A stretch of 64,000 bases of DNA, taken from an uncultured Akkermansia sp. Its GTDB lineage: Bacteria; Verrucomicrobiota; Kiritimatiellia; RFP12; JAAYNR01. Both the position numbers and the translations under genes were made by a program. Of this stretch, positions 1 to 64,000 are shown piece after piece. A model generated the notes under the pieces. It was not told the DNA's origin, ran no database searches, and saw nothing but the letters and a program-made list of their open reading frames with translations. The first letter of the stretch is position 1. Every line of letters begins with the position of its first letter. Location: positions 6,034 through 70,033 of the forward strand of contig CAZOJL010000002.1 in the NCBI GenBank assembly GCA_964580075.1, in the 5' to 3' direction.

Positions 1-1622
1 TTTGCCATACGCGGTGGGCCACGCATGGCGCGCCGACCGAGGCCAACGCCCATCCGCATCTGGATCGTTCGGGCCGGATCGCGTTGGTTCACAACGGCAT
101 CATCGAGAACCACGCGGCGTTGCGGCGGAACCTTGAGGCGCGGGGCCATGTGTTCGCCTCCCAGACCGACACCGAGGCGCTGGCCCGGCTTGTCGGCGAG
201 TGTTACCACGGCGATCTGGCGTCGGCGGTGGCCGAGGCGCTGGGGCATGTCACGGGGACGTATGGCATCGCCGTGGTTTCGGCAGACCATCCCGGCGAGC
301 TGGTTGCGGCCCGACGGGGCAGTCCACTGGTCTTGGGCATGGGCTCCGGTGAGACGCTGGTGGCGAGCGATGTGACCGCGGTGATCAGCCGGACGCGGCA
401 GGTGGTCTACCTTGAGGACGGCGATGTGGTGCACATCCGGAACGGGGAGGCGGATATTCGTACCCGCGACCGGGTGCCGGTTTCGCGCCGCGTGGACATG
501 GTGGACTGGGATGCCGGCGCGGCGGAGAAGGGCGGGTTTGCGCACTTCATGATGAAAGAGATCCACGATCAGCCCGAGGCGATCGAAAACGCCCTTCGGG
601 GCCGGTTGGATCTGGATGCGGGCACGGCGGTATGCGCCGGCCTGGGGCTGTCGCCACGCGAGCTGGCCGCTGTCCGCCGCATCGTGGTCGTGGCGTGCGG
701 CACGTCGCTGCATGCCGGCATGGCCGGCAAATACGCCTTTGAAGGGCTGGCGGGGATCCCGGTCGAAGCGGAGCAGGCTGCCGAGTTCCGCTACCGCAAC
801 CCGATCCTCTCGCCCGATGATCTCGTGCTTGCCGTGAGCCAGTCGGGTGAAACGGCCGACACCCTGGCGGCGGTGCGCGAGGCTTCGGGAAAAGGGACGT
901 GGGTGGCGGGCATCTGCAACGTGGTCGGCTCGACCATCGCCCGGGCGGCCGGGCGGGGCGTCTATCTCCATGCCGGGCCCGAGATCGGCGTGGCCTCGAC
1001 CAAGGCGTTTACCAGCCAGCTCACGGTGCTGACCGCGCTCGCACTCAAGTTTGGCCGTGGCCGCAGGCTCTCCCGCGAGGAGGGAATCGGCCTGTGTCAC
1101 GAGCTGCAATCCCTTCCCGATGCGGTGCGCCGCGTGTTGGCGCAGAACGACCGGATCGCCGCGCTGGCCGAGCGTTATGGTCAGACACGCGACATGTTTT
1201 ACATCGGCCGCGGGGTGCTCTTTCCGGTCGCGCTGGAGGGCGCGCTCAAGATCAAGGAAATCAGCTACATCCACGCCGAGGGTTACCACGCGGCCGAACT
1301 GAAGCACGGCCCCATCGCGCTGCTGGACGAACACGTGCCGGTGGTGGCTTTGTTGAATGACATTCCGGGCAAGGAAAAGACGCTGGGCAATGCGCAGGAA
1401 TGCCGCGCCCGCAGCGCGCCGGTCCTGGGAATCGTCACGGAGGGTGATGACGAGGCGTGTGCCGTTGCGGACGCCGTCATCGAGGTGCCGCGCCTGGGTT
1501 TGTATACCACGCCGATCGTCACGGTCGTCGCGCTGCAGATGCTGGCGTATCACGTCGCCCGTCTCCGAGGCTGTCCCATTGACCAGCCGCGCAATCTGGC
1601 GAAGAGCGTCACCGTCGAATAA
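1..1622 (+). CDS. glmS: Glutamine--fructose-6-phosphate aminotransferase (GlmS), 5'-truncated at the window edge
   Basis: Translation (..VHNGIIENH.. through ..DQPRNLAKSVTVE*) aligns along its length with E. coli GlmS, including the SIS domains and the conserved C-terminal KSVTVE. The N-terminal glutaminase part lies upstream of the window. Confidence 0.9.
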   Translation, partial: CHTRWATHGAPTEANAHPHLDRSGRIALVHNGIIENHAALRRNLEARGHVFASQTDTEALARLVGECYHGDLASAVAEALGHVTGTYGIAVVSADHPGELVAARRGSPLVLGMGSGETLVASDVTAVISRTRQVVYLEDGDVVHIRNGEADIRTRDRVPVSRRVDMVDWDAGAAEKGGFAHFMMKEIHDQPEAIENALRGRLDLDAGTAVCAGLGLSPRELAAVRRIVVVACGTSLHAGMAGKYAFEGLAGIPVEAEQAAEFRYRNPILSPDDLVLAVSQSGETADTLAAVREASGKGTWVAGICNVVGSTIARAAGRGVYLHAGPEIGVASTKAFTSQLTVLTALALKFGRGRRLSREEGIGLCHELQSLPDAVRRVLAQNDRIAALAERYGQTRDMFYIGRGVLFPVALEGALKIKEISYIHAEGYHAAELKHGPIALLDEHVPVVALLNDIPGKEKTLGNAQECRARSAPVLGIVTEGDDEACAVADAVIEVPRLGLYTTPIVTVVALQMLAYHVARLRGCPIDQPRNLAKSVTVE

Positions 1623-1647
1623 CCAATTGACACACGGAATCGAGAGG

Positions 1648-3003
1648 ATGCATATGGGAAAATTGTTTGGCACGGACGGCGTTCGGGGGCAGGCCAATTG
1701 CGACCCGGTGACCCCCGAAATGGCGCTGCAGATCGGCAAGGCCGTCGCGGCGGTGATCGGCGCGAGCGGACACAGCAGCAAGCGCGTCGTCCTGGGCAAG
1801 GACACGCGGCTTTCCGGCTACATGCTCGAGAGCGCCCTGACCAGCGGCCTCGTCTCGATGGGCGCCGACGTCTTTCTCGTCGGCCCCGTGCCCACGCCCG
1901 CCGTGGCGCACCTGACTCGCTCGCTCGCGGCGGATGCGGGGATCATGGTGACGGCGTCGCACAATCCATTTGACGACAACGGCATCAAGCTCTTCAATTC
2001 CGACGGCTACAAGCTCGACGACGCGGCGGAGGAGGCGATCTCCGAGCGGGTGTTGAGCGGGCGTATTCTCTCGGACCACATCCGAAGCGATCAATTGGGC
2101 AAGGCCTATCGCGTGGACGACGCCCGCGGGCGCTACATCGAGTTCACCAAAAGCACGATCCGCAACGAGAAGCTGAGTCCGCTCAAGATTGTTCTGGACG
2201 CCGCCAATGGCGCGGGCTACCAGATGGCGCCGTACATCTTTCGTGAGCTGGGCGCGTCGATTGTGAAAATGAACACCGACCCGGACGGCTACAACATCAA
2301 CAATGGGTGCGGCGCGCTCCATCCCGAGGTGATGGCCGGGCGCGTCCGGGAGTGCGGCGCGGATCTCGGGATCGCGCTGGACGGCGATGCCGACCGGGTG
2401 ATCTTCAGTGACGCGGACGGGTGTGTCGTCGACGGCGATCGGATTCTGGCGATCTGCGCGCTGGCGTTCCACGAGGCGGGCGTGTTGGCCGAAGACACGC
2501 TGGTCTGCACGAGCATGAGCAACCTGGGGTTGCACGAGGCGATGAAGCGGCACGGCATCTCCGTCGCGGTGACGGACGTCGGCGACCGGTACGTGATCGA
2601 GCGGATGCGCGCGTCCGGCCTTTCGCTGGGCGGAGAGAAATCGGGGCACTTGATTTTTCACGACTTTGCCACAACCGGCGACGGCATCATCAGCGCCCTG
2701 CAGGTGATGCGCGTCATGAAGCAAACCGGCAAATCGCTCGCGACGCTGGCCGCCTGCATGGAGGAATATCCCCAGAGGCTGACGGGACTGAAGGTTCGCG
2801 AAAAGCCGCCGATCCCGGAGGTGCCAGCGCTCGCCGCCGCCATCCGGGAGGCCGAGCAGGCGCTTGCCGGCGTGGGCCGGATCGTGGTCCGATATTCCGG
2901 AACCGAGCCCAAAATCCGCATTCTGGTCGAGGCGCGGACGCAGGCGCTTGTTGACCAGTGGCATGATCACGTGGCCGCAGCCATCTACCAGACCGTGGTG
3001 TGA
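1648..3003 (+). CDS. glmM: Phosphoglucosamine mutase
   Basis: MHMGKLFGTDGVRG N-terminus and phosphoserine-loop region (TASHNP) typical of GlmM. GAGAGG Shine-Dalgarno at 1642-1647 precedes the ATG at 1648. The 1357 ORF start is an upstream in-frame extension that overlaps glmS. Confidence 0.88.
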   Translation: MHMGKLFGTDGVRGQANCDPVTPEMALQIGKAVAAVIGASGHSSKRVVLGKDTRLSGYMLESALTSGLVSMGADVFLVGPVPTPAVAHLTRSLAADAGIMVTASHNPFDDNGIKLFNSDGYKLDDAAEEAISERVLSGRILSDHIRSDQLGKAYRVDDARGRYIEFTKSTIRNEKLSPLKIVLDAANGAGYQMAPYIFRELGASIVKMNTDPDGYNINNGCGALHPEVMAGRVRECGADLGIALDGDADRVIFSDADGCVVDGDRILAICALAFHEAGVLAEDTLVCTSMSNLGLHEAMKRHGISVAVTDVGDRYVIERMRASGLSLGGEKSGHLIFHDFATTGDGIISALQVMRVMKQTGKSLATLAACMEEYPQRLTGLKVREKPPIPEVPALAAAIREAEQALAGVGRIVVRYSGTEPKIRILVEARTQALVDQWHDHVAAAIYQTVV

Positions 3004-3051
3004 TGCATACCGGTGAGGGGCTCCGTGCCCATCCGGATCCGAGGAGTGCCG

Positions 3052-4236
3052 ATGAAAACAGACACGTTAAAACGTCGGTTGCAGGAGCGGGGTGTGGTGC
3101 TTGTGGATCCCGCCACCGTGTACGTGGCGCCCGATGTGGCGCCGGAACGGATTGAAGCCGGCGTGGTGCTCCATCCCGGATGCAGGCTCGAGGGGCGTGA
3201 TCTGGCGCTGGGGCCGAATTGCCGTTTGGGCGTCGAGGGGCCGATCCGGCTGAAGGACTGCCAGTTGGGGGCGGACGTGGTGCTCGGGGGAGGGAGTTTC
3301 GAGCGGGCGACGTTGTTGGACGGGGTGAGCGGCGCGGATCAGGCGCATGTGCGGCCGGGGTGTCTTCTGGAGGAGCGGGCGACGTTCGGCCATTGCTGCG
3401 GGTTTAAGCAGACGATCCTCATGCCTTTTGCGACGACGGGGAGTCTGGTCAACTTCTGCGATTGTTTGCTCGCGGGGGGAACCGGGAGCCACGACCACTC
3501 CGAGGTCGGGTCGTCTTTTGTCCATTTCAACTTCACCCCGCACGGTGACAAAGCGACGGCGTCACTCTTCGGCGACGTGACCGACGGCGTGCTGTTGCGG
3601 AGCGGGCGGATCTTTCTGGGGGGCCAGTGCGGGGCGGTAGGCCCGGTGCGTGTGGCTTACGGGTCGGTGCTGGCGGCGGGGCAGGTGCTGCGCCACGACG
3701 TCGAGACGCCCGATTTGCTGGTCGTGCCGCCGACGCTCCCGCCGGGGGATCGCCCGTACGACATGGGCTACCGGCGTCCGGAGCGGGTGGTCCACAACAA
3801 TCTGGTCTACATCGGCAACCTGCTGGCGCTCGACCAGTGGTATCGCCACGTCCGGTTCGGATTCATGACCCGCACCCTGGAGGGCGCGCGCTGCCATGCC
3901 GGCGCGATACAGCGGGTGGACGAGGCCCTGCGCGAGCGGGTGGAGCGGCTCGCCGTGTTTGTCCGCCTGATCGGGGAGGGTGCCGCGCGTGCGAGTTTTC
4001 CGGGCGGGTGGGAGCCGGTGTGCGAACGGATCGAGCAGGCGCTGGCGTCACGGGCCGCGATCGGCAGGCCCGATGCGATCGAAACGATTGTCACCTCCCT
4101 AGCGGGCGCGAGCTGGCCCGCGGCCGTGCAACGGCTTGACGCCGATGCGGCCGGTGCCCTGCGAAGCTGGCTGAAGTCGGTCGTCTCCGTCATCGTCGGT
4201 GGCGCCGGCAAGCAGGGCACGGGAAGGATGGAGTAG
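3052..4236 (+). CDS. Hexapeptide-repeat (left-handed beta-helix) acyltransferase-like protein
   Basis: Repeated [LIV]-G-x-x-x-x hexapeptide pattern (VYVAPDV..IEAGVVLHPGCRLEG..LGPNCRLGVEG) resembling the GlmU C-terminal acetyltransferase domain. AGGAGTG Shine-Dalgarno precedes the ATG at 3052. Follows glmS-glmM. Confidence 0.5.
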   Translation: MKTDTLKRRLQERGVVLVDPATVYVAPDVAPERIEAGVVLHPGCRLEGRDLALGPNCRLGVEGPIRLKDCQLGADVVLGGGSFERATLLDGVSGADQAHVRPGCLLEERATFGHCCGFKQTILMPFATTGSLVNFCDCLLAGGTGSHDHSEVGSSFVHFNFTPHGDKATASLFGDVTDGVLLRSGRIFLGGQCGAVGPVRVAYGSVLAAGQVLRHDVETPDLLVVPPTLPPGDRPYDMGYRRPERVVHNNLVYIGNLLALDQWYRHVRFGFMTRTLEGARCHAGAIQRVDEALRERVERLAVFVRLIGEGAARASFPGGWEPVCERIEQALASRAAIGRPDAIETIVTSLAGASWPAAVQRLDADAAGALRSWLKSVVSVIVGGAGKQGTGRME

Positions 4237-5521
4237 CGGCGTTGTGCGAAACAGCGAAAAACGGGATGTTGCCGTGCGGACGTTGCGGGCGCTGCTGGTG
4301 CTGGTCGCGGCCTCGGCGCTAGCCCTTGTTCTCTGCGGTGTCTTCTGGCGCATGCGTCAGCCGACGCGCCCGGGGGGCGGGGATGAGCGTCCCGCCGACC
4401 CGGCGTCGTTGTCCGGGGTCCGAGCCGCTTCTATTATTGCGCCACACACCGCCGCCGTCTGGCGCGTGACGCATTCCCCCGGTGTCGGCGGTCGGGATCC
4501 ATCCCAGCCGCATGCATTTTCAAATTCCCTTTTCCAGGCGCGCTCCGAGCCGCCGCGCGGTCCCCCCGCCGCCGGCCCGGATGGCGCGGGGGTGGCCGCC
4601 GCCGGCGCCACGGGCGAGCACCCCCTGTTTGCCGCTTTGCGCGCCAGCGCGGGACAGCCCATTCCAGCCGAAGTGCGCGCATTGGCGCTTGAGATCACGG
4701 ACGGCAGCACCAACGATCTGCAGCGTGCCCGCTTGATTTACGACTGGATCACCGATTATATCCGGTACGATACGGAAGAGTGGGCGCACGTGGTCGCTGG
4801 CGCCGAGGACTACTGTCACGACCACGACCCGCTCAGCGTGCTGCGCCGCGGCACGACGGTCTGCATTGGCTACGCCTGGCTGTTCGACGCATTGGCGCAA
4901 AGCGTCGGCTTGCGTGCGACATATCTGATCGGTGATGTGCGCGGCTATCGCGGCACCGAGGATGATACGCTCGTCAGCGCCTTCAAACACGCCTGGAACG
5001 CGGTCGAGGTTGACCAGACATGGATGCTTCTAGACGCGACCTGGGGGGCGCGTCAGACTGAACAGGTCGAAGACGCCTATGCGGCGCGCCGCGCCTACTA
5101 CTTTAACACGCCGGCCAACCAGATGATATTCGATCATCTGCCCGAATCGGCTGCGTGGCAGCTCTTGGTGGATCCGGTTCCGGATGTCGCGAGCTTTGCG
5201 GCGCTGCCCAATCTGAAGCCGGCCTTCTTCACCGATGGCTTGCGGCTCGCAAACGCTTTCACGGACACGCTGCATCTGGGGGCGGGCACGCAGGCCGGTA
5301 TTACGCTCCAGGCTCCTGAAGACGTGAGACTGATTGCCACCCTGAGTCAGGCGGATGGTGCGAACACCCGGATGCTGCCTATGGTTCAGGAGGGCGATAG
5401 ACGCGATGTGGTCGTTGGATCGGTTCCGGCGGGCACGTACATCTTACGCGTCTACTCGTCGTCCGGGACGGCCCCCGTCCGTTTCGAATGCGCGGCCGAT
5501 TTTGTCATCGTAGCGGATTAA
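4199..5521 (+). CDS. Transglutaminase-like cysteine-protease superfamily membrane protein
   Basis: N-terminal transmembrane helix (LRALLVLVAASALALVLCGVFW). Transglutaminase-core Cys/His/Asp arrangement (GTTVCIGYAWLF .. HAWNAV .. DATWG). Start uncertain; the first in-frame start overlaps the previous gene. Confidence 0.55.
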   Translation: MAPASRAREGWSSGVVRNSEKRDVAVRTLRALLVLVAASALALVLCGVFWRMRQPTRPGGGDERPADPASLSGVRAASIIAPHTAAVWRVTHSPGVGGRDPSQPHAFSNSLFQARSEPPRGPPAAGPDGAGVAAAGATGEHPLFAALRASAGQPIPAEVRALALEITDGSTNDLQRARLIYDWITDYIRYDTEEWAHVVAGAEDYCHDHDPLSVLRRGTTVCIGYAWLFDALAQSVGLRATYLIGDVRGYRGTEDDTLVSAFKHAWNAVEVDQTWMLLDATWGARQTEQVEDAYAARRAYYFNTPANQMIFDHLPESAAWQLLVDPVPDVASFAALPNLKPAFFTDGLRLANAFTDTLHLGAGTQAGITLQAPEDVRLIATLSQADGANTRMLPMVQEGDRRDVVVGSVPAGTYILRVYSSSGTAPVRFECAADFVIVAD

Positions 5522-5894
5522 CCTATTGAGGCGCTTTCAAAACCTCTGGTTTGTGCAAGCGAAGGGTTCAGGGTTATCAGGGACGAGGTTTATCAGGGTC
5601 GGGCCTTCTGTGCCACCCGCACCTGGGCGCGTGGAGTCGTTACAACCTAAGCCCTCGACCCTCTCCGACCACCTGCCCATCCTCTGCGACGTGCGAATCC
5701 CGGGCGAGGCGTGAGGGTTGGCGTGAGGGTTGCCTACGCGCCCGTTGGCAGCAATTCTAACACTGGCAGCCGCTATCGGGATCCAAATCGGGATCGGGAC
5801 CGAAATTGACGAGAATGCAGGGAATTCGACCCCGACCCCGAACCCGATAGCGATTTCGACTGGTCGGATGTGCTCAAAATTAGAATGGCTGTGA
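5522..5894. repeat. Composite repeat-rich intergenic element. It carries a 'cttgcacaaacc..gaggttttg' module, GGGTT(C/A) tandems, a GGCGTGAGGGTT x2 direct repeat, a conserved 46-mer (5749-5794) and a GATCGGG/CGACCCCG inverted repeat.
   Basis: Seen directly. The 46-mer cagcaattctaacactggcagccgctatcgggatccaaatcgggat recurs at 49997-50042 (reverse complement, identical) and in degenerate form at 35952. The 5526-5575 module recurs inverted at ~16030-16070. Confidence 0.7.
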
Positions 5895-5923
5895 TTGACC
5901 CCAGCTCGTGGGTGGTCTATACT
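5895..5923 (+). promoter_or_regulatory. Putative sigma70-type promoter for ftsH (TTGACC -17 nt- TATACT)
   Basis: Near-consensus -35 and -10 hexamers with a 17-nt spacer, ~30 nt upstream of the ftsH start region. Confidence 0.35.
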
Positions 5924-5954
5924 GAGGGCATTTATCAGGAGCAATTGCCGTAAA

Positions 5955-8054
5955 ATGATGACTGACGAATCGGAGCATGATATGCCGAAGACACCGCCTC
6001 CGCTGCCAAAGGGTGGAGATGGCGGGAAGCGTCCCGCCGGGGGCCCGCCACAACGTTTTATGCTGGCCTGGCTGGTCGTCCTCGTGTTTTTGGGTGTGAC
6101 CTTATGGATGATGTCCGGCAACCGGTCCGCCGGCGGCATGCGCGACATTTCCCAGGGAGAACTGGAGCGGCTCGCCGCTGCGGGCGAGATTGAAAAGGTC
6201 GAGTTCATCCCCGACCCCTCGGGCGGCATCCTCCATGTGCGCGCCGTCAAGAAGGGCGGGCTTGAAAAGTTCAAACTGGTCATCCTGGATTCCGAAGGCA
6301 CGTCTCTCAACGAGCGGTTGCGTGTGCATGGCGTGAATCCTTCGGTCGCGACCAAATCGGTCTGGACGGCCCTGATGTTCCAACTGCTCCCGGTGGTGTT
6401 GTTCATCGGGTTGCTCTACTTCGTCTTCATGCGGCAGGTACGGGCTTCGGGCGTGGGCGCGATGAATTTCGGCAAGAGCCGCGCCAAGATGCTGAATCAG
6501 GACAAGAAGAAGATCACCTTCGCCAACGTGGCCGGGATCAAGGAGGCCAAGGAAGAGGTGCAGGAGATCGTCGAGTTCCTCAAGGAGCCGAAGAAATTTT
6601 CCAGACTGGGGGGGCGCATTCCCAAGGGGGTGCTGCTGATGGGACCGCCCGGCACGGGCAAAACCCTGATGGCCAAGGCGATTGCCGGCGAGGCCGATGT
6701 CCCCTTCTTCAGCATCAGCGGCTCGGACTTTGTGGAGATGTTTGTGGGGGTCGGGGCGTCGCGCGTGCGCGATATGTTCGAGCAGGGCAAGAAGAACGCG
6801 CCGTGCATCATCTTCATTGACGAAATCGATGCCGTTGGTCGCAGCCGATTCACCGGGATTGGCGGGGGGCATGACGAGCGGGAGCAGACGCTCAACGCGC
6901 TGCTCGTTGAGATGGACGGGTTCGAGACCTCCGAAGGCGTGATCATCATTGCGGCGACGAACCGTTCCGACGTGCTCGATCCCGCCTTGCTGCGGCCCGG
7001 GCGGTTTGATCGTCAGATCATGATCGACCTGCCGACGCTCGACGGTCGCGAGGAGATTCTGCGGATGCACGCGCAGAGCCTGAAACTCGGCCCGACCGCG
7101 GACCTGCGTCGCTCGGCCCGTGGCACGCCGGGATTCTCCGGGGCCGATCTGGCCAACCTCCTCAACGAAGCGGCGCTGCTGGCCGCGCGTCAGAACAAAG
7201 AGGGGATTGATCAGACCGATCTTGAGGAAGCCCGCGATAAAGTGTTGTGGGGCCGCGAGCGGCGCAGCCGGGCGATGAGCGAAAAGGAGCGGAATATCAC
7301 CGCGTGGCATGAGGCGGGGCACGCCCTGACGCAGGTCTTGCTGGAACACACCGAACCGGTGCACAAAGTCACGATCATCCCGCGCGGCCAGGCGCTGGGG
7401 GCGACGATGTCGCTGCCGGATCACGACGTGCTCAACCGCACCTGCAACGAGCTGCTGGACCAACTGGTTGTGCTCATGGGCGGGCGCATTGCGGAGAAAC
7501 TGCATACCGGCGATATTTCCACCGGCGCGCGGATGGACATCCGCATGGCGAGCCAGATCGCGCACCACATGGTCTGCGAATACGGGATGAGCGAGGTGAT
7601 CGGTCCCCAGGCGTTTGGAGAAAATCAGGAACTCATCTTTCTCGGGCGTGAAGTCTCGCGGACGCAGTCGCACAGCGATGCCACATCGGAGCGGATTGAC
7701 GCCGAGATCAGCCGGCTGATCCGCGATGCCTGCGACCGGGCCGATGCCCTGCTGACGACTAACCGCGACAAGCTGCAGCTTCTGGTCGACCGCCTTCTCG
7801 AAGAGGAGACGATGGACGGTCGCGAGGTGGCCGATCTGGCGAAGCTGGGGCGGTTTCTGACACGTGGGGAGTTGGCTGAGCGGGATGAGCAGGAGCGCCG
7901 GGCGCGTGCCGAACGGGAAGCTGTGGCCGAGGCTCAGGCGCAGGCTCGGTTGCAGGCCGAAGCGCTGAAAACGGCTCCCGCGCCGGAGACGCTGGCGGCG
8001 GCTGTCGATGGCGAGGCACCGGCTCCGCCAGCGCCACCCGTGCCGCCTGCCTGA
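5955..8054 (+). CDS. ftsH: ATP-dependent zinc metalloprotease FtsH
   Basis: Transmembrane segments, AAA Walker A GPPGTGKT, Walker B IIFIDEID, zinc-binding HEAGHA motif, and a low-complexity Ala/Pro-rich C-terminal tail. Exact start (5955, 5958 or 5982) uncertain. Confidence 0.9.
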
Positions 8055-8072
8055 CCCGGGGGAACGTGCGCG

Positions 8073-8945
8073 ATGGGCTGTGGCAGAGAGACAATGTGGC
8101 GGTGTGACGGACGGACGGTCAGCTTGGACCGGCCGATGGTCATGGGTATTGTCAATGTTACGCCCGACAGTTTTTTCGACGGGGGTTTGTGGGACGGATC
8201 GCCGGATCGTGCGGTTGCCCACGGCGTGGCCCTGCTGGAAGCCGGAGCCGACATGCTGGATATCGGCGGAGAGTCCACGCGGCCCGGTGCGTTCGAGGTG
8301 CCGGTTGATGAGGAACTGAGCCGCGTGATTCCGGTCATCCGCGCGCTGGCCGGCCGGACGCGGGTGCCGTTGGCGGTCGACACCCGGAAGGCGGCGGTCG
8401 CCCGCGCGGCCGTCGCGGCAGGCGCCTGCATCATCAACGACGTCACGGCGCTCGGGGGCGACCCGGCGATGCGGCGGGTGGCGGTCGAGACGGGTGCGGG
8501 CGTGGTGCTCATGCACATGCGTGGCACGCCGCAAACCATGAACGGCCTCGCCGTGTATCGAGATGTCGTGCGGGAGGTGGGTGACGAATTGCGCGCGGCG
8601 GTTGACGCCGCCCGCGCGGCCGGCGTGGCGGCGGAGGCGATTCTGGTCGATCCTGGATTCGGCTTTGCCAAAGAGGTGGAGCATAACGTCGCGCTGCTTC
8701 GCGAGCTGGGTCGGCTGACGGCGCTGGCGCCGGTCATGGTCGGACTGTCGCGCAAGCGGTTCATCGGGGCCCTGACCGGGCGATCGCAGCCGGCTGAGCG
8801 GATGGCCGGGAGCGTCGCCGCCGCGATGCTCGCCGTGCAGCGCGGCGCATCCGTCGTGCGGGTTCACGATGTGCGGGAGACCGTGGACGCGTTGCGTGTT
8901 CTGGTTTCGGTTGCACCGGGAGAGAGGCAGGCCGTAAAATGCTGA
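8073..8945 (+). CDS. folP: Dihydropteroate synthase
   Basis: Pterin-binding motifs (GIVNVTPDSFFDGG, LDIGGESTRPG, VDPGFGFAK). Conserved position after ftsH, as in the E. coli ftsH-folP-glmM arrangement. Confidence 0.85.
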   Translation: MGCGRETMWRCDGRTVSLDRPMVMGIVNVTPDSFFDGGLWDGSPDRAVAHGVALLEAGADMLDIGGESTRPGAFEVPVDEELSRVIPVIRALAGRTRVPLAVDTRKAAVARAAVAAGACIINDVTALGGDPAMRRVAVETGAGVVLMHMRGTPQTMNGLAVYRDVVREVGDELRAAVDAARAAGVAAEAILVDPGFGFAKEVEHNVALLRELGRLTALAPVMVGLSRKRFIGALTGRSQPAERMAGSVAAAMLAVQRGASVVRVHDVRETVDALRVLVSVAPGERQAVKC

Positions 8946-9832
8946 CATCGCTCCAGATCGAATTCCGGGATATTCTGCAGATCGCCATTCTGGCTTCGGT
9001 GCTCTATTACATGCTGCGCTTCATCCGCGGGACGCGGGCCGCAGCCATCCTGATGGGACTGGGAATCGTGATTTTCGTGGTTTTCGCATCCATCAGCATC
9101 TTCAAGCTTGATGTGCTCGGCTGGCTGTTTGGCGGGTTGGCGCTGTACCTCGCCTTCGGGGTGATCATCATTTTTCATCCGGAATTTCGCCGGGGATTGG
9201 CCATTCTCGGGAAACAACCGTTTCTCAGCACGTTGCCGTGGCAGGCCGTGCGGCACATGCAGCCGGAGCGTGTGTCGGAAAAACTCTACGAAGTGGTGGA
9301 CCAGCTCTCGGAGCGGCGGATTGGCGCCCTGATCGCCATCGAGCGGACGGAGAATCTCGACATGTTTGTGGAAACGGGCGTGCGGATCGAGGCTCCGCTG
9401 GTTTCGGAACTCCTCCAGACGCTCTTTTATCCGCCCGCGCCGTTGCATGACGGCGGGGTGATCGTCAGGGGCGAGCACATTGTGGCGGCCCGGTGCATTT
9501 TTCCGCTGTCGGAGCGGCAACGCCCTGATTTGAAGGGGCTGGGGACGCGCCATCAGGCGGCGGTGGGGTTGAGCGAGGCGAACGACGCGGTCGTCATTGT
9601 CATCTCCGAAGAGACGGGGGCCGTGTCCATCGCGCACGACGGCAAATTCTACCGGGGGATGCGTCCGGACGCGTTGCGCCGCTATTTGCGGGCGCTGGAT
9701 CCGCGGCAATCCGACGACCACATGACGTTCGGGCGATTTCTGGAGCGTCTCAACCAGCGGAGTACAGAGAACGGTTTTTCGCAACGGTTCCTGCAGTTCG
9801 TCCATCGGAAGCGGGAGGTGCGTCATGACTAA
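8939..9832 (+). CDS. cdaA: Diadenylate cyclase (c-di-AMP synthase) CdaA
   Basis: Three N-terminal transmembrane helices followed by a DAC domain with LHDGGVIV and GTRHQAAVGLSE (DGA / RHR-type) motifs. Overlaps the folP stop. Confidence 0.85.
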   Translation: MLTSLQIEFRDILQIAILASVLYYMLRFIRGTRAAAILMGLGIVIFVVFASISIFKLDVLGWLFGGLALYLAFGVIIIFHPEFRRGLAILGKQPFLSTLPWQAVRHMQPERVSEKLYEVVDQLSERRIGALIAIERTENLDMFVETGVRIEAPLVSELLQTLFYPPAPLHDGGVIVRGEHIVAARCIFPLSERQRPDLKGLGTRHQAAVGLSEANDAVVIVISEETGAVSIAHDGKFYRGMRPDALRRYLRALDPRQSDDHMTFGRFLERLNQRSTENGFSQRFLQFVHRKREVRHD

Positions 9833-10967
9833 CCCCGCCACGGGATGGCGGCAGAACGCGGTTCTGCGCGATGTTTTATTCTGGGTGCTGCGCGACTGGC
9901 GATGGAAGACGGTGGCGCTGGTGCTGGCGACCGCTCTCCATCTTTTTATCCGGGCGCGCATACGGCACACGGAGACGGTGATGGTGCCGCTGGATCTGGA
10001 TCCGCAGGCACAGGTGGCGGCTGCGACGATCGAGCCGCTCGCCGTGTCGGTGACCATTCAGGGGTCGCTGACGGAACTGCAGCGATTGGACAGCCGCCAG
10101 CTCCGCATGATTGTCCGTCCCAGCGTCTCGGAAGGGCGCACAGGACAGGGATCGTGGATCCGTCGCCTGTTGCGGTCGGCCGCGGGCAACCGTTCCCGCA
10201 TCACGGGCAATACCGAGGAGTTCCGTTTGACCGTGCGCAATCTCCAGGGGGGGAACCGGCAGATACGGGCGATCAAAATCGAACCCAAGATGGCGAAGGT
10301 CACCTATGACGTGCGCGGCGAGATCGAGTTGCCGGTGGCGGAGCCGGTCGTGCTGGGGAAGCCCTACCGGGGGCGTGTGGTCGTGGATTACACACCCAAG
10401 ACGGTTCGCGTGACCGGCTCGCGCGATCAGCTCGAAGAGATGGCCGCCAGCGGGGTGCAGTTGCAGACGGATCCGGTGGACGTCGACGGCCGCGTACAAG
10501 GCTACAAGAAGACGGTTCAGATTTTGCAACCCAGCGTGTCCCGGCTTGTCAAATTTGATCCTGCCGAAGTGACCGTTGAGGTCAAGATCATCACGGATCG
10601 GTTCACGATCAGTTTTTCGAACGTCACGGCGCTTGTGACCGGGTTTCCCGGCGACGGACAGGCGTGGCGCTGCGTGCCGCCCGAGGTGTCCGTACGGCTG
10701 ACCGGCCGTGCGGAAGTGGTCAACGCCATGCAACCCGGCCAGGTTTCGGTCTTTGTCGATATGCGCGATGCGCAGCGGCTCGGTACAAACGTCCTGCCGG
10801 TGAAGGTTTTTATTCCCTTTGACTTGTCGGTCGAAACGGCCGAGACGGAGCCGCCGGCCGTGACCGTGCTGGCGTTGCAGCCGGAGACCGTGCCGGAGGC
10901 GAAACCGGAAGCCGCGTCGGAGGCGGATCCCGATGGGGATGGTTCCGAAGCGGATCCCGAAGGATGA
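9825..10967 (+). CDS. cdaR: CdaA regulatory protein CdaR (YbbR-domain repeats)
   Basis: N-terminal transmembrane helix and repeated beta-rich YbbR-like segments. Overlaps the cdaA stop, in the conserved cdaA-cdaR arrangement. Acidic C-terminal tail. Confidence 0.65.
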   Translation: MTNPATGWRQNAVLRDVLFWVLRDWRWKTVALVLATALHLFIRARIRHTETVMVPLDLDPQAQVAAATIEPLAVSVTIQGSLTELQRLDSRQLRMIVRPSVSEGRTGQGSWIRRLLRSAAGNRSRITGNTEEFRLTVRNLQGGNRQIRAIKIEPKMAKVTYDVRGEIELPVAEPVVLGKPYRGRVVVDYTPKTVRVTGSRDQLEEMAASGVQLQTDPVDVDGRVQGYKKTVQILQPSVSRLVKFDPAEVTVEVKIITDRFTISFSNVTALVTGFPGDGQAWRCVPPEVSVRLTGRAEVVNAMQPGQVSVFVDMRDAQRLGTNVLPVKVFIPFDLSVETAETEPPAVTVLALQPETVPEAKPEAASEADPDGDGSEADPEG

Positions 10968-13588
10968 TGGCTATGGCAGACCTCACGCAAACACAGGATA
11001 CGGCGACGCCGCCGAAACTGGCGGCTCGCCTGGCAGGCGCCGCATTGATTCCGGCCAGCCTGTTTCCGCTGCTCGCTCTGGTGACGTATGATTGCCGGGA
11101 TGTGTCGTGGATTCATGTGCCGGCCAATATGCCGCCCGCGAATTTGATGGGCGTGGTCGGCGCCTGGCTGATCTTCTGGGGCTATGCGCTGTTCGGGTTT
11201 GCGTTGTGGCTGTTGCCGCCGACGCTGATACTCATCGGCCTGCTCATGGTATTCGGCAATCCCGTGCGGCTCGGGAGACGGCTGCTCTGGGGTTTCCTGT
11301 TTCTCGTGATGGTGTGCGCGCTCATACAATTAGCGTCCGGAGCGACGCCGGTGTTGGAGCCAATGCGGGATCTCAACATCACGCCGAATGCGGGCGGCGT
11401 CGTGGGGCAATGGGTGATGACGTGCTTTCTCAAGCGCTGGTTCAATCCGGTGGGTGGCGCGGTGGTGGCGGTGACGCTGGTGGTGGTGTTCGGGGTGCTG
11501 ACGGTTGGCGTGCGGACGCTGTGGCGCGCGGGGGCCTGGTTCCGGCAGCGGTGGCAGGAGCGGCGCCAACACGCGCTGGCGGTGGCGGCGCGTCTGAGCC
11601 GCGAAGCGGAGGGTGCCGCAAAGGACGCGGAACGCGATCGGGTGCGGGAGACCCGGGAGTCCGTCCGTCGGGCGCGCGAGCAGGAACGGCTGTCGCGACA
11701 GCAGCAGGAAGAAGAGACCCGGCGCGTCTTCGAAGCGCGCAAACGGATGCTGGCCGAAGAACGCCTCCAGGTTTCGCCGCAACCGGAAGATGACGTACGT
11801 AACAAGGCGGCTGCGATGCGCGAAGCGGCGAAACGCGAACAGCGCGGCGTTGCCGATGCGCCAGCGGCGGAGGGTGCGGATGCGGCTGTTTCGTCGGTGG
11901 CGGATGCCGATGATGCCGGTGTATCTGAGACGCCGCTGGAACCGTATCGTCTGCCGCCGGTCGAGTTGCTTTCACCGGTTCCCGATGACCGGCCGACGGT
12001 GGGCGACATGCAGCAGACGGCCGCCAATCTGGTCGCCAAATTTAAAGAGTTCAACATTCAGATCGAGGTGACCAACATCATTCCGGGGCCGGTCGTGACC
12101 CAATACGAGGTGCTGCCCGGCCCGGGTGTCCGCGTGGAACGGATCGCCGCTGAAGTGCGCAACCTCCAACTCGCGCTCGGAGCCGCCAGCCTGCGGGTTC
12201 TGGCGCCGATTCCGAACAAGAAGGTGTGCGGCATCGAAGTGCCCAACCTGGTGGCGCAGAAGGTGACGTTACGCCAGGTATTGGAAGGTGACATGTGGAC
12301 GAAAGGGACGTATGGCCTGCCCCTGGCCATGGGCAAGGATGTCGTGGGCAAGGACCTGGTGCTCGACTTGGCGACACTGCCACACATGCTGGTCGCCGGT
12401 CAGACGGGATCGGGCAAGAGCGTGTGTCTGAATGCCATCCTCATCGGGTTGCTCATGAGCCGGACGCCGGAGGAACTGCGCCTGATCCTGGTCGACCCCA
12501 AACGCGTCGAGTTCCCGCCCTACAACGATCTGCCGCACTTGCTCGTGCCGGTCATCACCGATCCCAAGAAGGTGGCGTATTCCCTGCGGTGGGCGCTGGG
12601 CGAGATGGACAAGCGGCTGAAAATGTTCCAAGCGGCCAAAACCCGCAACATTGCCGCGTTCAACAACCGGATGATCGTGCAGCAGGACGACCTCTTCGCC
12701 CCCGGTCCGGACACCGAACCGGTGGACGACGGCTTTCCACGGAAACTGCCCCATATTGTGATTGTCATCGATGAGATGGCCGACCTGATGACCACCGTCG
12801 GTAAGGAGGTCGAGGCGAGCATTTCGCGTTTGGCGGCCGTGTCGCGCGCGGCAGGCATCCATATGATTCTGGCCACGCAGCGGCCTTCGGTCGATGTGCT
12901 CACCGGCACCATCAAGGCCAATATTCCGGGGCGTGTCGCATTCCAGGTCGCACAGAGGAACGACAGCCGGATCATTCTCGATGCCCAGGGCGCCGAGAGC
13001 TTGATCGGCAGAGGAGACATGATTTTTCTCGATTCCAAACTCGGACAGGTGCGCGTCCAGGGGGCCTGGGTCGGCGACGACGAGATCGCCCGCGTGGTCA
13101 CGTTTGTCAAGGAGCACAGCCGTGCGGCGTTTGACGACACCTTCCTTACCAAGCTCGAGAAGGTGCGGGAGTTGGGCGCCGATGACGTCGACGCGGATGA
13201 TGCCGGCCACGAGGGGACGACAGACGCCGCGCGAGGCGAGGGCGAGGGGGCGGCTGAGGAAGACGGCGATGAGGTGATGGTGCGGGAGGCGATGCGCGTG
13301 ATTCGGGACACGCGCCGCGCGTCGACGTCCACGCTGCAGCGGCGGCTGCGCATCGGGTTTACACGCGCGGGTCGCATTATGGATCTATTGGAAGCGCGCG
13401 GGATCATCGGACCTCCGCAGGGCGTGGCCCCCCGCGATATATTGGTTGATCTGGATGCTGGATATGCGCATACTGACGGTTCGTCGGAAGCTTCAGCCAA
13501 TCTGGAGGAGTCTGTTGGAGGTGTGTTTGAATCGGATGCCCAAGAACCGTCGGACGGTTCCGAAGACACCGCGGGCGGGTTGAGGTAA
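10964..13588 (+). CDS. ftsK: DNA translocase FtsK/SpoIIIE
   Basis: N-terminal transmembrane domain, a coiled/low-complexity linker, motor domain with Walker A GQTGSGKS, and a C-terminal gamma winged-helix (STSTLQRRLRIGFTRAGRIMDLLE). ATGA overlap with cdaR. Confidence 0.9.
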   Translation: MMAMADLTQTQDTATPPKLAARLAGAALIPASLFPLLALVTYDCRDVSWIHVPANMPPANLMGVVGAWLIFWGYALFGFALWLLPPTLILIGLLMVFGNPVRLGRRLLWGFLFLVMVCALIQLASGATPVLEPMRDLNITPNAGGVVGQWVMTCFLKRWFNPVGGAVVAVTLVVVFGVLTVGVRTLWRAGAWFRQRWQERRQHALAVAARLSREAEGAAKDAERDRVRETRESVRRAREQERLSRQQQEEETRRVFEARKRMLAEERLQVSPQPEDDVRNKAAAMREAAKREQRGVADAPAAEGADAAVSSVADADDAGVSETPLEPYRLPPVELLSPVPDDRPTVGDMQQTAANLVAKFKEFNIQIEVTNIIPGPVVTQYEVLPGPGVRVERIAAEVRNLQLALGAASLRVLAPIPNKKVCGIEVPNLVAQKVTLRQVLEGDMWTKGTYGLPLAMGKDVVGKDLVLDLATLPHMLVAGQTGSGKSVCLNAILIGLLMSRTPEELRLILVDPKRVEFPPYNDLPHLLVPVITDPKKVAYSLRWALGEMDKRLKMFQAAKTRNIAAFNNRMIVQQDDLFAPGPDTEPVDDGFPRKLPHIVIVIDEMADLMTTVGKEVEASISRLAAVSRAAGIHMILATQRPSVDVLTGTIKANIPGRVAFQVAQRNDSRIILDAQGAESLIGRGDMIFLDSKLGQVRVQGAWVGDDEIARVVTFVKEHSRAAFDDTFLTKLEKVRELGADDVDADDAGHEGTTDAARGEGEGAAEEDGDEVMVREAMRVIRDTRRASTSTLQRRLRIGFTRAGRIMDLLEARGIIGPPQGVAPRDILVDLDAGYAHTDGSSEASANLEESVGGVFESDAQEPSDGSEDTAGGLR

Positions 13589-13609
13589 CGGGAAGGCAGG
13601 TGCGGATTT

Positions 13610-14503
13610 ATGGCGCTAGGATCGATCTTAAAAGAAGCACGTGAACGGAAAGGGCTGACATCCCAGCAGGTCGCCGAGACCACCCGGATGATGGTGCAGA
13701 TTGTGGAAGATCTCGAACTCGAGGATTTCCGCAGGATTGCCGCGCCGCTCTACGGAAGGGGTTTTATCAAGCTATATGCCGAATGTGTCGGCATCGAGCC
13801 GGACCCGTTGGTTGCGGAATTCATCGAGATATTCACGGGAAAGCGCCCCCCCCAGATTCAGCGCCGCGCGGTATCGGTCGCCCCTCCGGTGTCAGCGCGG
13901 TTGCAGCCGGATGCGCGCAAGCCGGAGACCGCGTCCCTGTCTGCGCCGATCACGTCCGGGCCGGGATTCCAACCGCCTGCACAGGGGAATGCACCGTCGC
14001 CTGGCGAACGGATCGAGCAGAAATCGGAACCCGCCCCGGAGGTGATGCCGCTGGACGAACCGGCAGAAGAACCGGCCTCTGATCTGTTTACCCTCGCGCA
14101 AAACAAGAGGCCGACTGCTCCGCAGCGGCAATCCCGTGGCGTCCGCGAGCCGGCGGCGCTGCCGCCCCGGGTTCTCCCGTTCAGCGGCGGGAGTCCGACA
14201 GCGGAGCAACCGGATGATCTCCCGGAAGAGACGGCCCCACCGCCTCCAAAACGATCGGGCGAAGCGGCGTGGTGCCCGTCCCGGGTGGTGGTGCGGGAAG
14301 TGGCTCGAATCTGGAGCGGCATGCCGCGGTTGCCCTCGGAGTGGCTAACGCCCCGACGGATGATGCTCGCCGTGGCTGTCGTGGCGGGCGTGGCCATTCT
14401 GCTGCTCGGTGTGCGCTTCCTCGCCTGGCTGACCGAACGGTCGGCTTCCCAGCCGGTCGTTTCCGTACGCGTGCTTCCGCCTCCGCCGCCCTATTTTGAG
14501 TGA
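13610..14503 (+). CDS. RodZ-like cytoskeleton protein (XRE-type HTH, Pro-rich linker, C-terminal transmembrane helix)
   Basis: N-terminal HTH_XRE (LKEARERKGLTSQQVAE) followed by a RGFIKLYAECVGI motif that matches the RodZ RGYIRSYARL region. Pro-rich linker and one transmembrane helix near the C-terminus. Confidence 0.55.
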   Translation: MALGSILKEARERKGLTSQQVAETTRMMVQIVEDLELEDFRRIAAPLYGRGFIKLYAECVGIEPDPLVAEFIEIFTGKRPPQIQRRAVSVAPPVSARLQPDARKPETASLSAPITSGPGFQPPAQGNAPSPGERIEQKSEPAPEVMPLDEPAEEPASDLFTLAQNKRPTAPQRQSRGVREPAALPPRVLPFSGGSPTAEQPDDLPEETAPPPPKRSGEAAWCPSRVVVREVARIWSGMPRLPSEWLTPRRMMLAVAVVAGVAILLLGVRFLAWLTERSASQPVVSVRVLPPPPPYFE

Positions 14504-14573
14504 GGCTGTGGCTGGCGCGCGGGTGTTGGCGGGCGATGTTCGTGAGTCAGATTTCGGCAGAAGAGGGAGTGGT

Positions 14574-15935
14574 GTGTTGCGTTCAAAATCGGTTTCGGTC
14601 GGGTTCGTCAGTCTGGGGTGTTCGAAGAATGTGGTGGATGCCCAGGTGATGGCCGGGTTTGTGTTGGACGATGGCCTGGTTCTGGCACCCGCTCCGGAGG
14701 CGGCCGATGTCGTGATCGTCAACACCTGTGCCTTTATCGGCGACGCGCGCGCAGAGGCCGCCGAGGCTATTCTGCAGGTGTGCGGGCTCAAGACGGCTGG
14801 CGGCTGCCGCGGCGTGGTGGTCACGGGGTGCATGGCGCAACGGTATGGCGACCGTCTGCTCAAGAGTTTCCCGGATATTGACGCCTGTGTCGGCGTGGAT
14901 GCGCTGGATCAGATCGGAGCGATCATCCGCCGCGTGGCCGCAGGTGAGCGGGGCATCGTCGCGGTCACGGCAGAACCGTCGCGTCTGTTCACGCCCACCC
15001 GGCCGACGCTCTCGTTCAGCGGCGGGCCGTTCGCCTGGCTCAAGATCGCCGACGGATGCAGCCATGCCTGCGCGTTCTGCGCGATACCGGGCATCCGCGG
15101 GAAGCTCCGCTCGCGGCCGATGGAGGAGGTGCTGGCCGAAGCCCGCGCGTGCCTCGGCGCCGGCGCGCGCGAATTGAATCTCATTGCGCAGGACACGACC
15201 GCCTATGGCCGGGAGCGCCGGGAGCCCGACGGCCTGGCGACGCTGTTGCGGATGCTGGATGCCCTGGACGGCCGCTTCTGGATACGTGTGATGTACGGGT
15301 ATCCGTCGCTGATCTCCGACGCGCTGCTCGAAACCGTCGCCGTGTCCCGGCACGTCTGCCGCTATTTCGATGTGCCGGTGCAACACAGCCACCCCGACAT
15401 CCTGCGAGCGATGCGGCGGGCCGATACGATCAAGCCGGTCGCACGGCTTGCCGAGCGGATCCGGAACGCCGTACCGGGCGCGGTTTTGCGCACCACCTGC
15501 CTGGTTGGATTTCCCGGCGAAGGAGACGCCCATTTTGAGCATCTTCTGGCCACCGTGAAGCAGGCGCGTTTTGACCATGTGGGGGTCTTCGTCTACTCGC
15601 CCGAAGCGGGGACGGCCTCTTACCGGATGGGCGCTGTTCCGCCGCTTGAAGTGGCCGAGGAACGGCGGCGGCGGCTCATGCTGGCGCAACGGCGGATTGT
15701 GGATGAGAAACGACGCGAGCTGACCGGCACGCGCGCCGACGCCCTGCTCATCCGCACCGCTCGCCCGCTGCGCGGCCGTCCGACCTGGGAGGCGCGGCTC
15801 GAACGTCAGGCTCCCGATGTAGACGGCGTGACGCGCGTCGTCGGCGTGCTGACGGGCGCCCGTCCGGGGGATTGGGCGCAAGTCGCCATTACGGGTGGCC
15901 GCGGCTACGACCTGTATGCGGCGGTTACCCCGTAG
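14574..15935 (+). CDS. rimO: Ribosomal protein S12 methylthiotransferase RimO (MiaB-family radical SAM)
   Basis: MTTase N-domain (VGFVSLGCSKNVVDAQ), radical-SAM CSHACAFCAIP motif, and a C-terminal TRAM-like region. Likely GTG start at 14574 preceded by the AGAGGGAG Shine-Dalgarno; the longer ORF starting at 14496 overlaps the rodZ-like gene. Confidence 0.8.
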   Translation: MLRSKSVSVGFVSLGCSKNVVDAQVMAGFVLDDGLVLAPAPEAADVVIVNTCAFIGDARAEAAEAILQVCGLKTAGGCRGVVVTGCMAQRYGDRLLKSFPDIDACVGVDALDQIGAIIRRVAAGERGIVAVTAEPSRLFTPTRPTLSFSGGPFAWLKIADGCSHACAFCAIPGIRGKLRSRPMEEVLAEARACLGAGARELNLIAQDTTAYGRERREPDGLATLLRMLDALDGRFWIRVMYGYPSLISDALLETVAVSRHVCRYFDVPVQHSHPDILRAMRRADTIKPVARLAERIRNAVPGAVLRTTCLVGFPGEGDAHFEHLLATVKQARFDHVGVFVYSPEAGTASYRMGAVPPLEVAEERRRRLMLAQRRIVDEKRRELTGTRADALLIRTARPLRGRPTWEARLERQAPDVDGVTRVVGVLTGARPGDWAQVAITGGRGYDLYAAVTP

Positions 15936-15960
15936 CGAAACCCTTGGAAGCGCCGAGAAT

Positions 15961-16070
15961 CGGGGTTCGGGGTTCGGGGTTCGGGGTTCAGGCCGGAAAC
16001 GCCTCCTGAACCCCGAACCCTGAACCCTCTCCGCTTGCACAAACCGGAGGTTTTGCAAGCGCCTCATGCG
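15961..16070. repeat. G-rich palindromic element. It has (GGGGTTC)x4 followed by an imperfect complementary C-rich arm, then a 'cttgcacaaaccggaggttttgcaagcgcctca' module. Possible terminator or REP/MITE-like element.
   Basis: Seen directly. Four G4 tracts with 3-nt loops at 15962-15989. The right arm cctgaaccccgaaccctgaaccct is its near-complement. The adjacent module is an inverted copy of 5526-5575. Confidence 0.65.
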
Positions 16071-16090
16071 TTTGCCCTGCCATTTCCGGT

Positions 16091-16119
16091 TTGGCATCCG
16101 GCGTGAATTTTGGTATAGT
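16091..16119 (+). promoter_or_regulatory. Putative sigma70-type promoter (TTGGCA -17 nt- TATAGT) for the hybrid sensor kinase
   Basis: Hexamer spacing and sequence close to consensus, ~25 nt upstream of the 16144 start. Confidence 0.3.
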
Positions 16120-16143
16120 GCATAAACGCGTAATTACTCAAAC

Positions 16144-19100
16144 ATGTGTTGTATGCCGGAAAACGATAGTGACATCACGGGTGGCGTACCGCAGGCCTCG
16201 GGGAATGGCGCGGCAAACGCGGAAAACGTTTTGGACGGCGTGTCTTCACACGGGTGGCCGGCCGATGAAGCGTTGCGCATTTGGCGGGAGGTTCACCGGG
16301 TCATTTACGGGGCCGCAGGCGAGGCGGACGCCCTGCAGGCTGTTTGTGAGGCGCTGCTCACATTCGCCGGTTGCGCCTGTTCCCGCATCGGGCTGATTGA
16401 CACGGACGATCCGTGTGTGGTGCGTTTTACTGCATCGGCCGGTCGATTTCATGGGGCGTTGAGCGAACGGTCGTTCCGGATCGACGGGAGCGTGCTCGCC
16501 GACACGTTGCCGCTTGTCCATGCGTTGGAGACGGGCGAACCGGTTGTTTCCGCCGTGACGTCCAACACGTTCTTTCGGCGTTGGTTCTCACTGGGTGATC
16601 GCCGGGGGTTTTGCGCGGCGTTTCCCTTGCGAACGGGATTGAGTCGATTCGGAGTTCTGGCGCTGGTTGCTGCAGATGCGGCTGTTTTTTCCGGTTCCAG
16701 GCTACGGTTTTGGGGTGATCTGGCCGATACGGTGGCACACGGAATCGGCGCGATGAGAGATCGTCAGGCTCGCCTTCTGGCAGAGCGCGCCTCGCGCGCG
16801 GCCGATGCCCTGCTTCACGCGGCGATTGGCAGTGCGCCGATGTTGATCACCGTGCGCAATGCGGACGGACGCCTGACACGTGTGCTCAACGGTGGGCAGG
16901 CCCTGCCTCCCGGCTTTACCCATCAAAATATGATCGGGCTTTTTCCGTCGGCTGACGGTTTGCCAACGCCGAACGGGCTCGATGAGCATGATCGTCGGAT
17001 CGTTTCCAGCGGCGGTCAGATCCAGGTGGAGCGTTCCGTGACCGGTCCGGACGGCGTGCCGCGATCGGTCTGGACGACCCGGGGACCGCTTTTAGACAGC
17101 GATGGCCAAGCAGGCGGCATCTATGAGATCATTCGTGACATCTCGAATGAAAAAGAAGCGGCGCAACGCCTGCTTCACGTCACACGGTCACGGACGGTTC
17201 TCAGTGACCTGGGACAGGTTTTGGTACGATCCGACTCGGAGGAGGCGCTCCTTGCCGGCGCCTGCCGAGCACTGACCGAGGCGGGAGGCTATATCCAGTG
17301 CTGGGGCGTCCGGATCGAATCCGAAAACGCATGCCGGATCCGGATATTGGCCGCAGGGGGGGAACCGGCCAGAAAGGAAACGCAGCCGGTTCAGGAAAAG
17401 CGCGAATGGGCCGCTTTTCCCGAGCCGCATAAGCTTGCGCGGGCGATTCAAGGCGGCTTGTCGGAAGTCTGCAGCGGGGATACGCCCCCTGCCGCGGAGC
17501 TCTGTCGTCCGTTGGGAAGGGTGGACAGCCGTGTGCGGGCCTGCGCCACGATGTCCTTGTGGGACGGCGCAACGCTCTATGGCGCCTTGGTGGTGTGTGC
17601 CGCTACGGATGCCGCGTTTTCGGAGGAAGGAATCGAGTTTCTCCGGGAGCTGTCGCGGGACATCAGCTTCGGCATCACCGCACTTCGGGCGCGCCTGGCG
17701 CATCTGGCAGCCGAACAGAAGCAGCATGAAACGTCGGAGCTGTTGCGCAATGTCATTGAAGGCTCCTCTGATTTTATCTACATCGTCGATTTTCAGGGAC
17801 GCTACCAGCAGTTCCTCAACCGCGGCGGCTTGAAACGATATGGCATCGATCCCGACCGCGTGATCGGCCGGACGCCCACGCAGGTGTGGGGTGTCGTCAT
17901 CGGACGCCACGAAATGGAGCGTTACCAACAGATCCTCGCTCGCGGCATGGTCGTGCAAGGGGAGGAAACGGTGAGCGTCAATGATGGTGGGGTCCGGCAA
18001 CTCTGGGTGACAAACGGGCCCCTTCGGGGTGAAGACGGAAAACTGTTTGGCGTCTTCGGGATCGTGCGCGACGTGACCGACTTCCGGCGTGCCGAACGCG
18101 TCTTGCGCGCCAACAGCGAACGGTTGGAAGTGTTGCAGTCGCTGGTGGCCCGCGACTATGACAACGAGAACGACATGATCCGCTTCGGCATGGCTGAAAT
18201 TATGCGGATCACGGGATCGGTGATCGGCTATTTCAATATTGTTGACGGCGACAAGGTGAACGTCTTCATGCAGATCCGGCGGGGCAACGAGGTGGAAGAC
18301 GCGCCTTTTCTGCCCATGGGTACGGTGTTGCCTTTGCCGGGTACGCCATGGGCGAATTGCAGGGCCACGCGGAAACCCCTGGTGGTCAACAATGCGGCGT
18401 TCAGTTTTGGCGATGGCGCCGGCCGCCTGACCCTGAACCGCCAGATCTGCGTGCCCGTCAGCGTCAACGATCGGGTGGAGGTGCTGGCGGGGGTCTGCAA
18501 CAAGGCGGCGGATTATGAGGAGATTGATGTCCAGCAGGTCAGTCTGTTCATGGAAAGCCTCTGGCAATTGATTCTGCATCGCCGCGCCGACCAAAAGAGC
18601 CGCCTGTTGCGCGACCAGTTGGAGCAATCGCAGAAGCTGGAACTGGTGGGGCATCTGACGGGCGGCATCGCGCATGATTTCAACAACCTGCTGCAGGTGA
18701 TCAATGGCTACTCGGAAATCATGCTGAAGCGAATGCAACCGGGCGATGCGTTCCGTCACGAAGTATCCGAGATCTTTGAAGCCGGCCGCCGTGCGGCGCA
18801 CATGACCGGACGGCTGTTGGCCTTCAGCCGGAGGCAGGTGGCGCGTCAGGAATCGGTAAGCCTCAACCCGATCATCCTTGAAATGGAGAAGATGCTGCGG
18901 CGGATCATCGGTGAAAATATCGACCTCCGGATCGATCTGCATCCTGATCTGCCGGAGTGTCTGGCGGACATCAACCAGATCGAGCAGGTCTTGCTCAACC
19001 TCTGTGTCAACGCGCGCGACGCCATGCCGCGCGGCGGTGTGTTGACGCTTCGTACGCAGGTCGAAAACCTCGACGCCATACAGGCTGCGGCGTTACGGAT

Positions 19101-19773
19101 ACGGCCGGGGATGACGGTGGTTCTCGCTGTCGTCGACACCGGCACCGGGATGGCTCAGACGGTGAAGGATCATCTCTTTGAAGCTTTCTTCACCACCAAG
19201 GAGCAGGGCAAAGGCACGGGTTTGGGACTGGCGACCGTGCACGGAATTATCACGCAGCACAATGGCCACATCGGGTACATGTCGGAAGTGGGCGTGGGCA
19301 CCACCTGTACGGTGTTGCTGCCGGCCATTAACGCGTTGGCAGTTCAATCCAAACCGGCCGATGTCGTCGCGCGTGAGGGGGACTCTACGGGTAGCGGCGA
19401 ATGGCTGTTGGTGGGAGAGGACGAGGATCATGTGCGGAAGATGCTGTCGCAAACCCTGACGGCCCACGGATACCACGTGCTGGAGGCGTGTGACGGTACC
19501 GACGTGTTGCGTCTGTACGGCATGAATCGCGGTCGCGTGGCGCTGATCATCTGCGACGTCTGTATGCCGGGAAAAGGGGGGCTGGAGTTGGAGCGGGAAC
19601 TCTCCGTGACGTATCGCAATCCCCCGCCGGTATTGTTTATGACGGGCTACATGGATATCATCGAATGTCTCCGGGCGGACGGCAGCACCATCGACCCCAT
19701 GGTCAAACCGATAGCGGCCGACGAGCTTTTAAGGCGGGTCAAAGATGTCCTGAGTCGTTCAATCGACGACTGA
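16144..19773 (+). CDS. Hybrid sensor histidine kinase / response regulator with multiple GAF/PAS sensory domains
   Basis: HisKA H-box (LVGHLTGGIAHDFNNLL), HATPase_c G-boxes (GTGLGLATVHGII), C-terminal receiver domain (LLVGEDEDHV..DVCMPGKGG), and long N-terminal GAF/PAS-like repeats. Confidence 0.85.
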   Translation: MCCMPENDSDITGGVPQASGNGAANAENVLDGVSSHGWPADEALRIWREVHRVIYGAAGEADALQAVCEALLTFAGCACSRIGLIDTDDPCVVRFTASAGRFHGALSERSFRIDGSVLADTLPLVHALETGEPVVSAVTSNTFFRRWFSLGDRRGFCAAFPLRTGLSRFGVLALVAADAAVFSGSRLRFWGDLADTVAHGIGAMRDRQARLLAERASRAADALLHAAIGSAPMLITVRNADGRLTRVLNGGQALPPGFTHQNMIGLFPSADGLPTPNGLDEHDRRIVSSGGQIQVERSVTGPDGVPRSVWTTRGPLLDSDGQAGGIYEIIRDISNEKEAAQRLLHVTRSRTVLSDLGQVLVRSDSEEALLAGACRALTEAGGYIQCWGVRIESENACRIRILAAGGEPARKETQPVQEKREWAAFPEPHKLARAIQGGLSEVCSGDTPPAAELCRPLGRVDSRVRACATMSLWDGATLYGALVVCAATDAAFSEEGIEFLRELSRDISFGITALRARLAHLAAEQKQHETSELLRNVIEGSSDFIYIVDFQGRYQQFLNRGGLKRYGIDPDRVIGRTPTQVWGVVIGRHEMERYQQILARGMVVQGEETVSVNDGGVRQLWVTNGPLRGEDGKLFGVFGIVRDVTDFRRAERVLRANSERLEVLQSLVARDYDNENDMIRFGMAEIMRITGSVIGYFNIVDGDKVNVFMQIRRGNEVEDAPFLPMGTVLPLPGTPWANCRATRKPLVVNNAAFSFGDGAGRLTLNRQICVPVSVNDRVEVLAGVCNKAADYEEIDVQQVSLFMESLWQLILHRRADQKSRLLRDQLEQSQKLELVGHLTGGIAHDFNNLLQVINGYSEIMLKRMQPGDAFRHEVSEIFEAGRRAAHMTGRLLAFSRRQVARQESVSLNPIILEMEKMLRRIIGENIDLRIDLHPDLPECLADINQIEQVLLNLCVNARDAMPRGGVLTLRTQVENLDAIQAAALRIRPGMTVVLAVVDTGTGMAQTVKDHLFEAFFTTKEQGKGTGLGLATVHGIITQHNGHIGYMSEVGVGTTCTVLLPAINALAVQSKPADVVAREGDSTGSGEWLLVGEDEDHVRKMLSQTLTAHGYHVLEACDGTDVLRLYGMNRGRVALIICDVCMPGKGGLELERELSVTYRNPPPVLFMTGYMDIIECLRADGSTIDPMVKPIAADELLRRVKDVLSRSIDD

Positions 19774-19783
19774 TGCCCAGCGG

Positions 19784-22144
19784 GTGAAGGCGAAGGTGGG
19801 GCGGGTGCGGGAATATGATCAACAGCGTTTGATTGCCGATGCGTTGGCCGCCGGAAAGCCGGGCCGCGCGCACGTGATGGGTATCGGCGGGGTCGGCGTG
19901 GCGGGATTGACGCACCTCCTCGTCGCGCGGGGCTGGTCGGCGGATGGGTGTGATGTCAGCCCGAATGCCCTGACGGCACGTGCGCAGTGCGACGGTGTGA
20001 CGGTGGCAGCGACGCACGCGCCGACGCATATTGCGCCGTTGGTTGAGGCACGCCGGGCCGGCATCCCCGTGTGCGTGATTCGCAGCACGGCGATCCCCGA
20101 TGCGGAGCCCGAGATTGCGGCCGCGCTTGCGGCCGGCATTCCGGTGCTGCACCGCGGCGTCGCGCTTGCCGCCTGGGTGTCGGTTGCGCCGCAGAGCATC
20201 GCGGTGTGCGGGGCGCACGGCAAAACGACGACCACCGTCTTCATCGCGCGGCTTTTTCAAGAAGTGGGGCTCGCGATCGAGTGGTGCATCGGCGGGGAGT
20301 CGGCGGGGTTGGGCTCGGGTGCGGGGCGGCGTGAGGGCCGAGGCGTATGTCGTCTCGTCGTGGAGGCTGATGAAAGCGATGGCACGCTCGCGCTTTACCG
20401 GCCCCACGTCACGGTCGTCACCAACATTGATGTGGACCATCTGGAACACTTCAGTGGCATTGATGAGTTGGTGGCGTGTTACCGACGCGCGGTGGAATCC
20501 ACGCGCGTGGGTGTGGTCTGGTGTGCCGACAATTCGCTGGCGGCGGAGGTGTGCGGGGGGGCGTGCGGCGGCACACACCGTTTTTCGTTTGGATTCTCGC
20601 ATGCGGCATGGCTGCGGGCGGTGGACGTCTCGTGCGGTCCGTTCGCCAGCACGTTCACCGTGTGTGCGGGAGATCGTCCGGTCGGCACGGTGACGATCGG
20701 TGTGCCGGGCCGGCACAACGTTCTGAATGCCTTGGGAGCGCTCGCGGCGGCGATGGCATCGGGTATCCCCGTGGAGGAGGCGGTGGGTCGGCTGGGCGTG
20801 GCATGCGCCGAACTTCCCCGTCGGCGTTTCGAGACGGTGGCGTCTGTCGCAGGCGCCCGCGTGGTGGTCGACTATGCTCACCATCCCGAGGAAATTCGCG
20901 CGTTGCTCGCCCAGGCGCGGGGGTGTGCAACGGGTGCGATCACGGTGATATTTCAGCCCCACCGCTATACCCGGACCCGGGCGCTCCGGGATGCGTTTCC
21001 ACCGGCTTTTGACGGTGCCGACCGCGTCATCCTGATGCCCGTTTATGCGGCTTCGGAGCTGCCGCTGGCGGGCGGGTCCGCAGCGGATTTGTACGCCGCG
21101 TGCCGCCGGGTGCGGCCGGCGATGCGGGTATGGCTTGCCGGGACGCATGACGAGGCGTGGCACGCCGCACGAGCAGATCTCGCGGCGGATGATGTGCTGC
21201 TGGTGGTGGGCGCGGGGGATGTGGTGGGACTTGCCGCGCGGGCACGAGCCGACGGCGCGTCTGTCGTGCAGGCGGAACCGCCGGTGGCAGAGGCGGTGGC
21301 TGCCGTGCCGGTGGGACACCTGACCACGTTTGGCGTGGGCGGCGCGGCCGACTGGTTCGTGCGGGCCATGGACGTGGAGACGGTGGCGCGTACGCTGGTG
21401 GCGGCAACGCGTCGGGAACTGCCGCTCCATGTGTTGGGCGGCGGCGCCAACACGCTGGTGGCCGACGGCGGCGTCTCCGGCGTGGTGATGCGTCTCGCGG
21501 GGCCGGCGTTCCAGGCATACGCGCGAATCGGCGCGGGTGAGGTGGAGGTCGGCTGCGGCCTCCCGGGAGCGACACTGCTTGATCGGCTCGAAGCGGAAGG
21601 GTTTTCGGGGCTCGAATGTCTGGACGGGGTCCCGGGGACGGTCGGCGGGTGGCTGGCGATGAACGCGGGAGCCCACGGCGGGTCGGTCGGTGACCGCGTG
21701 ACAGAGATTCGTTGTTTGAATTTTGACGGCACTCCCGTTATACTGGACCGCGCACGATGTGGTTTCGGTTACCGGCAGTGTGACGGTCTGCGCAGCCGCG
21801 TGGCGCTTGTGGTCCGTCTCCGGCTGGATATCGCAACGCCCGGGGCTGTCCGGCAGCGGCGTGCGGCCTGCCGCCTGCAACGGATGGCCTTGGACGGGTT
21901 GCGTACGGCGGGGTCTGTGTTTCGGAACCCGGAGGGCGATTTTGCCGGACGTCTGCTGGATGCAGCCGGGTGCAAGACGCTGCGGGTTGGAGGGGCTGCC
22001 GTGTTCGGCGGGCACGCCAATGTGATTGTGGCCGGAGCGGGCGCGACCGCATCGGATGTCGTCGCGCTGATGCATTTGATGGAACAGACGGTTGACGCGC
22101 GCTGGGGTGTCCGGTTGGTGACGGAAGTGCGCGTGTTGAAATAG
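19784..22144 (+). CDS. murC-murB: Fused UDP-N-acetylmuramate--L-alanine ligase / UDP-N-acetylenolpyruvoylglucosamine reductase (MurC-MurB)
   Basis: The N-terminal ~470 aa have MurC motifs (MGIGGVGVAGL, GAHGKTTTTV, DESDG). The C-terminal ~300 aa have the MurB FAD-binding domain (LTTFGVGGAADWF.. LHVLGGGANTLV). It is a single uninterrupted ORF. Confidence 0.85.
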   Translation: MKAKVGRVREYDQQRLIADALAAGKPGRAHVMGIGGVGVAGLTHLLVARGWSADGCDVSPNALTARAQCDGVTVAATHAPTHIAPLVEARRAGIPVCVIRSTAIPDAEPEIAAALAAGIPVLHRGVALAAWVSVAPQSIAVCGAHGKTTTTVFIARLFQEVGLAIEWCIGGESAGLGSGAGRREGRGVCRLVVEADESDGTLALYRPHVTVVTNIDVDHLEHFSGIDELVACYRRAVESTRVGVVWCADNSLAAEVCGGACGGTHRFSFGFSHAAWLRAVDVSCGPFASTFTVCAGDRPVGTVTIGVPGRHNVLNALGALAAAMASGIPVEEAVGRLGVACAELPRRRFETVASVAGARVVVDYAHHPEEIRALLAQARGCATGAITVIFQPHRYTRTRALRDAFPPAFDGADRVILMPVYAASELPLAGGSAADLYAACRRVRPAMRVWLAGTHDEAWHAARADLAADDVLLVVGAGDVVGLAARARADGASVVQAEPPVAEAVAAVPVGHLTTFGVGGAADWFVRAMDVETVARTLVAATRRELPLHVLGGGANTLVADGGVSGVVMRLAGPAFQAYARIGAGEVEVGCGLPGATLLDRLEAEGFSGLECLDGVPGTVGGWLAMNAGAHGGSVGDRVTEIRCLNFDGTPVILDRARCGFGYRQCDGLRSRVALVVRLRLDIATPGAVRQRRAACRLQRMALDGLRTAGSVFRNPEGDFAGRLLDAAGCKTLRVGGAAVFGGHANVIVAGAGATASDVVALMHLMEQTVDARWGVRLVTEVRVLK

Positions 22145-22151
22145 GAGTGTT

Positions 22152-23060
22152 ATGCGGTTCAAACGGGTTGCGGTGCTGATGGGCGGAACGTCGAGTGAAC
22201 GCGAGATTTCGCTGCGCTCGGGACGGGCGGTCGCCCGTGGGCTTGCGGACGCCGGTTATGCCGTTTCGTCCGTGGTTCTGGATCACGATTCGCTGGACGG
22301 GTCGCTGCTGCCGTACGACGCCGAGGCGGTGTTTATCGTCCTGCACGGCGGCTATGGGGAGGACGGACGTCTGCAGGCCGAGCTGGATGCGAGGGGGATG
22401 CCCTACACCGGTTCGGGTGCGGCCGCGAGTCGGGTGGCGATCGACAAAGTCGCGACAAAACAGGCCTGTGAGGCGGTCGGGATCGCGACGCCACCCTACG
22501 AGGTGTTGCACCGCGGGTGCCGGCGCACCACGATGGGCCTTCCGTTGGTGGTCAAACCGCCGTGCGACGGATCGAGCATGGGGGTCGGTTTGGTGCGGCA
22601 GGACGGGGAGTGGGATGAGGCGCTGGCGCAGGCACGTCGGATAGACCCGGAGGGACGCGTGCTGGTTGAGGCGTTCATTGCAGGGCGCGAGTGGACGGTC
22701 GGCATGCTCGGCCAGGAGCCCCTCCCGGTGTTGGAGATTTGCGCACCCGATGGCTGGTTCGGCTTCACCGCCAAGTACACCCCCGGTGTGATGCACGTCG
22801 TGTTTCCGGAGGACCCTGCAGACCGTGTGCTGGCTGCGCGATGTCAGCAGCTTGCGGGCCGGGCGTTTGAGACGGTGGGGTGTCGTGGCATGGGGCGCGT
22901 CGATTTCCGGATCACGCCCGAGGGCGACCCGTATCTTCTGGAAATCAACACGGTTCCGGGCTTCACGGAGACCAGCCTGCTGCCCAAGGCGGCGGCGCGG
23001 CACGGAATCGCCTTTCCTGAATTGTGCACACGAATACTGGAGGCCGCCCGCTGCGGCTGA
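22152..23060 (+). CDS. ddl: D-alanine--D-alanine ligase
   Basis: VAVLMGGTSSEREISL N-terminus, ATP-grasp motifs, AGGAG Shine-Dalgarno upstream. Confidence 0.9.
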   Translation: MRFKRVAVLMGGTSSEREISLRSGRAVARGLADAGYAVSSVVLDHDSLDGSLLPYDAEAVFIVLHGGYGEDGRLQAELDARGMPYTGSGAAASRVAIDKVATKQACEAVGIATPPYEVLHRGCRRTTMGLPLVVKPPCDGSSMGVGLVRQDGEWDEALAQARRIDPEGRVLVEAFIAGREWTVGMLGQEPLPVLEICAPDGWFGFTAKYTPGVMHVVFPEDPADRVLAARCQQLAGRAFETVGCRGMGRVDFRITPEGDPYLLEINTVPGFTETSLLPKAAARHGIAFPELCTRILEAARCG

Positions 23061-23076
23061 ACGACAGGTGATAACG

Positions 23077-23937
23077 ATGCGAGCCATGCGGTTGGAGTTG
23101 AAAAACGGGCGGAAAACAAACCGCAAGCGCGGTCGGTCCGAAGAGGGCGTTTCGTGGACCGTCATGCGTCCGTTTCTGATCGGCATCGTTGTTTTTGTGG
23201 CGCTGCTTTTTATTCTGATCTTCGCCCCCTGGGTGTTCCGCAAGGGGGTGTTCGTGATGAACAAGGCGTTTGTGCTGCGCCAGTTTGACATCGAGGGCGG
23301 TGAGACGCTGACGCCGCCCCTGGTGCGCGAGTTGTTGGAGGCGGAAACGGTGGCGAACCGGGTCATGATCGGCATGCCGCTTTTTGGATTTGATCTGGAG
23401 CGTACACGGCGCGAGTTCCTGCTTCGCGCGCCCAACATCAAAAACATGCGGATGACGCGCGTCTTGCCGGATACGCTGGTGATCCGGATTGTCGAGCGGC
23501 GTCCGATTTTGCGCATTGGGGCGGGTGGATTTGTTGCGGATAGCGAAGGCATCATTTTTTCCCGCTACGTGTCTGTCAACGGGTTGCCGCGGCTGACGGG
23601 TGTGGAGCGGGCCGATCTGGCGGAAGGCAGCGAATTGAGCGGCTTGGCCCGGGCGGCCGTTTTTCTGATTACCTGTCTGGATGAAACCCCGGTCCCGTTG
23701 CCCGTCACGGGGGTCGACCTGGCCAACTCCGATTATCTGGTGTTGACGCTGATCGACCAGAAACAGGTCCTCTTTGCGTGGGACGGCATGTTAGATCCGC
23801 AGTGCGGCGGGGAGGCGGGAATCCGCGTGTTGCGGACGCAATTGCGGGGGCTGGCCGAAGCGATCAATTCGCCCAGTGGCCGGAACAGGCGGTTTTGGAA
23901 CGCGACCGTGAAAGGGCGGTTTTCCGCTGCAGAATAA
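23077..23937 (+). CDS. ftsQ: Cell division protein FtsQ-like (POTRA-containing)
   Basis: Basic N-terminus followed by a single transmembrane helix (FLIGIVVFVALLFILIF) and a periplasmic domain. Sits between ddl and ftsA as in dcw clusters. The 22825 ORF start is an upstream extension that overlaps ddl. Confidence 0.6.
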   Translation: MRAMRLELKNGRKTNRKRGRSEEGVSWTVMRPFLIGIVVFVALLFILIFAPWVFRKGVFVMNKAFVLRQFDIEGGETLTPPLVRELLEAETVANRVMIGMPLFGFDLERTRREFLLRAPNIKNMRMTRVLPDTLVIRIVERRPILRIGAGGFVADSEGIIFSRYVSVNGLPRLTGVERADLAEGSELSGLARAAVFLITCLDETPVPLPVTGVDLANSDYLVLTLIDQKQVLFAWDGMLDPQCGGEAGIRVLRTQLRGLAEAINSPSGRNRRFWNATVKGRFSAAE

Positions 23938-23961
23938 GTACGGTCATACAGAAAGGCGAAT

Positions 23962-25176
23962 ATGGCGATACAACCTTTAGTGGCGGTGGAATTGGGAACG
24001 ACGCGGACCGTGGTGGCGGTTGGCGAGTGTGACGCCAATGCGCGTCTGGTCCTGACGGCTGTCGGCACGTATCCCACGACCGGGGTTCGTAAAGGGCAGA
24101 TTGTGGCTGTCGAGCAGGCCGAAACGGGCCTGGTTGCGGCGTTGCGACAGGCCGAGAAAAGCAGCAATGTCACGATCGCCCAGGTCTTGCTCGCCGTTTC
24201 GGGGGGCCATATCCAGACGGTGGGCAACATCGGCAATATTCCGATCCAGGGTCGAGACCATCTCGTGACCTCCGACGACGTCAACGAAGTGATCGAATTG
24301 GCGGGAAGCCTCAACCTCGACGACTCCCGAAAATTGGTGCACACCTTCACCCAAACCTACGCGGTTGACGATATGGCGGGTATTTTCGATCCGGTGGGGA
24401 TGACGGGAAGTCAACTCGCCCTGAACGTGCTGATGGTGCATGGCGCGCGGGCGCGTTTTGAAAATGCCGTTACGGTGTTGCGTAATGCGTCGGTGGATGT
24501 GCAGGATACGGTGTTTGGCGTCTGTGCGGCTTCACTGGCGGTGCTCTCCGCCGATCAAAAAAAGAACGGTGTTCTGCTGATCGATCTGGGTGGCGGAACG
24601 ACCGATTACGCGGTGTTCGTCAACGATGTGATCGCCGCCGCCGGCTCGATCGGCGTGGGCGGGGATCACATCACCAACGACGTCGCCCTGGGATTCAACA
24701 TCACGTCAGTTCAGGCGGAGGAACTCAAGCGCAAGGAGGGGAGTGCGGTGATTGACGCCGATGCGTCGGGGCGGCGGCTGTCCCTGCCCCAGAGCCCGGG
24801 TTTCCTGGATCGCTCGATCGGCGTCCGCGCGCTGCAAACCGTCATCAACGCGCGTATCGATGAAACCTTCCGTGTCGTGCGGGCGCACCTGGATGATGAA
24901 GGGGTGCTGCCGCTCCTGGGCTCGGGTATCGTGCTCACCGGCGGCGGCACGCAGCTTCGAAATATCGGCAAACTCGCGCAGCAGACGTTCGGATTGCCGT
25001 GCATGATCGGCTCCCTGCGCAACATCAGTTGTGCGCCGTCGATCGATCCGACGCCCGATTTGGCAACCGTGGCCGGACTGCTGCTGTATGGGTTCGAGCA
25101 TGGCAGCGATGGCGAACGGATTCGCCCGATGGGCAAACGCGTTAAGAAAATGATCGAGGGCATGTTTAAGCGATGA
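23962..25176 (+). CDS. ftsA: Cell division protein FtsA
   Basis: Actin-like ATPase motifs (VAVELGTTRTVVAV, LIDLGGGTTDYAVF, GIVLTGGGTQL). Confidence 0.9.
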   Translation: MAIQPLVAVELGTTRTVVAVGECDANARLVLTAVGTYPTTGVRKGQIVAVEQAETGLVAALRQAEKSSNVTIAQVLLAVSGGHIQTVGNIGNIPIQGRDHLVTSDDVNEVIELAGSLNLDDSRKLVHTFTQTYAVDDMAGIFDPVGMTGSQLALNVLMVHGARARFENAVTVLRNASVDVQDTVFGVCAASLAVLSADQKKNGVLLIDLGGGTTDYAVFVNDVIAAAGSIGVGGDHITNDVALGFNITSVQAEELKRKEGSAVIDADASGRRLSLPQSPGFLDRSIGVRALQTVINARIDETFRVVRAHLDDEGVLPLLGSGIVLTGGGTQLRNIGKLAQQTFGLPCMIGSLRNISCAPSIDPTPDLATVAGLLLYGFEHGSDGERIRPMGKRVKKMIEGMFKR

Positions 25177-26324
25177 GCACGGAAAGCGGATTGATTCTTG
25201 TGGGTGTCGGTGGCGGTGGCTGCCAGTATGCCGCCGCGGCGCGCCGGGCATTTGGAGAACGGCTGCACGCGCTGGGCCTGGATACGGATCGGCAGGCGCT
25301 CGACAGCGCCGAGGACTTGCGCGGCGTGCTGCTTGCCGTGCCGCGGCTCGACGGAATGGGCACCGGTGGCGATCCGATCAAGGGGCGGCTGGCGGTGCAG
25401 GACGATTCCGACGCGCTCACGCGTGAGTGGGACGGTGTCCACATTGCCGTCGTCGTGGTCGCGTTGGGCGGGGGGACGGGCGGCGGTGCGACCCCGGAGT
25501 TGTTGCGCCTGTTTCGAAAAAAAGAGATCACCACGCTCTGCTTTGCGCTGCTGCCGTTCCCGTTCGAGGACGCGGTTCGGCGTCAGGCGGCTGAACGGGC
25601 GCTGCCGCAATTGGACGAGAGTGCCGACACGCTGGTCGTCATCCCCCAGGGAGAGCTGTGGGCGGGCACCGAGGGAGACGAACGAACATTTGGAGCCTCC
25701 CGTCGCGAAGCGTGCCGCGCGTTCGGGCATGCGATGACACTCTTGTGGCGGCTGGTGCTCACGCCCGGTTTCATTCGTCTGGATCCGGCGCGGCTGCGGG
25801 CGGTGCTGGCCAGTCGCGGCCGGGCCCGGTTTTGCCTCAGCGAAGCGGTTGGTTCCGCGCGTGCGCACGACGCCGCAAAAGGGCTGCTCGATCAGGTGAC
25901 CACCGCCAACACGTCTGCGCCGGCGCGCGCCGTGGTTCTCGGGATTCTGGCCGGCGAAGATTTGCGGCTGTCGGAACTCGGTGCTATCATGCAACGGGTC
26001 AGTGAAAGCCTGCCCGATGACTGTCGACTGGACATGGGCACGATTGTTGATAACGGGTACGACGGGTGTCTGTGTGTGATCGCACTGGTTTTTGAGACGT
26101 GGCGTGAGGCGGGAGTGGTCACGGGCGGCGCGGCCCCGTCCGAGAACCCCGTGACACGCCCCACGCTCCTGGGAGGGGGCCGTCGCAGTCGTGCGGGTAC
26201 CGGAGCCAAATCAAAACTCGGCTTTAACACCGGTAAAGGGCGGTTCCGAGACATCGAGTCGACTATTTTCAACGGCGAGGATCTGGACATCCCCACGGTT
26301 GTTCGCAAGCACATCACCTTCTAA
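25173..26324 (+). CDS. ftsZ: Divergent tubulin-like cell division GTPase FtsZ
   Basis: GVGGGGCQ and GGGTGGGATP glycine-rich GTP-binding loops, T7-loop region (ALLPFPFEDAVRRQ), DTLVVIP motif, and a C-terminal conserved peptide (DLDIPTVVRKHITF). ATGA overlap with ftsA. The sequence is far from canonical FtsZ. Confidence 0.8.
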   Translation: MSTESGLILVGVGGGGCQYAAAARRAFGERLHALGLDTDRQALDSAEDLRGVLLAVPRLDGMGTGGDPIKGRLAVQDDSDALTREWDGVHIAVVVVALGGGTGGGATPELLRLFRKKEITTLCFALLPFPFEDAVRRQAAERALPQLDESADTLVVIPQGELWAGTEGDERTFGASRREACRAFGHAMTLLWRLVLTPGFIRLDPARLRAVLASRGRARFCLSEAVGSARAHDAAKGLLDQVTTANTSAPARAVVLGILAGEDLRLSELGAIMQRVSESLPDDCRLDMGTIVDNGYDGCLCVIALVFETWREAGVVTGGAAPSENPVTRPTLLGGGRRSRAGTGAKSKLGFNTGKGRFRDIESTIFNGEDLDIPTVVRKHITF

Positions 26325-26340
26325 CATGGGAGTCAGCATC

Positions 26341-26916
26341 ATGATGACAGAACACGAGATTCTGCAGGATATGGAAGACGCGGGCGCGTTGCTATCCGGG
26401 CACTTCGAACTGCGCTCCAAACTGCACAGTGACCGCTATTTCCAATGTGCGAACGTCTTGCGGTTGCCGCGTGTGGCCGAGAGGCTGTGCGGCGAGCTGA
26501 CGCGGCGGATGCGGGTCGCGGGCGGATGCGGCCGCGTGGACGGCGTGGTGTCGCCCGCATTGGGCGGGATTCTGGTGGGCCACGAGGTCGCGCGCGCGCT
26601 CGACGTGCAGAGCCTTTTTGCCGAAAAGGAGAACGGCCGGCTGGGAATGCGCCGGTTTTCACTGGTGCGCGGCGCACGGTACGTGATCGCCGAAGACGTC
26701 ATCACGCGCGGGGGCCGTGTGCAGGAGACCCTCGATCTCGTGACGCAAGCCGGCGCGACGGTCGCCGCCATCCTGGTGCTCGTGGACCGGAGTGCCGGAA
26801 CCGTGGCGTTCGATTATCCCACGTACAGTCTGCTGAACCTCGTTCCCCAGGTCTGGGAACCGTCGGATTGTCCCTTGTGTGCCGCTGGCTCCAAGCCGGT
26901 TCATCCGGGATCGTGA
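26341..26916 (+). CDS. pyrE: Orotate phosphoribosyltransferase-like type I PRTase
   Basis: GHFELRSKLHSDRYF N-terminal motif and a PRPP-binding loop (VIAEDVITRGGRV). Start ambiguous (26326, 26341 or 26344). Confidence 0.55.
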   Translation: MMTEHEILQDMEDAGALLSGHFELRSKLHSDRYFQCANVLRLPRVAERLCGELTRRMRVAGGCGRVDGVVSPALGGILVGHEVARALDVQSLFAEKENGRLGMRRFSLVRGARYVIAEDVITRGGRVQETLDLVTQAGATVAAILVLVDRSAGTVAFDYPTYSLLNLVPQVWEPSDCPLCAAGSKPVHPGS

Positions 26917-26929
26917 GAGGAAGGCTGTG

Positions 26930-28591
26930 ATGGGCAAGGCGCGAACCCGATGGCGGAAGCATGCAGGCTGGTTCTGCGGCGGCGCGGCACTGGCGCTGGC
27001 GCTGAGCTTGTTCGCGCCGACATTTGCGTGGATGACCTATGAGTTCGGACTCCCCCGCAACGACCTGTCGCACGGCTGGGCTGTCCCTTTCTTCTCGGCC
27101 TATGTCGTCTGGCTACGCCGGCACGCTCTCAAACAGGCCCTCGCTGCAGGCCGGCCCGATTGGCGCGGGGTTGTTCTCTGTGTGTTCGGACTGGCCCTGT
27201 TCTGGCTGGGGAACCGGGGCGGGCAGATGCGGTTCTGCCATCTGGCGCTGCTTGTGGAGGTGTGGGCCATTCCGTTTGCGCTGTTCGGATCGGGAGTGGC
27301 GCGGCTGATGTTGTTTCCCGCCGCATTCCTGATCTTCACCATGCCCATGGGGTTCCTCGACTTCTTCACCATCCGGCTCCGTTTGGTTACGGCCGCGTCG
27401 GCTGCGACGCTGCTGAACGGGATCGGCATTCCCGTGGTCCGTGAGGGGACCGCGTTGCACGCGGTGGCCGGGACGGGCTTCAATCTGGATGTCGCAGACC
27501 CGTGCAGCGGATTGCGTTCGCTGTTCGCGATGACCGCACTGACGACGGCCTACGCCTTTCTCACGCTGCGCGGCCGCCTCCGGCAGGCAGCTCTTTTCGG
27601 CTTGTCTGTGCCGATCGCCGTGATCGGCAACTGCTTTCGGATCCTCTCGATCGCGGTGATCGCGCGTTTCTTCGGGTCCGCCGTCGCGACCGGTTTTTAC
27701 CATGATTACTCGGGCTACGTTGTGTTCCTGGTTGCGGTGCTGCTCATGGTGCAGGCGGGTCACACGATTGCCCGGATTCGGGTGCTGCGGCTGGAGCAGG
27801 TTTTTGAGGGGGACGGATTCGGGCGCCCTGACGCCGCAGATGCCGCACCGTGGGGTATCCGGGACCGCTTGCAGGCGGTTGCCGTTCCGCTGGCGCTGAC
27901 GTTGGTTCTGGTGCTTCAGGCGCGGCTGCCACCGCCGACAGGGGATGCGTCGGAGCTCCTGATTCCGGAACTGCCGTCGGCATTCGGTGATTACCGGGGT
28001 GCTGTGCCGCGCTTCTGCCACAATGAGCAATGCCTGCACCGGGCGCTCCTCGTGACGCCGCCTGATGCGCTTGAAACGCCGGTGTGTCCGCAATGCGGAG
28101 GACGTCTGTACGACCGCTCATTGGGCGAGGCGACGGTGCTGCCCGCCGATACGGTGATCGTGAAGCGCCACTATGAGGCGCCATCTGGCGCCGATATCGA
28201 GATAAGCGTGGTGGTCAGCGGACTCTCCCGAATGAGCATCCACAGGCCCGAACTGTGTCTGCCGGCGCAAGGCTTTGCGATGACCCGCGCCCGTATCCTG
28301 TCGGTTCCGCTCCCCGGCCGCGAGCCGCTGGCGGTACGCCTTGTCAGTGTGCAGCGAGGCCCTTCGCGCTTCATATTGTGTTATTGGTTCAGAAACCGCG
28401 ACTATGAGACGGCCTCCCATGCGGTGCGGATTCTGCGCGACGCGTGGGCCCGTTCGGTGCATAATCGAGTCAATCGTTGGATCATGTTTGCCATGACCGT
28501 CGATCTGCCGCCGGATGCGGCAGCGGCGGATGACGCCGTGCGTGACGCCGTTGCGGCCATTTACCCGCGCACCCGGCTTGGAGTGGAGTGA
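26930..28591 (+). CDS. Exosortase (XrtA/EpsH family) fused to an EpsI-like C-terminal domain
   Basis: Eight or more transmembrane segments carrying the exosortase DPCSGLRSL motif and conserved Asn/Arg (GNCFRIL). A ~200-aa C-terminal region resembles exosortase-associated EpsI and has an inserted four-Cys cluster (CHNEQC..CPQCGG). GAGGAAGG Shine-Dalgarno upstream. Confidence 0.75.
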   Translation: MGKARTRWRKHAGWFCGGAALALALSLFAPTFAWMTYEFGLPRNDLSHGWAVPFFSAYVVWLRRHALKQALAAGRPDWRGVVLCVFGLALFWLGNRGGQMRFCHLALLVEVWAIPFALFGSGVARLMLFPAAFLIFTMPMGFLDFFTIRLRLVTAASAATLLNGIGIPVVREGTALHAVAGTGFNLDVADPCSGLRSLFAMTALTTAYAFLTLRGRLRQAALFGLSVPIAVIGNCFRILSIAVIARFFGSAVATGFYHDYSGYVVFLVAVLLMVQAGHTIARIRVLRLEQVFEGDGFGRPDAADAAPWGIRDRLQAVAVPLALTLVLVLQARLPPPTGDASELLIPELPSAFGDYRGAVPRFCHNEQCLHRALLVTPPDALETPVCPQCGGRLYDRSLGEATVLPADTVIVKRHYEAPSGADIEISVVVSGLSRMSIHRPELCLPAQGFAMTRARILSVPLPGREPLAVRLVSVQRGPSRFILCYWFRNRDYETASHAVRILRDAWARSVHNRVNRWIMFAMTVDLPPDAAAADDAVRDAVAAIYPRTRLGVE

Positions 28592-30510
28592 TCGCCATGA
28601 TGATGTTTGACTGGTATCAGGAGGGGACAAAACAGTTGGCCGCAGCCGGTTCATCCCGGTTGCTGACCTATCTGTTCGCTTTTTTCGCTTCGCTGGCCGT
28701 CTCTCTGTCGCTGACGCCACCGATACGCGGGTTGGCCCGTCGGCTCGGGATGGTTGACCAGCCGGACGACCGACGCATCCATACGCGGCCCACGCCTCGG
28801 GCGGGCGGCGTCGCGGTTTTTATCGCGTTCCATGTGACCGTCCTGTTGTGTGTGTATCTCTTCCCCGGCGTCTTCAGACCGATCTACGGCATCGACAAAC
28901 TGGCCGCCTTTTTTCGGGCGTCGTTGCTGCTCCTGGTCGTGGGGTTGCTGGATGACGCGTTTAGCCTCAAGCCGTATGTCAAACTGCTCGGCCAGATTGC
29001 TGCGGCCGTGCTGCTGTATCAGGCGGGCTTTCGCGTGGGCGGCGGGTTTTCCGTGACGTTGGTTGGCCCCGTCAATTTCGTCGTGACGGTGTTCTGGATT
29101 GTCGGCGCCGTGAATGCGTTTAACCTGATCGATGGGCTGGACGGGCTGGCGACAGGTTTGGCGATGATCGCCTCCTTCGGCCTGGCGGGTTCGCTGTTTA
29201 TGCGAAACTTGTCGGTGGATGCGGTTCCGTTGCTCGCGTTGGCCGGTGCGGCCATGGGCTTTCTACGGTATAATTTCAACCCCGCCTCGGTTTTTCTGGG
29301 CGACAGCGGTTCGATGTTTCTGGGGCTGGCGTTGGGGGCACTGCCGTTGATTTCGGGGCAGAAGTCGGAATTGCTCGCCTCGCTCGGTGTGCCGCTAATC
29401 GCGATGGGCATTCCGATATTTGACACGGCGCTGGCGATCTGGCGGCGGTCGCTGCGTTCGATGTTCCCCGACATTACGGCCAGCGGCGCCAAACGGATCC
29501 GCGGCTTTATGCAGGCCGACAGGGAGCATGTCCACCACCGGGTGCTGGCGCGGACGCTGAGCCAGCGCAAAGCGGCGGTCCTGCTTTACGGGGTGAACGT
29601 GCTGCTGGTCGCGATCGGCCTGTTTGCGATGTTGGCCGAAGAGCGTCGGAGCGGGGTCTTCCTGGTGGCGTTTGTCGTCGGGGTCTTCCTGATCGTTCGG
29701 CATCTGACCCGTGTCGAGTTGTGGGATACGGGGCGGATTCTCCTCGCCAAGTCACCACGTTCGATTTCCTCGCGGATATCCATGCCGCTCTACATGGTGG
29801 CGGATGTTCTGATCATGTGTGGTGGCTTTGCCATGAGCCATTGGATTGTGGGGGTGCGCTTCGGCATTCGCGAACTGGTCGTGGTGATGCCGGCGGTGGT
29901 CGGGTTGATTTTTGCCTTGCTGGGGGTGACGGGTGTCTACCGGCGGGTCTGGGCACGGGCGATGTTGAGTGATTTCGTGAGTTTTGTGGTGATGTTCTGC
30001 GCGGGAATGGCTCTGGTTGTGGCGGTTTCGATCTTCTGGGCATCGTACGACCGCATCCGCCTTTCCCTGGCCTTGCTGTTTATGGTGCTGAGCCTCCCTC
30101 CGATGTTGGCGGTGCGGCTCTACCGGGAGATTTTGCGTGAGGCGGTCTTTGCCATCGAGCGGGTTGTGTTTGTCGGCCGGCCGACGGTCACGCGTGTCTT
30201 GGTGTGTGGCGGCGGGGAGCGGCTGCGGATGTTTCGGCGTGAAAAGCGGGCGCGGATGGCCGAGAATATGAACCTTTTCATTGTCGGCGTGCTCGACGAT
30301 GACCCCAACTTGCTGGGTCGGCCGGTTCATGGCATCCGCGTGCTGGGCCCGATTCATGAGTTGAGGGAACAGGTGCGACAGCATCGCATTTCGCGGGTCA
30401 TTATTACCATGCAGATTGACGATGAAAAGCGCCACCAAATTGTGGCACTGGCCCGCGAAGCGGGCGTTCCGGTCGATGAATGGGTCATCGCTATAAGGAC
30501 CCTCTCATGA
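28588..30510 (+). CDS. Polyprenyl-phosphate N-acetylhexosamine-1-phosphate transferase (MraY/WecA family) with extra transmembrane segments and a C-terminal Rossmann-like domain
   Basis: WecA/MraY motifs (VDQPDDRRIHTRPTPRAGGVAVF, NAFNLIDGLDGLATG). The C-terminal region (VLVCGGGERL..VGVLDDDPNLLGRPVHGIRVLG..ISRVIIT) resembles the CoA-binding-like domain usually found at the N-terminus of WbaP-type transferases. GTGA overlap with the exosortase. Confidence 0.65.
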   Translation: MIAMMMFDWYQEGTKQLAAAGSSRLLTYLFAFFASLAVSLSLTPPIRGLARRLGMVDQPDDRRIHTRPTPRAGGVAVFIAFHVTVLLCVYLFPGVFRPIYGIDKLAAFFRASLLLLVVGLLDDAFSLKPYVKLLGQIAAAVLLYQAGFRVGGGFSVTLVGPVNFVVTVFWIVGAVNAFNLIDGLDGLATGLAMIASFGLAGSLFMRNLSVDAVPLLALAGAAMGFLRYNFNPASVFLGDSGSMFLGLALGALPLISGQKSELLASLGVPLIAMGIPIFDTALAIWRRSLRSMFPDITASGAKRIRGFMQADREHVHHRVLARTLSQRKAAVLLYGVNVLLVAIGLFAMLAEERRSGVFLVAFVVGVFLIVRHLTRVELWDTGRILLAKSPRSISSRISMPLYMVADVLIMCGGFAMSHWIVGVRFGIRELVVVMPAVVGLIFALLGVTGVYRRVWARAMLSDFVSFVVMFCAGMALVVAVSIFWASYDRIRLSLALLFMVLSLPPMLAVRLYREILREAVFAIERVVFVGRPTVTRVLVCGGGERLRMFRREKRARMAENMNLFIVGVLDDDPNLLGRPVHGIRVLGPIHELREQVRQHRISRVIITMQIDDEKRHQIVALAREAGVPVDEWVIAIRTLS

Positions 30511-31913
30511 CACACCTGCGGATACGGAGTCGGCTCACGGACGCCGCGCGATTTCTTTCGCGGGACATCTGGGATATTGTTCCCGCCACGCTGCCCGCCT
30601 CCCGGCGGGTCGCGATCCATGCGTTGCGCTTCATCCTCGCGGTCGTCCGCGGCTTCCGTCTGGATCGGTGCGATCTGCACGCCTCGGCGCTCACGTATTA
30701 CACCCTGATGGCGCTGATCCCGGTCCTGGCGCTGGCGCTGGCGCTGGGGCGGGTCTTCGGGGGTGGCGAAGTGGTGCGAAGCCAGTTTGAAGACCATCTC
30801 GGGGCGTTCCTGAGTCAGCTTGCCGTTCAATCCGAGACAGGGGATGCGGCCGCGCAATCGGCATCGCTCGCGTTTGCCGAGCAGTTGGAGGGTAAAGCCA
30901 TCCAGCTCTTTGATCAAGTCAATGCCGTCAGCTTCGGCACGCTGGGGGGCATCGGCGCCGCCGCGCTGATCTGGATGGCCATCAGCCTGCTCGGCCGGGT
31001 CGAGGTGAGCTTTAATCTGATCTGGGGTGTCCCTTATCCGCGGACGATGTGGCGCAAGTTTACCGACTATTTGAGCGTGGTCCTCATCCTGCCGTTTTTG
31101 ATGACAGCCGCTTCAACCGTTCCCTTGCTGGACCTGCTCGCACGGGGGGCGGGCAGCGTGGGGGGCGCCGCCGCAGCCGACACCGTGCGTACCGTGGTCG
31201 GCTCACCGGTGCTGAAAAAAGTCCTGGTGCTCGGTATGAGCACGGTGACGTTCAGTTTTCTCCTGATCTTTATGCCCAACACGCGAATCCGCCTCATTCC
31301 GGGCGCAGTCGGAGGCTTTCTGACCGCGATTCTGTTCGGCGTGTGGCTGGTGGTGTGCGCCCGCCTGCAGGTGGGGATCGCCAAATACAGCGCGCTCTAT
31401 GGCGGGTTCGCGCTGCTGCCGATCTTGTTGATGTGGGTTTACACCAGTTGGCAGATTATCCTGCTGGGCGCGGAGGTCGCTTTTGCGCTGCAGAATGGCG
31501 CGACCTGCCGCATGGAGTCTGCCGCTGGCCGTGCCAGCCCGTACACTCGTTTTTTGCTGGCTGCCGCGTTTTGCGCCGAAGCCGCGCGGACGGTCAGGGA
31601 GCAGGGCAGGGCTTTTGACGCGGAGGCCTTTGCGTTGAAGCGTCGGGTCTCGACACGGCTCAGTCAGGACGTGCTGGAGGATCTGACGCGGGCGGGTGTG
31701 CTGGCCAAACTCGAAGGCCGCAACAGTCTCTACCTGCCGTGCCGGGATCTCTCGACCATGACCGCGGCTGAGGTGGCAAAGACCGTGCTATCGGACGGGA
31801 CCCCGCCGAATGATCTGGGGGTGCAACGGATGGGCGAGTCGATTCTGAAACTCGGCCCCCGCCTCATGGACGCGCTGGACGGCGCGCTCTCCGTCTCTGT
31901 GGCCGATTTGTAA
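30507..31913 (+). CDS. YihY/BrkB-family inner membrane protein with a C-terminal soluble domain
   Basis: SALTYYTLMALIPVLALAL signature region and six transmembrane helices. ATGA overlap with the upstream gene. Confidence 0.65.
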   Translation: MTHLRIRSRLTDAARFLSRDIWDIVPATLPASRRVAIHALRFILAVVRGFRLDRCDLHASALTYYTLMALIPVLALALALGRVFGGGEVVRSQFEDHLGAFLSQLAVQSETGDAAAQSASLAFAEQLEGKAIQLFDQVNAVSFGTLGGIGAAALIWMAISLLGRVEVSFNLIWGVPYPRTMWRKFTDYLSVVLILPFLMTAASTVPLLDLLARGAGSVGGAAAADTVRTVVGSPVLKKVLVLGMSTVTFSFLLIFMPNTRIRLIPGAVGGFLTAILFGVWLVVCARLQVGIAKYSALYGGFALLPILLMWVYTSWQIILLGAEVAFALQNGATCRMESAAGRASPYTRFLLAAAFCAEAARTVREQGRAFDAEAFALKRRVSTRLSQDVLEDLTRAGVLAKLEGRNSLYLPCRDLSTMTAAEVAKTVLSDGTPPNDLGVQRMGESILKLGPRLMDALDGALSVSVADL

Positions 31914-31929
31914 CAGTGGAGGTGATCCC

Positions 31930-33111
31930 ATGGCTACCCACACGGGAATGGGGCATGATGCGGATGATTCGCAGCAGGCGGTTGACCGCTTTTTCTCCGA
32001 CCGTCAAAAGGCGCTGATCGGTACGGGGCTGACGGTGCTGGCCGTCTCGTGCAGTATCGGCTTCGCCACGGCATTGGCGATCTTCGGTGGCCGCGTGCTC
32101 GCGGCGCTTCAGGGCGTGTTGGCGCCCATTCTGGTGGCGGCGGTCATCGCGATGCTGAGCAAGCCCTATTATGACTGGCTGTACCGCGTCCTCCGCCATT
32201 CCCATGTGTTTGCCATTGTCGTGTATTTCATCTCCACGCTGATTCCGGTCGGTCTGGTCGTCTGGACGGCCGGCGCCCTGATCGTCGAACAGGGGGTGGA
32301 TATGCTGCGCAATCTGCCGGATATTGTCGCCCACACCCAGGAAGCGGTAATCCGCCAGATGCCCGCACTGGGCGAGCTGTTGCGCCGTTATGGTCTGTCC
32401 GGATGGTTGGAAGAACAGATGCTCAACACGGCGCAGGCCGTGCAGCAGGCGTTTGCGGCGCGCCTGCACGGCGGCGGGGCGATGGAGGCGGGTGTCAGCG
32501 TGCTCGGGTTGCTCGGAGGGCTGCTGAGTTGGATGGTGTTGCCGATCTATCTCGGTTTCTTCCTGATGCGCAAACCGATGGCGGGGAAGGATGCCGAGTC
32601 GTTTCTCCCGTTTTTCAAGCCGACCACCCGATCCAACGTGGTCTATCTGCTCGACCAGTTTCTGAACATCCTGACCGCCTTCTTCCGCGGGCAGGTGCTG
32701 GTCGCGTTGATCCAGGGCGTCTTGTTCGGGATTGGCTTCTGGTGCGTCGGACTCAGCTACGGCCTTTTTATTGGCCTGATGCTCGGCGTGCTCAACATCA
32801 TTCCGTACATGGGCAATCTGGTCGGGCTGCTGATCGCGCTGCCCATGGCGTTGGCCGATGGCGGGGTGCGGGAGCTGGCGTTGGTGGGCATGGTCTTTCT
32901 GACCGTTCAGACACTCGACAACTACTTTATCACGCCCAAGATCATGGGGAGCCGCACGGGGTTGCACCCGGTGGGGATCATCTTCTCGCTCCTGTTCTGG
33001 ACGTCGGTTCTCGGCGGTTTCTTCGGGATGATGCTCGGTGTTCCCTTGAGCGCCTTTGTGGTGGTCCTCTGGCGCCTGCTCAAGAGCGAGTACATTAAAG
33101 AACTGGTGTGA
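31930..33111 (+). CDS. AI-2E family transporter (PerM/UPF0118)
   Basis: Eight transmembrane topology with a conserved C-terminal region (IQGVLFGIGFW..NIIPYMGNLVGLLIALPMAL). GGAGGTGA Shine-Dalgarno upstream. Confidence 0.8.
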   Translation: MATHTGMGHDADDSQQAVDRFFSDRQKALIGTGLTVLAVSCSIGFATALAIFGGRVLAALQGVLAPILVAAVIAMLSKPYYDWLYRVLRHSHVFAIVVYFISTLIPVGLVVWTAGALIVEQGVDMLRNLPDIVAHTQEAVIRQMPALGELLRRYGLSGWLEEQMLNTAQAVQQAFAARLHGGGAMEAGVSVLGLLGGLLSWMVLPIYLGFFLMRKPMAGKDAESFLPFFKPTTRSNVVYLLDQFLNILTAFFRGQVLVALIQGVLFGIGFWCVGLSYGLFIGLMLGVLNIIPYMGNLVGLLIALPMALADGGVRELALVGMVFLTVQTLDNYFITPKIMGSRTGLHPVGIIFSLLFWTSVLGGFFGMMLGVPLSAFVVVLWRLLKSEYIKELV

Positions 33112-34983
33112 TCACCCGTAGACCGGACCGAGGAACTGGCAGGCGCGGAAGTCGTCGCCGCCGAAACGATCCCACAGGGTTGGACGGAACACATCGGACC
33201 TGTCGACGTTGTGCATATCGACCGGAATGCGGAGCATCGCGTTGAAGGTGACAAAGTCGGCGCCGATCAGGCCGAAGGAGTTGGCGTCGTGGTTCGGTCC
33301 GATGCGGGTCATGTAGTCGAATGAGGTCATGCCGCGCGGCGTCCAATAGGTCTCGGGCCAGGTGGCGTCGGTGACCCTGGAGATGTGGTCCGCGACTTTT
33401 CGGGGCAGTTCGACCGTGTCGCCCTCGATGACCGAGCAGGTCAGCAGGTCGCCGACCACGTTGTAGCGGTAGGCGGTGAGCGGGATGCCGCCGGGTGACC
33501 GGTAATGCGAAGAAAGACCATCGCCGGGGAAGTAGGTGAGGTTGGCGCCCATATAGCGCGTGGCCGCGACGGCGCCGGCGATCAGCTTCTGCTGCGCCTT
33601 CGGGTCGTTGCGGATCGCGTCAACGACCTGCTGTATCGTCAGCTTCGAGCCGCCTTTGACCAGTTTGAAGATGTCGATCGCATAGTCCAGCGCGCCCGAA
33701 CCGGAGTTGCGCTTGTCAATGATGCCGTTCGGACAGATCTTTTTCACATCGGTTCCGGTCGCCGCTTTGATCGACGCGGGCGTCCAGTTGGTGCGGATGT
33801 CGGCGAAGAGCTGGGCCGCTCCTCCGGAGAGCAGGTTGCCGATGAGCATGCCGATGCCGTTCTTGGAGTCGTTCTCCGTGGCCACGATCAGGGGCGTGCG
33901 GAAACCGTTCCAGTCGAACGACGAGTTGAGGATCGATTCGGTCAGGTCGAAATTCGGATAGAAATCGGTCCACTGCCGCTGGCCTTGCGTCCCCGAGGCG
34001 ATGGCGTTGTAGCCTTGCGCGTATTCGACGTCGGCCCGGAAGCCCTGTTTCTTGCCGACGGCGGGATCGGCGAGACGGGGATTGCCGATCATCAGGTCGC
34101 GGACGATCAGGGCGATCTTGACATTCTCCATGAGGAGTTGATCGGGAGGGAGGGGCCGTTTGCCGGCACCGTAGTCCAGGGAAAACGATTTCTTGAAGAA
34201 CGTGAACGCCTGCTTGGCCTCGTCGTGGTCGTAGAAGCCCATTTCGAGGCGGCCGCGGATCCCCGCCATATCAAAATTGCAGGTCCCCATGCCGAGGTAG
34301 TCGAGCAGGGTGTTGCGGCGGGCGTCGGAACCGATGATGCCCATCGAGACCGAACCGATGTTGAGATAGTTTTTGCCGCGGATCATGGCGACCGCCGTCG
34401 CGCAGCGGGCAAAGCGGAGGATGCGCTCGCGGACATAGGCGTTGCAGGGCTTGGTTTCGTCCTCCAGATCGGGCGAATAGATCGCGAAGATCGGGCGCTT
34501 TTTCTCGTCCATCGCCGCGGTGAAAGCCTTCAGCCACACGGCGCCGGGACGGTCGGTCTGGTTGAGTCCGTAGGCCGCTTGCTGCCACTCGGAGGAACCG
34601 ATCCCCTGGCAGGCCGACATCAGTTCGTCGGAATACGACCAGGAACGGGAGACCCAGATGTTGGCGCTCACGCCCTGCGTGGCATAGAAGGCCTGTGTGC
34701 GGGCGCCGGAACGGGGGCCGTAGACAATTTCGGGTGCGACGATGACGCGCACCGGCGTGCCATCGGGGAGCTTCACATGCTGGGTGATCAGGTCATAGAG
34801 CTTCTCGGTCAGTTTCCACGTGCGCGCCTGGTTCGCCTCGTACGCGCCGTGGCGTCCGTCGGCGACGGGCGTCAGGGCGATTGTCGGAACCGGGCCGATC
34901 AGCGTGCGGTTTGCATCTTCAAACGTCCTGGGCTCCATAGCAAGCTTCTCGAAATCGGGGCGGCACGAACAGCAGCAACTCAT
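33112..34983 (-). CDS. fucI: L-fucose isomerase
   Basis: Strong colinear similarity to E. coli FucI (NSSFDWNG..VATENDS, GYNAIA.GTQGQRQWTDFYPNFD, ADFVTFNAMLRIPVDMHNV, ACQFLGPVY). Start chosen at ATG 34983 because of the AGGAGA Shine-Dalgarno; 35025 and 34938 are alternatives. Confidence 0.85.
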   Translation of the reverse strand: MSCCCSCRPDFEKLAMEPRTFEDANRTLIGPVPTIALTPVADGRHGAYEANQARTWKLTEKLYDLITQHVKLPDGTPVRVIVAPEIVYGPRSGARTQAFYATQGVSANIWVSRSWSYSDELMSACQGIGSSEWQQAAYGLNQTDRPGAVWLKAFTAAMDEKKRPIFAIYSPDLEDETKPCNAYVRERILRFARCATAVAMIRGKNYLNIGSVSMGIIGSDARRNTLLDYLGMGTCNFDMAGIRGRLEMGFYDHDEAKQAFTFFKKSFSLDYGAGKRPLPPDQLLMENVKIALIVRDLMIGNPRLADPAVGKKQGFRADVEYAQGYNAIASGTQGQRQWTDFYPNFDLTESILNSSFDWNGFRTPLIVATENDSKNGIGMLIGNLLSGGAAQLFADIRTNWTPASIKAATGTDVKKICPNGIIDKRNSGSGALDYAIDIFKLVKGGSKLTIQQVVDAIRNDPKAQQKLIAGAVAATRYMGANLTYFPGDGLSSHYRSPGGIPLTAYRYNVVGDLLTCSVIEGDTVELPRKVADHISRVTDATWPETYWTPRGMTSFDYMTRIGPNHDANSFGLIGADFVTFNAMLRIPVDMHNVDRSDVFRPTLWDRFGGDDFRACQFLGPVYG

Positions 34984-35109
34984 GGCACTCTCCTGTTGGA
35001 TCGCACGCGCCGGGGCGCGTGACACGGGTTAGAAACGAACAATAAGTATAAACCAGATGGGCGACGCGCGCAAGCCGGGAACGCAATGGTGCACCGCGTT
35101 TAAGGCCGT

Positions 35110-35838
35110 TTAAGGCCGGGGCTTGTTACGGGCGGCCCAGTCGGCCTGGCGGGCGACACCCATGAGGATATTGACGTCGTCGGTGGTCAGGGCCCCGCGG
35201 GAGAAGATGCGTTGGACGCCCTGCATCATGTGGTCGGTCTTTTCCGGGGTCATGAAGCCGATGAGCAGCAGCATCTCGCGCCACATGTCGAGAAGTTTCA
35301 TCCGGTGTACGGCCAGTGCCGGTGGCGCCTTTTCGCAGGGGGGCGAGTACGCTTCGCTCGCGAGGAACAGCTCGTAGGAGCAAAGCAGAACGGCTTGCGC
35401 GAGGTTGATGGATGTGTAGTTCGTCCCTGTGGGAATGCGGAGGAGATGGGTGCACCGGGCGACCTCGTCGTTCAGCAGCCCTTTGTCTTCGCGACCGAAC
35501 ACCAGCGCGACCGGGCCGCCGTTCGCTAGGGCGAGCAATCCCGGCGCGGCCTCGCGCGGGGTGCGGACATGCTGGCGATAGAGTCCGAGTCGCGCCGTCG
35601 TGCCGACGACGGCCGTGCAGTCGGCAACCGCTTCGTCGAAGGTCTCCACGGTGCGTCGTCCTTCCAGGACCGGCGCGCCGTGGACGGCGAATTTCGACGC
35701 CTCGGCCCAGCCGTCGGCGCAGACCGGTTTGACGAGAACCAGGTCGGAAATTCCAAAATTGGCCATGGCACGGCAGGCGGAGCCGATGTTGCCGCTGTAG
35801 AGGGAACCGACCAGGACGATTCGAATGCGAGAGAGCAT
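35110..35838 (-). CDS. trmJ: SpoU-family tRNA/rRNA 2'-O-methyltransferase (TrmJ-like)
   Basis: MLSRIRIVLVGSLYSGNIGSACRAMANFG N-terminus typical of TrmJ/LasT, and a SPOUT fold region (VALVFGREDKGL). The longer ORF to 35964 would extend into the repeat element. Confidence 0.7.
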   Translation of the reverse strand: MLSRIRIVLVGSLYSGNIGSACRAMANFGISDLVLVKPVCADGWAEASKFAVHGAPVLEGRRTVETFDEAVADCTAVVGTTARLGLYRQHVRTPREAAPGLLALANGGPVALVFGREDKGLLNDEVARCTHLLRIPTGTNYTSINLAQAVLLCSYELFLASEAYSPPCEKAPPALAVHRMKLLDMWREMLLLIGFMTPEKTDHMMQGVQRIFSRGALTTDDVNILMGVARQADWAARNKPRP

Positions 35839-35939
35839 AGGCAGAAAAACTCGTTTCTTTGCGGCGGCGGGGATGAGCGACCCAGGAACGCGGGAACGCG
35901 CGTAATGGAACCCTATTTTATCGGGGACCGGGCGAATGT

Positions 35940-36300
35940 CAACCCAGGTAACAGCAATTCTCATTATGAGGCGATTGGGTCATCGGGGTCGGGGTCGGGG
36001 TCGGTATCGGAATCGGAGTCGAAATTCCGTTGGATTTATCCTAAAAAGGGCAGAAGACTGTGAGACTGTGAGACTGTAAGGATTGGGAGGCAATCGGTTA
36101 TGCAAACGGGATCTGTTCACCATTGGGTGCGTGCGAATAAATCTGTAACCTGTTCATTTTCAACCTCATAGCCTTACAGTCTTACAGCCTATAGCCGTTT
36201 TTAGGTTTATCGATACCGATACCGATACCGACCCCGACGCCGATGGCCCCATCTCCAAAATGAAGGCGCATTTTTCACACGGTTCTGGAAAATTATGCTA
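35940..36300. repeat. MITE-like nested inverted-repeat element. It has a degenerate copy of the 46-mer head (35952-), outer inverted repeats GGGGTCGGGGTCGGGGTCGGTATCGG / CCGATACCGATACCGATACCGACCCCG (35987-36016 and 36211-36243), and inner inverted repeats CTGTGAGACTGTGAGACTGTAAGG / CCTTACAGTCTTACAGCC.
   Basis: Seen directly. The arms are reverse complements of each other and enclose a 23-codon mini-ORF with a GGGAGG Shine-Dalgarno (36099-36170). G4-forming tract at 35987-36005. Confidence 0.65.
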
Positions 36301-36410
36301 TTGTTTGCATGCAACCGTTTTCTTCTAAATCCTTTGCGCCGCATCTTGCACCAAGCCCGATGAGGTCTATTGTCACTGAAGCAACGTACCGCGCTGGTTT
36401 CTGCCACCAC

Positions 36411-39272
36411 ATGACACTAACACCATACCACGCCAAGTATTACGCCTACGAACTCACTCGCCGCTGTTCATCCGACAGCATGGAGAAGTTCGCCGGCGTT
36501 GTCGCCGGCGCCCAGGTCGATCTGAACCCGCACCAGGTCGACGCAGCCCTATTCGCTTTCAACTCGCCACTCTCCCGCGGGGCACTCTTGGCCGACGAAG
36601 TAGGCCTGGGCAAGACCATCGAGGCTGGCATCGTCCTCTCCCAGAAGTGGGCCGAACGCAAACGCAAGATCCTCATCATCACACCGGCCAGTCTCCGCAA
36701 ACAATGGTTCCAGGAGATGGAGGACAAGTTCTTCCTGCCGTCCTGCATTCTCGAAACCCGATCTTACAACGAAGCTATCCGCCAAACCAGCCTACGCCCC
36801 TTCGAGGTGCCTGGAAAACTCGTCATCTGCTCCTACCAGTTCGCCCGCGCGAAAGCATCGGACGTTCAGGCCGTTCCCTGGGATCTCGTAGTCATTGACG
36901 AAGCCCACCGCTTGCGCAACGTCTACAAACCCAACAACGTCATAGCCAACACCCTGAAACAGGCCCTCGCACACGCGCCGAAACTCTTGCTCACCGCCAC
37001 CCCGCTTCAGAACTCCCTTCTGGAACTCTTCGGCCTCGTTAGTTTCATTGACGAACACGCCTTCGGCGACCTCCCGAGTTTCCGCGAACAGTTCGTCAAC
37101 CTCGACCAGCGCCAAGTTTTCGACACCCTCAAGGTCCGCCTCAAACCCATCTGCCAGCGCACCCTTCGCCGCCAGGTTACATCCTACATTCCCTTCACCA
37201 AGCGCCACCCGTTGTTGGAGGAGTTCACGCCAGAAGAGAGCGAGGATCGCCTCTACAACCTCGTCTCGGAATATCTGCAACGCGACAACCTGTTCGCCCT
37301 TCCACCAAGCCAGCGCTCCCTGATGACCCTCGTTCTTCGGAAACTCCTGGCCTCATCCACCTTCGCCATTGCCGGTGCCCTGAACACCATTTCCAACCGC
37401 CTGAAACTGACGCTCCACCGAAAATCGCCGGAACAATCCCTCGAAGAGGAACTGGACCAAGATTACGAAACCCTCGACGAAACTGCCGACGAATGGCAGG
37501 ACGAAAGCGCCGCCGCCGACCTCACAGATGACGACCGCTCCGCTTTGAAACAGGAAATCGCAGACCTCGACGCCTTTGCCACCCTCGCCACCTCCATTCA
37601 CCACAATGCCAAGGGCAAGGCGCTGGTCAAGGCGCTCACTGTCGCCTTTGCAAAGGCTGCCGAACTCGGCGCCCCCCAGAAAGCCGTCATCTTCACAGAA
37701 TCCCGCCGCACCCAGGACTACCTGCAACGCGTTCTCTCAGACAGTCCGTTTGCCGAAGGGATCGTTCTGTTCAACGGATCAAACACGGACGAAGGTTCCC
37801 GCCAGATATACAGCGCCTGGCACGACAAGCACCAAGGAACCGACCGTGTCAGCGGCTCCCGCACGGCCGACATGCGTTCCGCCCTCGTGGACTATTTCAG
37901 AGATCAGGGCCGGATCATGATTGCCACCGAGGCCGGCGCCGAAGGCATCAACCTCCAGTTCTGCTCCCTGATTGTGAACTACGACCTGCCCTGGAACCCC
38001 CAACGCATCGAACAGCGTATCGGCCGCTGTCACCGCTACGGTCAAAAACACGATGTCGTGGTGGTCAATTTCCTCAATCGTAAAAACGAGGCCGACCAGC
38101 GCGTCTACCAACTTCTGGCCGAGAAATTCAAACTCTTCGAGGGTGTTTTCGGCGCCAGCGATGAAATTCTCGGCACCATCGGCGCAGGCGTGGACTTCGA
38201 GAAACGCATCGCCGGCATCTACCAACGTTGCCGCAAGCATGAGGAGATCAGGACCGCATTCGATCAACTCCAACTGGAACTCAACCTCGAAATCAACGAG
38301 GCCATGACCCAGACCCGGCGCAAACTCCTCGAGAACTTCGACGATGAGGTCCGCGAAAAGCTAAAGGTGCGTGACGAAACATCAAAGGCCGTTCTCACCC
38401 GCTTCGAATACACCCTCATGCGCCTTACCCGCCACGAACTGGAGGGCCACGCCGAGTTTATCGATGACGGTTCCTTCCGCCTCACAACCGCCCCCTTTCC
38501 GGCCTTTTCGGGTGTCATCCCTCTTGGCCTGTACGAACTCCCGCGCCGTTCCGGCGAAGCGCACACCTACCGCCTCAGTCATCCTCTCGCCGTCGAGATC
38601 GTCAAGCGCGCCAAGGAACGCGACCTACCGATTTCCGAAGTCTGTTTCCGGTACAGCGAACATGAAGGCAAAGTCACGGCGCTAAAGCCGCTGGTCGGCC
38701 GCTGCGGATGGCTTTCCGTCGCACAGTTCACGGTCGAATCCCTCGATCAGGCCGAAGACCACCTGATACTCGTTGCCACCACAGACGATGGCGCATTGAT
38801 TGACGAAGAAGCCGCCCGCCGCTTGTTTTCCCTGCCAGGTGCCCCCGTCGGCCAGGAGACCACCGCACCCCCACCACCGGCCCTGCAAGACCTTGTCCAG
38901 CAGCGCCAGACTGCCATCACACGCACCATCTCCGAACGCAACGCTCGATTCTTCGAGACCGAGGCCACCAAACTGGAAAACTGGGCCGACGACGTGAAAC
39001 TCGGCCTCGAACGCGACATCAAGAACCTTGACCGACAAATCCGGGAAACCCGACGTGCGGCCACCGTCGCACTCACCTTAGAGGAGAAACTCGCCGGCCA
39101 GAAACAGATCAAAGCCCTTGAATCCCAGCGCAGCGAGAAACGCCGCTCCCTGTTCGAAGCACAGGATCAGGTGGACCGCCAACGCGCAGAGTTCATCTCG
39201 ATAATCGAAGGGAAACTGAAACAACAGACCGACCTCTCAACCGTCCTGACACTTCAATGGAGACTCGAATAA
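36411..39272 (+). CDS. SNF2-family (RapA/HepA-like) DEAD/DEAH helicase with a C-terminal coiled-coil extension
   Basis: SNF2_N motifs (LLADEVGLGKTIEAG, LVVIDEAHRLRN), helicase C domain (LIVNYDLPWNPQRIEQRIGRCHRYGQK), and a ~400-aa C-terminal region with coiled-coil character. Start uncertain; the ORF opens at 36309. Confidence 0.8.
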   Translation: MTLTPYHAKYYAYELTRRCSSDSMEKFAGVVAGAQVDLNPHQVDAALFAFNSPLSRGALLADEVGLGKTIEAGIVLSQKWAERKRKILIITPASLRKQWFQEMEDKFFLPSCILETRSYNEAIRQTSLRPFEVPGKLVICSYQFARAKASDVQAVPWDLVVIDEAHRLRNVYKPNNVIANTLKQALAHAPKLLLTATPLQNSLLELFGLVSFIDEHAFGDLPSFREQFVNLDQRQVFDTLKVRLKPICQRTLRRQVTSYIPFTKRHPLLEEFTPEESEDRLYNLVSEYLQRDNLFALPPSQRSLMTLVLRKLLASSTFAIAGALNTISNRLKLTLHRKSPEQSLEEELDQDYETLDETADEWQDESAAADLTDDDRSALKQEIADLDAFATLATSIHHNAKGKALVKALTVAFAKAAELGAPQKAVIFTESRRTQDYLQRVLSDSPFAEGIVLFNGSNTDEGSRQIYSAWHDKHQGTDRVSGSRTADMRSALVDYFRDQGRIMIATEAGAEGINLQFCSLIVNYDLPWNPQRIEQRIGRCHRYGQKHDVVVVNFLNRKNEADQRVYQLLAEKFKLFEGVFGASDEILGTIGAGVDFEKRIAGIYQRCRKHEEIRTAFDQLQLELNLEINEAMTQTRRKLLENFDDEVREKLKVRDETSKAVLTRFEYTLMRLTRHELEGHAEFIDDGSFRLTTAPFPAFSGVIPLGLYELPRRSGEAHTYRLSHPLAVEIVKRAKERDLPISEVCFRYSEHEGKVTALKPLVGRCGWLSVAQFTVESLDQAEDHLILVATTDDGALIDEEAARRLFSLPGAPVGQETTAPPPPALQDLVQQRQTAITRTISERNARFFETEATKLENWADDVKLGLERDIKNLDRQIRETRRAATVALTLEEKLAGQKQIKALESQRSEKRRSLFEAQDQVDRQRAEFISIIEGKLKQQTDLSTVLTLQWRLE

Positions 39273-39457
39273 TGCATAAAGAAACCCCGTCAGAACAACT
39301 CGCCGCCAAGATCGCCGACCGCCTAGTCAAAGAAGGTCTCTTGCCCCCGGATGCCGCCACCAGACTCAAACCCAAACTGGCCCAAGGAACCGTTACCCAA
39401 GATGACTGGAGACTTCCAATAGAACTGGGAGACAAGAAGAAGGAGGCTGCAAAATGA
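39272..39457 (+). CDS. Small hypothetical protein (~61 aa), translationally coupled between the SNF2 helicase and the ATPase
   Basis: TAATG overlap with the SNF2 stop and ATGA overlap with the ATPase start. Lys/Glu-rich, no recognisable domain. Confidence 0.35.
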   Translation: MHKETPSEQLAAKIADRLVKEGLLPPDAATRLKPKLAQGTVTQDDWRLPIELGDKKKEAAK

Positions 39458-41784
39458 GCATTCCAAGTCTAGTGAGCAATCCAGGTCTTCGGCAACTCAC
39501 CGTCGAGAACCTCCGCGGAGCTGTGGTCCCGTTCACGCTCCCTTTTGAGAAGAACAAGAAACTCACAATCGTCTACGGAGAGAATGCCACAGGCAAGTCA
39601 ACCATTTGCGATGCATTCGACTTTCTCGGGAAAGGAAATGTCGGCTCATTGGAAAACCGCGGACTGGGCCGCTCCGAAAGATACTGGCCGTCTATTGGAA
39701 AACCCGCCGGCGCTGTTTCGGTGACACTCGAAACCACCGACCTCGCCAAGTGCTGCGCAAAGATCGGAACAGGAGGTGTCACAGTCACGCCCCCGATCCC
39801 ACGTCCACGGGTCGAAGTGTTGCGCCGCAAACAAATACTCAAACTGATTGAGGCAACCGAGAGCGAACGCTACACGGAAATCCGCCGCTTCATTGACGTG
39901 TCGGCCGTGGAAACATCGGAAGGCACCCTTAACCAGTTGATCAAAGACCTGAACGCCAACCGCAACATTGCCGCAGCACGGTTAACAGAGAACCTAGACG
40001 CACTGACCAACTACTGGAACGCGGCCAGTCAACCAGGAAGCAATGCCCTGACATGGGCAACCACAGAAGCAAAACGAAACCAAACCACTTTAGACAAGGA
40101 GGCGGCCGCCCTGGCTTCACTTCAAGCCGCCTATGCCAGACTCACAGACTACCCGGCGCAACTCACGGCAACCACCCACACCCAGAATGCTGCAAAGGAG
40201 GCGGATGATGCCGCACAGGTCGCCGCAAAACAGTGCGCCCAAACGATTGCTGCAGACGCTGATGAGGTAATCGGCGTACTCCAAGCTGCCCAGACGTACC
40301 TGCACATACACCCGACACCCAAGGTCTGCCCTCTCTGCGAGAGCGCCGAAAAGACGGCAGGTCTGAACCAACGTATTTCACAACGCCTTGGTGCATTCGC
40401 GGCCCTCCAATCGGCACAGGGTCAAGTGAAGACTACCGCCACCGCCGTCCAACGCGCGGAGGCCCAACTCGAAGTCCTGAAGGCCGACGCAAAACGTAAC
40501 GCCGAAACATTTGAGAAAGCACGCACCGACTTTGCCTGGCCCGCGGACATACCACTACCAACATCACCCGCCCCCACGGACATCACCGCACTTGCGACAT
40601 GGCTTGCCGATACCGGTCCCCTGCCTGCCCAATGGAAACAAGCCGAAACCACCCGCCTGGACAAAAAACAGTTCATTGCCTCATTAAATGGGGCACTGAA
40701 AACATACAACGAGAATGTCAATACACAGAAGGAACTGGACGTTCTCCTGCCGAAACTCGATCACGCCTTGAAGATCGTCATTGAGGAACGCCGTGACTTC
40801 ACAGGAAAGATACTGGCGAACATCGCCACAGAAGTCGGCCGCATGTACGAACTCGTTCACCCAGGCGAAGGCCTGAGCAAGATCAGCTTGCAACTCGATC
40901 CCAAGAAACGTGCCTCTTTAGGAATTGGAGCCCCATTCGGCACCATGAAGGAGACCCCGCCGCAAGCCTACTTCAGCGACTCGCACCTCGACACACTAGG
41001 CTTGTGCATTTACTTGGCACTCACCGGACGAGATGAACCGGAGAAGATCATTCTCATAATTGACGACGTACTTGCGAGCGTTGACGAACCCCACGTTCAA
41101 CGACTCATCGAGATGTTGTACGACGAGACGGCAAAGTTCCGGCATTGTCTGATCACCACCCATTACCGCCCATGGAAAGAAAAGTTCCGATGGGGTTGGC
41201 TCAAGAATGCGCAATGCCAGTTTATCGAGTTGAAGGACTGGACGACAACCGAAGGCATCACACATGCCAACAGCGTGCCGGATATTGACCGCCTAAAGTC
41301 ACTTATAGCAGAGAAATCACCTGATTCCCAACTCGTATGCTCCAAAGCCGGCGTGATGTTGGAAGCGGCACTCGAGTTCCTGACCTTACTGTACCAATGC
41401 CGAGTTCCCCGAAAACCCGGCGATACATACACAGTCGGCGACCTCCTACCGGCGATTGACGACAAACTGCGCAAGTCCCTGCAAGTAGAGTGCGCCGTGA
41501 CAGACAAAGCCGGGACAGTCACATACCAAACGAAACAACTCGGCCCAATATTCGATGAACTGGACCGAATCTTCCAACTCCGGAATGTCTTCGGCTGCCA
41601 CTTCAACGAGATATCCTTCACCCTTCTGAACTCGGATGCCCTGACGTTTGGCAAGAAGGTGCTGGAGTTGATCGAAACCCTCGCCGATCCCGATGCCGGA
41701 TGGCCCCGCAGCGACAAGTCCGGCAACTACTGGGCGACCGCCAAGGAAACACGCCGGTTGCACCCCTTAAAGAAACCCAAGTGA
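39454..41784 (+). CDS. ABC/SMC-like (AAA_15/AAA_23-type) ATPase with a long coiled-coil insert and a C-terminal domain of unknown function
   Basis: N-terminal Walker A (GENATGKST) and a ~350-aa Ala/Gln-rich coiled coil. ABC-signature-like FSDSHLDTLGL, Walker B/D-loop IILIIDDVLASVDEPH, and H-loop ITTH. Confidence 0.75.
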   Translation: MSIPSLVSNPGLRQLTVENLRGAVVPFTLPFEKNKKLTIVYGENATGKSTICDAFDFLGKGNVGSLENRGLGRSERYWPSIGKPAGAVSVTLETTDLAKCCAKIGTGGVTVTPPIPRPRVEVLRRKQILKLIEATESERYTEIRRFIDVSAVETSEGTLNQLIKDLNANRNIAAARLTENLDALTNYWNAASQPGSNALTWATTEAKRNQTTLDKEAAALASLQAAYARLTDYPAQLTATTHTQNAAKEADDAAQVAAKQCAQTIAADADEVIGVLQAAQTYLHIHPTPKVCPLCESAEKTAGLNQRISQRLGAFAALQSAQGQVKTTATAVQRAEAQLEVLKADAKRNAETFEKARTDFAWPADIPLPTSPAPTDITALATWLADTGPLPAQWKQAETTRLDKKQFIASLNGALKTYNENVNTQKELDVLLPKLDHALKIVIEERRDFTGKILANIATEVGRMYELVHPGEGLSKISLQLDPKKRASLGIGAPFGTMKETPPQAYFSDSHLDTLGLCIYLALTGRDEPEKIILIIDDVLASVDEPHVQRLIEMLYDETAKFRHCLITTHYRPWKEKFRWGWLKNAQCQFIELKDWTTTEGITHANSVPDIDRLKSLIAEKSPDSQLVCSKAGVMLEAALEFLTLLYQCRVPRKPGDTYTVGDLLPAIDDKLRKSLQVECAVTDKAGTVTYQTKQLGPIFDELDRIFQLRNVFGCHFNEISFTLLNSDALTFGKKVLELIETLADPDAGWPRSDKSGNYWATAKETRRLHPLKKPK

Positions 41785-41843
41785 CACCTCTACTGTTCAC
41801 AAAACCCGGACTTAACGACCGACCGGAAGGAACCAAACGCACT

Positions 41844-43646
41844 ATGAGCCCCTTAACTCCGGCATACCTGGCCATACTTAAGAAACATCTCGCTGACAGG
41901 TACGTTGTTCACCTGCCACCACTCGCAAAGAACAGCAAAAACTCCGATGAAGTGGAGAAGAAAAACCTTTCGCGGGCTTTCAGCGCCTTCACATTGCATC
42001 ACCTTACTGGCGTTTCTGAAAAAGAAGCCGCAGAGTCAGTTGTGGACGATTTTGAAGACGTTGGTTTGGACGCCGTGTATTACTTCGCACCAACAGAGAC
42101 ACTTTTCCTGGTACAGTCCAAACTGAAAGCATCGGAAGAATTCAGCCAAGACGAAGCACTGGCGTTTTGTCAAGGCATACGCAAACTGATCAAAGAGGAC
42201 TTCAACGGGTTCAATGAACACGTGACACGACGCCAGACGGAAATCGAAGGCGCATTGGAACTATGCCGTGAGATCCAACTTGTTGTCGCACACACCGGTT
42301 CCGGCATCAGCAAACATGCTCGAACCGCTTTAGACGAACTCCGCCAGGATGAGACCCACGACGAACTACGGTTCACCCCCCCAATCCTGGATTTTGATGC
42401 AAACAAAGTAGTAAACGGCCTGCAAGGAAGTCATGCCTACAAACGCGTCGACACGAAACTTGTTGTCAGGAACTGCAAACACATTGCCGAACCAAGATCG
42501 ACATACTTCGGTCTAGCCAATATCATAGACTTGGTCGCACTGCACAAGACACATGACAAGGCACTCTACGACAAGAACATCCGGACATTTCTCGGTCACG
42601 AGACAGACGTGAATAAGGCTATCCAGAAGACATTAGCCGAGAAACCTGACCACTTTATCTACCTGAATAACGGCGTCACAGTGCTCTGCCAACAGATCGA
42701 CCCGAAGGACACTAACAAGAAGGAAGGCAGGCGCTTGGTAATCAAGGGGTTTTCCGTGGTGAACGGCGCCCAGACGATTGCGTCGTCCGCAAAGTATGTG
42801 GCCGATAACCCGGGTGCAAATATAGATTTTGCCCGCGTTTTGATCACACTGATTGAAGCTGCCGCTGACGGCGACTTTGGGAAGTCCGTCACCAGAGCCC
42901 GTAATCATCAGAATGAAGTCAAACAGTCCAACTTCGCTGCCCTTGACGACGGTCAGGAGAGACTTCGCAGGGATTTGGCGCAACTTGATATTCAGTACGC
43001 ATACAAGGCAGGAAGAACCGAAGGACCAGATGATCCCAACCGAATTCAGATTGAGGAAGCAGTTCAGGCATTGGCGCTACTTCAGGGCGACCCGCGATAC
43101 GCCGTCCGGTTGAAGAAGCAACCCGCTGACCTATTGAACACGGAGTCCGACCAGTACAAGGAACTTTTCGGTTCATCGCTCACTGCTTTCCAACTACTCA
43201 ATGCGGTTCTTGTAAATCGTTACGTCCAACGCCGGATTGGAGAAGAAGTCGGGAGAACGGGCGGCCAGGAAAGACTCGTTTACAAGCACGGGAACCACGT
43301 GATCGCATGGATACTCGCCAAGTGTGTAATGAAGGCCATTAACGAACCGGCACGCATAGACAACGCTAAACTCAACACTTTACTTAGCGTGCCGTTCGAT
43401 GAAATCAGACAAAAGCAATGGGACAAGGCCCAACCAGCCCTTGCGCAACGCGGACCGTTGTCTTTGTTCCGCAACCAAACCCATACCATCCCATTGATGC
43501 AACACCTCATGATCGACTTCTACGGTCTGACAAACGATCCAGTCATAGGACACAAACTCGCACAACAGCAACCTGGCGACCTCTATCCAACGCACCTCTT
43601 CGCGTACCTGATTCAACGGGCGCCCCAGATCGGGGGACTCTCATGA
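41844..43646 (+). CDS. AIPR-family (abortive infection phage resistance) protein
   Basis: N-terminal AIPR signature (SRAFSAFTLHHL..VDDFEDVGLDAVYYF..LFLVQSKL) and the central motif FIYLNNGVTVLC..GFSVVNGAQT characteristic of PF10592-type proteins. GGAAGG Shine-Dalgarno before the ATG at 41844; ATGA overlap with the downstream mod. Confidence 0.7.
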   Translation: MSPLTPAYLAILKKHLADRYVVHLPPLAKNSKNSDEVEKKNLSRAFSAFTLHHLTGVSEKEAAESVVDDFEDVGLDAVYYFAPTETLFLVQSKLKASEEFSQDEALAFCQGIRKLIKEDFNGFNEHVTRRQTEIEGALELCREIQLVVAHTGSGISKHARTALDELRQDETHDELRFTPPILDFDANKVVNGLQGSHAYKRVDTKLVVRNCKHIAEPRSTYFGLANIIDLVALHKTHDKALYDKNIRTFLGHETDVNKAIQKTLAEKPDHFIYLNNGVTVLCQQIDPKDTNKKEGRRLVIKGFSVVNGAQTIASSAKYVADNPGANIDFARVLITLIEAAADGDFGKSVTRARNHQNEVKQSNFAALDDGQERLRRDLAQLDIQYAYKAGRTEGPDDPNRIQIEEAVQALALLQGDPRYAVRLKKQPADLLNTESDQYKELFGSSLTAFQLLNAVLVNRYVQRRIGEEVGRTGGQERLVYKHGNHVIAWILAKCVMKAINEPARIDNAKLNTLLSVPFDEIRQKQWDKAQPALAQRGPLSLFRNQTHTIPLMQHLMIDFYGLTNDPVIGHKLAQQQPGDLYPTHLFAYLIQRAPQIGGLS

Positions 43647-45397
43647 CCAGACACCTCAAACTCGAACTCACCTGGATCGGCAAGGAGAACCGGCCCCGCC
43701 TGGAGCCGCGCATCCTCCTCGAAGATCCGGAGAAGTCGTATCACGCCGCACATCGGGTGAAGGAATGGCCGCAAGAGAACGCAAAAAACACAAAAGGCTC
43801 AGACTCTTTGCGCTCTCTGTGTTCTTTCGCGGCTAAGAATCCCTCCGATGTCGGCGATCTCTTCGACAACCGCCTCATCTTCGGCGACAACCTCCTCGCC
43901 CTCAAGGCACTTGAGCAAGAGTTCACCGGGAAAATTAGGTGCGTATTCATTGACCCACCCTACAACACGGGTAGCGCATTTACACACTACGACGATGGAG
44001 TTGAGCACTCTCTTTGGCTTTCTCTCATCAGAGATCGACTGGAGATGTTACGTCAACTCCTTGCCGATGACGGTTCTCTTTGGATCACTATTGACGACAA
44101 TGAATCTCATTATCTTAAGGTTTTGTGCGACGAAGTGTTTGGAAGGCAGAACTTCGTTGCCAATGTGGTCTGGCAAAAAAAATCGTCACCGCAACCAAAC
44201 GCGGTTTGGCTTTCCGACAGTCACGACCACATCCTTGTTTACGCGAAAAATAAATCTATATGGCGTCCAAATATGTTGGAGCGCAGTGTTGAAGCGAATT
44301 CGCGTTACAAGAATCCAGACAACGATCCCCGTGGTATGTGGACGTCTGGTGACTGCACAATCAGCTTGACCGGCGGGCAACGCGGAGCGCAGTTCGCTAG
44401 GACCGGTGTTTCGGAGAACATCTATGAAATTCAAACGCCGTCTGGGCGCAAGGTGTCTCCTCCACCTGGAACATGCTGGCGTTTTAGTAAGAAGCGATAT
44501 GAAGAACTGGTAAAAGAATACCGGATTTATTTTGGTGACACCGGCAATAACGTTCCAAGATACAAGAGATTCCTTTCAGAAGTTCAGGAAGGTATTGTCT
44601 GCATGACAGTGTGGCTTCGAACAGAAGTGAGCGATAATCAGGACGCGAAGCGAGAAGTAATGGTATTCAATTCCGAGCAGGTGTTTTCTACACCGAAACC
44701 CGAAAGGCTTTTACAACGCATCGTTGAGTTAGCGTCGAATCCCGGTGACTGGGTGCTCGACTCCTTCGCCGGTTCCGGCACTACGGGTGCGGTCGCTCAC
44801 AAGATGGGCCGGCGCTGGATCATGGTGGAACTGGGCGAGCATTGCCACACACACATCATTCCCCGACTCAAAAAAGTTATTGACGGTGAAGATTCTGGCG
44901 GCATCACGAAGTCCGTGGATTGGAAAGGCGGCGGTGGGTTCCGCTACTACCGGCTCGCGCCGTCGCTGCTGGAAAAGGACAAGTGGGGGCAGTGGGTCAT
45001 CAGCAAGGAGTTTAATGCCGCCATGTTGGCCGAGGCGGCCTGTAAACTGGAAGGGTTCACCTACGCCCCGAGCGACTCTGTCTATTGGCAACACGGGCAC
45101 TCCACCGAACGTGATTTCATCTATGTGACCACCCAGAATCTGAACGCCGCCCAACTTGCGCAGTTGAGCGATGAAGTCGGCCCGGATCGCACCTTGCTCG
45201 TGCTTTGCGCCGCCTTTCGCGCACCACGTGGCGACGCCGCCGAACGCTACCCGAACCTCACGGTGAAGAAGATTCCCAAACAGGTGCTTTCCCGTTGCGA
45301 ATGGGGGCATGATGATTACAGTCTAAACGTGGAGAACTTGCCCAAGGCACCGCCGAAGTTGGGGCAACAGGATCTGTTTGCGGAGGTTGGCAAATGA
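43643..45397 (+). CDS. Type III restriction-modification DNA methyltransferase (Mod subunit, N6-adenine/N4-cytosine class)
   Basis: LKLELTWIGKENRP N-terminus typical of Type III Mod, catalytic DPPYN motif, and a SAM-binding LDSFAGSGTTGAVA motif separated by a large target-recognition region. Confidence 0.85.
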   Translation: MTRHLKLELTWIGKENRPRLEPRILLEDPEKSYHAAHRVKEWPQENAKNTKGSDSLRSLCSFAAKNPSDVGDLFDNRLIFGDNLLALKALEQEFTGKIRCVFIDPPYNTGSAFTHYDDGVEHSLWLSLIRDRLEMLRQLLADDGSLWITIDDNESHYLKVLCDEVFGRQNFVANVVWQKKSSPQPNAVWLSDSHDHILVYAKNKSIWRPNMLERSVEANSRYKNPDNDPRGMWTSGDCTISLTGGQRGAQFARTGVSENIYEIQTPSGRKVSPPPGTCWRFSKKRYEELVKEYRIYFGDTGNNVPRYKRFLSEVQEGIVCMTVWLRTEVSDNQDAKREVMVFNSEQVFSTPKPERLLQRIVELASNPGDWVLDSFAGSGTTGAVAHKMGRRWIMVELGEHCHTHIIPRLKKVIDGEDSGGITKSVDWKGGGGFRYYRLAPSLLEKDKWGQWVISKEFNAAMLAEAACKLEGFTYAPSDSVYWQHGHSTERDFIYVTTQNLNAAQLAQLSDEVGPDRTLLVLCAAFRAPRGDAAERYPNLTVKKIPKQVLSRCEWGHDDYSLNVENLPKAPPKLGQQDLFAEVGK

Positions 45398-46617
45398 AGA
45401 AGAACCCCGCGCTTTATGAACGTGTCCGGCAGATTCTAGAATCTGCCCGGTCAACCGTGGCCCGGTCGGTGAACACGACCCAGGTGGTAGCGAATTGGCT
45501 GATCGGCCAGGAGATTGTGGAGGAAGAGCAAAAGGGAAAGCGCCGGGCTGACTACGGGAACGAGTTGATCATCGACCTGGCAAAACGATTGACGGCGGAT
45601 TTTGGAAACGGGTACTCCAAGGACAATCTCTTCTGGTTCCGCCGATTGTATCAAGGTTATCCGGAACTGCTGGCCCGGCAGAAATTTGACGCACTGCGTC
45701 AAATTTCCGACGCAGTGCCTCGGAAATCTACAGGCACAGGGACTTTTGCAGCATTTCCGTCAAAAACGCGCACCGTGCATAGTTGTTCTGTTGCGGAGAT
45801 TGGCTACGCAGTGCGTAGCCAATCCTGGAAACCCGGCCAACTCCATCCAACCCTCTCCTGGACCCACTACCGGACACTACTGCGCGTGGATAAACCCGAG
45901 ACCCGCGCCTTTTATGAAATCGAGGCAATCAAGAACAATTGGGGGGCGCGGGAACTGGAGCGGCAAATTTGCAGCCTGTTCTATGAACGACTGGCGTTGA
46001 GTCGGGACAAAAAGGGATTGATGCGTCTGGCGACAAAAGGGCAGGTTGTTCAGAAGCCAACGGATGTGTTCAAGGACCCAGTGGTCATGGAATTTCTGGG
46101 GCTTCCGGAATCGCCGAGACTGACCGAAACCGATCTGGAGACCGCCTTGATCAACAATCTCCAGTCATTTCTGCTGGAACTGGGCAAGGGGTTCGCCTTT
46201 GTGGCGCGACAGGGCCGACTGACACTGGACGGCGATCATTTTTACGTGGATCTTGTTTTCTATCATACGATCCTGAAGTGCTACGTGATCATTGATCTCA
46301 AGACCGGCAAACTCACACATCAGGACCTTGGGCAACTTCAACTGTACGTCAACTACTACGACCGGGAGAAACGCGCCACGGGCGATAATCCAACATTGGG
46401 GCTGATTCTCTGCGCCGAGAAGAACGACACCGTGGTGCGGTACACCTTGGGCAAAGACCAGAAAAAGCAGATATTCGCCAGCCGTTATCAGATGTACCTG
46501 CCGACCGAGGCCCAACTGCGGGCCGAGATACGCCGGGAAGTCCGATTGTTGCAAGCGCCAGAGATTGCAACGAAAAAACGCATGGAGCGTAAAGGACGAA
46601 TTGCTGCCCTAAGTTGA
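45394..46617 (+). CDS. DUF1016/YhcG-family protein with a C-terminal PD-(D/E)XK nuclease fold
   Basis: YhcG N-domain (LSWTHYRTLL..RAFYEIEAIKNNWGARELERQI) and C-terminal PD-(D/E)XK signature (DGDHFYVDLVFYH..YVIIDLKTGK). ATGA overlap with the mod stop. Confidence 0.7.
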   Translation: MKKNPALYERVRQILESARSTVARSVNTTQVVANWLIGQEIVEEEQKGKRRADYGNELIIDLAKRLTADFGNGYSKDNLFWFRRLYQGYPELLARQKFDALRQISDAVPRKSTGTGTFAAFPSKTRTVHSCSVAEIGYAVRSQSWKPGQLHPTLSWTHYRTLLRVDKPETRAFYEIEAIKNNWGARELERQICSLFYERLALSRDKKGLMRLATKGQVVQKPTDVFKDPVVMEFLGLPESPRLTETDLETALINNLQSFLLELGKGFAFVARQGRLTLDGDHFYVDLVFYHTILKCYVIIDLKTGKLTHQDLGQLQLYVNYYDREKRATGDNPTLGLILCAEKNDTVVRYTLGKDQKKQIFASRYQMYLPTEAQLRAEIRREVRLLQAPEIATKKRMERKGRIAALS

Positions 46618-46710
46618 ATACAGTTCATCTGGACAATTTACCATGTCCACGTCAAAACCGGAGCAGATCGAATGGCTATGAATGACATAACCGCACCCGA
46701 AGACCAACAA

Positions 46711-46787
46711 CCACTTCGCGCCTTCGCGTCTTCGCGTGAAATCCCAACGCAGACAGTCTCACGCGAAGGCGCGAAGGCGCGAAGTGG
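46711..46787. repeat. 29-bp near-perfect inverted repeat (CCACTTCGCGCCTTCGCGTCTTCGCGTGA / TCACGCGAAGGCGCGAAGGCGCGAAGTGG) with a 19-nt loop, immediately 5' of the GxxExxY start. A direct copy of the left arm lies 3' of the gene at 47172-47196.
   Basis: Seen directly; the arms are reverse complements with 1-2 mismatches. Confidence 0.7.
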
Positions 46788-46791
46788 GGAG

Positions 46792-47223
46792 ATGAACATC
46801 GAAGAGGTTTCGGCGATCATCGTGGATTGTGGTTACAAATTGCATGTTGAGGTAGGACCTGGCCTTTTGGAAAGCGTGTATGAAGTGGTCCTGGCCAAGA
46901 TGCTGGAACAACGCGGTTTGCGCGTGCGACGACAGGTTCCCGTGCCGATTGAATTAATGGGGTTGACGTTTGACGAAGGGTTTCGCGCGGATTTGATTGT
47001 CCATGATCGGGTGCTGGTGGAGTTGAAGTCGGTAGAAAACCTGGCCCCTGTTCACGGCAAGCAAGTCCTCACTTATCTCCGCCTTTTAAAGATGCCGCTA
47101 GGCTTGTTGATTAATTTTAGCGCCGCAACCTTCAAGGATGGCGTAAAGCGCATCGTCAACCAACATCATGATTTCGCGTCTTCGCGTCTTCGCGTGAACC
47201 AAGCCCTTTCGGAGAATCCATGA
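46792..47223 (+). CDS. GxxExxY-family protein (small PD-(D/E)XK-like nuclease-fold protein)
   Basis: GPGLLESVYE motif, plus DLIVHDRVLVELKSV and LLINF motifs that match the GxxExxY family consensus. GGGGAG Shine-Dalgarno upstream. The ORF continues past the family core to an ATGA overlap with res; the upstream ORF portion (46672-) is the translated hairpin. Confidence 0.65.
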   Translation: MNIEEVSAIIVDCGYKLHVEVGPGLLESVYEVVLAKMLEQRGLRVRRQVPVPIELMGLTFDEGFRADLIVHDRVLVELKSVENLAPVHGKQVLTYLRLLKMPLGLLINFSAATFKDGVKRIVNQHHDFASSRLRVNQALSENP

Positions 47224-49916
47224 AGCCCCAAGTCAACGCCATTGCCGGACGACTGAGTCTGCGCCAGCCCCAACGCCGCGCGTTGGAAATCCTCGACCGC
47301 GTTACGGAGATCGTCCCGCCCAAGAAGGGCGCTGACATCGCAGCCGCCTTGGCGGTCATCCGGTCCGAGTTTCCAACCGTCACCGATTTTGAGCGCGACT
47401 TTCCCTCCCTCTGTTTTGCCCTTGCCACTGGCGTTGGCAAGACGCGCCTCATGGGCGCTTTCATCACCTATCTCTATCAGGCATACGGCATCAACAACTT
47501 TTTCGTCATGGCTCCGAATCTGACGATCTACAACAAGTTGATCACGGACTTCACGCCCAACACCTCCAAGTATGTTTTCAAGGGAATCGCCGAGTTTGCC
47601 ACGGAGCCGCCGGAAATCATCACCGGCGACAACTACGAGGCCAAGGCAGGCACCTTGTTTGACGAGTTGATCCGCTGCCGGGTGAACATCTTCAATATCT
47701 CGAAGATCAACTCCGAAGTCCGAGGCGGCAAGTCGCCGCGCATCAAACGCCTCTCCGAGTACATCGGCGAGAGCTATTTCGAGTACTTGGCCAATCTGCC
47801 CGACCTTGTTCTCGTCATGGATGAATCGCACCGCTACCGGGCCAGCGCGGGCGTGCGGGCAATCAACGAACTCAAGCCCGTCCTGGGGCTGGAACTCACG
47901 GCCACGCCGTTTGTCGAGACCGGGAAGGGGCCTGTAGCGTTCAAGAACGTTATTCAGGATTACCCCCTTGGCAAGGCCATGGCCGATGGCTTTGTAAAGG
48001 AACCGGCCGTTGTCACGCGCAAGAATTTCAACCCGGCCGGCATGACGCCCGAAGCCGTGGAGCGCATGAAACTGGAGGACGGCGTCCGCCTGCACGAGAG
48101 CATCAAGGTGGAACTGGAGACGTACGCGCGCGAAACGGAAAACCGCCTCGTAAAACCGTTTGTCCTGGTCATCGCCCGCGATACCACGCACGCCAAGCAA
48201 CTCGTTGACCTGCTCCAATCCGAAACCTTCTTCGATGGCCGCTACAAGGAGAAGGTCATCCAGGTCGATTCCAGCAAGACCGGCGCCGAAGAAGACGAGA
48301 TGGTTGAGCGCTTGCTCAAGGTCGAGCACACGGACGAACCAACCGAAATTGTGATTCACGTCAACATGCTCAAGGAGGGGTGGGACGTCACCAACCTCTA
48401 CACCATCGTCCCTCTTCGTGCCGCCAATGCCCGCACCCTCATCGAGCAGTCCATCGGCCGCGGCCTGCGCCTGCCATACGGCAAGCGCACAGGCGTCACC
48501 AGCGTGGATCGCCTGAACATCGTAGCCCATGACAAGTTTCAGGAGATCGTGGACGAAGCCAAGAAACCCGGCTCTGCCATCCATCTCCAGCAGGTCATCC
48601 TGGCCGACGACACACTTAGCCAGAAGACCGTCACCATGGTCTCCCAGTCCCAACTCGCCAATCGCCTGGGCCTGACTGTGGATCAACCGACACCCAGCAC
48701 GCTACAACCCGAGGCAGCGGCCAAGCCGATATTTACACAGCCGGAAGAACAGAAGATCGCGCAACTCACCTACGAGGCCATCAAGAGGCTCGAAAGTCAG
48801 CCCACGGCCGTGCCGGGCGTCTCATTCCTGTCGAACCCGGACGTGCAGGCAGCCATTCAAAAGGAAGTGGCAAGCCGGTATCAACCCCCGGTTCAGATGG
48901 AGATGGATGTCGTCACCGCGAAGCCAGACATTGCGGCCATTGTTGCCGCCACGGCAGAACTGGTCATCCAGCAGACTATCGATATTCCCCGAATTCTCGT
49001 GGTGCCCGCCGGCAAGGTCCAATCCGGCTTCAAGCCATTTGTCCTGAAACTGGATACGCTCAATTACCCGCCGGTCTCCGAAGAACTTTGGGCCAAACAC
49101 CTGCGCACCGATCAGGTTGATGTCATCGCCATGGGCAAGGGCGGTACTGAGGAAGAGCGCCTGGAAGACTACGTTGTTTCCGGCTTGGTTGATTTCGACG
49201 ACATCTCATACGACGCGCACGCAGATCTTCTGTACGATCTGGCAGGTCAGGTTGTGCGCCATCTCCGGTCCTACCTCAAGGAAGAAGCGGAGACTCGAAA
49301 GGTTCTCCGGTGTTATCAGCGGGACATCGCCCGGTTTGTCCATGCCCAGATGCAGGAGCACTACTGGGAAGCGGCTACCTCTCTCGACGTGACGATCACC
49401 AAGGGGTTCACCGAACTCAAACGAAGCGCCTACACCACCGATGCCCGAGATCCGGTCAAGGATTATCGGTATTCACTGGCGGACAAGAGCAACATGCCCA
49501 AGCACCTCTTCGGCGGTTTCACAAAATGCCTCTATCCGGTCCAGAAGTTTCAGTCCGACCCGGAGCGCAAGATGGCTGTGATCCTCGAACGCGAATCCGA
49601 CAAATGGTTCCGGCCGGCCAAGGGCCAATTCCAGATCTACTACAAGTCCGGCGCCGAGCAACCCGAATATCAGCCAGACTTCGTGGCCGAGACGGCCGAC
49701 GTCATCTACATGCTCGAACCCAAACGCCGCGACGAGTTGCAGGATGCCGACGTGCAGGCCAAGAAAGCCGTTGCTGAAATCTGGTGCCAGCACGCCACCG
49801 CACACGCCAAGACCTACAACGGCAAGCCCTGGCAATACCTCCTCATCCCCCACGACGCCATCGCCGACAACATGACGCTCGAAGGGCTCGCCGCCCTGTT
49901 CAAGGACAACGAATGA
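47220..49916 (+). CDS. Type III restriction enzyme Res subunit (SF2 helicase-nuclease)
   Basis: Helicase motif I ALATGVGKTR, motif II LVLVMDESHRY, a helicase C region, and a C-terminal endonuclease region. ~900 aa, positioned with mod. Confidence 0.85.
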   Translation: MKPQVNAIAGRLSLRQPQRRALEILDRVTEIVPPKKGADIAAALAVIRSEFPTVTDFERDFPSLCFALATGVGKTRLMGAFITYLYQAYGINNFFVMAPNLTIYNKLITDFTPNTSKYVFKGIAEFATEPPEIITGDNYEAKAGTLFDELIRCRVNIFNISKINSEVRGGKSPRIKRLSEYIGESYFEYLANLPDLVLVMDESHRYRASAGVRAINELKPVLGLELTATPFVETGKGPVAFKNVIQDYPLGKAMADGFVKEPAVVTRKNFNPAGMTPEAVERMKLEDGVRLHESIKVELETYARETENRLVKPFVLVIARDTTHAKQLVDLLQSETFFDGRYKEKVIQVDSSKTGAEEDEMVERLLKVEHTDEPTEIVIHVNMLKEGWDVTNLYTIVPLRAANARTLIEQSIGRGLRLPYGKRTGVTSVDRLNIVAHDKFQEIVDEAKKPGSAIHLQQVILADDTLSQKTVTMVSQSQLANRLGLTVDQPTPSTLQPEAAAKPIFTQPEEQKIAQLTYEAIKRLESQPTAVPGVSFLSNPDVQAAIQKEVASRYQPPVQMEMDVVTAKPDIAAIVAATAELVIQQTIDIPRILVVPAGKVQSGFKPFVLKLDTLNYPPVSEELWAKHLRTDQVDVIAMGKGGTEEERLEDYVVSGLVDFDDISYDAHADLLYDLAGQVVRHLRSYLKEEAETRKVLRCYQRDIARFVHAQMQEHYWEAATSLDVTITKGFTELKRSAYTTDARDPVKDYRYSLADKSNMPKHLFGGFTKCLYPVQKFQSDPERKMAVILERESDKWFRPAKGQFQIYYKSGAEQPEYQPDFVAETADVIYMLEPKRRDELQDADVQAKKAVAEIWCQHATAHAKTYNGKPWQYLLIPHDAIADNMTLEGLAALFKDNE

Positions 49917-49954
49917 GAGCGAGATCTAAAGAATCTCCTTGATGTGGAGCGCAT

Positions 49955-50055
49955 TCTTTTTCGTCGATTTCGGTCCCGATCCCGATCCCGATCCCAATCC
50001 CGATTTGGATCCCGATAGCGGCTGCCAGTGTTAGAATTGCTGGTATGGGCAGTGT
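49955..50055. repeat. Reverse-orientation copy of the intergenic repeat family: (GATCCC)n tandems plus the exact 46-mer at 49997-50042
   Basis: Reverse complement of 49997-50042 equals 5749-5794 at 46 of 46 positions. Confidence 0.75.
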
Positions 50056-50085
50056 GTGGCATTGCCTTCAGTCCGAATCTTCGCT

Positions 50086-51291
50086 ATGATCTCCCGCACA
50101 TACGCCATGGCACGTGATCAAACAAATCAAACGGAGCGGCTCGAGAAGTTTCTCGTCCGCCTGATCCAGCAGCCGGGGGCCGACCAGGGACACACCGGGT
50201 CGATCCGGCTGTTGCTGGCGTTTTTGAAAGGGCTGGCGCATCTTTTCCGCGGCGCGGTGCAGACGCGCCTGTGTTTTTATGAGGCGGGTATCTTGCGCCG
50301 TTATCCCCTGGGGTGCCAGGTGATCAGCGTGGGGAACATCACGGCGGGCGGGACGGGCAAGACCCCGGTGGTGGAGATCTTCGCCCGCGAACTTCATAAG
50401 TCGGGACGGAAAGTCGCCATCCTCAGCCGTGGCTACCGCAAGAAGGAATTGCCGTGGTATCAGCGGGTCTTCAGAGAAACCCTCGAACCGCCGCGGGTCG
50501 TGAGCGACGGTCACCACCTGTTGCTCGACAGTGAGATGGGCGGGGACGAGCCCTACATGCTGGCGTCCAACCTGCCGGGCGTGGTGGTGCTGGTCGACCG
50601 CAACCGCGTCAAGAGCGGGCGTTACGCGATCAAAACGTTCGGGTGTGACACGCTCGTGCTCGACGACGGCTTTCAGTATCAGAAGCTCAAGCACCGGCTC
50701 GAATTGGTGCTGATCGACAAGACCAACCCCTTTGGCAACGGCAATGTTCTGCCGCGCGGTGTATTGCGCGAACCGGTGCGCAACCTGAATCGGGCGGACT
50801 TTATCTTCATCACCAAGTCTGACGGGAAGTCGGATGCGCTGCGCGCCCGGATCCGCGAGTTGAACGACCACGCCGAAATCATCGAATGCTGTCATCGGCC
50901 CCAATACCTGCGCAACGCTTACAGCCAGGAGACGTTGCCCCTTTCGTGGTTGGACGGCAAGAAGGCCGCCGCCCTCTCCGGGATTGCGGTGCCGCAAAGT
51001 TTCGAAGGTTTTCTGCGCGGCATGGGGGCGCGATTGGTGGCGTGCGACCGCTTTGCCGACCATCACCGGTACGAGGCGCAAGAGATCATTGACGCCGTGA
51101 ACCGGGCGGATGAACTGGGGGCCTGCGCGTTGATCACGACCGAGAAGGACGCCGTACGGCTGCCGCGGCTGGCGAGTTCGGCCGTGCCGGTCTACTACTT
51201 GCGGGTGGAGATCGAGATCCTCTCCGGGGCCGAGAATTTCCACGAAGCGGTCCGGCATATCTGCACGCACGGGGCGCGGAAAGGGGCGTAG
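50086..51291 (+). CDS. lpxK: Tetraacyldisaccharide 4'-kinase
   Basis: [16 protein letters not shown]-loop and SRGYRKK motifs. Start ambiguous (50056, 50086 or 50107). Confidence 0.75.
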
Positions 51292-51292
51292 C

Positions 51293-52879
51293 ATGAGTGC
51301 CGGTGCGCCGTCGGTGTTGCGTGCGGTGTTGAAAGTGGCGGGAGGCACGGCCGTCAGCCGGGTCATGGGGCTGGTGCGCGAAGTGCTGATGGCGCGATTT
51401 TTCGGCACGTCCGTGCAGGGGTCGGCCTTCGTCGTGGCCTTCCGCATTCCGAATCTTTTCCGCAAGTTGTTCGGCGAGGGGGCGTTGTCTTCCGCCTTCA
51501 TTCCGGCCTACGCCGATGCCGTGTCACGCGAGGGTCAGGCTGGCGGCGACCGGTTGCTCTCCCGAACCGCGGGTTTTATCGTGGCGGTGTTGGGCGTCGT
51601 CGCCGCGCTGGGCGTGTTGGCGACGTTCCCGCTGCAGGCATGGGTGGCCACCCGTCCGCGGTTCGCGGCATTCCTTCCGATCTTGCCGCTGCTGCGGATC
51701 ATGCTTCCTTACGCGCCGCTGATCTGCGTCGCGGCCTTGGCCATGGGCGCGCTCAATGTCTTGCGGGCCTTCTGGGTGCCGGCGCTGGCGCCGGCGCTGT
51801 TGAACGTCATTTGGATCCTGGCGCTTGTCGCGGTGTGTCCCTGGCTCGCTGACGATCCGGGGGTGCGCATCCGCCTCGTGGCTTGGGCGGTGCTGCTGGC
51901 GGGTGTGGCGCAGGCGCTGTTTCAACTGGCGGCGTTGCGGCGACTGGGCGTGCGTGTTGTTCCCGACTTCCGCTGGTGGGGCGATGCGCAGGTCTTGGCG
52001 GTCCTGCGGCGCGCCATGCCGCTGGCGCTCGCGTCCGGTGTGGTTCAGGTAAACCTGTGCGTGGACGGGCTGTTGGCGATGTGGGCCGGAAGCTGGGCGC
52101 CTGCGGCGCTGGAGTATGCCGACCGTCTGGTCTACCTGCCGCTCGGTCTGGTGGGAACGGCTTTTGCCACGGTCCTCCTGCCGACGTTCGCCACGCAGGC
52201 GTCGGCGGCGGATGTCGCCGGAATTCCGAAGACGCTCGAGCGGGCGTTGCGCAATATTGGCCTGCTGATGGCGCCTGCCGCCGCCGGGTTGTTGGTGCTG
52301 GCGCTCCCGATCGTGCAACTGGTCTACCTGCATTCGGGCGGTCGGTTTGATGCCGAATCGGCCGTCCAGTGCGCGCGCGCGCTGGCGGGATATGCCCCGG
52401 GCCTGTTGGTGTTCTGCGTCCACAAGGCGATCGTGCCGGCATTTTATGCCTTGGGCGACACCGTCACGCCGGTTCGCGTGAGCATGGGCGCGGTGGCGGC
52501 CAATCTGGTGATGAACGTCGTTTTCGTGATGACCTGGCCGGCGGGCTGGAAACATGTCGGCATCGCGGTCTCCACGGTTTTGTCGAGCCTGATGTCGGTG
52601 GCGATGCTGGTTTGGATGTTACGGCGCAGCGGCTACGCGCTTCAGCTTCGCGCATTGGTGACACCCTATGGCCGTGCGCTGGGGGCTGCCTGCCTGATGG
52701 CCGCAGCAGCCTTCCTGCTGCATGCGCGACTGGCCGGGATGCTGCTGCCCTGGGGCAAGACGGGGGAGATGGTGGCGGTCGGCGTGACCCTCGCGGCGGC
52801 GGCGGCGTTTTATGCCGGACTTGTCTGGGTGCTCTGCCGTGAGGCGGTGCGCGAGCTGTGGCACGGGTGCCGCACATGA
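51293..52879 (+). CDS. murJ: Lipid II flippase MurJ (MviN)
   Basis: GLVREVLMARFFGTS N-terminal signature and ~14 transmembrane segments. Confidence 0.85.
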   Translation: MSAGAPSVLRAVLKVAGGTAVSRVMGLVREVLMARFFGTSVQGSAFVVAFRIPNLFRKLFGEGALSSAFIPAYADAVSREGQAGGDRLLSRTAGFIVAVLGVVAALGVLATFPLQAWVATRPRFAAFLPILPLLRIMLPYAPLICVAALAMGALNVLRAFWVPALAPALLNVIWILALVAVCPWLADDPGVRIRLVAWAVLLAGVAQALFQLAALRRLGVRVVPDFRWWGDAQVLAVLRRAMPLALASGVVQVNLCVDGLLAMWAGSWAPAALEYADRLVYLPLGLVGTAFATVLLPTFATQASAADVAGIPKTLERALRNIGLLMAPAAAGLLVLALPIVQLVYLHSGGRFDAESAVQCARALAGYAPGLLVFCVHKAIVPAFYALGDTVTPVRVSMGAVAANLVMNVVFVMTWPAGWKHVGIAVSTVLSSLMSVAMLVWMLRRSGYALQLRALVTPYGRALGAACLMAAAAFLLHARLAGMLLPWGKTGEMVAVGVTLAAAAAFYAGLVWVLCREAVRELWHGCRT

Positions 52880-52883
52880 AACG

Positions 52884-53969
52884 ATGGGTGACATGAACGT
52901 AGTGGTGGCTTGCGGCGGGACAGGCGGACATGTCTTCCCGGGTTTGACGACGGCCCGTGCGTTGCGGGCGCGGGGGCATGCCGTGACGGTCTGGCTTTCG
53001 GGCCGCGCCGTGGAGGATGCGGCGCTGCCCGCGTGGGACGGTCCGGTCTGGCGTACGGGTGCGCGGCCGTTGCGCCCGACGGCGTTTCCCGCGATCTTCG
53101 CTTCGGTCGTCCGCTGTGTGCGGCACCTGCGCCGCGAACGGCCGGACCGGATGTTGGCGATGGGCAGCTATGCGAGTCTACCGCCGACGGTGGCGGCTTG
53201 GCTGTGCGGCGTGCCGGTGGTGTTGCACGAGGCAAACGCGGTTCCGGGGCAGGCGGTGGACTGGCTGTCGCGTCTGGCGCGGGTGACGGCCGTGAGCTTT
53301 CCGGGGACGGAGGCGGCGCTTCCCGGTCGGCGCGTGGTTCTGACCGGGCTGCCGGTGCGGCGCGAACTCGCCGCGTCGCGGCGCCCGGAGAGGAAAATGC
53401 CCGGATTTACGGTTCTGGTGACGGGCGGGAGCCAGGGCGCGCATGCGGTGAACGAGCTGAGCTGCGACGCGCTCTGCCGACTGGCCACGGACGGGGTTCC
53501 GGAATTGCGGGTGATTCACCAAAGCGGCGCGGCCGACGCTGCGGGGTTGCGTGCGCGTTATGCGGCAACCGGGGTGGATGCATCCGTCGCGTCGTTTATC
53601 CGCGACATGGGGGCGGCCTATGCCGATGCCGATGTCGCGGTGTGCCGTGCGGGCGCCGTCACGTGCGCCGAGTTGTGTCTGTGCGGGGTGCCGGCGGTGC
53701 TGATCCCGCTCCCGGGTGCGGTGCGCGACCATCAGCGGCTGAATGCGGCCGTCCTCGCCCAATCCGGCGGTGCGGTGCTGGCCGGGCAGGGGGATCTGAC
53801 GGCTGACAAACTGGCCGACATCCTGCGTGGCCTGGCGGGCGACCGGCCGCGCCTGGCAGCCATGGCTGAGGCGCTGCGGCGACTGGCTGTTCCCGACGCC
53901 GATGACCAGCTTGCCGATTGCGTGATGGGCGCCTGGAGCGCACCCGAAAAATTAATAGCCGGAGCGTGA
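52884..53969 (+). CDS. murG: Undecaprenyldiphospho-muramoylpentapeptide beta-N-acetylglucosaminyltransferase
   Basis: GGTGGHVFPGL motif and a GT28 C-terminal domain (VTGGSQGA). Confidence 0.85.
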   Translation: MGDMNVVVACGGTGGHVFPGLTTARALRARGHAVTVWLSGRAVEDAALPAWDGPVWRTGARPLRPTAFPAIFASVVRCVRHLRRERPDRMLAMGSYASLPPTVAAWLCGVPVVLHEANAVPGQAVDWLSRLARVTAVSFPGTEAALPGRRVVLTGLPVRRELAASRRPERKMPGFTVLVTGGSQGAHAVNELSCDALCRLATDGVPELRVIHQSGAADAAGLRARYAATGVDASVASFIRDMGAAYADADVAVCRAGAVTCAELCLCGVPAVLIPLPGAVRDHQRLNAAVLAQSGGAVLAGQGDLTADKLADILRGLAGDRPRLAAMAEALRRLAVPDADDQLADCVMGAWSAPEKLIAGA

Positions 53970-54055
53970 CAATCGCAACGGAAAACGGTAACATCACAAA
54001 CTCAGGACCGTAAATCGCCCGCAGACCTTGATAGTGACCGGAATGTGCTTCGCCT

Positions 54056-55870
54056 ATGGAATACAGCATTGAAAATACACGTAATTTCTGCATCATCGCC
54101 CATATCGATCATGGCAAGACGACGCTTTCCGACCGCATTCTGGAACTGACCCATACGATTGAGTCCCGCCAGATGCGCGAGCAGACGCTCGACGCGATGG
54201 ATCTCGAACGCGAACGCGGCATTACCATCAAATGCCATCCCGTCTCCATGAACTATACGGGGCGGGACGGTAGGCTGTACCGTTTCAACCTGATTGACAC
54301 CCCCGGACACGTTGACTTCGCCTACGAGGTCTCCCGGAGCATGGGCGCCTGCGAGGGGGCGATCCTCGTGGTGGATGCGTGTCAGGGCGTCGAGGCCCAG
54401 ACCGTCGCCAACGCCTATCTGGCGATCGACGCCGGATTGGATATCATTCCGGTGCTGAACAAAGTTGACCTGCCCGGCGCGGATGTGGACGAGGTTTCGA
54501 AGCAGGTGGAGGATGTGCTGGGCATCAGCATGGAACACCCGTTGCTGATCAGCGCCAAGACGGGGGTCAACGTGCCCGACGTGCTGGAGGCGGTCGTCTC
54601 GCGCCTCCGCCCGCCCAAAACCCGCGGCATCGCGGCCCCGTTGCGGGCGCTGGTGTTCGATTCGGTTTTTGACGCGTTTCGAGGGGTGATCCCGTACGTG
54701 CGCGTGGTGGACGGCTGCATCAAGGCGGGGGATATGGTGTGCTTCCTCAGCAACGGTGTACAGACGCAGGTGCGCGAAGTCGGTGTTTTCAGCCCCGTCC
54801 AGAAGTCGCTAGCGGTCCTTGAAGCGGGGCAGGTTGGTTATCTCGTCGGCACCATCCGCGATCCGCACGATGTAAAGACCGGTGACACCTTGACCACGGT
54901 CAAGGACGGTTCGACGGACGCGCTTCCGGGCTATAAAGAGGTGCGCCCGATGGTGTTCAGCGGCCTCTACCCGGTCAGCACGGATGAGTACGAGAAGGTG
55001 CGATCGGGTCTCGACAAGCTGCATTTGAACGATGCCGCATTCACCTTTCACCCCGAAAGTTCCGTGGCCCTCGGGTTTGGCTTCCGGTGCGGATTTCTGG
55101 GGTTGCTGCACATGGAGATCGTGCAGGAGCGTCTCCGCCGTGAATTCGACTTGGATATCATCAGCACCCATCCGGCGGTGGTTTACAAGATCTTTATGAG
55201 CAATGGCGTGGTGGATGAGATTGACAATCCGACGCGGATGCCCGACGTTACCCGAATCGACCATATTGAAGAGCCGATCATCAAGGCCACGATTATCACA
55301 CCCAGCACCTACATCGGCGACATCATGCGCCTGGTGATGGATCGGCGCGGCGAGATGCAGGCCACGGAAAGCCTTGACGCCAAGCGGGTGATCATGACCT
55401 GTATGCTGCCGCTCAACGAGATCCTGATCGATTTTCATGATACGCTCAAGAGTATCAGCCGCGGCTATGCCTCGATGGACTATGAACCGATTGGTTACCA
55501 GACCAGCGAGATCGTCAAAATGGACATCTTGCTCAACGGTGAGATTGTGGACGCCTTTTCCTGCATGGTGCATAAGGACAAGGCGGTATATCGCGGCCGC
55601 CAGATCTGCAAGGCGTTGAGCGCGGAGATACCCCCGCACATGTTCAAGATTCCGGTGCAGGCCACGCTGGGTCGCAATATCATCGCACGTGAAGACATTC
55701 GCCCCTTCCGCAAAGATGTGACGGCCAAGCTCTACGGCGGCGATGTCACGCGCAAGCAGAAGTTGTTGCGGAAGCAGGCCGAAGGCAAGAAGCGGATGAA
55801 GGAATTCGGAACGGTCAGGGTGCCGCAGTCTGCATTCATCGCCGTCTTGAAAGGCGGCGGAGAAGCGTAG
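54056..55870 (+). CDS. lepA: Elongation factor 4
   Basis: IRNFCIIAHIDHGKTTLSDR G1 motif and the LepA-specific C-terminal domain. Confidence 0.95.
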   Translation: MEYSIENTRNFCIIAHIDHGKTTLSDRILELTHTIESRQMREQTLDAMDLERERGITIKCHPVSMNYTGRDGRLYRFNLIDTPGHVDFAYEVSRSMGACEGAILVVDACQGVEAQTVANAYLAIDAGLDIIPVLNKVDLPGADVDEVSKQVEDVLGISMEHPLLISAKTGVNVPDVLEAVVSRLRPPKTRGIAAPLRALVFDSVFDAFRGVIPYVRVVDGCIKAGDMVCFLSNGVQTQVREVGVFSPVQKSLAVLEAGQVGYLVGTIRDPHDVKTGDTLTTVKDGSTDALPGYKEVRPMVFSGLYPVSTDEYEKVRSGLDKLHLNDAAFTFHPESSVALGFGFRCGFLGLLHMEIVQERLRREFDLDIISTHPAVVYKIFMSNGVVDEIDNPTRMPDVTRIDHIEEPIIKATIITPSTYIGDIMRLVMDRRGEMQATESLDAKRVIMTCMLPLNEILIDFHDTLKSISRGYASMDYEPIGYQTSEIVKMDILLNGEIVDAFSCMVHKDKAVYRGRQICKALSAEIPPHMFKIPVQATLGRNIIAREDIRPFRKDVTAKLYGGDVTRKQKLLRKQAEGKKRMKEFGTVRVPQSAFIAVLKGGGEA

Positions 55871-55942
55871 GCGAGGAGGGCCCCGCGCCCTCCCGTGTTG
55901 TAAATGAGGGCGTGGGCTTTCGTGTCCCCGAAGGAATGGATT

Positions 55943-57094
55943 ATGAATATTTATGCGAAATGGGCCTTGATCAGGAACACCTGGAAAGCACGTAAGCGGC
56001 TGAAGGAGATGCTGCACAGCGCCCACACGGTCAAGGCGCTGCGCGAAGACGTGCTCGATGCGGTCGACCGCGCCGAGTTGGCGTGCGTCATGGCGGCGGC
56101 GAGCCGCCGGGTGCGAGGCGGCTCCGCGTGCGAGGCCGATGCCCTGACGGAGGAATTGAGTGTCCTGCTCAGCCGCCTCGCGCCCGTGCGTCCCTGGGCC
56201 GCGTGGCGCGGTAATTTCGAGGTGGTCGTGGTCGCACTCTCGGTGGCGATGGCCTTTCGCGCCTACTTTTACCAGCCGTTCAAGATCCCGACGGGATCGA
56301 TGTACCCGACACTTTCGGGGATCGCGTCGCGCGAGGAGGCCGCTCCCGCGATCTGGGACCGGATGCCGTTCAAGCTGGTGAACTGGCTGGTGACAGGCGA
56401 TTGGTACAAGCAGGTCCGCGTGGGCGTGGGTGGGCAGGCGAGTCTGTTGAAGCAGGTCGACACGCGGCCGGGCTATGCGGCCATTCAGGTCGCGGGCACA
56501 ACGTATTTCGTGCCGAGCGACGCCATGTACCGACCGCAGTCGCTGCATGTCGACAGTCAGGGGCGGGTCTCCTCGGGCGCGGTCTTGTGGTCTGGTGTCG
56601 TCACGGAGGGTGACTTCGTGTTTGTCAACCGGTGGGCGTGGAATTTCCGCAGGCCGCGGCGCGGGGAGGTGATGGTGTTTTCGACAGAAGGAATCGAAGG
56701 CCTTCCCCACGGTACGCACTACATCAAGCGGATGTGCGGCCTGCCACAGGAGACCTTGTCGATCCGCCCGCCTGACTTGATCGTGAATAATAATCCGGTC
56801 TTGGAGCCCCGGATGATCGCCACAATCGCGCGGTGCGAGAAACTGGCCGCGTGGGCGCCGAATTACGCCGGGTTTACGTTGCCGGGTATGCGCGACACGT
56901 CCAGCCCCAAAGCACTCATGATGCAGGAAGACCGCGTGACGCTTGCGGATGACGAGTATTATGCGCTGGGCGACAATAGCCGCAACAGCCTCGACAGCCG
57001 GTTTTGGGGACCCGTTCCCGAGCGCAACCTCATCGGCCCCGCGACGGTTGTCTACTGGCCGTTTACGTCGCGTCGTTTTGGAAGGATTCGATGA
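55943..57094 (+). CDS. lepB: Signal peptidase I (S26 family) with a long cytoplasmic/membrane N-terminal region
   Basis: Catalytic Ser box PFKIPTGSMYPTL and the Lys/box-E region (YYALGDNSRNSLDSRFWGPVP). Immediately downstream of lepA. AAGGA Shine-Dalgarno before the ATG at 55943. Confidence 0.8.
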   Translation: MNIYAKWALIRNTWKARKRLKEMLHSAHTVKALREDVLDAVDRAELACVMAAASRRVRGGSACEADALTEELSVLLSRLAPVRPWAAWRGNFEVVVVALSVAMAFRAYFYQPFKIPTGSMYPTLSGIASREEAAPAIWDRMPFKLVNWLVTGDWYKQVRVGVGGQASLLKQVDTRPGYAAIQVAGTTYFVPSDAMYRPQSLHVDSQGRVSSGAVLWSGVVTEGDFVFVNRWAWNFRRPRRGEVMVFSTEGIEGLPHGTHYIKRMCGLPQETLSIRPPDLIVNNNPVLEPRMIATIARCEKLAAWAPNYAGFTLPGMRDTSSPKALMMQEDRVTLADDEYYALGDNSRNSLDSRFWGPVPERNLIGPATVVYWPFTSRRFGRIR

Positions 57095-57140
57095 GTGGCG
57101 GCACGCACCTGCAACTCCCAGGCTCGCGGTAATCACGGAC

Positions 57141-59342
57141 ATGGCGATCGAAAGTCACAACGCGTCGGAGACGAATGCCGATGCCGGAATCCCCGGCATG
57201 ATCGAGAAGGTCTCGGGGTCGGTGGTGTCGCTCGTTTACCGCAATGACGAGACGGGCTACACGGTATGCACCATCCGTCCGACGGCGGCAACGGGAGATG
57301 CGTTTACGTTGGTCGGCTCCTGCGCCGCCGTTTGGGAGGGTGAGGAGGTCATCGCCGAGGGATCCTGGATTCGTCATCCACAACACGGCAGGCAGTTCCA
57401 AGCCACGTCGATTCGTTGCGTGACCCCGACCTCCGCCGAAGGAATCCGGCGCTATCTGGGGAGCGGCATGATCCGCGGGGTGGGCAAGGAACTGGCCAAA
57501 CGGATTGTCGATCATTTTGGCGACACCACGCTGCAGGTTATCGAGAAGGAGTCGCGCCGCCTCGAGGAAGTGGAGGGGATCGGCAAGCTCCGCCGTAACC
57601 AGATCAAAGCCTCCTGGATCGAGCAGCGGAGCGTGCGCGATATCATGATCTTTCTCCAATCCCACGGGATCGGGACGGCGCAGGCGGCACGCATCGTCCG
57701 CCAATACGGCGCGGATGCCATCGCGGTGGTCAAAGCCAACCCCTATCGCTTGTGCGAGGACGTCTGGGGGATCGGATTCAAAACCGCCGACGCGATCGCG
57801 CTCAGTGTCGGTGTGCCGCGGGAATCTCCCGCCCGCGCCCGCGCCGGATTGGTCTACCTGCTGCAGTCCCAGGCCGATGAAGGCGGGCACTGTTTCTGCC
57901 TGGAGGCCGACTTGGTCCTGCATGCGCAAGACCTGCTGGACATTCCGACGGAGACGCTCACCGCGGCGCTGGCCGACGAGATTGCCCGCGGCGCGCTGAT
58001 CCGCGACGCCGGCCACATCTACCTGCGCCTGCTCTTTGAGGCGGAACGCGCGGTGGCTGCGGGGGTGTTGCGGCTGCTCGACCACGATGTGCGGTTTCCG
58101 CGCATTGACGCGCCGCGCGCGCTGACGTGGGCCGAGGGAAAGATGGGTATCCAACTGGCCGACGCGCAGCGCACCGCGCTGATGACCGCCCTCGAATCGA
58201 AGGTCGCCGTGATCACCGGCGGTCCCGGCGTCGGCAAAACAACGATCATCCGGGCGCTGACGGAGATTTTCCATGCCCGGCGGCTGACCGTCGCCCTGGC
58301 GGCGCCCACCGGCCGGGCAGCCAAACGCATGAGCGAAGCGACCGGCCGCGAGGCGCTCACCATTCACCGCCTGCTCAAATACAATCCCAACGATCATGCG
58401 TTCGAATATGACCGGGAGAATCAGTTGGAGGGCGATGTCTTTATCCTGGATGAGACGTCCATGGTCGACATCCGGCTGATGAGCCATTTTCTCGAGGCGC
58501 TTCCCGAGTCCGCCTCGCTGATTCTCGTGGGCGATACCGATCAGCTTCCGAGCGTCGGTCCCGGAAATGTCCTGCGCGACATCATTCGTTCCCGTGCCGT
58601 GCCGTGCCGCACACTCGACACCATTTTCCGGCAGGACACCACCGGGTTGATCGTTCGAAACGCCCATCATGTGAACAAAGGCGAGATGATCGAAACGTCC
58701 GAGGGTGCGAGCGATTTCTACTTTATTGATACGGCGGAATCCGATAACATCATTACGCGGCTCGTCGATCTCGTCTCGCGGCGCATTCCGCAGCGGTTCG
58801 GGTTGTCGCCCCGCGAGGAGATCCAGGTGCTCACACCGATGCGACGCAACAGCCTCGGTGCCGAAAATTTGAACGCGGTGCTGCAGCAGGCTCTGAATCC
58901 GGACGGCGCGTCCCTTGCGCGTGGCGGAACGGTGTTCCGCACGCAGGATCGCGTGATGCAGATTAGCAACAATTATGACAAGGACATTTACAACGGCGAC
59001 ATCGGCTTTGTTCGCGCGGTTGACAGCGTGGCGCGTGAGGTGGTGGTGACCTTTGACGGCCGGCCGGTGACGTATGAGCATGCGGATCTGGATGAGCTCG
59101 TGCTGGCCTACGCCTGCACCGTTCACAAGTCGCAGGGGAGTGAATATCCCGCCGTGGTGCTGGTTCTGCACACCCAGCACTTCAAACTGCTGCAACGGAA
59201 CTTGCTTTACACGGGGATCACCCGCGGGCGCAAATTGGTTTGTATCGTCGGTTCGCAACAGGCCATGCGGCTGGCCATTCGGAACAATCTTGTCTCCGAG
59301 CGCCGCACGGGTCTGCTGGATCGGTTGCGGCAACGGGGATAA
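57141..59342 (+). CDS. recD2: RecD2-like SF1 ATP-dependent DNA helicase
   Basis: N-terminal OB/HhH region (LVYRNDETGYTVCTIRP), Walker A ITGGPGVGKTT, LAAPTGRAAKRM motif, and a C-terminal SH3-like domain. Confidence 0.8.
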   Translation: MAIESHNASETNADAGIPGMIEKVSGSVVSLVYRNDETGYTVCTIRPTAATGDAFTLVGSCAAVWEGEEVIAEGSWIRHPQHGRQFQATSIRCVTPTSAEGIRRYLGSGMIRGVGKELAKRIVDHFGDTTLQVIEKESRRLEEVEGIGKLRRNQIKASWIEQRSVRDIMIFLQSHGIGTAQAARIVRQYGADAIAVVKANPYRLCEDVWGIGFKTADAIALSVGVPRESPARARAGLVYLLQSQADEGGHCFCLEADLVLHAQDLLDIPTETLTAALADEIARGALIRDAGHIYLRLLFEAERAVAAGVLRLLDHDVRFPRIDAPRALTWAEGKMGIQLADAQRTALMTALESKVAVITGGPGVGKTTIIRALTEIFHARRLTVALAAPTGRAAKRMSEATGREALTIHRLLKYNPNDHAFEYDRENQLEGDVFILDETSMVDIRLMSHFLEALPESASLILVGDTDQLPSVGPGNVLRDIIRSRAVPCRTLDTIFRQDTTGLIVRNAHHVNKGEMIETSEGASDFYFIDTAESDNIITRLVDLVSRRIPQRFGLSPREEIQVLTPMRRNSLGAENLNAVLQQALNPDGASLARGGTVFRTQDRVMQISNNYDKDIYNGDIGFVRAVDSVAREVVVTFDGRPVTYEHADLDELVLAYACTVHKSQGSEYPAVVLVLHTQHFKLLQRNLLYTGITRGRKLVCIVGSQQAMRLAIRNNLVSERRTGLLDRLRQRG

Positions 59343-59367
59343 CGCGAAACGGAGAGGGTGCGGGACG

Positions 59368-60345
59368 ATGGGTCTGTTGAGATGTACGGTGTGTCCGCAT
59401 GGGTGCGAACTCAGAGTGGGGCAAATCGGACGCTGCCGTGTGAGGCGGAACGTCGCCGGGGAGATCGTGTCCATGGCATACAACCACCCGTGTGCGGTGC
59501 ATGTCGATCCGATCGCAAAGAAACCGCTCTACCATTTTCTCCCCGCGACCAAGACCTTCTCGATCGGCACGGCTGGATGCAATCTGAGCTGCCTGAATTG
59601 CCAGAATGCCGAACTCTCGCAACGCAGCTTCAATCGGTTGCCGGCGTACGACCTGCCACCGCGAGCCGTGGCCGCCGCCGCCATTGAAAACGGATGCCTG
59701 TCTGTTTCGTATACCTACACGGAGCCGCTGGTGTCCGTCGAGTATGTCTGTGACTGCGCGAAAATCTGCCGTGAGACGGGGTTGCGAAATGTCATGGTCA
59801 CGGCAGGATACGCGACGCCGGAGACCCTCGGAAGGGTCGCGCCGGTGATTGACGCGGCGAATGTGGATATCAAATCGATGGAAGATGCATTCTACCGCAG
59901 CGTCTGCGGCGCGGAATCGGTTCAACCGGTTCTGGACGCGCTGATTCAACTGCGGGCGGCGGGCGTCTGGCTGGAAGTGACCTATCTGATCATTCCGACG
60001 CGGAACGACACCGATGCTGATTTCACCCGGTTGGCCATCTGGATCAAGGCCAACCTCGGCGCGGAGACGCCGTTGCATCTGACGCGTTTCTTTCCGGCGC
60101 ACCGGCTCACCGAGTTGCCGCCCACGCCTGTCGAGTCCCTGCTCCGGGCGCGCGCCTGCGTGCGGGATGCCGGGTTGCATTATGTTTACATTGGAAATGC
60201 CGAGATCCCGGGCGGGGACGACACCGTCTGCGTCGGCTGTGGCGGGGTACTGCTGCGTCGCCGGGGCTTTACGGTGTGTGAAGATCGCCTGCAGGACGGC
60301 AAATGCCCGGCTTGCGGCCGCACGGCGGCCGGGGTCTGGAGATGA
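59368..60345 (+). CDS. amrS: AmmeMemoRadiSam system radical SAM enzyme
   Basis: CNLSCLNCQN radical-SAM cluster motif and N-terminal Cys cluster (CTVCPHGC). GGAGAGGG Shine-Dalgarno upstream. Followed by MEMO1-family and AMMECR1-domain genes. Confidence 0.8.
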   Translation: MGLLRCTVCPHGCELRVGQIGRCRVRRNVAGEIVSMAYNHPCAVHVDPIAKKPLYHFLPATKTFSIGTAGCNLSCLNCQNAELSQRSFNRLPAYDLPPRAVAAAAIENGCLSVSYTYTEPLVSVEYVCDCAKICRETGLRNVMVTAGYATPETLGRVAPVIDAANVDIKSMEDAFYRSVCGAESVQPVLDALIQLRAAGVWLEVTYLIIPTRNDTDADFTRLAIWIKANLGAETPLHLTRFFPAHRLTELPPTPVESLLRARACVRDAGLHYVYIGNAEIPGGDDTVCVGCGGVLLRRRGFTVCEDRLQDGKCPACGRTAAGVWR

Positions 60346-60348
60346 GCG

Positions 60349-61212
60349 ATGAAACAGAATGCGCAGCGGCGGATCTTCGCGAGCCCGTTGAGCGGCAGGT
60401 GGTATCCCGCCGAACGGGCTGCGCTGCGGCGTGACGTGGCGGCACTGGCGCCCCGGCCCGCGCCCGCGCCGGTGTCCGGCGTGCGGGCGTTGATCGTGCC
60501 GCACGCCGGTTACGCCTACTCTGGGAAGGTGGCGCTGGAAGCCTACGCCCGCCTCGATCCGGACGCGTACGACCGTGCGGTTGTGATCGGCCCGAGCCAT
60601 TCCGTCGGGTTGCGCGATTGTGTGAGTGTGCTGGACGTGACGCACATCCGCACGCCGCTGGGAGATTGTGCCGTCGATGCCGACTTCGCCGCACGGGTGC
60701 TCGCCACCCCGTTTGCTGTCATCGAACCCCGCGCCCACGTCCGTGAACACAGCGACCAGATCCAGATTCCGCTGCTGCAAACGGTGTTCGACCAGCGGCC
60801 GCTACAGGTCGTCACCCTGGTTTGCGGAGGTTTCAGCGACACAGCCGCGGCCGCTTTCGGCGGCGTGTTGCGCGGCCTGCTGGACAGCCGCACGCTGCTC
60901 GTGGTGAGCACGGACTTTACGCATTACGGCCCCGCCTTTGATTATGTCCCGTTCCGGGACGATGTGTCCGAAGGCGTGCGCGCGTTGGATCACCGCGTGT
61001 TCGAGCGGATTGCAGCGGGCGATGCCGCCGGTTACCGAAAGATCATGCGTGAGACCGGCGCCACGGTGTGCGGCGAGCATCCGCTGGCGATTTTGATCGC
61101 CGTGGCCGGCCCGCGTGCGACCGTCTGTGAGGTCGCCTATGATCAGTCGGGACGGATGACCGGCGATTGGGAAAACTCGGTGAGCTATTTGAGTGCATGG
61201 CTGACGTGGTGA
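60349..61212 (+). CDS. amrB: AmmeMemoRadiSam system protein B (MEMO1 family)
   Basis: LIVPHAGYAYSG motif. Confidence 0.8.
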   Translation: MKQNAQRRIFASPLSGRWYPAERAALRRDVAALAPRPAPAPVSGVRALIVPHAGYAYSGKVALEAYARLDPDAYDRAVVIGPSHSVGLRDCVSVLDVTHIRTPLGDCAVDADFAARVLATPFAVIEPRAHVREHSDQIQIPLLQTVFDQRPLQVVTLVCGGFSDTAAAAFGGVLRGLLDSRTLLVVSTDFTHYGPAFDYVPFRDDVSEGVRALDHRVFERIAAGDAAGYRKIMRETGATVCGEHPLAILIAVAGPRATVCEVAYDQSGRMTGDWENSVSYLSAWLTW

Positions 61213-61220
61213 GGTGTGGT

Positions 61221-61766
61221 ATGTTGGATCGTGAGACACGCGACTGGCTGACGACATGGGCGCGGCAGAACGTTGACGCGGCGGTGCGGCTGGGCGATGC
61301 GCCCCTCCCGGCCCCGCCGGGGATCGGTGCGGGGGCACGGCAGGTGATGGGCGGATTTGTGACGCTCACCCTGGACGGCGCGTTGCGCGGGTGCATCGGC
61401 GAGATCATTCCGACGCGCGAGATCTGGCAGGTGGTCCGTGAACAGGCTGTCAACGCCGCGCTGCACGATCCGCGGTTCACACCCCTGACGCCCCGGGATG
61501 CTCCGCGGGTGCGGATCGAAATCTCGGCGCTAAATCCGCCCGAACCCGTGGCCTCCTGGCACGAGATCGTCCTCGGCCGCCATGGGATCGTCCTCCAAAA
61601 AGGGAGACGCAGCGCGGTCTTCCTGCCCCAGGTTCCTGTGGAACAAGGGTGGGATCTCGACACCACGCTGGAGTTTCTCTCCCGCAAAGCTGGCCTCGCT
61701 GCTGATGCCTGGAAACAGGATGCCCAATTCCTGGTTTTCGAGGCCGAGGTCTTCGGGGAGGCGTGA
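61221..61766 (+). CDS. amrA: AmmeMemoRadiSam system protein A (AMMECR1 domain)
   Basis: GGFVTLTLDGALRGCIGE motif. Confidence 0.8.
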   Translation: MLDRETRDWLTTWARQNVDAAVRLGDAPLPAPPGIGAGARQVMGGFVTLTLDGALRGCIGEIIPTREIWQVVREQAVNAALHDPRFTPLTPRDAPRVRIEISALNPPEPVASWHEIVLGRHGIVLQKGRRSAVFLPQVPVEQGWDLDTTLEFLSRKAGLAADAWKQDAQFLVFEAEVFGEA

Positions 61767-61791
61767 CATAAGGCTTGAAGCGCTCACGTTT

Positions 61792-62586
61792 TTGAAACTC
61801 CACCTGTCGTACCGCCACCAGGGGAGCGATCGTACCGCCGCCGGCCAACTCGTTTCCGTGGGGGCTGAATACGTGGTGCTCGAGGCCGATTCCAACAGCT
61901 TCGCCGTGCCGTTGGAGGGGATCACCCGGCTGCAGGTGCTCGAAAGGCCGCTGCGCATCCATGTGGCCCGCGACAGCGGCAAGGCGCCGTCTGATACGAC
62001 GCTGGGCATGGCTTACCTGCGCAAGGGAATCACCTGGATTCCCGAGTATACACTGAAGATCCTGGATGCGGACACGGCTGAGTTGTCCCTCCGCGGGACG
62101 TTGGTGAACGAGGCGGAAGACCTCGTGCATTGTGATGTGAACTTTGTGGTGGGGGTGCCGCACTTCCTCCACACCGATTATCTCGCGCCGATTGCCGTCG
62201 GGCAGGTCATTCGGAGCATCGGCGCCGCCGTGGCGCCGCGCGAGGTGATGTCGCAGATGATGAATCGCGCCGCCGTCGCCCGGGATTTTGGCTCCGCGCA
62301 ACCGGGTGTCTTCGACCAGGCCCCAACACACCCCCGCCTATGGCCGCCTAATGCCTTCTGGGCCACGCTGACGCAGGAATATTCAAGCGTGAAGCCCAAC
62401 ACGGTTCACGGATCACTGTTCTCGTCTTCCGACGGCTTGCCTGTAATCGATCCCGTAGCCGAGGGATCTGCTTCGTGGGGTGCCGTGCGCACGCAGCGGA
62501 ACTTGTACGAGTCCCGCCGTGTGGTATCCGCCGTGGCGGCGCCTAAACGGTCGGACACGCGCGTTTGCGACAGATCCGGGAAGTGA
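61792..62586 (+). CDS. Hypothetical protein (no recognisable domain). Start uncertain: the ORF opens at 61582 inside amrA.
   Basis: Long + strand ORF with protein-like composition. The opposing - strand ORF (61477-62331) is Arg/His-rich and looks like an artefact. The 3' end overlaps the convergent FGE-domain gene. Confidence 0.3.
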   Translation: MKLHLSYRHQGSDRTAAGQLVSVGAEYVVLEADSNSFAVPLEGITRLQVLERPLRIHVARDSGKAPSDTTLGMAYLRKGITWIPEYTLKILDADTAELSLRGTLVNEAEDLVHCDVNFVVGVPHFLHTDYLAPIAVGQVIRSIGAAVAPREVMSQMMNRAAVARDFGSAQPGVFDQAPTHPRLWPPNAFWATLTQEYSSVKPNTVHGSLFSSSDGLPVIDPVAEGSASWGAVRTQRNLYESRRVVSAVAAPKRSDTRVCDRSGK

Positions 62587-63968
62587 TTGTAACGCCGTCC
62601 GGAGCCCACGGCGTCGGCCTGCGGCCAATCGGCAGGTAACTCCAGTGTGCCGCGACCGTGCGTGCCTGTGAAGCTCCGCCCCTTGGCGTTGCCGACCGTC
62701 ACCGCGCGCTCGCAGTGCGTCTCCCAGCTCTTGATCGAGTCCCAAGGCCAGACCCCGATACCGGCGATTTTCCAGTAGGACGGGCCAACCTCCTCGATCA
62801 CCGGCACGCGAAACCCGCGCACAACCTTTTCGAATTCCAACTCCGTCATCGGACGCAGGCCCGCCCAGGCCGCGAAGCTCGCGCCGTCTTCCCATGAAAT
62901 ATAGCGCATGGCCGCCCCGTCCCGCGCTCCGCCAATGCCGAACTGGTACGCATAGTTCGGCGAGGTGCCACGGCGCACGACCCGGTGGCACTCTGCGCAG
63001 TATCGCGCGTCCGACTGCGCAGGCGTCAAGGTTTCGAGGAACTCGGACCAATTGCGGTTGGTGATGTGCTTCTTCATGCAATAGAAGGCCCCATAGCCGT
63101 TTGGGAATGTGGCGGGGATATCCCCGCCGTCTTCCGGCTGGGCGCCCGGGCGCGCCCACAGCCTGCCCGGCTGCCGGCCGGTGGGGATCGCGCCGGCGCT
63201 CATCACCCGGTACGGCGGCGTCTTTGTTCCGCCGCCATCATAGGCGTAAAAAGAGCCTGGCTCCGGGCCGCTCGTGCCCAAGTAGAACGGCCCCTCAGCC
63301 ACATAAACCATCGCAAGGCCAAAAGGCCGGACTTGGGCCTTACCGAAGTCCGCGATGCCCTTCAGGCTGGTCAGATCACAGACCAGAGTCACGCCCCGTG
63401 CCGTAACGGTGCCCCCCCCTCTTTCCGAGCGCCGCACGAATACGCCGCTGAAACCATCGCCGCCGTTCGGCACCAGAAATTCGAGACGCGTGTAATTCGC
63501 GGCCCTCGGCGACGGGAAGATGTCCGGATTGCTCTCGATGCCACCTACCCGGCTGTCTGCCGGCCGACCTTGGTAGTAGAGCAGCGCGTTGTTGGTGGCA
63601 GACGGTCGCGACACGGCCGGAGCTTGTCCGAAACCGCTCGGGTTCAGTACGCGATCGGCGGCCAACCGCACATGCTGCCACTCGGACTTGTCGTCCGCCC
63701 GCGCCTTGAGAAAGACCCAGGCGGCGTCGTGGTTGATGTCATTCCGCCAGGAATCCTCCCAGCGGATGTCGAACCGGATGGTCGCGGTCTTCGCGTCGCG
63801 CGGTGTCACGGTCACGTTGATAAACTGCACCAAGGGATCGAAAAACGCCAATCCCCCGTTGCGGGCAGCAAAATTCTCCGCCCGCGCGCCAACAGCGGCG
63901 GCCAGGAGCAATACACTGGCGAGCAGGTTTTGCGTCATTTCTTTGGTCATAGTTCGTTCTCCTGTCAT
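62406..63968 (-). CDS. Secreted formylglycine-generating-enzyme (FGE/SUMF1) domain protein with an N-terminal beta-rich domain
   Basis: Signal peptide (LLASVLLLAAAVGARA) and FGE-sulfatase motifs (NGYGAFYCMKKHITNRNWSEF, WAGLRPMTELEFEKVVRG, FRCVRTAP). Confidence 0.7.
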   Translation of the reverse strand: MTGERTMTKEMTQNLLASVLLLAAAVGARAENFAARNGGLAFFDPLVQFINVTVTPRDAKTATIRFDIRWEDSWRNDINHDAAWVFLKARADDKSEWQHVRLAADRVLNPSGFGQAPAVSRPSATNNALLYYQGRPADSRVGGIESNPDIFPSPRAANYTRLEFLVPNGGDGFSGVFVRRSERGGGTVTARGVTLVCDLTSLKGIADFGKAQVRPFGLAMVYVAEGPFYLGTSGPEPGSFYAYDGGGTKTPPYRVMSAGAIPTGRQPGRLWARPGAQPEDGGDIPATFPNGYGAFYCMKKHITNRNWSEFLETLTPAQSDARYCAECHRVVRRGTSPNYAYQFGIGGARDGAAMRYISWEDGASFAAWAGLRPMTELEFEKVVRGFRVPVIEEVGPSYWKIAGIGVWPWDSIKSWETHCERAVTVGNAKGRSFTGTHGRGTLELPADWPQADAVGSGRRYNHFPDLSQTRVSDRLGAATADTTRRDSYKFRCVRTAPHEADPSATGSITGKPSEDENSDP

Positions 63969-64000
63969 TCGTTGGTTCGAGTGCTCCCAATTGCAGTCGG

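Follow-up and report, generated by a model that had tools for sequence, protein, structure and literature searches.

Repeat sites in the window

The window, i.e. the whole stretch of 64,000 nt of DNA analysed, comes from an uncultured Kiritimatiellia bacterium and contains three intergenic sites with related repeats. Each site faces a gene start (ftsH at site 1, lpxK at site 2, and spoU or an SNF2 helicase gene at site 3), in agreement with the preliminary description. The 46-mer CAGCAATTCTAACACTGGCAGCCGCTATCGGGATCCAAATCGGGAT is present exactly twice, at 5749-5794 (+) and 49997-50042 (-), with no mismatch, and no match to it was found in 100 dinucleotide-preserving shuffles; the 46/46 identity claimed earlier for this pair is thus confirmed. 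The similarity between the two sites continues to 54 nt at 96%. The site at 35952 had been taken as a third copy sharing the first 11 nt. It does share the start of the 46-mer, namely the 10 nt CAGCAATTCT, but it diverges beyond them and belongs to a related but distinct element (A2, see below).

Every base of the three sites agrees between independent assemblies from JGI and from ENA (site 1 in contigs L094-L096, the left junction of the defence island described below in L104, L105 and L107, and its right junction in L111-L118). Therefore, the three sites are not assembly artefacts. An artefact at the island junctions was also ruled out, since these are identical in three (left) and eight (right) independent contigs.

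Structure of the A1 element

In alignment with two full copies from other loci, L011 and L008 (90-96% identity), the 46-mer is the left terminus plus the subterminal head of an element of about 143 bp, designated A1. The features of A1 in the window are as follows.

5749..5891, + strand: full-length A1, a 143-nt imperfect palindrome with the 46-mer as its left end
5749..5760, + strand: left TIR CAGCAATTCTAA, 12 nt
5772..5813, + strand: G-rich left arm of period 6 (GCTATC GGGATC CAAATC GGGATC GGGACC GAAATT GACGAG), from sequence inspection, pairing predicted
5827..5862, + strand: C-rich right arm of period 6 (CGACCC CGACCC CGAACC CGATAG CGATTT CGACTG), predicted to pair with the left arm
5880..5891, + strand: right TIR TTAGAATGGCTG, with one mismatch; TTAGAATTGCTG in other copies
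49952..50042, - strand: half A1, with left terminus, head and expanded G-rich arm, ending at the loop GAATGC

The order of parts in A1 is CAGCAATTCTAA, the head, G-rich hexamers (GGGATC, CAAATC, GGGACC, GAAATC) as one arm, a loop of about 20 nt, C-rich hexamers (CGACCC, CGATAG, CGATTT) as the other arm, and TTAGAATTGCTG. The TIR pair CAGCAATTCTAA/TTAGAATTGCTG is perfect in L011 and has one mismatch in the window copy. Since the G-rich arm faces the C-rich arm, a single strand can form a long imperfect hairpin. As single-stranded DNA, the window A1 folds in this way on both strands (z -3.8 and -4.3), and the full A1 copies fold as hairpins on either strand (z -2.3 to -4.3; -8.6 is reached when A2 is included). 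The number of arm units differs between copies, and the unit content of the C-rich arm also varies. The 46-mer had been presented as the whole repeat; the full unit is the 143-nt palindrome at 5749-5891, the right end of which had been overlooked. Similarly, the tracts had been read as heptamers, (GATCGGG)n, but their units are hexamers (GGGATC, GGGGTC, GGTATC and others).

The sequence at 49997-50042 is not an equivalent copy, as had been assumed, but part of a half element (49952-50042) that has three extra hexamers in its arm, lacks the right arm and the right terminus, and is broken at the centre of symmetry of the palindrome. This half A1 by itself shows no folding signal (z +0.1) and is identical in eight independent contigs.

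A1 (143 nt), A2 (117-131 nt) and the variants (52-133 nt) are all non-coding and well under the limit of about 500 bp for bacterial MITEs. Read outward, the arms give runs of Asp-X dipeptides, and copy 2 (49952-50042) has a 29-codon ORF (MWSAFFFVDFGPDPDPDPNPDLDPDSGCQC and a stop). A coding function was rejected because the full copies have no start codon, a 1-nt indel between copies would disrupt whatever frame were read, and in-frame stops occur in the related hexamer families. The long ORFs that run over the copies at L011 and L008 have the appearance of antisense artefacts.

The A2 element and a nested element

The site at 35952 consists of an A2 element whose loop is interrupted by a second element, designated C.

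35952..36039, + strand: left part of A2, ordered CAGCAATTCT, CATTATGAGG and a (GGGGTC/GGTATC/GGAATC)n arm that reaches the loop
36040..36205, + strand: element C, a MITE of 166 nt lying inside the A2 loop; terminal repeats CCTAAAAAGGGC and GCCGTTTTTAGG
36206..36265, + strand: right part of A2, from the duplicated TTTAT through a (GATACC/GACCCC)n arm to CTCCAAAATGAAG

The subfamily represented by this A2 (35952-36265) lacks the outer 10-nt right terminus. The arms of element C are composed of period-8 units (AGACTGTG), and the element is surrounded by a 5-bp duplication, TTTAT, at 36035-36039 and 36206-36210; uninterrupted A2 loops read TTTTAT. Element C is also found at L006 (7548-7687, 97% identity, duplication TTCAA) and at L008 (2265-2428, 88%). 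The nesting of element C in the A2 loop shows that small terminus-bounded elements move in this genome. An uninterrupted A2 paralogue is located at L004 (3403-3519). Of the two cross-species copies, that at L016 (9856-9986) has both 10-nt termini and a DNA fold z of -8.6, and the other lies at L098 (about 5822-5937). The A1 and A2 profiles match each other in nhmmer (E 1e-8 to 1e-10), and the right half of A1 is similar to an A2 arm. The compound region of A2 and element C folds with z -7.6. Besides the right half of A1, the first reading of the sequence had missed the nesting at this site and the defence island.

Several unrelated palindromic families are present in this lineage, with arms of short tandem units of 6, 7 or 8 nt. 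Some of these palindromes bracket small genes, namely PDDEXK_3 in the window and 23S_rRNA_IVP at L098.

Distribution of A1 and of its terminus

The preliminary description had suggested counting copies beyond the window, and a metagenome scan with the exact 24-nt head added six A1 loci (10 contigs, none overlapping the window). Thus, A1 is known from two loci in the window and six elsewhere in the same metagenome series, all with the exact 24-nt head; as the copies were recovered by the head search, the conservation of the head and its retention in truncated copies are biased by ascertainment. The copies outside the window are full at L011 and L008, lack the right terminus at L004, and are truncated at L007 (after about 50 nt) and L005 (after about 26 nt); that at L006 is 52 nt long, with an internal deletion and both termini kept. 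All copies are intergenic.

None of 185,579 GTDB representative genomes contains the exact 24-nt head. No matches were obtained by blastn of A1 against plasmid and phage collections, or with the A1 head and A2 core against IMG/VR, and nhmmer with the A1 and A2 profiles gave nothing in 79 other lpxK loci of relatives. The relatives found with LpxK, FtsH and SpoU are MAGs labelled Kiritimatiellia, Kiritimatiellae or Lentisphaerae, and the closest LpxK matches have 89-92% identity. The hexamer tracts are confined to the window lineage and a relative of about 90% identity (15 tracts versus 0-1 in shuffles), with none in the other 79 lpxK loci.

The terminus is spread more widely than the hexamer arms. 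It bounds an element of 71 nt at L045, where the termini are 18 nt long, and a 133-nt element with a GC-rich interior without hexamers at L122, and occurs as a solo end upstream of lpxK at L026, where LpxK is 74% identical. The same termini are also found on A2 at L016 and L098, whose interiors differ from that of A1. Common ends combined with unrelated interiors would be expected if a single transposase mobilised the whole family in trans.

Evidence on transposition

Flanking duplications are found in only two of about eight terminus-bounded copies, and their lengths are unequal: the direct repeat CAGACAACGCC (11-13 bp) flanks A1 at L008, and GGTTTGGAC (9 bp) flanks the 71-nt element at L045. 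None was found at the window A1 and L011, which are the two best A1 copies, or at L016 and L122. The missing duplications could possibly stem from recombination between copies, in keeping with the changes of gene order around the elements described below. In the approximately 1.4 Mb of sequence searched, neither terminus pairs at insertion-sequence distance nor a transposase with matching ends was found. At the orthologous promoters of more distant relatives the element is absent (L103 for ftsH, L015 for lpxK), with flanks so divergent that no exact empty site can be delimited.

The repeat had been suggested to be a recently active miniature element. The mobile nature is supported by the TIRs, the presence at eight or more dispersed loci of one population, the deleted and truncated derivatives, the two flanking repeats and the relatives with the same terminus in other species. 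However, no insertion polymorphism was seen: all contigs of each site are identical, with no filled/empty difference within the population. The near-identity of the copies still makes recent activity plausible on sequence grounds. Because the duplications are seen in two copies only, with no partner insertion sequence and no polymorphism within the population, the element is termed MITE-like here.

Promoters, spacers and gene order

Sigma-70-like promoters, recognized as consensus matches, lie just beyond the termini at the three sites.

5895..5923, + strand: ftsH promoter, TTGACC-17-TATACT, 3 nt past the right terminus of A1
50062..50090, + strand: lpxK promoter, TTGCCT-17-TATGAT, 19 nt past the A1 terminus
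35915..35942, - strand: spoU promoter, TTGACA-16-TAAAAT, 11 of 12 consensus positions, 9 nt past the A2 terminus

The predicted ftsH promoter is kept in relatives whether or not they carry an element, and the predicted lpxK promoter is kept in L016 and L015. An outward sigma-70-like site lies 3-20 nt past the CAGCAATTCT terminus at 8 of 10 independent loci (the three window sites, L011, L004, L007, L005 and L016), compared with 0.3-0.4% of background positions. A naive statistic for this proximity gives P of about 1e-15, but under a stricter null, in which each element is placed randomly within its own short spacer, Fisher P is 0.033. Most of the promoter proximity is explained by the fact that the elements nearly fill short spacers. 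The clustering of gaps at 18-20 nt has a corrected P of 0.43 with rule-passing sites only, and it is significant only when sub-threshold sites are added.

The occupant of a given promoter differs between species. Upstream of ftsH, the window organism has A1 (gap 3 nt), a relative with 90% FtsH identity has an A2-type element (gap 4 nt), and a relative with 82% identity has no element. Upstream of lpxK, depending on the lineage, a half A1 stands 19 nt, a full A2 20 nt or a solo end 18 nt from the promoter, or no element is present, and the sequence between terminus and promoter is unconserved between lineages. Such placement at the same promoter across species reflects either old insertions with turnover of the interior or targeted insertion. 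Between species, different family members occupy the ftsH promoter, and likewise the lpxK promoter, with an unchanged distance to the -35 box, which random transposition does not predict.

Conserved blocks begin at both promoters (ftsH-folP-dacA-ybbR-ftsK and lpxK-murJ-...), and the genes upstream of them are different in every relative examined. The elements are therefore located at synteny breakpoints, with a conserved block downstream and differing genes upstream.

The defence island

The A2 element at 35952 and the half A1 ending at 50042 both point inward and enclose a defence island, so that the region has inverted CAGCAATTCT ends.

36309..49916, + strand: 13.6-kb defence island between two inward-pointing elements, delimited by GC content, GC skew and Pfam search

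The island encodes an SNF2 helicase, a 61-aa ORF, an SMC-like AAA ATPase, AIPR, a type III N6/N4 methylase, YhcG, PDDEXK_3 and ResIII. Its GC content is 0.50-0.59, with reversed GC skew, compared with 0.62-0.70 in the surroundings. It is absent from 80 lpxK loci of relatives, and homologues of its SNF2 protein in Proteobacteria have 74-75% identity. The island is horizontally acquired. In our reading, the elements mark, and possibly promote, a rearrangement hotspot, and are not the island's own ends.

In MITE-bounded mobilisation units and composite transposons, accessory genes lie between small inverted elements with matching outer ends, and the island resembles them in this arrangement. Here, however, there is no flanking duplication, and the bounding elements belong to different families, one of them being a half element. 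A second copy of the 35952-50042 unit was not found.

Comparison with known repeat families

The A1 element is similar to bacterial MITEs (for a general description, see PMC3184786) in its 70-170 bp size range, TIRs, lack of coding capacity, dispersed intergenic copies and long imperfect hairpin. It also shares with them truncated or deleted derivatives, some flanking duplications, frequent adjacency to promoters, and nesting. It differs in that its duplications are 9-13 bp, variable and mostly absent, and in that its arms are period-6 tandem units whose number and order depend on the copy. Among bacteria, named MITEs include the Correia elements of Neisseria, ERIC/IRU of enterobacteria, RUP and Nezha; the terminus CAGCAATTCTAA and a Kiritimatiellia host are not known from these families. 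A literature search found no paper linking MITEs with Kiritimatiellia.

The G-rich tracts have nearly the same unit (GGGATC, GGGGTC, TCGGGGT) as the GGGNATC repeats of Xanthomonas and Nostoc, which form quadruplexes (PMC4692102), and the cyanobacterial STRR heptamers, and they are likewise non-coding, variable in unit number and located near ORF starts or ends. Unlike the GGGNATC repeats, they are not free-standing but form one arm of a TIR-bounded palindrome. As for the G-runs, of which a quadruplex needs four, copy 2 has six GGG, A2 has GGG and three GGGG, in both cases separated by short loops, and copy 1 has three only. Because the G-rich arm faces a complementary C-rich arm, the hairpin would compete with any quadruplex.

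Alternative explanations

The REP, BIME and REPIN sequences are likewise palindromic and extragenic, build up between transcription units, and have proposed effects on supercoiling, termination and recombination. If A1 were a REP/REPIN element mobilised by a RAYT-type (IS200/IS605-like) enzyme, or belonged to some other class without target duplication, this would account for the long imperfect intergenic palindrome and for the lack of flanking duplication in most copies. However, REPs are units of 20-40 nt with GTAG or CGTC tags (PMC3733652), whereas the termini here begin with CAGC. The unit is also a single 143-nt TIR-bounded one rather than a pair of 20-40-nt REPs, so that tag and doublet architecture are both absent, and two copies have clean flanking repeats of 9 and 11-13 bp as target duplications. 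We thus regard this assignment as improbable. It is also quite improbable that the repeats are the ends of the island, either as attachment sites or as the inverted ends of a composite MITE-bounded transposon at 35952-50042. The precise bounding of the low-GC island by inward elements with inverted outer 10 nt (CAGCAATTCT), the break of the right-hand element exactly at the palindrome centre, and the lack of the island in relatives are compatible with such a unit. Against it, ACCCAGGTAA and GTATGGGCAG, the sequences on either side of the 14.1-kb unit, differ and give no duplication, no integrase or transposase was found in the island by Pfam search, the same elements occur at no fewer than eight loci without islands, and an SNF2 island with 91% identity is present in another organism without such ends. 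An attL/attR pair was rejected, as the repeats are inverted rather than direct and the island has no integrase. An integron attC site (cores RYYYAAC/GTTRRRY) was also considered and rejected, because the ends TTCTAAC and GTTAGAA each fail one position; no integrase or cassette array was found near the element.

The preliminary description had raised an sRNA or functional RNA as a further reading, and a structured small RNA or a cis-acting RNA (terminator, stabiliser) could explain the sequence identity. Full copies have strong hairpin potential, and palindromic repeats of other bacteria are often co-transcribed. However, Rfam 15 gave no match at the gathering score in the whole window, and at E<=1 the three sites yielded only chance hairpins to eukaryotic miRNA precursors (20.7 bits against a threshold of 94; sub-threshold E 0.17-0.31). 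Compensatory changes were found in 0 of 36 (A1) and 0 of 31 (A2) predicted pairs by RNAalifold on four A1 and four A2 copies, which are too similar for informative covariation, so the covariance analysis proposed earlier lent the RNA no support. Moreover, both strands fold equally, as a DNA palindrome predicts, the half copy retains the 46-mer without the fold (z +0.1), a terminator-like T-run is absent at sites 1 and 2, and the copies are present in both orientations relative to the neighbouring genes. A search for tRNA and tmRNA genes found none. An RNA is therefore a very unlikely explanation. The protein-binding site that had also been proposed has no positive support: the genes flanking the copies form no coherent regulon, although the terminus may still have been co-opted near promoters. 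A regulon operator was rejected on the same grounds, the genes downstream of the copies being functionally unrelated, and a sigma-54 promoter in the head (TGGCAG...) was rejected by inspection, the -12 element being missing. Promoter-associated functional DNA, in which the terminus or head is co-opted as a protein-binding or UP-like module at a set distance upstream of the -35 box or insertion is guided to promoters, would make the repeat a regulatory or insulating module rather than purely selfish DNA. It would fit the promoter beyond the terminus at 8 of 10 loci, the near-equal gaps of different family members at ftsH (3 and 4 nt) and lpxK (19, 20 and 18 nt), and the bunching of gaps at 18-20 nt. 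It is weakened by the strict-null and corrected P values given above and by the unrelated downstream genes (FtsH, LpxK, SpoU, two ABC ATPases, DUF4838 and HTH-SNF2). In addition, many close relatives are element-free at these promoters (L014, L015, L103), and a promoter, itself a consensus match only, can face either element end. We consider this explanation unlikely. There is a somewhat better, still small, chance that elements with the CAGCAATTCT terminus are positioned relative to promoters rather than randomly, either by a transposition machinery that targets a set distance (about 3-9 or 18-20 nt) before the -35 box or by co-option of the terminus as a module upstream of promoters. In that case, one family member would take the place of another at the same housekeeping promoters (ftsH, lpxK) from species to species, and the palindromes would be favoured sites of breakage and of entry of accessory DNA, the defence island being an example.

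A MITE-like family in the Kiritimatiellia

Taken together, the non-coding palindrome with its paired termini behaves as, and most probably is, a bacterial MITE, a familiar type of selfish DNA; it is likely that A1 is a non-autonomous, MITE-like mobile element of about 143 bp in an uncultured Kiritimatiellia bacterium. A transposase encoded elsewhere in the genome, perhaps that of an IS4-like insertion sequence in view of the duplication length, would recognise the shared termini, which are common to A1, A2 and elements with other interiors in other Kiritimatiellia, move the element, and duplicate about 9-13 bp of the target. Copies would accumulate in the short spacers that separate the end of a transcription unit from the -35 box of its neighbour, and the family may still be active. 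Recombination or breakage at the palindromes might then produce truncated copies, mismatched flanks, changes in gene order and the gain of accessory DNA, for example the island.

The A1 element and its relatives provide a clean example of a MITE-like family in the Kiritimatiellia, a poorly studied and mostly uncultured lineage. In practical terms, the repeat explains the breaks of short-read assemblies at such sites in these genomes, and it leads gene callers to run ORFs on into repeat sequence. The copies delimit conserved gene blocks, and a horizontally acquired defence island lies inside one pair of them. Should the elements promote rearrangement, this would account in part for the gain of accessory DNA by these genomes. 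If the promoter-phased placement is true, it would be a rare case in bacteria of promoter-directed insertion, or of the end of a mobile element recruited into promoter architecture.

Additional elements and repeats

Element C, which interrupts the loop of A2 (the family related to the palindromic MITE-like element A1) in the window, is a second MITE family. It carries the terminal repeats CCTAAAAAGGGC and GCCGTTTTTAGG, its arms are built of period-8 units (AGACTGTG), and its target duplications are 5 bp long and A/T-rich (TTTAT, TTCAA). This element and the other repeats, in the window and in the compared loci (L handles), are located as follows.

Repeats and hairpins
Window 36040-36205: element C, 166 nt (also L006 7548-7687 and L008 2265-2428)
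Window 5527-5575 and 16016-16066: repeat B, a third repeat, inverted copies of ~50 nt with 90% identity
Window 15960-16028: (TCGGGGT)4/(CCTGAAC)n hairpin, 3' of a miaB-like gene
L004 1185-1371, 1531-1716 and 2859-3201; L014 ~9830-9870; L008 1775-1817: further palindromic families with period-6 arms
Window 46711-46787 and 47173-47195: tandem-unit hairpin arms around a PDDEXK_3 gene
L098 5384-5410 and 5793-5819: inverted repeat around a 23S_rRNA_IVP gene

Each copy of B is followed by (GGGTTCA)n heptamers, and a histidine kinase gene has a promoter-like site at 16091-16119, with an end of B 24 nt ahead of it. Among the other palindromic families, the (TAATCN)n family has 18-nt termini (GAATGGCGCTAAGTTAAG), and the arm units of others are (TCGTCC)n/(CGAGGA)n and (CGACAACGATNN)n. 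In L014, from the relative with 92% LpxK identity, one palindrome with period-6 arms precedes lpxK. Construction from short tandem units is shared by many unrelated hairpin families of this lineage. In L008, a ~113-nt tandem repeat (1884-2192; 98% identity from unit to unit) adjoins copies of A1 and C.

Two small genes are enclosed by tandem-unit hairpins: the PDDEXK_3 (GxxExxY) gene of the window by (CTTCGCGT)3, and the 23S_rRNA_IVP gene of the 90% relative (L098) by a perfect 27-nt inverted repeat that draws on the hexamer vocabulary of A1. The arrangement, a stem with a small ORF, resembles a cassette architecture.

Gene calls, assemblies and labels

At three loci, upstream ORFs enter the elements.

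L122 3754-3886: TAA within the element terminus (CAG CAA TTC TAA) is the spoU stop codon
L016 9856-9867: the gene upstream of lpxK (ORF 8710-9867) stops at TAA in the terminus (CAG CAA TTC TAA)
L098 5417-5926: 23S_rRNA_IVP ORF, extended by the gene caller through the entire element

Short-read contigs from Logan (L108-L110) terminate within hexamer tracts or the A1 head; therefore, the elements fragment assemblies of this organism. L014, the closest LpxK relative (92%), was deposited under 'MAG: Akkermansia muciniphila'; its neighbours and every other close LpxK match are Kiritimatiellia, and the label is thus probably a taxonomic mis-assignment.

Defence island

Window 36309-49916: defence island, 13.6 kb

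The island encodes an SNF2 helicase, a 61-aa ORF, an SMC-like AAA ATPase, AIPR, a type III N6/N4 methylase, YhcG, PDDEXK_3/GxxExxY and ResIII. GC content is low and GC skew is reversed across it, and it is missing in all 80 relatives compared. An SNF2 protein 91% identical to that of the window is found at L126/L127 within an island of other cargo, where DUF2130 and SIR2-HerA lie between SNF2 and the methylase. This difference in cargo suggests that the system is modular and that its middle part varies.

Follow-up and report, generated by a model that had tools for sequence, protein, structure and literature searches.

A horizontally acquired anti-phage defence island with an apparently unnamed five-gene operon between trmJ and lpxK of a Kiritimatiellia bacterium

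EcoP15I-like type III restriction-modification (R-M) systems combine a beta-class N6_N4 methyltransferase, Mod (DPPY before FxGxG), with an SF2 helicase, Res, that bears a PD...ExK motif, and mod lies upstream of res. PrrC and RloC carry an N-terminal Rad50/SbcC-like ABC ATPase and a C-terminal HEPN-like domain with an Rx5H motif, with a CxxC apex on the coiled coil of RloC, and lie within R-M operons, where ABC-HEPN proteins serve as second-line defence (Anantharaman et al., 2013; PMC3710099). Class 1 DISARM (DrmD, DrmMI and DrmA/B/C) pairs an SNF2 protein with an adenine/N4-type methyltransferase. The Hma/DUF499-centred, BREX-related systems follow a helicase, methylase and ATPase logic, and their operons are scaffolds for unrelated embedded defence genes in one orientation (Payne et al., 2021, 2024; PMC12839542). 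Where a multi-gene defence system has further genes nested in it, these are in most cases defence genes too (bioRxiv 10.1101/2024.01.29.577857). REP/BIME/MITE-like repeats, finally, are short, genome-specific intergenic palindromes of which a genome has several copies, whose ends are conserved and whose arms are almost identical even between distant loci. The locus described here shares features with each of these.

The window, i.e. the whole 64-kb stretch of DNA that was analysed, contains, between trmJ and lpxK, a 14-kb anti-phage defence island that was acquired horizontally and is of a known and fairly ordinary kind; the architecture of its five-gene operon appears to have no existing name. 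Eight genes, all on the + strand, occupy the place between trmJ and lpxK where the island had been predicted. The genes are as follows.

35110..35838, − strand: trmJ, left flanking housekeeping gene (GC3 0.81)
36411-39272, + strand: DrmD-like SNF2 helicase, 953 aa, first operon gene (ORF open from 36309)
39272-39457, + strand: conserved 61-aa protein, overlapping each neighbour by 1-4 nt and called in public assemblies
39454-41784, + strand: Rad50/SMC-like ABC ATPase, 776 aa, with a long coiled coil
41844-43646, + strand: AIPR (AbiU-like) abortive-infection protein, between ATPase and Mod (PF10592, 133 bits; PADLOC AbiU, E 6e-39)
43643-45397, + strand: type III-like Mod methyltransferase, beta class (PF01555, 164 bits; PADLOC MTase_III, 731 bits)
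45394-46617, + strand: DUF1016/YhcG PD-(D/E)XK protein, between Mod and Res (PF06250, 197 bits; PF17761, 121 bits)
46711..47223, + strand: GxxExxY cassette, with the gene at 46792-47223 (TIGR04256, 127 bits; PF13366, 125 bits)
47220-49916, + strand: type III-like Res, SF2 helicase, last operon gene (PF04851, 75 bits; PADLOC REase_III PDLC03648, 689 bits)
50086..51291, + strand: lpxK, right flanking housekeeping gene (PF02606, 283 bits; TIGR00682, 188 bits)

The best explanation overall, which we hold with good confidence, is an acquired island composed of a five-gene operon with three passengers and edged by repeats resident in the host. The original prediction regarded all eight genes as defence-type; this applies to six, the GxxExxY and 61-aa proteins being without a demonstrated defence role.

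The backbone of the island is a single conserved operon consisting of the DrmD-like SNF2 helicase, the 61-aa protein, the ABC-HEPN ATPase, Mod and Res. As read from the translations, catalytic motifs are intact in the SNF2 protein (Walker A, GLGKT, and DEAH), the ATPase, Mod (DPPY ahead of FAGSG) and Res (GVGKT, DESH and a C-terminal PD...ExK nuclease motif, PDF...LEPK). Mod and Res thus share the type III characters given above, including gene order. In contrast to type III R-M, Mod and Res are here always joined by the SNF2 protein, the 61-aa protein and the ABC-HEPN ATPase, two embedded genes separate them in the window, and Res reached only 35 bits against the NCBIfam type III endonuclease equivalog (cutoff 564). 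Mod carries an in-frame insertion of 29 codons (at about 43766-43852) that is missing from the Mod proteins of L177, L178 and L179; the hairpin of this insertion is not significant (z −0.5).

The SNF2 protein matched PF00176 (120 bits) and is closest to the DrmD models (PADLOC PDLC02619, 698 bits; NCBIfam DrmD_b, 711 bits, under the cutoff of 950). The pairing with an adenine/N4-type methyltransferase is that of class 1 DISARM, from which the island differs in that it has no DrmA, DrmB (DUF1998) or DrmC (PLD) gene. The ABC ATPase has an invariant, zinc-hook-like CPxC at the coiled-coil apex, as in RloC, and its C-terminal domain, with an invariant RNxxGCH motif, is predicted to be a HEPN RNase with the Rx5H of PrrC and RloC, whose position within an R-M operon it also shares. 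However, its match to PF13166/AAA_13 was not significant (13.7 bits; cutoff 36), it is partnered with a type III-like and not a type Ic R-M, and PrrC/RloC systems are without the obligatory SNF2 and small-protein neighbours; a tRNase activity may be proposed here by analogy. In Hma systems the methyltransferase is of the m5C type and the ATPase is a DUF499 AAA+ protein, whereas the island has a type III N6/N4 methylase, a Rad50-like ABC protein and, additionally, a Res subunit. For the 61-aa protein no match was found in Pfam or PADLOC. A 58-63-aa ORF with 52-78% identity occupies the equivalent position in L175, L176, L177 and L179; L181 and L182 also have a called ORF of that size there.

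Co-occurrence in seven contexts suggests that the five genes may be functionally coupled. In the proposed mechanism, Mod would methylate host sites and Res would restrict unmodified DNA, possibly assisted by the SNF2 protein as a motor. The role of the ABC-HEPN protein would be that of a latent, PrrC/RloC-like suicide RNase of the second line, released upon sensing DNA damage or phage interference.

AIPR, DUF1016 and GxxExxY are three passengers nested at operon gene junctions, and the content of the slots differs from host to host. The AIPR slot (GC3 of AIPR 0.58, the lowest of the long genes) is empty in L181 and L182; in L175 it is taken by Abi_2 and in L177 by an AAA_15 ATPase. DUF1016, which matched the PADLOC candidate PDC-S02 (467 bits), occupies its slot in L177 and L182 and is missing in L181 and L178. 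The GxxExxY cassette contains a perfect 29-bp octamer-repeat hairpin (46711-46787; fold −39.9 kcal/mol, z −9.95; inverted repeat pair 97%), and the octamer array recurs in direct orientation at 47173-47198 (96%).

The operon was found with unchanged gene order in six unrelated contexts (L175/176, L177, L178, L179, L181 and L182). Identities to the operons elsewhere are 62-84% for intact SNF2 (50-80% for the SNF2 fragments in L177), 57-73% for the ATPase, 46-60% for Mod and 66-75% for Res. The nearest operon sampled, L175/L176, is only 72-84% identical. Operon GC is 0.53-0.57 in every host, which is 5-9 points under the flanks in high-GC hosts. The operon is widely transferred among distant bacteria.

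Composition sets the island apart from its surroundings. GC in 1-kb windows falls from 0.63 (35001-36000) to 0.50-0.59 across 35.5-50.5 kb, with a minimum of 0.504 at 42-43 kb, and is 0.61-0.69 beyond 50 kb. Per gene, the island has 0.51-0.59 (mean 0.543) and the ten flanking genes 0.59-0.71 (mean 0.635; Mann-Whitney p 9e-5), and GC3 is 0.63±0.07 in the island vs 0.80±0.02 in the flanks (p 5e-5). The choice among synonymous codons differs as well (chi2 550, df 41): the island favours NNC and the host NNG, GCG for instance being used at 0.16 in the island vs 0.50 in the host. The + strand GC skew (G excess) of both flanks disappears inside the island; the negative coding-strand skew of the island is not intrinsic to the operon. 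The island had been predicted to be AT-richer than its flanks, and the GC and codon-usage check proposed for this showed strong differences in both. The direction of the earlier eyeball estimates was thereby borne out; the figures themselves lay a little under the measured GC in the island and a little over it in some flanking genes, the native lepA having a GC of 0.586, nearly as low as the island.

The gene neighbourhoods in relatives are in line with an acquired origin. No island genes were found upstream of lpxK in 80 GTDB loci, at lpxK in six metagenome loci (three closer relatives; 83-90% LpxK identity), or adjoining trmJ in 80 loci. The lpxK gene is the first of an lpxK-murJ-murG block that is kept in the nearest relatives. 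The claim of a compositionally foreign defence island therefore held: it is not at this locus in the relatives sampled, and the operon recurs in unrelated bacteria with a host-independent GC. Adjacency of trmJ and lpxK was not found among about 170 relatives' loci, and no island-free allele was present among the contigs read, since all same-species contigs long enough to tell have the island; for these two reasons, insertion at the trmJ-lpxK site is inferred and not seen.

The intergenic repeats at the island edges and their reference copy are listed below.

35952..35962, − strand: outer end motif of the left repeat (CAGCAATTCTC on the + strand), inverted partner of AGAATTGCTG at 50033-50042
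35961..36260, no strand: left boundary element, a self-contained 300-nt nested palindrome
49958..50042, + strand: right boundary element, consisting of a single hexamer arm (TCCCGA array, 49974-50016) with terminus TAGAATTGCTG, including the 46-mer
5749..5891, no strand: E1, the intact copy used as reference for the repeat element, with a transglutaminase-like gene and ftsH as neighbours

The foreign DNA comprises about 13.7 kb (roughly 36258-49957), or 14.09 kb from motif to motif. E1 has the layout CAGCAATTCTA...(GGGATC)n, loop, (GACCCC)n...TAGAATGGCTG (fold −29.6 kcal/mol, z −2.8 to −3.8). As had been noted before, the right repeat is an exact reverse copy of the 46-mer at 5749 (5749-5794, −; 49997-50042, +; none expected by chance). 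Over 54 nt the two copies are still 96% similar. A single mismatch and three additional hexamers distinguish the right element from arm A of the 5749-5826 element, and the right element shows no structure of its own (z −0.2). The left copy is indeed degenerate, sharing only the 10-nt end CAGCAATTCT (35952) and hexamer arrays. Its hexamer arms L1 (TCGGGG type, 35983-36022) and L2 (CGATAC/CGACCC, 36210-36243) enclose octamer arms (AGACTGTG; 36055-36077 and 36177-36200) which flank a core of ~97 nt. The arms of the left element are 34 nt long and 88% complementary (DNA fold −76 kcal/mol, z −7.7). A sigma70-like trmJ promoter (TTGACA-16-TAAAAT, 11/12; 35942-35915) lies directly outside the left end motif.

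Several public assemblies end inside the left boundary element, and one assembly has a 12-nt copy-number variant in the right one.

The repeats resemble the REP/BIME/MITE-like class as described above, and differ in that the island-edge arms are tandem hexamer (elsewhere heptamer/octamer) arrays and that neither a target duplication nor a RAYT or transposase was seen here. The end motif occurs in four copies in 64 kb vs three in 2.0 Mb of relatives; its copies lie at three loci in the window, two of which are the island borders. For about 45 junctions, a rough estimate puts the probability of chance elements at both borders at some 3 in 990; so low a value means that some link to insertion is possible. 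The earlier proposal of a hotspot marked by the repeats, or of repeats left over from insertion, was not established: the family is host-specific, E1 lies upstream of ftsH with no island, and the operon borders in other hosts have no hexamer-array repeats. The edge repeats are resident palindromic tandem-hexamer elements of the host and no part of the transferred DNA, and they gave no indication that they had mobilised the island.

A tentative alternative, to which we give perhaps a minor share of belief, is that the island entered the centre of an older E1-type palindrome between trmJ and lpxK, a cruciform-prone hexamer hairpin serving as a recombination or insertion hotspot, the halves of which now bracket the island. 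At the extreme ends, CAGCAATTCT (35952) and AGAATTGCTG (50033) are perfect inverted counterparts over 10 nt, the arms in the flanks follow the E1 order in reverse orientation, the right arm is without a partner of its own, and elements stand on both borders although just three such loci exist in 64 kb. The left arm, however, is already paired with L2 and complete as a palindrome alone. Joined in silico, the left and right arms gave an E1-like hairpin with paired end motifs (−42.6 kcal/mol, z −6.3), but this does not discriminate because hexamer arms pair with any opposite arm. Furthermore, the junctions show no target duplication or direct repeats of at least 9 nt, and same-species contigs offered no empty site for comparison.

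We regard it as improbable that the repeats are terminal inverted repeats of a non-autonomous MITE-like unit with a 14-kb cargo, mobilised by a transposase in trans, E1 being the empty 143-bp form. The similarity of the right arm to E1 arm A ends sharply at ...TTGCTG, as is typical of element termini, the near-identity of these arms suggests recent copying, and the element is genome-specific, as the motif counts given above show. Gene conversion between resident repeats explains the near-identity equally well, though, and neither E1 nor the island has a target-site duplication. The inverted ends measure just 10-11 nt, the left is far more diverged than the right, the island has no transposase, and the operon in other hosts lacks such ends.

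That the region is native, its low GC due to amino-acid composition and expression level alone and its repeats ordinary regulatory DNA (promoter or terminator modules), is scarcely credible, even though lepA is nearly as GC-poor, sigma70-like promoters adjoin the motif at trmJ and ftsH and an AGAATTGC-like word occurs upstream of lpxK in L004, since the differences in GC3 and synonymous codon choice are independent of amino-acid content, the operon is 57-84% identical in bacteria that include Gammaproteobacteria and Verrucomicrobiae (LpxK from taxa just as distant reaches 55-60%, in another context), its genes are missing at the locus in all relatives sampled, the motif frequency in relatives is at chance level and the 5749 copy (− strand) faces no gene.

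For the acquired island with host-resident repeats, the most likely route of arrival is recombination with host functions, since the island has no mobility gene; the palindromes may have been either the entry site or later colonisers of the junctions. The predicted lack of integrase, transposase and tRNA was confirmed: a domain search of all island ORFs found neither integrase nor transposase domains and a tRNA search of the island no tRNA, while an Rfam search of the island returned no family.

The left flanking protein matched TIGR00050 (TrmJ/YjtD; 191 bits, cutoff 167) in an alignment that begins at residue 43. The true start of trmJ is probably M43 of the longer ORF, which reaches 35964, and in public assemblies the gene is called with 242 aa.

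The segment between trmJ and lpxK had been picked out from the sequence as an AT-rich island, and sliding GC and codon-usage analyses bore this out with a clean trough and a shift in both GC3 and codon choice. In 1-kb windows the GC content is 0.61–0.63 up to 36 kb, drops to 0.50–0.59 over 35.5–50.5 kb (minima of 0.504 at 42–43 kb and 0.506 at 44–45 kb) and is back at 0.61–0.70 beyond 50 kb. Using the public gene calls of the same contig as gene coordinates, the eight island genes range from 0.51 to 0.59 (mean 0.543) and ten flanking genes from 0.59 to 0.71 (mean 0.635), with a GC3 of 0.63 ± 0.07 in the island versus 0.80 ± 0.02 in the flanks (Mann-Whitney p = 5e-5; 8 vs 10 genes). Synonymous codon usage differs as well (chi2 = 550, 41 df): codons ending in G are favoured by the host and those ending in C by the island, as seen for GCG (0.50 in the host, 0.16 in the island) and CAG (0.83 vs 0.52). 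The + strand is G-rich over both flanks irrespective of gene orientation; this skew is missing from the island, where the coding-strand skew is negative. Because the coding-strand skew of the operon described below is about zero in other hosts, the negative value is not intrinsic to the operon.

A Pfam search of the island ORFs detected neither integrase nor transposase domains, and neither a tRNA nor an Rfam family was found, the island borders and positions 5527–5750 having also been examined for structured RNA and tRNA; the absence of integrase, transposase and tRNA had been noted beforehand. The island is real, foreign and defensive. As a genomic island it is routine, one more defence cluster gained without a visible mobility gene. 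Its genes, correctly counted as eight beforehand, are all on the + strand and tightly packed (catalytic motifs were read directly from the translations):

36411–39272, +, SNF2 helicase (PADLOC DrmD 698 bits; NCBIfam DrmD_b 711 bits, cutoff 950; motifs GLGKT, DEAH)
39272–39457, +, conserved 61-aa ORF, no family match
39454–41784, +, ABC ATPase, 776 aa (weak sequence matches only: AAA_23, SMC_N, LmuB; motifs GENATGKST, IIDDVLASVDEPH)
41844–43646, +, AIPR/AbiU-like (PF10592 133 bits, cutoff 25; PADLOC AbiU E 6e-39)
43643–45397, +, type III-like Mod (PF01555 164 bits; MTase_III 731 bits; FIDPPY then FAGSGTT)
45394–46617, +, DUF1016/YhcG (PADLOC candidate PDC-S02)
46792–47223, +, GxxExxY
47220–49916, +, type III-like Res (PF04851 75 bits; REase_III 689 bits; GVGKT, DESH, PDF...LEPK)

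To call all eight defence-type was slightly generous, the exceptions being GxxExxY and the 61-aa protein. The AIPR protein scores above the gathering threshold of its abortive-infection family (133 vs 25 for PF10592). Five of the genes, namely SNF2, the 61-aa ORF, the ABC ATPase, Mod and Res, constitute a conserved operon in which a type III-like restriction-modification (R-M) pair is joined with a helicase of the DrmD-like type and a predicted nuclease of the RloC-like ABC-HEPN kind. We rate this backbone as a variation on known themes.

The ATPase has 566 homolog matches. The best 120 of these are, an identical entry aside, 56–73% identical to it, all but one are 767–786 aa long, and their hosts include Opitutaceae, Verrucomicrobiae, Gammaproteobacteria and others. 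The same gene block surrounds the ATPase in every context examined (six beyond the window), and its distant hosts, at 57–84% identity, include one gammaproteobacterial and one Verrucomicrobiae MAG. Relative to the window, the identity is 65–84% for intact SNF2, 52–78% for the small ORF, 57–73% for the ATPase, 46–60% for Mod and 66–75% for Res. The block occurs in these forms (L-numbers denote comparison loci or contigs):

L181: clean form, SNF2 (950 aa), small ORF (58), ATPase (770), Mod (576), Res (895), with housekeeping genes around
L182 (Verrucomicrobiae MAG): 23S_rRNA_IVP gene and DUF1016 added between Mod and Res
L177: ABC ATPase followed by an AAA_15 ATPase, DUF1016 before Res, and a second, decayed system copy upstream
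L178 (gammaproteobacterial MAG): AIPR between SNF2 and ATPase, GmrSD gene after Res
L175 and L176: passenger slot occupied by Abi_2, Mod/Res decayed
L179: SNF2, small ORF, ATPase and a partial Mod retained

The GC content of the block is 0.53–0.57 in all hosts, 5–9 points under the flanks in those that are GC-rich, which is the look that would be expected of a frequently transferred, unameliorated operon. The junctions holding AIPR, DUF1016 and GxxExxY here are empty or otherwise filled in other hosts. In this, the passengers match the pattern of ‘embedded defence genes’ known from Hma, BREX, DISARM and type I R-M systems (bioRxiv 10.1101/2024.01.29.577857). Carriage on plasmids was rejected, as PLSDB ATPases are only 30% identical and, in one context examined (Hymenobacter), Mod, Res and SNF2 were not annotated nearby.

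Several side observations concern individual genes of the block. The two tandem system copies of L177 lie within 1–20114; in the upstream one Mod, DUF1016 and Res are fragmented, and it is followed by a frameshifted SNF2 leading into the intact downstream copy. The DUF1016 N-terminal domain (gene at 45394–46617) spans 189 residues compared with 137 model positions, and the extra stretch (about residues 100–140) is found in L177 too with a different sequence, thus behaving as a variable linker. Mod carries a 29-codon in-frame insertion at 43766–43852 (WPQENAKNTKGSDSLRSLCSFAAKNPSDV) that Mod lacks in L177, L178 and L179. Its DNA is loosely palindromic, and we rejected it as a hairpin element since the structure is not significant (z -0.5).

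Type III R-M is among the closest known systems. Mod is an N6_N4 methyltransferase with the β-class motif order, and Res combines the motifs of an SF2 helicase with a PD-(D/E)XK nuclease motif at its C-terminus; however, Res falls below the cutoff of NCBIfam PRK15483. DISARM was rejected in view of the DrmD_b score (711 vs a cutoff of 950) and because DrmA, DrmB (DUF1998) and DrmC (PLD) are not among the eight genes. Hma and the DUF499 BREX-related systems were likewise rejected: whereas Hma systems combine the m5C methyltransferase HmaB with the DUF499 AAA+ ATPase HmaC, the window methylase is PF01555 type III and the ATPase matches neither HmaC nor DUF499. MZA, Lamassu and MADS gave weak single-gene matches only and were rejected on their defining genes. 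Neither Pfam, NCBIfam r20 nor PADLOC-DB 2.0 covers the five-gene architecture as a system, and a literature search, limited in extent and no proof of novelty, did not find a name for it.

The ABC ATPase was modelled with AlphaFold2 (31 homologs, mean pLDDT 76.6). In the model, a long antiparallel coiled coil (helices 150–468) with its apex at residues 286–300 interrupts the ABC head, and Foldseek returned Rad50 (7zr1, E 1e-9), then the Lamassu protein LmuB (9ux7), JetC and further SMC heads. In the homolog alignment C292-P-x-C295 at the apex is invariant, and it resembles the zinc hook of Rad50 and RloC. For the last ~200 residues there was no Pfam, PADLOC or PDB sequence match, and the lead for this C-terminal domain, which was also modelled alone (pLDDT 66, pTM 0.69), came from fold comparison only. 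It contains an invariant R710-N-x-x-G-C-H716 that fits the HEPN Rx4-6H RNase motif (as defined in PMC3710099), including the usual polar residue after R. The N-terminal Rad50/SbcC-like ABC ATPase with its coiled coil, the CxxC hook as in RloC and the predicted C-terminal HEPN domain with an Rx4-6H motif are all features of the RloC/PrrC type. In sequence, however, the window ATPase is not a member of Pfam AAA_13 (PF13166), reaching 13.7 bits against a cutoff of 36 over the P-loop only; some of its homologs have precomputed AAA_13 matches of a strength that is not given.

Embedded ABC-HEPN proteins are a well-established theme of R-M operons, where they are interpreted as a second defence line of a suicidal kind (PMC3710099). 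From this theme and the RloC/PrrC architecture we infer that the window ATPase may be a latent RNase, which its DNA-sensing ABC/coiled-coil module and the R-M partners would keep under control. The backbone, whose length and order are conserved across phyla, would then hold restriction and a predicted abortive-infection RNase in one unit, and is therefore a clonable candidate for testing the coupling of first-line and suicide defence. We put forward, tentatively and with considerable doubt, that the five genes make up a defence system of their own, without a name in the libraries searched, in which type III-like R-M is obligatorily coupled to a DNA translocase and an RloC-like suicide RNase; this system would also be a preferred scaffold for embedded passengers, and it perhaps entered here via a cruciform-forming tandem-hexamer palindrome. 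If true, the latter would represent a recombinase-independent insertion route.

Judging by how its nearest LpxK relatives are labelled, the host is an uncultured member of the Kiritimatiellia. For the locus comparison, an LpxK profile was run on genome contigs (80 GTDB loci) and TrmJ on metagenome contigs (80 loci), complemented by exact look-ups of LpxK, TrmJ and the ATPase. The island genes are missing beside lpxK in the 80 GTDB loci and in six loci of closer relatives, and beside trmJ in its 80 loci. As for the synteny comparison proposed beforehand, trmJ and lpxK are adjacent in none of these relatives' loci (no trmJ occurs within 10 kb of lpxK in the 80 GTDB loci), and no island-free allele occurs among same-species contigs long enough to tell. 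Only lpxK-murJ-murG is conserved around lpxK, and trmJ has no conserved neighbours either. Upstream of lpxK, each close relative has a different gene: at 90% LpxK identity a CBM9 protein with gap/pgk, at 86% a fucosidase and at 83% leuS. The island is present at this site with identical junctions in all far-reaching same-species contigs (L081, L082, L169–L174 and L183–L186, from ENA, JGI and Logan). The sole defence-gene match near trmJ or lpxK among ~170 relatives' loci is a Res-like gene (48% identity) ~2 kb downstream of trmJ in L105 (12906–14603).

Both borders of the island carry repeats. The exact inverted 46-mer noted beforehand is indeed found, at 5749–5794 (-) and 49997–50042 (+), where none is expected by chance, and the 64-kb window contains two complete elements and one solo arm. 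The intact reference element E1 (5749–5891) consists of CAGCAATTCTA, 16 nt, (GGGATC)n, a loop, (GACCCC)n, 33 nt and TAGAATGGCTG, and is located between a transglutaminase-like gene and ftsH-folP, an ordinary housekeeping junction without an island. Just outside its left end, at 5708–5732, there is an exact tandem 12-mer, (GGCGTGAGGGTT)2, in a spacer faced by no gene. The right border (49958–50042) equals arm A of E1 (5749–5826) except for one mismatch and three extra hexamers, the similarity ending exactly at ...TTGCTG; it is devoid of a partner arm and of structure of its own (z -0.2). The left border opens at 35952 with a 10-nt end common to the right border, and then forms a complete nested 300-nt palindrome (-76 kcal/mol, z -7.7) with these arms:

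35983–36022 and 36210–36243, hexamer arms (L1 and L2)
36055–36077 and 36177–36200, octamer arms

The claim that the island is bounded by inverted copies hence holds in a loose sense only, what is common to both borders being a 10-nt inverted end and the hexamer-array architecture. The palindrome core of ~97 nt inside the octamer arms (36078–36176) has no detectable gene or RNA family and could be what is left of a small cassette.

The repeats had been thought to mark a recombination hotspot or to be remnants of the insertion mechanism. Our evidence favours the alternative that they are resident host elements. Exact tandem 6–8-mer arrays are ~7–12 times denser in the window than in relatives and none is present at the operon loci of other hosts, so that the repeats are host-specific and were not imported with the operon. 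The repeat motif occurs four times in the window's 64 kb (0.9 expected) and three times in 2.04 Mb of relatives' loci. We rejected TAGAATKGCTG plus hexamer array as a lineage-wide promoter, as it is at chance level in relatives, one copy faces no gene, and the σ70-like promoters of trmJ and ftsH are situated immediately beyond the motif; the element is thus upstream of the promoters and not itself the promoter.

Even so, the palindromic repeats may be linked to the insertion of the island at trmJ-lpxK. Elements are present at both borders, compared with only three motif-bearing loci in ~45 junctions, a coincidence roughly estimated at ~3 in 990, and the left and right arms joined in silico give an E1-like hairpin including the end motifs (z -6.3). 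However, the left arm already has a partner of its own, every hexamer arm was able to pair with every opposite arm in controls, and there is no duplication at the junctions. Sequence inspection revealed no target duplication at E1 or the island, and no direct repeat of at least 9 nt is common to the two junctions, as an att site or target duplication would be. An integrative element is unlikely, with no integrase or transposase, tRNA target or flanking direct repeats, and so is a MITE or other TIR element, the inverted end pair measuring only 10 nt without duplication.

The right border has a 12-nt hexamer copy-number variant in one assembly, and shorter same-species contigs end inside the left palindrome, at 35979, 35988, 36175 and 36244. 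Array-length polymorphism is the likeliest cause of these breaks. An alternative junction was rejected, as the sequences match the window up to the break, and the breaks are therefore no evidence of an empty site. Independent short-read assemblies (L172, L174, L187–L192) repeatedly stop in the hexamer arrays at both borders (35979–36244; 50006), and the Logan contig L172 (13,773 nt) reaches from arm L2 to the right-hand hexamer array, comprising just the island genes and spacers.

Hairpins of short tandem arrays are found at the island edges, around the GxxExxY cassette and at other intergenic sites of this genome, and a complete genome could tell whether they mark sites of DNA gain. GxxExxY has the look of a small cassette (46711–47223): a perfect 29-bp hairpin of CTTCGCGY octamers (z -9.95) lies directly upstream of its true start, and a direct copy (96%) of this octamer array is present at the 3' end, at 47173–47198, overlapping the res start. 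In L182, the 23S_rRNA_IVP (four-helix-bundle) gene between Mod and Res (13890–14503) has inverted heptamer arrays (AGCGGTC/AGCGATC) on both sides, the same kind of tandem-array hairpin, which suggests a common, undescribed insertion route for such small genes. At 15955–16070, flanked by genes for a MiaB-like radical-SAM protein and a hybrid histidine kinase, there is a heptamer-array palindrome, (TCGGGGT)4/(CCTGAAC)3 (z -8.8), with a GCGCTTGCA...TGCAAGCGC hairpin after it. This hairpin has a 38-nt inverted copy (92%) at 5527–5564, after the transglutaminase-like gene, and the relative L083 has a similar one upstream of lpxK; the hairpin looks like a terminator-like module that recurs.

Follow-up and report, generated by a model that had tools for sequence, protein, structure and literature searches.

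A Type III restriction-modification operon with a YhcG-type gene and a GxxExxY gene between mod and res, and self-complementary in-frame units in the DUF1016 linker

A Type III restriction-modification (RM) operon with two additional genes (1.8 kb) between mod and res was found in the 64-kb stretch of DNA analysed here (the window). It is a real, working-looking operon in a defence island. The locus is best read as a Type III operon with a cargo slot, a probable YhcG effector, a mobile GxxExxY gene and a palindromic linker that would act at the DNA level, a combined view to which we give a probability of roughly 0.6.

Organization of the operon

The mod gene (43643-45397, + strand) encodes a Type III DNA methyltransferase of 584 aa (PF01555, 8e-48; PADLOC MTase_III, 731 bits), in which DPPY (aa 104) precedes FAGSG (aa 375). 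It is followed by a DUF1016/YhcG PD-(D/E)XK nuclease gene of 407 aa (45394-46617, +; PF17761 and PF06250; PADLOC PDC-S02, 467 bits), a GxxExxY gene of 181 aa (46678-47223, +; PF13366, 3e-36; TIGR04256, 127 bits) and res (47220-49916, +), encoding a Type III restriction subunit of 898 aa (PF04851; PADLOC REase_III, 689 bits) with the motifs GVGKT (aa 71), DESH (aa 201), TATP (aa 227) and PD...EPK (aa 819-835). The defence candidate PDC-S02 is PADLOC's entry for the DUF1016 family. These Pfam and PADLOC matches bear out the initial annotation, which had placed two PD-(D/E)XK-type genes, one of them a 407-aa DUF1016, within a Type III mod/res pair at these positions. Restriction by the operon is predicted, as are nuclease activity of DUF1016 and any coupling of DUF1016 to the RM system.

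All four genes have the same direction (+). ATGA overlaps are present at three junctions, AIPR/mod, mod/DUF1016 and GxxExxY/res, and the last of these couples res to the gene before it, as had been noted. An overlap had been claimed for all junctions; this holds for mod/DUF1016 and GxxExxY/res but not between DUF1016 and GxxExxY, where a spacer of 54-60 nt lies between the DUF1016 stop (46617) and the GxxExxY start (ATG at 46672 in the longest ORF, 46678 by homology). Directly 5' of mod an AIPR/AbiU-like protein is encoded (about 41844-43646, +), preceded by an SMC/LmuB-like AAA ATPase (39454-41784, +). In the source contigs, an SNF2 helicase is located still further upstream.

An in-frame hairpin insertion of 87 nt (29 aa) in mod itself (43766-43852, +) had been missed initially and is absent from nine homologous Mods. 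Its peptide, ENAKNTKGSDSLRSLCSFAAKN, is similar to the read-through of GxxExxY-type hairpins (P0210 N-terminus compared). Folding of the insertion as RNA gave z-scores of -3.0 (+ strand) and -3.5 (- strand), and no significant fold was obtained as DNA.

DUF1016 and its genomic context

The catalytic residues E262, D286 and D301-x-K303 are invariant among DUF1016 homologues. In 80 DUF1016 loci, the same-strand upstream neighbours included N6_Mtase (10), N6_N4_Mtase (9) and Eco57I (5), and the downstream neighbours ResIII (11), HsdS (5), Eco57I (4) and MmeI (3). DUF1016 recurs directly 3' of RM methylase genes of Types I, IIG and III. The order mod-DUF1016-res was present in 11 of the 80 loci, from many phyla, each time without GxxExxY (L007, L008, L014, L015, L016, L019, L020, L038, L046, L050 and L083).

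The arrangement had been contrasted with the canonical mod-res pair. It is not peculiar to this locus, with mod-DUF1016-res in at least 11 lineages and the proximity of DUF1016 to RM methylases, ResIII and HsdS already published (PMC3424549; PMC9881135). For the Type III order seen in these 11 lineages no published description was found, the published DUF1016 examples being mostly Type I or IIG. The recurrence of both inserted genes in homologous Type III loci, which had been named as a sign of a described variant, is partly borne out: DUF1016 recurs as above, and L171 and L173 have GxxExxY between mod and res.

Overlap-coupled to mod, the DUF1016 gene would deliver a co-expressed second nuclease. 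By analogy with other toxins embedded in RM operons, its role is most likely that of a backup or complementary defence effector. We know of no activation mechanism of the PrrC/Stp kind for DUF1016. The gene also exists as an orphan (E. coli yhcG), is carried by conjugative elements (PMC4316617) and is present as degraded copies in L014, L019 and L171; DUF1016 may itself be a hitchhiker too.

Palindromes in the DUF1016 linker

The protein takes 189 residues to match the 136 positions of the DUF1016_N Pfam profile, an excess of about 53, in agreement with the insertion of about 50 aa recorded initially. A private insertion it is not: 19 of 19 aligned close homologues (69-81% identity over the alignment) have, at the same place, a segment of this repeat type that varies in length, and DUF1016 aligns with its subfamily without one. 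The segment is the variable linker of the family, which here contains three in-frame palindromes of 25 nt. The AlphaFold model (pLDDT 41) is too poor for placing the linker in the fold.

Unit P1 (AAATTTGACGCA C TGCGTCAAATTT, 45682-45706) is perfect, spans 27 nt including flanking bases and encodes KFDALRQI. P2 (ATTTCCGACGCA G TGCcTCGGAAAT, 45703-45727) has one mismatch and encodes ISDAVPRK, while P3 (ATTGGCTACGCA G TGCGTAGCCAAT, 45799-45823) is perfect and encodes IGYAVRSQ. The single 19-nt palindrome reported earlier does exist (45802-45820), but as the core of P3, within a perfect palindrome of 25-27 nt (45798-45824), and as part of a set of three units that is family-wide and locked in frame. 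A further perfect palindrome of 20 nt, GGCAGATTCTAGAATCTGCC, near the 5' end of DUF1016 (45428-45447), was found only in this lineage. The divergence from L007, the nearest relative, stops at about 45820, adjoining P3.

Three perfect palindromes with a stem of at least 10 and a loop of at most 5 were found in the window, all three within DUF1016, against 0-1 in shuffles. The units follow the 25-nt pattern A(T/A)(T/A)-N4-A-NN-CA-S-TG-NN-T-N4-AAT, which in its full form matched nowhere but within DUF1016 genes when about 1.2 Mb of loci were scanned. Palindromes with stems of at least 8 were present in 76% of 79 DUF1016 genes (8% in synonymous shuffles), and those with stems of at least 12 in 46% (0 of 1580 shuffles). 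The centre was at codon phase 1 in 58 of 60 cases. At the free unit positions Watson-Crick pairing amounted to 83-88%, with 3-4 pair types each, and the covariation score was 0.518 versus 0.145 when shuffled and 0.06-0.12 when slid. Three units, one of them a perfect palindrome of 33 nt, were found in E. coli K-12 yhcG; copy number ranged from one to three by unit scan, and the protein alignment suggests up to about six motif repeats.

Stem sequences vary between the units of one gene, every unit being self-complementary, and the encoded peptide is unconserved and hypervariable in length and sequence. Across the family, self-complementarity is kept rather than the peptide. Where one arm has changed synonymously, the other shows a matching amino-acid replacement (R/Q/L); therefore pairing overrides protein sequence. 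The palindromes would form an element of hairpin or cruciform type at the DNA level, intrinsic to yhcG-like genes; no earlier report of them was found in the literature.

The palindromes could also be without function: an ancestral quasi-palindrome, located in a disordered linker that tolerates it, would have stayed perfect through intramolecular template switching in replication. Quasi-palindromes are known to be corrected by such template-switch mutation, and the hypervariable peptide, the variable copy number and the DNA-like rather than RNA-like pattern of the non-paired cells, most of which are not G:U, are in line with it. We consider this unlikely. Between Bacteria and Archaea, at protein identities of about 45%, and in E. 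coli too, the units keep their position, codon phase and skeleton. Comparable palindromes are essentially missing elsewhere in the window and in the loci, and the paired R/Q/L replacements alter the protein.

The GxxExxY cassette and the mod-res junction

The nearest relative, L007, has no GxxExxY: 658 nt in the window (46562-47219) replaces 45 nt, between flanks of about 97% identity. On its left side the cassette has no sharp boundary, because L007 differs in the DUF1016 tail too. L090 has a copy of 85% identity in an unrelated, non-RM signalling operon, where the genes on either side, for a PP2C response regulator and an anti-sigma kinase, each share an ATGA overlap with it. Within the cassette a hairpin (46711-46787) with arms of 29 nt (97% complementary) and a loop of 19 nt was found (-39.9 kcal/mol as DNA, z -10), each arm made up of about three tandem octamers (TTCGCGYC). 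A third arm copy, TTCGCGTCTTCGCGTCTTCGCGTGAA, at the 3' end of the gene (47173-47198), is inverted relative to 46759-46787 and encodes the conserved tail FASSRLRVN. Inverted matches of at least 12 nt between the upstream region and the 3' end occur in 75% of 71 GxxExxY loci versus 5% in controls; the repeat units vary in sequence among loci and covary.

Comparison with L171 revealed a mod 3' end, preserved as a fossil and fused to the start of the cassette (46655-46686, +): over the final 37 nt of the comparison, 34 are identical to the L171 junction between mod end and GxxExxY start. GxxExxY probably arrived here with about 35 nt from the 3' end of another mod gene. The hairpin is part of its ORF, which ends in an ATGA overlap with res; immediately 5' of the res ATG the sequence departs from that of L007 and contains GGAG. 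Such an ORF reaching the next gene's start, together with the GGAG, would leave downstream expression intact. The earlier suggestion of a hitchhiking selfish gene fits GxxExxY well, given its absence from L007, its presence in the non-RM L090 and its inverted-repeat flanks. It would be a selfish element, mobile or recombining, whose copies enter operons in the direction of the resident genes.

Among five unbiased close Res relatives, four (L175-L178) have a direct mod-res overlap, with neither DUF1016 nor GxxExxY. Other res relatives carry RhuM and/or GxxExxY in the interval, and in sister operons one slot is filled by DUF1016 or RhuM. The mod-res junction therefore appears to serve as a cargo slot, with DUF1016 as putative first and GxxExxY as putative second cargo. 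The presence of GxxExxY in this interval in two more related loci makes an RM-specific affinity or function possible.

The reading preferred in the initial annotation was that of a four-component system, with DUF1016 and GxxExxY as functional accessory effectors co-selected with mod and res. The co-directional genes with three overlapping junctions, the nuclease-type motifs retained in both proteins and the mod-res location of GxxExxY at three different positions (window, L171 and L173) agree with it. It is nevertheless quite improbable: GxxExxY is missing from the nearest relative and from the 11 mod-DUF1016-res loci, four of five unbiased Res relatives lack both genes, unrelated operons hold near-identical GxxExxY copies, and order and partner differ in the three RM placements, which resembles repeated insertion and not a fixed architecture.

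Possible roles of the palindromes

DUF1016 might also act as a restriction controller that binds the palindromes of its own gene and so keeps transcription or translation from proceeding into res before the host is methylated. Its strong preference for a position directly 3' of the methylase and 5' of R/S genes, the restriction of the palindromes to the DUF1016 gene itself and a conserved skeleton (A..CA.TG..T, ATT/AAT) suitable for protein recognition are consistent with this, but orphan yhcG genes retain the palindromes without an RM neighbour, the invariant E-D-ExK residues would be unneeded by a pure regulator, and the stems differ between units of a single gene, making a controller quite improbable. 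A function as mRNA hairpins (processing site, ribosome pause or cis-antitoxin for the nuclease) would suit the constant coding strand and fixed frame, the significant folds (z -4.4 and -4.7, computed as DNA) and a place inside a polycistronic RM transcript, where differential expression would be useful, but is very unlikely with G:U pairs scarce compared with other mismatches, 'loops' of 1 nt and triloops closed by C:G that seem more DNA-like than RNA-like, and zero matching families in Rfam. As a DNA-level element, the palindromes are a candidate cis-regulatory site or a candidate structured ligand of the nuclease itself.

Comparison with known systems

With canonical Type III systems (EcoP1I/EcoP15I) the locus shares a beta-class Mod with DPPY before FxGxG, a Res with SF2 helicase motifs and a C-terminal PD...ExK, and a single operon with mod 5' of res; its close relatives show the classic overlap of 4 nt between the two genes. 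It differs from them in the two added genes between mod and res and in the hairpin insertion in mod. Toxins such as PrrC, RhuM and Doc are embedded in RM operons (PMC3710099), and the location of an accessory gene between methylase and restriction or specificity genes is common to this locus and to such systems (PrrC in EcoprrI, RloC, RhuM, Fic/Doc and ApeA; PMC3710099). DUF1016 or RhuM has likewise been described between Type I core genes (PMC9881135; PMC3424549).

GxxExxY resembles MITE/IS-like elements and REP-RAYT in its inverted-repeat flanks, its presence/absence polymorphism, its many contexts and its very large families of near-identical copies. Unlike MITE or IS elements, it has no recognised transposase fold (DDE, HUH, serine or tyrosine recombinase), its repeats are tandem octamers of copy-specific, covarying sequence, the 3' repeat lies within the ORF, and the copies are co-directional inside operons, often with start/stop overlaps.

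Rickettsia palindromic elements (RPE) and similar repeats are short in-frame palindromic DNAs that are translated, the peptide being tolerated and not conserved; the translated palindrome and the unconserved peptide are shared by the DUF1016 units. Within one genome, RPE/REP-type elements are scattered across numerous genes and intergenic sites, whereas the DUF1016 units are confined to a single gene family, in which they keep one homologous position and one codon phase across many phyla.

Organization of the Type III operon

The operon at 43643-49916 comprises four genes on the forward strand: mod (43643-45397; PF01555, 8e-48; PADLOC MTase_III, 731 bits), a DUF1016/YhcG gene encoding 407 aa (45394-46617; PF17761 and PF06250; PADLOC candidate PDC-S02, 467 bits), a GxxExxY gene (from an ATG at 46672 or 46678 to its overlap with res; PF13366, 3e-36; TIGR04256, 127.2 bits with a cut-off of 35) and res (47220-49916; PF04851, 9e-21; PADLOC REase_III, 689 bits, full length). 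Domain, motif and PADLOC matches agree on two extra, co-directional genes amid a Type III mod and res, as reported in the initial annotation. Type III Mod proteins are recognized as N6/N4 methyltransferases with motif IV before motif I (FxGxG) and a target-recognition domain in between; the Mod encoded here has DPPY (motif IV) at aa 104, N-terminal to FAGSG (motif I) at aa 375. Res combines SF2 helicase motifs (GVGKT at aa 71, DESH at aa 201, TATP at aa 227) with the C-terminal PD-(D/E)XK endonuclease motif expected of a Type III enzyme (PD at aa 819 ... EPK at aa 833). From these motifs we infer that Mod and Res would form one Type III enzyme. The res gene does not directly follow mod, as 1822 nt and two genes are interposed, with order and strand kept.

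ATGA overlaps were found at three junctions, AIPR/mod, mod/DUF1016 and GxxExxY/res. The claim that all junctions are of this kind fails at DUF1016/GxxExxY, where the DUF1016 stop at 46617 is followed by a start at 46672 or 46678 without overlap. Homology favours 46678, sister copies beginning with MND or MNG. A third candidate, ATG 46792, was ruled out because the codon is CTG in sister strain L088. Scans for promoters and terminators gave matches no more common than in shuffled sequences.

The same contig was found in many lake metagenomes, with the island order SpoU, SNF2 helicase - 61 aa - AAA ATPase - AIPR - mod - DUF1016 - GxxExxY - res, LpxK MurJ MurG LepA. G+C is 0.60-0.73 in lpxK-murG next to the island and falls to 0.48-0.60 within it. 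AIPR and/or an SMC-like AAA ATPase with an SNF2 helicase repeatedly precede the mod-res pair of this clade (window 39454-43646; also L173, L175, L178 and L179), and variable genes (Abi_2, radical SAM, small ORFs) are interposed in that upstream region; SNF2, AIPR and AAA ATPase may form a larger composite defence unit with the Type III pair. A run of CGATCC-like hexamer repeats lies between res and lpxK (49965-50012), where the low-GC island ends on the right; its fold is not significant (z +0.7).

Palindromes in the DUF1016 gene

The Pfam DUF1016 profile is broken by about 53 residues in the window protein. The initial annotation had taken these for an insertion, which stands relative to the profile; a segment of variable length, with repeats of the type x-[D/Y/H]-A-x-R-x-x-S, is present at the same place in all close homologues, and the feature is not particular to this protein. 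The linker contains three in-frame palindromic units of 25 nt, P1 (45682-45706, perfect), P2 (45703-45727, one mismatch) and P3 (45799-45823, perfect), and the 19-nt palindrome noticed earlier is contained in P3. A further perfect palindrome of 20 nt, GGCAGATTCTAGAATCTGCC, lies at 45428-45447 over codons 12-18 (RQILESA), and was not seen as a palindrome in any of the other 78 DUF1016 genes. Together with P1 and P3 it is the only perfect palindrome with a stem of at least 10 in the 64-kb window, shuffles giving 0-1.

These palindromes were found to be a property of the family. Against a shuffle control in which protein and codon usage were kept, the longest perfect stem reached at least 8 in 76% of 79 DUF1016 genes (8% in shuffles) and at least 12 in 46% (0 of 1580 shuffles). 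In 58 of 60 cases it is codon position 1 that holds the centre, and the units lie upstream of a conserved SW(S/T)H motif, at distances between a few and about 60 codons and in one case 93. The unit consensus is A(T/A)(T/A)-N4-A-NN-CA-S-TG-NN-T-N4-AAT. When a covariation scan was anchored on the six skeleton bases alone, 61 genes yielded 86 units, of which 82 share one phase. Watson-Crick pairing at the free positions is 83-88%, and each such position shows three or four pair types. Among distinct units (84), the proportion of paired cells is 85.3% versus 62.9% after shuffling, and the covariation score is 0.518 versus 0.145 shuffled and 0.06-0.12 slid. Third codon positions are chosen for pairing, and in close homologues synonymous CTC, CTT or CTA on one arm is answered by R, Q or L on the other. 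The unit peptide is variable (DALR, YAVR, QTLS, HTVC, QSVI, YPPG, FPVG, EQPV).

This disregard for the peptide would also suit palindromes that are functionless and self-perpetuating, an explanation which we consider unlikely. On the other side stands their distribution: the skeleton A..CA.TG..T occurs three times in 64 kb, each time in the DUF1016 linker, and in about 1.2 Mb of fetched DNA the full pattern was confined to DUF1016 genes, save in L082, where one match lies 140 nt downstream of that gene. No report of YhcG/DUF1016 palindromes was found in the searchable literature.

Orphan yhcG genes carry the units as well. The gene of E. coli K-12 (L087, NC_000913.3, 5828-6955) has three in frame, including a 33-nt perfect palindrome, AAAGATTTGGCAGACGCTGTCTGCCAAATCTTT, at gene nt 378-410, so that the palindrome question can be tested in a standard laboratory strain.

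Type III enzymes need inverted sites: their ATP-dependent cleavage takes two unmethylated sites in inverse orientation, and Mod hemimethylates the DNA. The stems were considered as the recognition site of Mod and rejected as such: L007, the nearest relative (Kiritimatiellia), shares the GGCTACGCAGTGCGTAGCC unit despite a different Mod target-recognition domain, and orphan yhcG genes have palindromes too. A sequence-specific dimeric operator is weakened because the several units of one gene have stems unlike each other, each of them self-complementary. The RhuM gene occupying the mod-res slot of L173 also has a palindrome, AACTTGTAAGGAATACTTACAAGTT (6176-6200, gene nt 207-231), whose stem is 10 bp and whose loop is 5 nt.

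Compared with L007, the window operon is 90-100% identical outside two divergent patches, one in the Mod target-recognition region (44380-44740) and one in the middle of the DUF1016 N-terminal domain (45520-45820), the end of which adjoins P3. In this single comparison, either the patches may swap together or the palindrome may mark a recombination breakpoint.

DUF1016 within restriction-modification operons

A sample of 80 genomic loci encoding relatives of this DUF1016 was fetched and then searched with the window proteins. The order mod-DUF1016-res without GxxExxY was present in 11 of these: L007, L008 (PVC group), L014 (Phycisphaerales), L015 (Nitrospirales), L016 (Polaromonas), L019 and L046 (Planctomycetota), L020 (Desulfobacteraceae), L038 (Ignavibacteriales), L050 (Bacteroidetes) and L083 (Methanoregula). 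The arrangement is thus no oddity of this locus. Pfam scans of same-strand neighbours over all loci gave N6_Mtase (10), N6_N4_Mtase (9) and Eco57I (5) upstream, and ResIII (11), HsdS (5), Eco57I (4) and MmeI (3) downstream. From these counts and the 11 loci it follows that DUF1016 regularly resides within Type I, IIG and III operons, as a rule right after the methylase gene. The general association of DUF1016 with RM genes is already in print (PMC3424549; PMC9881135).

In the reverse direction, the contexts of Res proteins 78-89% identical to the window Res were sampled. Among five unbiased relatives, mod and res were joined by a direct 4-nt overlap in four sister loci (L175, L176, L177 and L178), and in the fifth (L179) a 198-aa ORF precedes res. 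Two further loci were picked through GxxExxY matches and are not unbiased, with the orders mod - GxxExxY - degraded DUF1016 - res (L171) and mod - GxxExxY - RhuM - res (L173). The mod/res junction thus serves this clade as a slot, mostly empty and at times occupied by DUF1016, RhuM and/or GxxExxY. A true four-component system of mod, DUF1016, GxxExxY and res would agree with the shared strand and three overlapping junctions of the window operon; the varied occupancy of the slot speaks against it, and we regard it as unlikely.

Both DUF1016 domains score above the Pfam cut-offs (120.9 bits for DUF1016_N, 196.9 bits for the YhcG C-terminal domain), and the predicted catalytic residues E262, D286 and D301-x-K303, an E-D-ExK arrangement, are invariant in the alignment with close homologues (A1). 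The presence of RhuM-, Doc- and PrrC-type toxins inside RM operons has been read as layered defence (PMC3710099), and DUF1016 would by analogy of position belong with these toxins. Its place after the methylase gene would also suit a controller of restriction. The retained nuclease residues do not favour that role, nor does the existence of orphan yhcG genes, which show that an RM partner is not strictly required by the family; such a controller has about the same slight probability as the four-component system.

Degraded DUF1016 genes were observed in Type III operons, namely L171 (6231-7004, an internal deletion of the nuclease core) and L014 and L019 (split ORFs), hence the gene is not always maintained. 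A sequence search of the PDB with DUF1016 returned nothing, and an AlphaFold2 model from a 20-sequence alignment of close homologues only was unusable (pLDDT 41). No functional study of DUF1016/YhcG, PDC-S02 or GxxExxY was found in the searchable literature.

GxxExxY, a probable mobile cassette

The GxxExxY family is defined by a domain of some 117 aa that combines the GxxExxY motif with a D...ExK core, represented here by GLLESVY at aa 62, ADL at aa 104 and ELK at aa 115. PF13366 was the only domain found, without any transposase domain or PADLOC match, and a search of solved structures gave nothing significant (only 2ixs, E 0.39). In L007, which shares about 97% DNA identity in the 3' half of DUF1016 and 93-98% along res, 45 nt correspond to window 46562-47219; this putative "empty site" also differs over 45 nt of the DUF1016 tail.

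The gene is bounded by repeats. At 46711-46787 there is a hairpin (-39.9 kcal/mol, z -10) whose 29-nt arms are 97% complementary, and the 3' end of the ORF includes a third copy of the arm (47173-47198). The arms are built of tandem octamers, (TTCGCGYC)x3, followed by TGAA. The segments 46759-46783 and 47173-47197 form an inverted pair of 25 nt (92%), in the manner of terminal inverted repeats. All close homologues, 65-95% identical over the alignment, share the C-terminal end ...FASSRLRVN, the translated repeat, and many begin with read-through of the hairpin (SREDAKAR...LRxFAPSRE).

Minimum free energies of whole flanking windows did not discriminate GxxExxY loci from controls, because GC-rich coding DNA folds equally well, and were replaced by explicit stem and inverted-match counts. 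In the 80-locus metagenomic set, the 3' end has an inverted match of at least 12 nt within the 200 nt upstream of the gene in 75% of 71 loci (5% of controls), and one of at least 16 nt in 54% (0.4% of controls). The octamer varies between loci (CTTCGCG, CTCCGCG, CTTTGCG, CTTCGTG, CTCTGCG and others), with its partner covarying. Embedding is mostly co-directional: in 36 of 70 loci an ORF downstream begins no more than 30 nt away, with an exact overlap of 4 nt in 12, and in 58 of 69 an upstream ORF ends within 300 nt of the gene.

From these features GxxExxY is read as a putative selfish cassette. A copy of 85% identity (L090) has a gene for a PP2C-type response regulator on one side and an anti-sigma kinase/STAS gene on the other, each joined to it by an ATGA overlap; the two ATGA sites may be a 4-bp target duplication or just two gene overlaps. 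A specific preference for RM operons is possible; the copies in the window and in the two loci picked through GxxExxY matches would agree with it. Window 46655-46686 matches the "mod 3' end / cassette start" junction of L171 with 34 of 37 positions identical. This match points to a copy acquired by recombination from a mod/GxxExxY junction, in which case a fossil of the source mod would have been kept.

The window mod carries a private in-frame insertion at 43766-43852 (87 nt, 29 aa, ...ENAKNTKGSDSLRSLCSFAAKN...), called by protein alignment and not by fold, which is missing in nine homologous Mods. As RNA it folds into a long hairpin on either strand (z -3.0 and -3.5); as DNA its fold is not significant. 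The peptide resembles read-through of GxxExxY-type hairpins, and the insertion may be a solo repeat of that type within coding sequence.

Several other occurrences were observed. In the same Kiritimatiellia genome as L007, a second methylase-DUF1016 pair is preceded by a more distant GxxExxY gene (L073, 7690-8370). The hairpins of this gene have the same build and another sequence, with CGGAGGCA-type octamers, and its last 30 nt or so are tandemly duplicated with the hairpin. In several unrelated copies (L106, L112, L117, L130, L148, L160) a gene starting with MFDLTG..., a FabG-like short-chain reductase as judged by its first codons alone, immediately follows the GxxExxY stop, a pattern suggestive of a preferred site or of an insertion made long ago into a conserved operon. 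A hairpin at 15960-16027, just past the stop of the 14496-15935 gene, resembles the GxxExxY hairpin in its repeat-made arms, (GGGGTTC)x3-4 versus CCTGAACCCCGAACCCTGAACCC, and has no GxxExxY gene nearby.

Discussion

Accessory nucleases nested within restriction operons are a known theme, of which this locus is a variant. The initial annotation was borne out in part as an observation, and its interpretation likewise finds partial support. The main interest lies in two features that seem undescribed in the searchable literature, the intragenic palindromes of YhcG/DUF1016, open to testing in E. coli K-12, and the way in which the GxxExxY cassette is built. We give even odds (about 0.5) to a joint reading in which the palindromes are an ancient functional nucleic-acid element and GxxExxY represents a new class of hairpin-bounded mobile cassette. 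The element would consist of one or more frame-locked perfect palindromes of 25-33 nt, three of them both in the window and in E. coli yhcG; their skeleton would be conserved, their stems would covary freely, and the peptide translated from them would be no more than a passenger. It would work as a DNA hairpin or cruciform, or as an RNA hairpin, common to Bacteria and Archaea, and the cassettes would settle at operon junctions with downstream translation kept coupled.

The palindromes are probably a structured element of yhcG-type genes at the DNA level, and candidate roles are a structured ligand of the nuclease itself, an autoregulatory site, or a recombination hotspot by which N-terminal modules are swapped. 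That they are mRNA hairpins, for which a place within a polycistronic transcript would be suitable, is the least likely of the alternatives, G:U being a minority among unpaired cells and an Rfam 15 search of 43000-50200 giving nothing up to E = 1.

DUF1016 would be translated together with Mod, after it, and serve as an additional nuclease effector, and the GxxExxY cassette would be a passenger. The cassette may preserve res expression, because the stop of its ORF overlaps the res ATG and because the sequence just upstream is unlike that of L007 and contains GGAG.

Perfect DNA palindromes occupy one coding position in every YhcG/DUF1016 branch examined, with covariation that overrides the protein sequence, and they may offer a first handle on what this common defence-island nuclease family recognises. 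GxxExxY is among the most abundant small "hypothetical" families of environmental bacteria. It behaves as a cassette within operons without breaking them, bounded by covarying inverted repeats, and is also relevant to operon evolution. For annotation, read-through of its repeats inflates ORFs and puts peptides into host genes such as the window mod.

Dispersed repeats of the REP/RPE kind are present in many copies at unrelated sites of one genome, unlike the DUF1016 units. In the PrrC paradigm the RM complex keeps the embedded toxin latent until a phage inhibits that complex. With this paradigm DUF1016 shares its embedding between RM subunit genes, here and in the 11 other loci; elsewhere it adjoins Type I or IIG genes.
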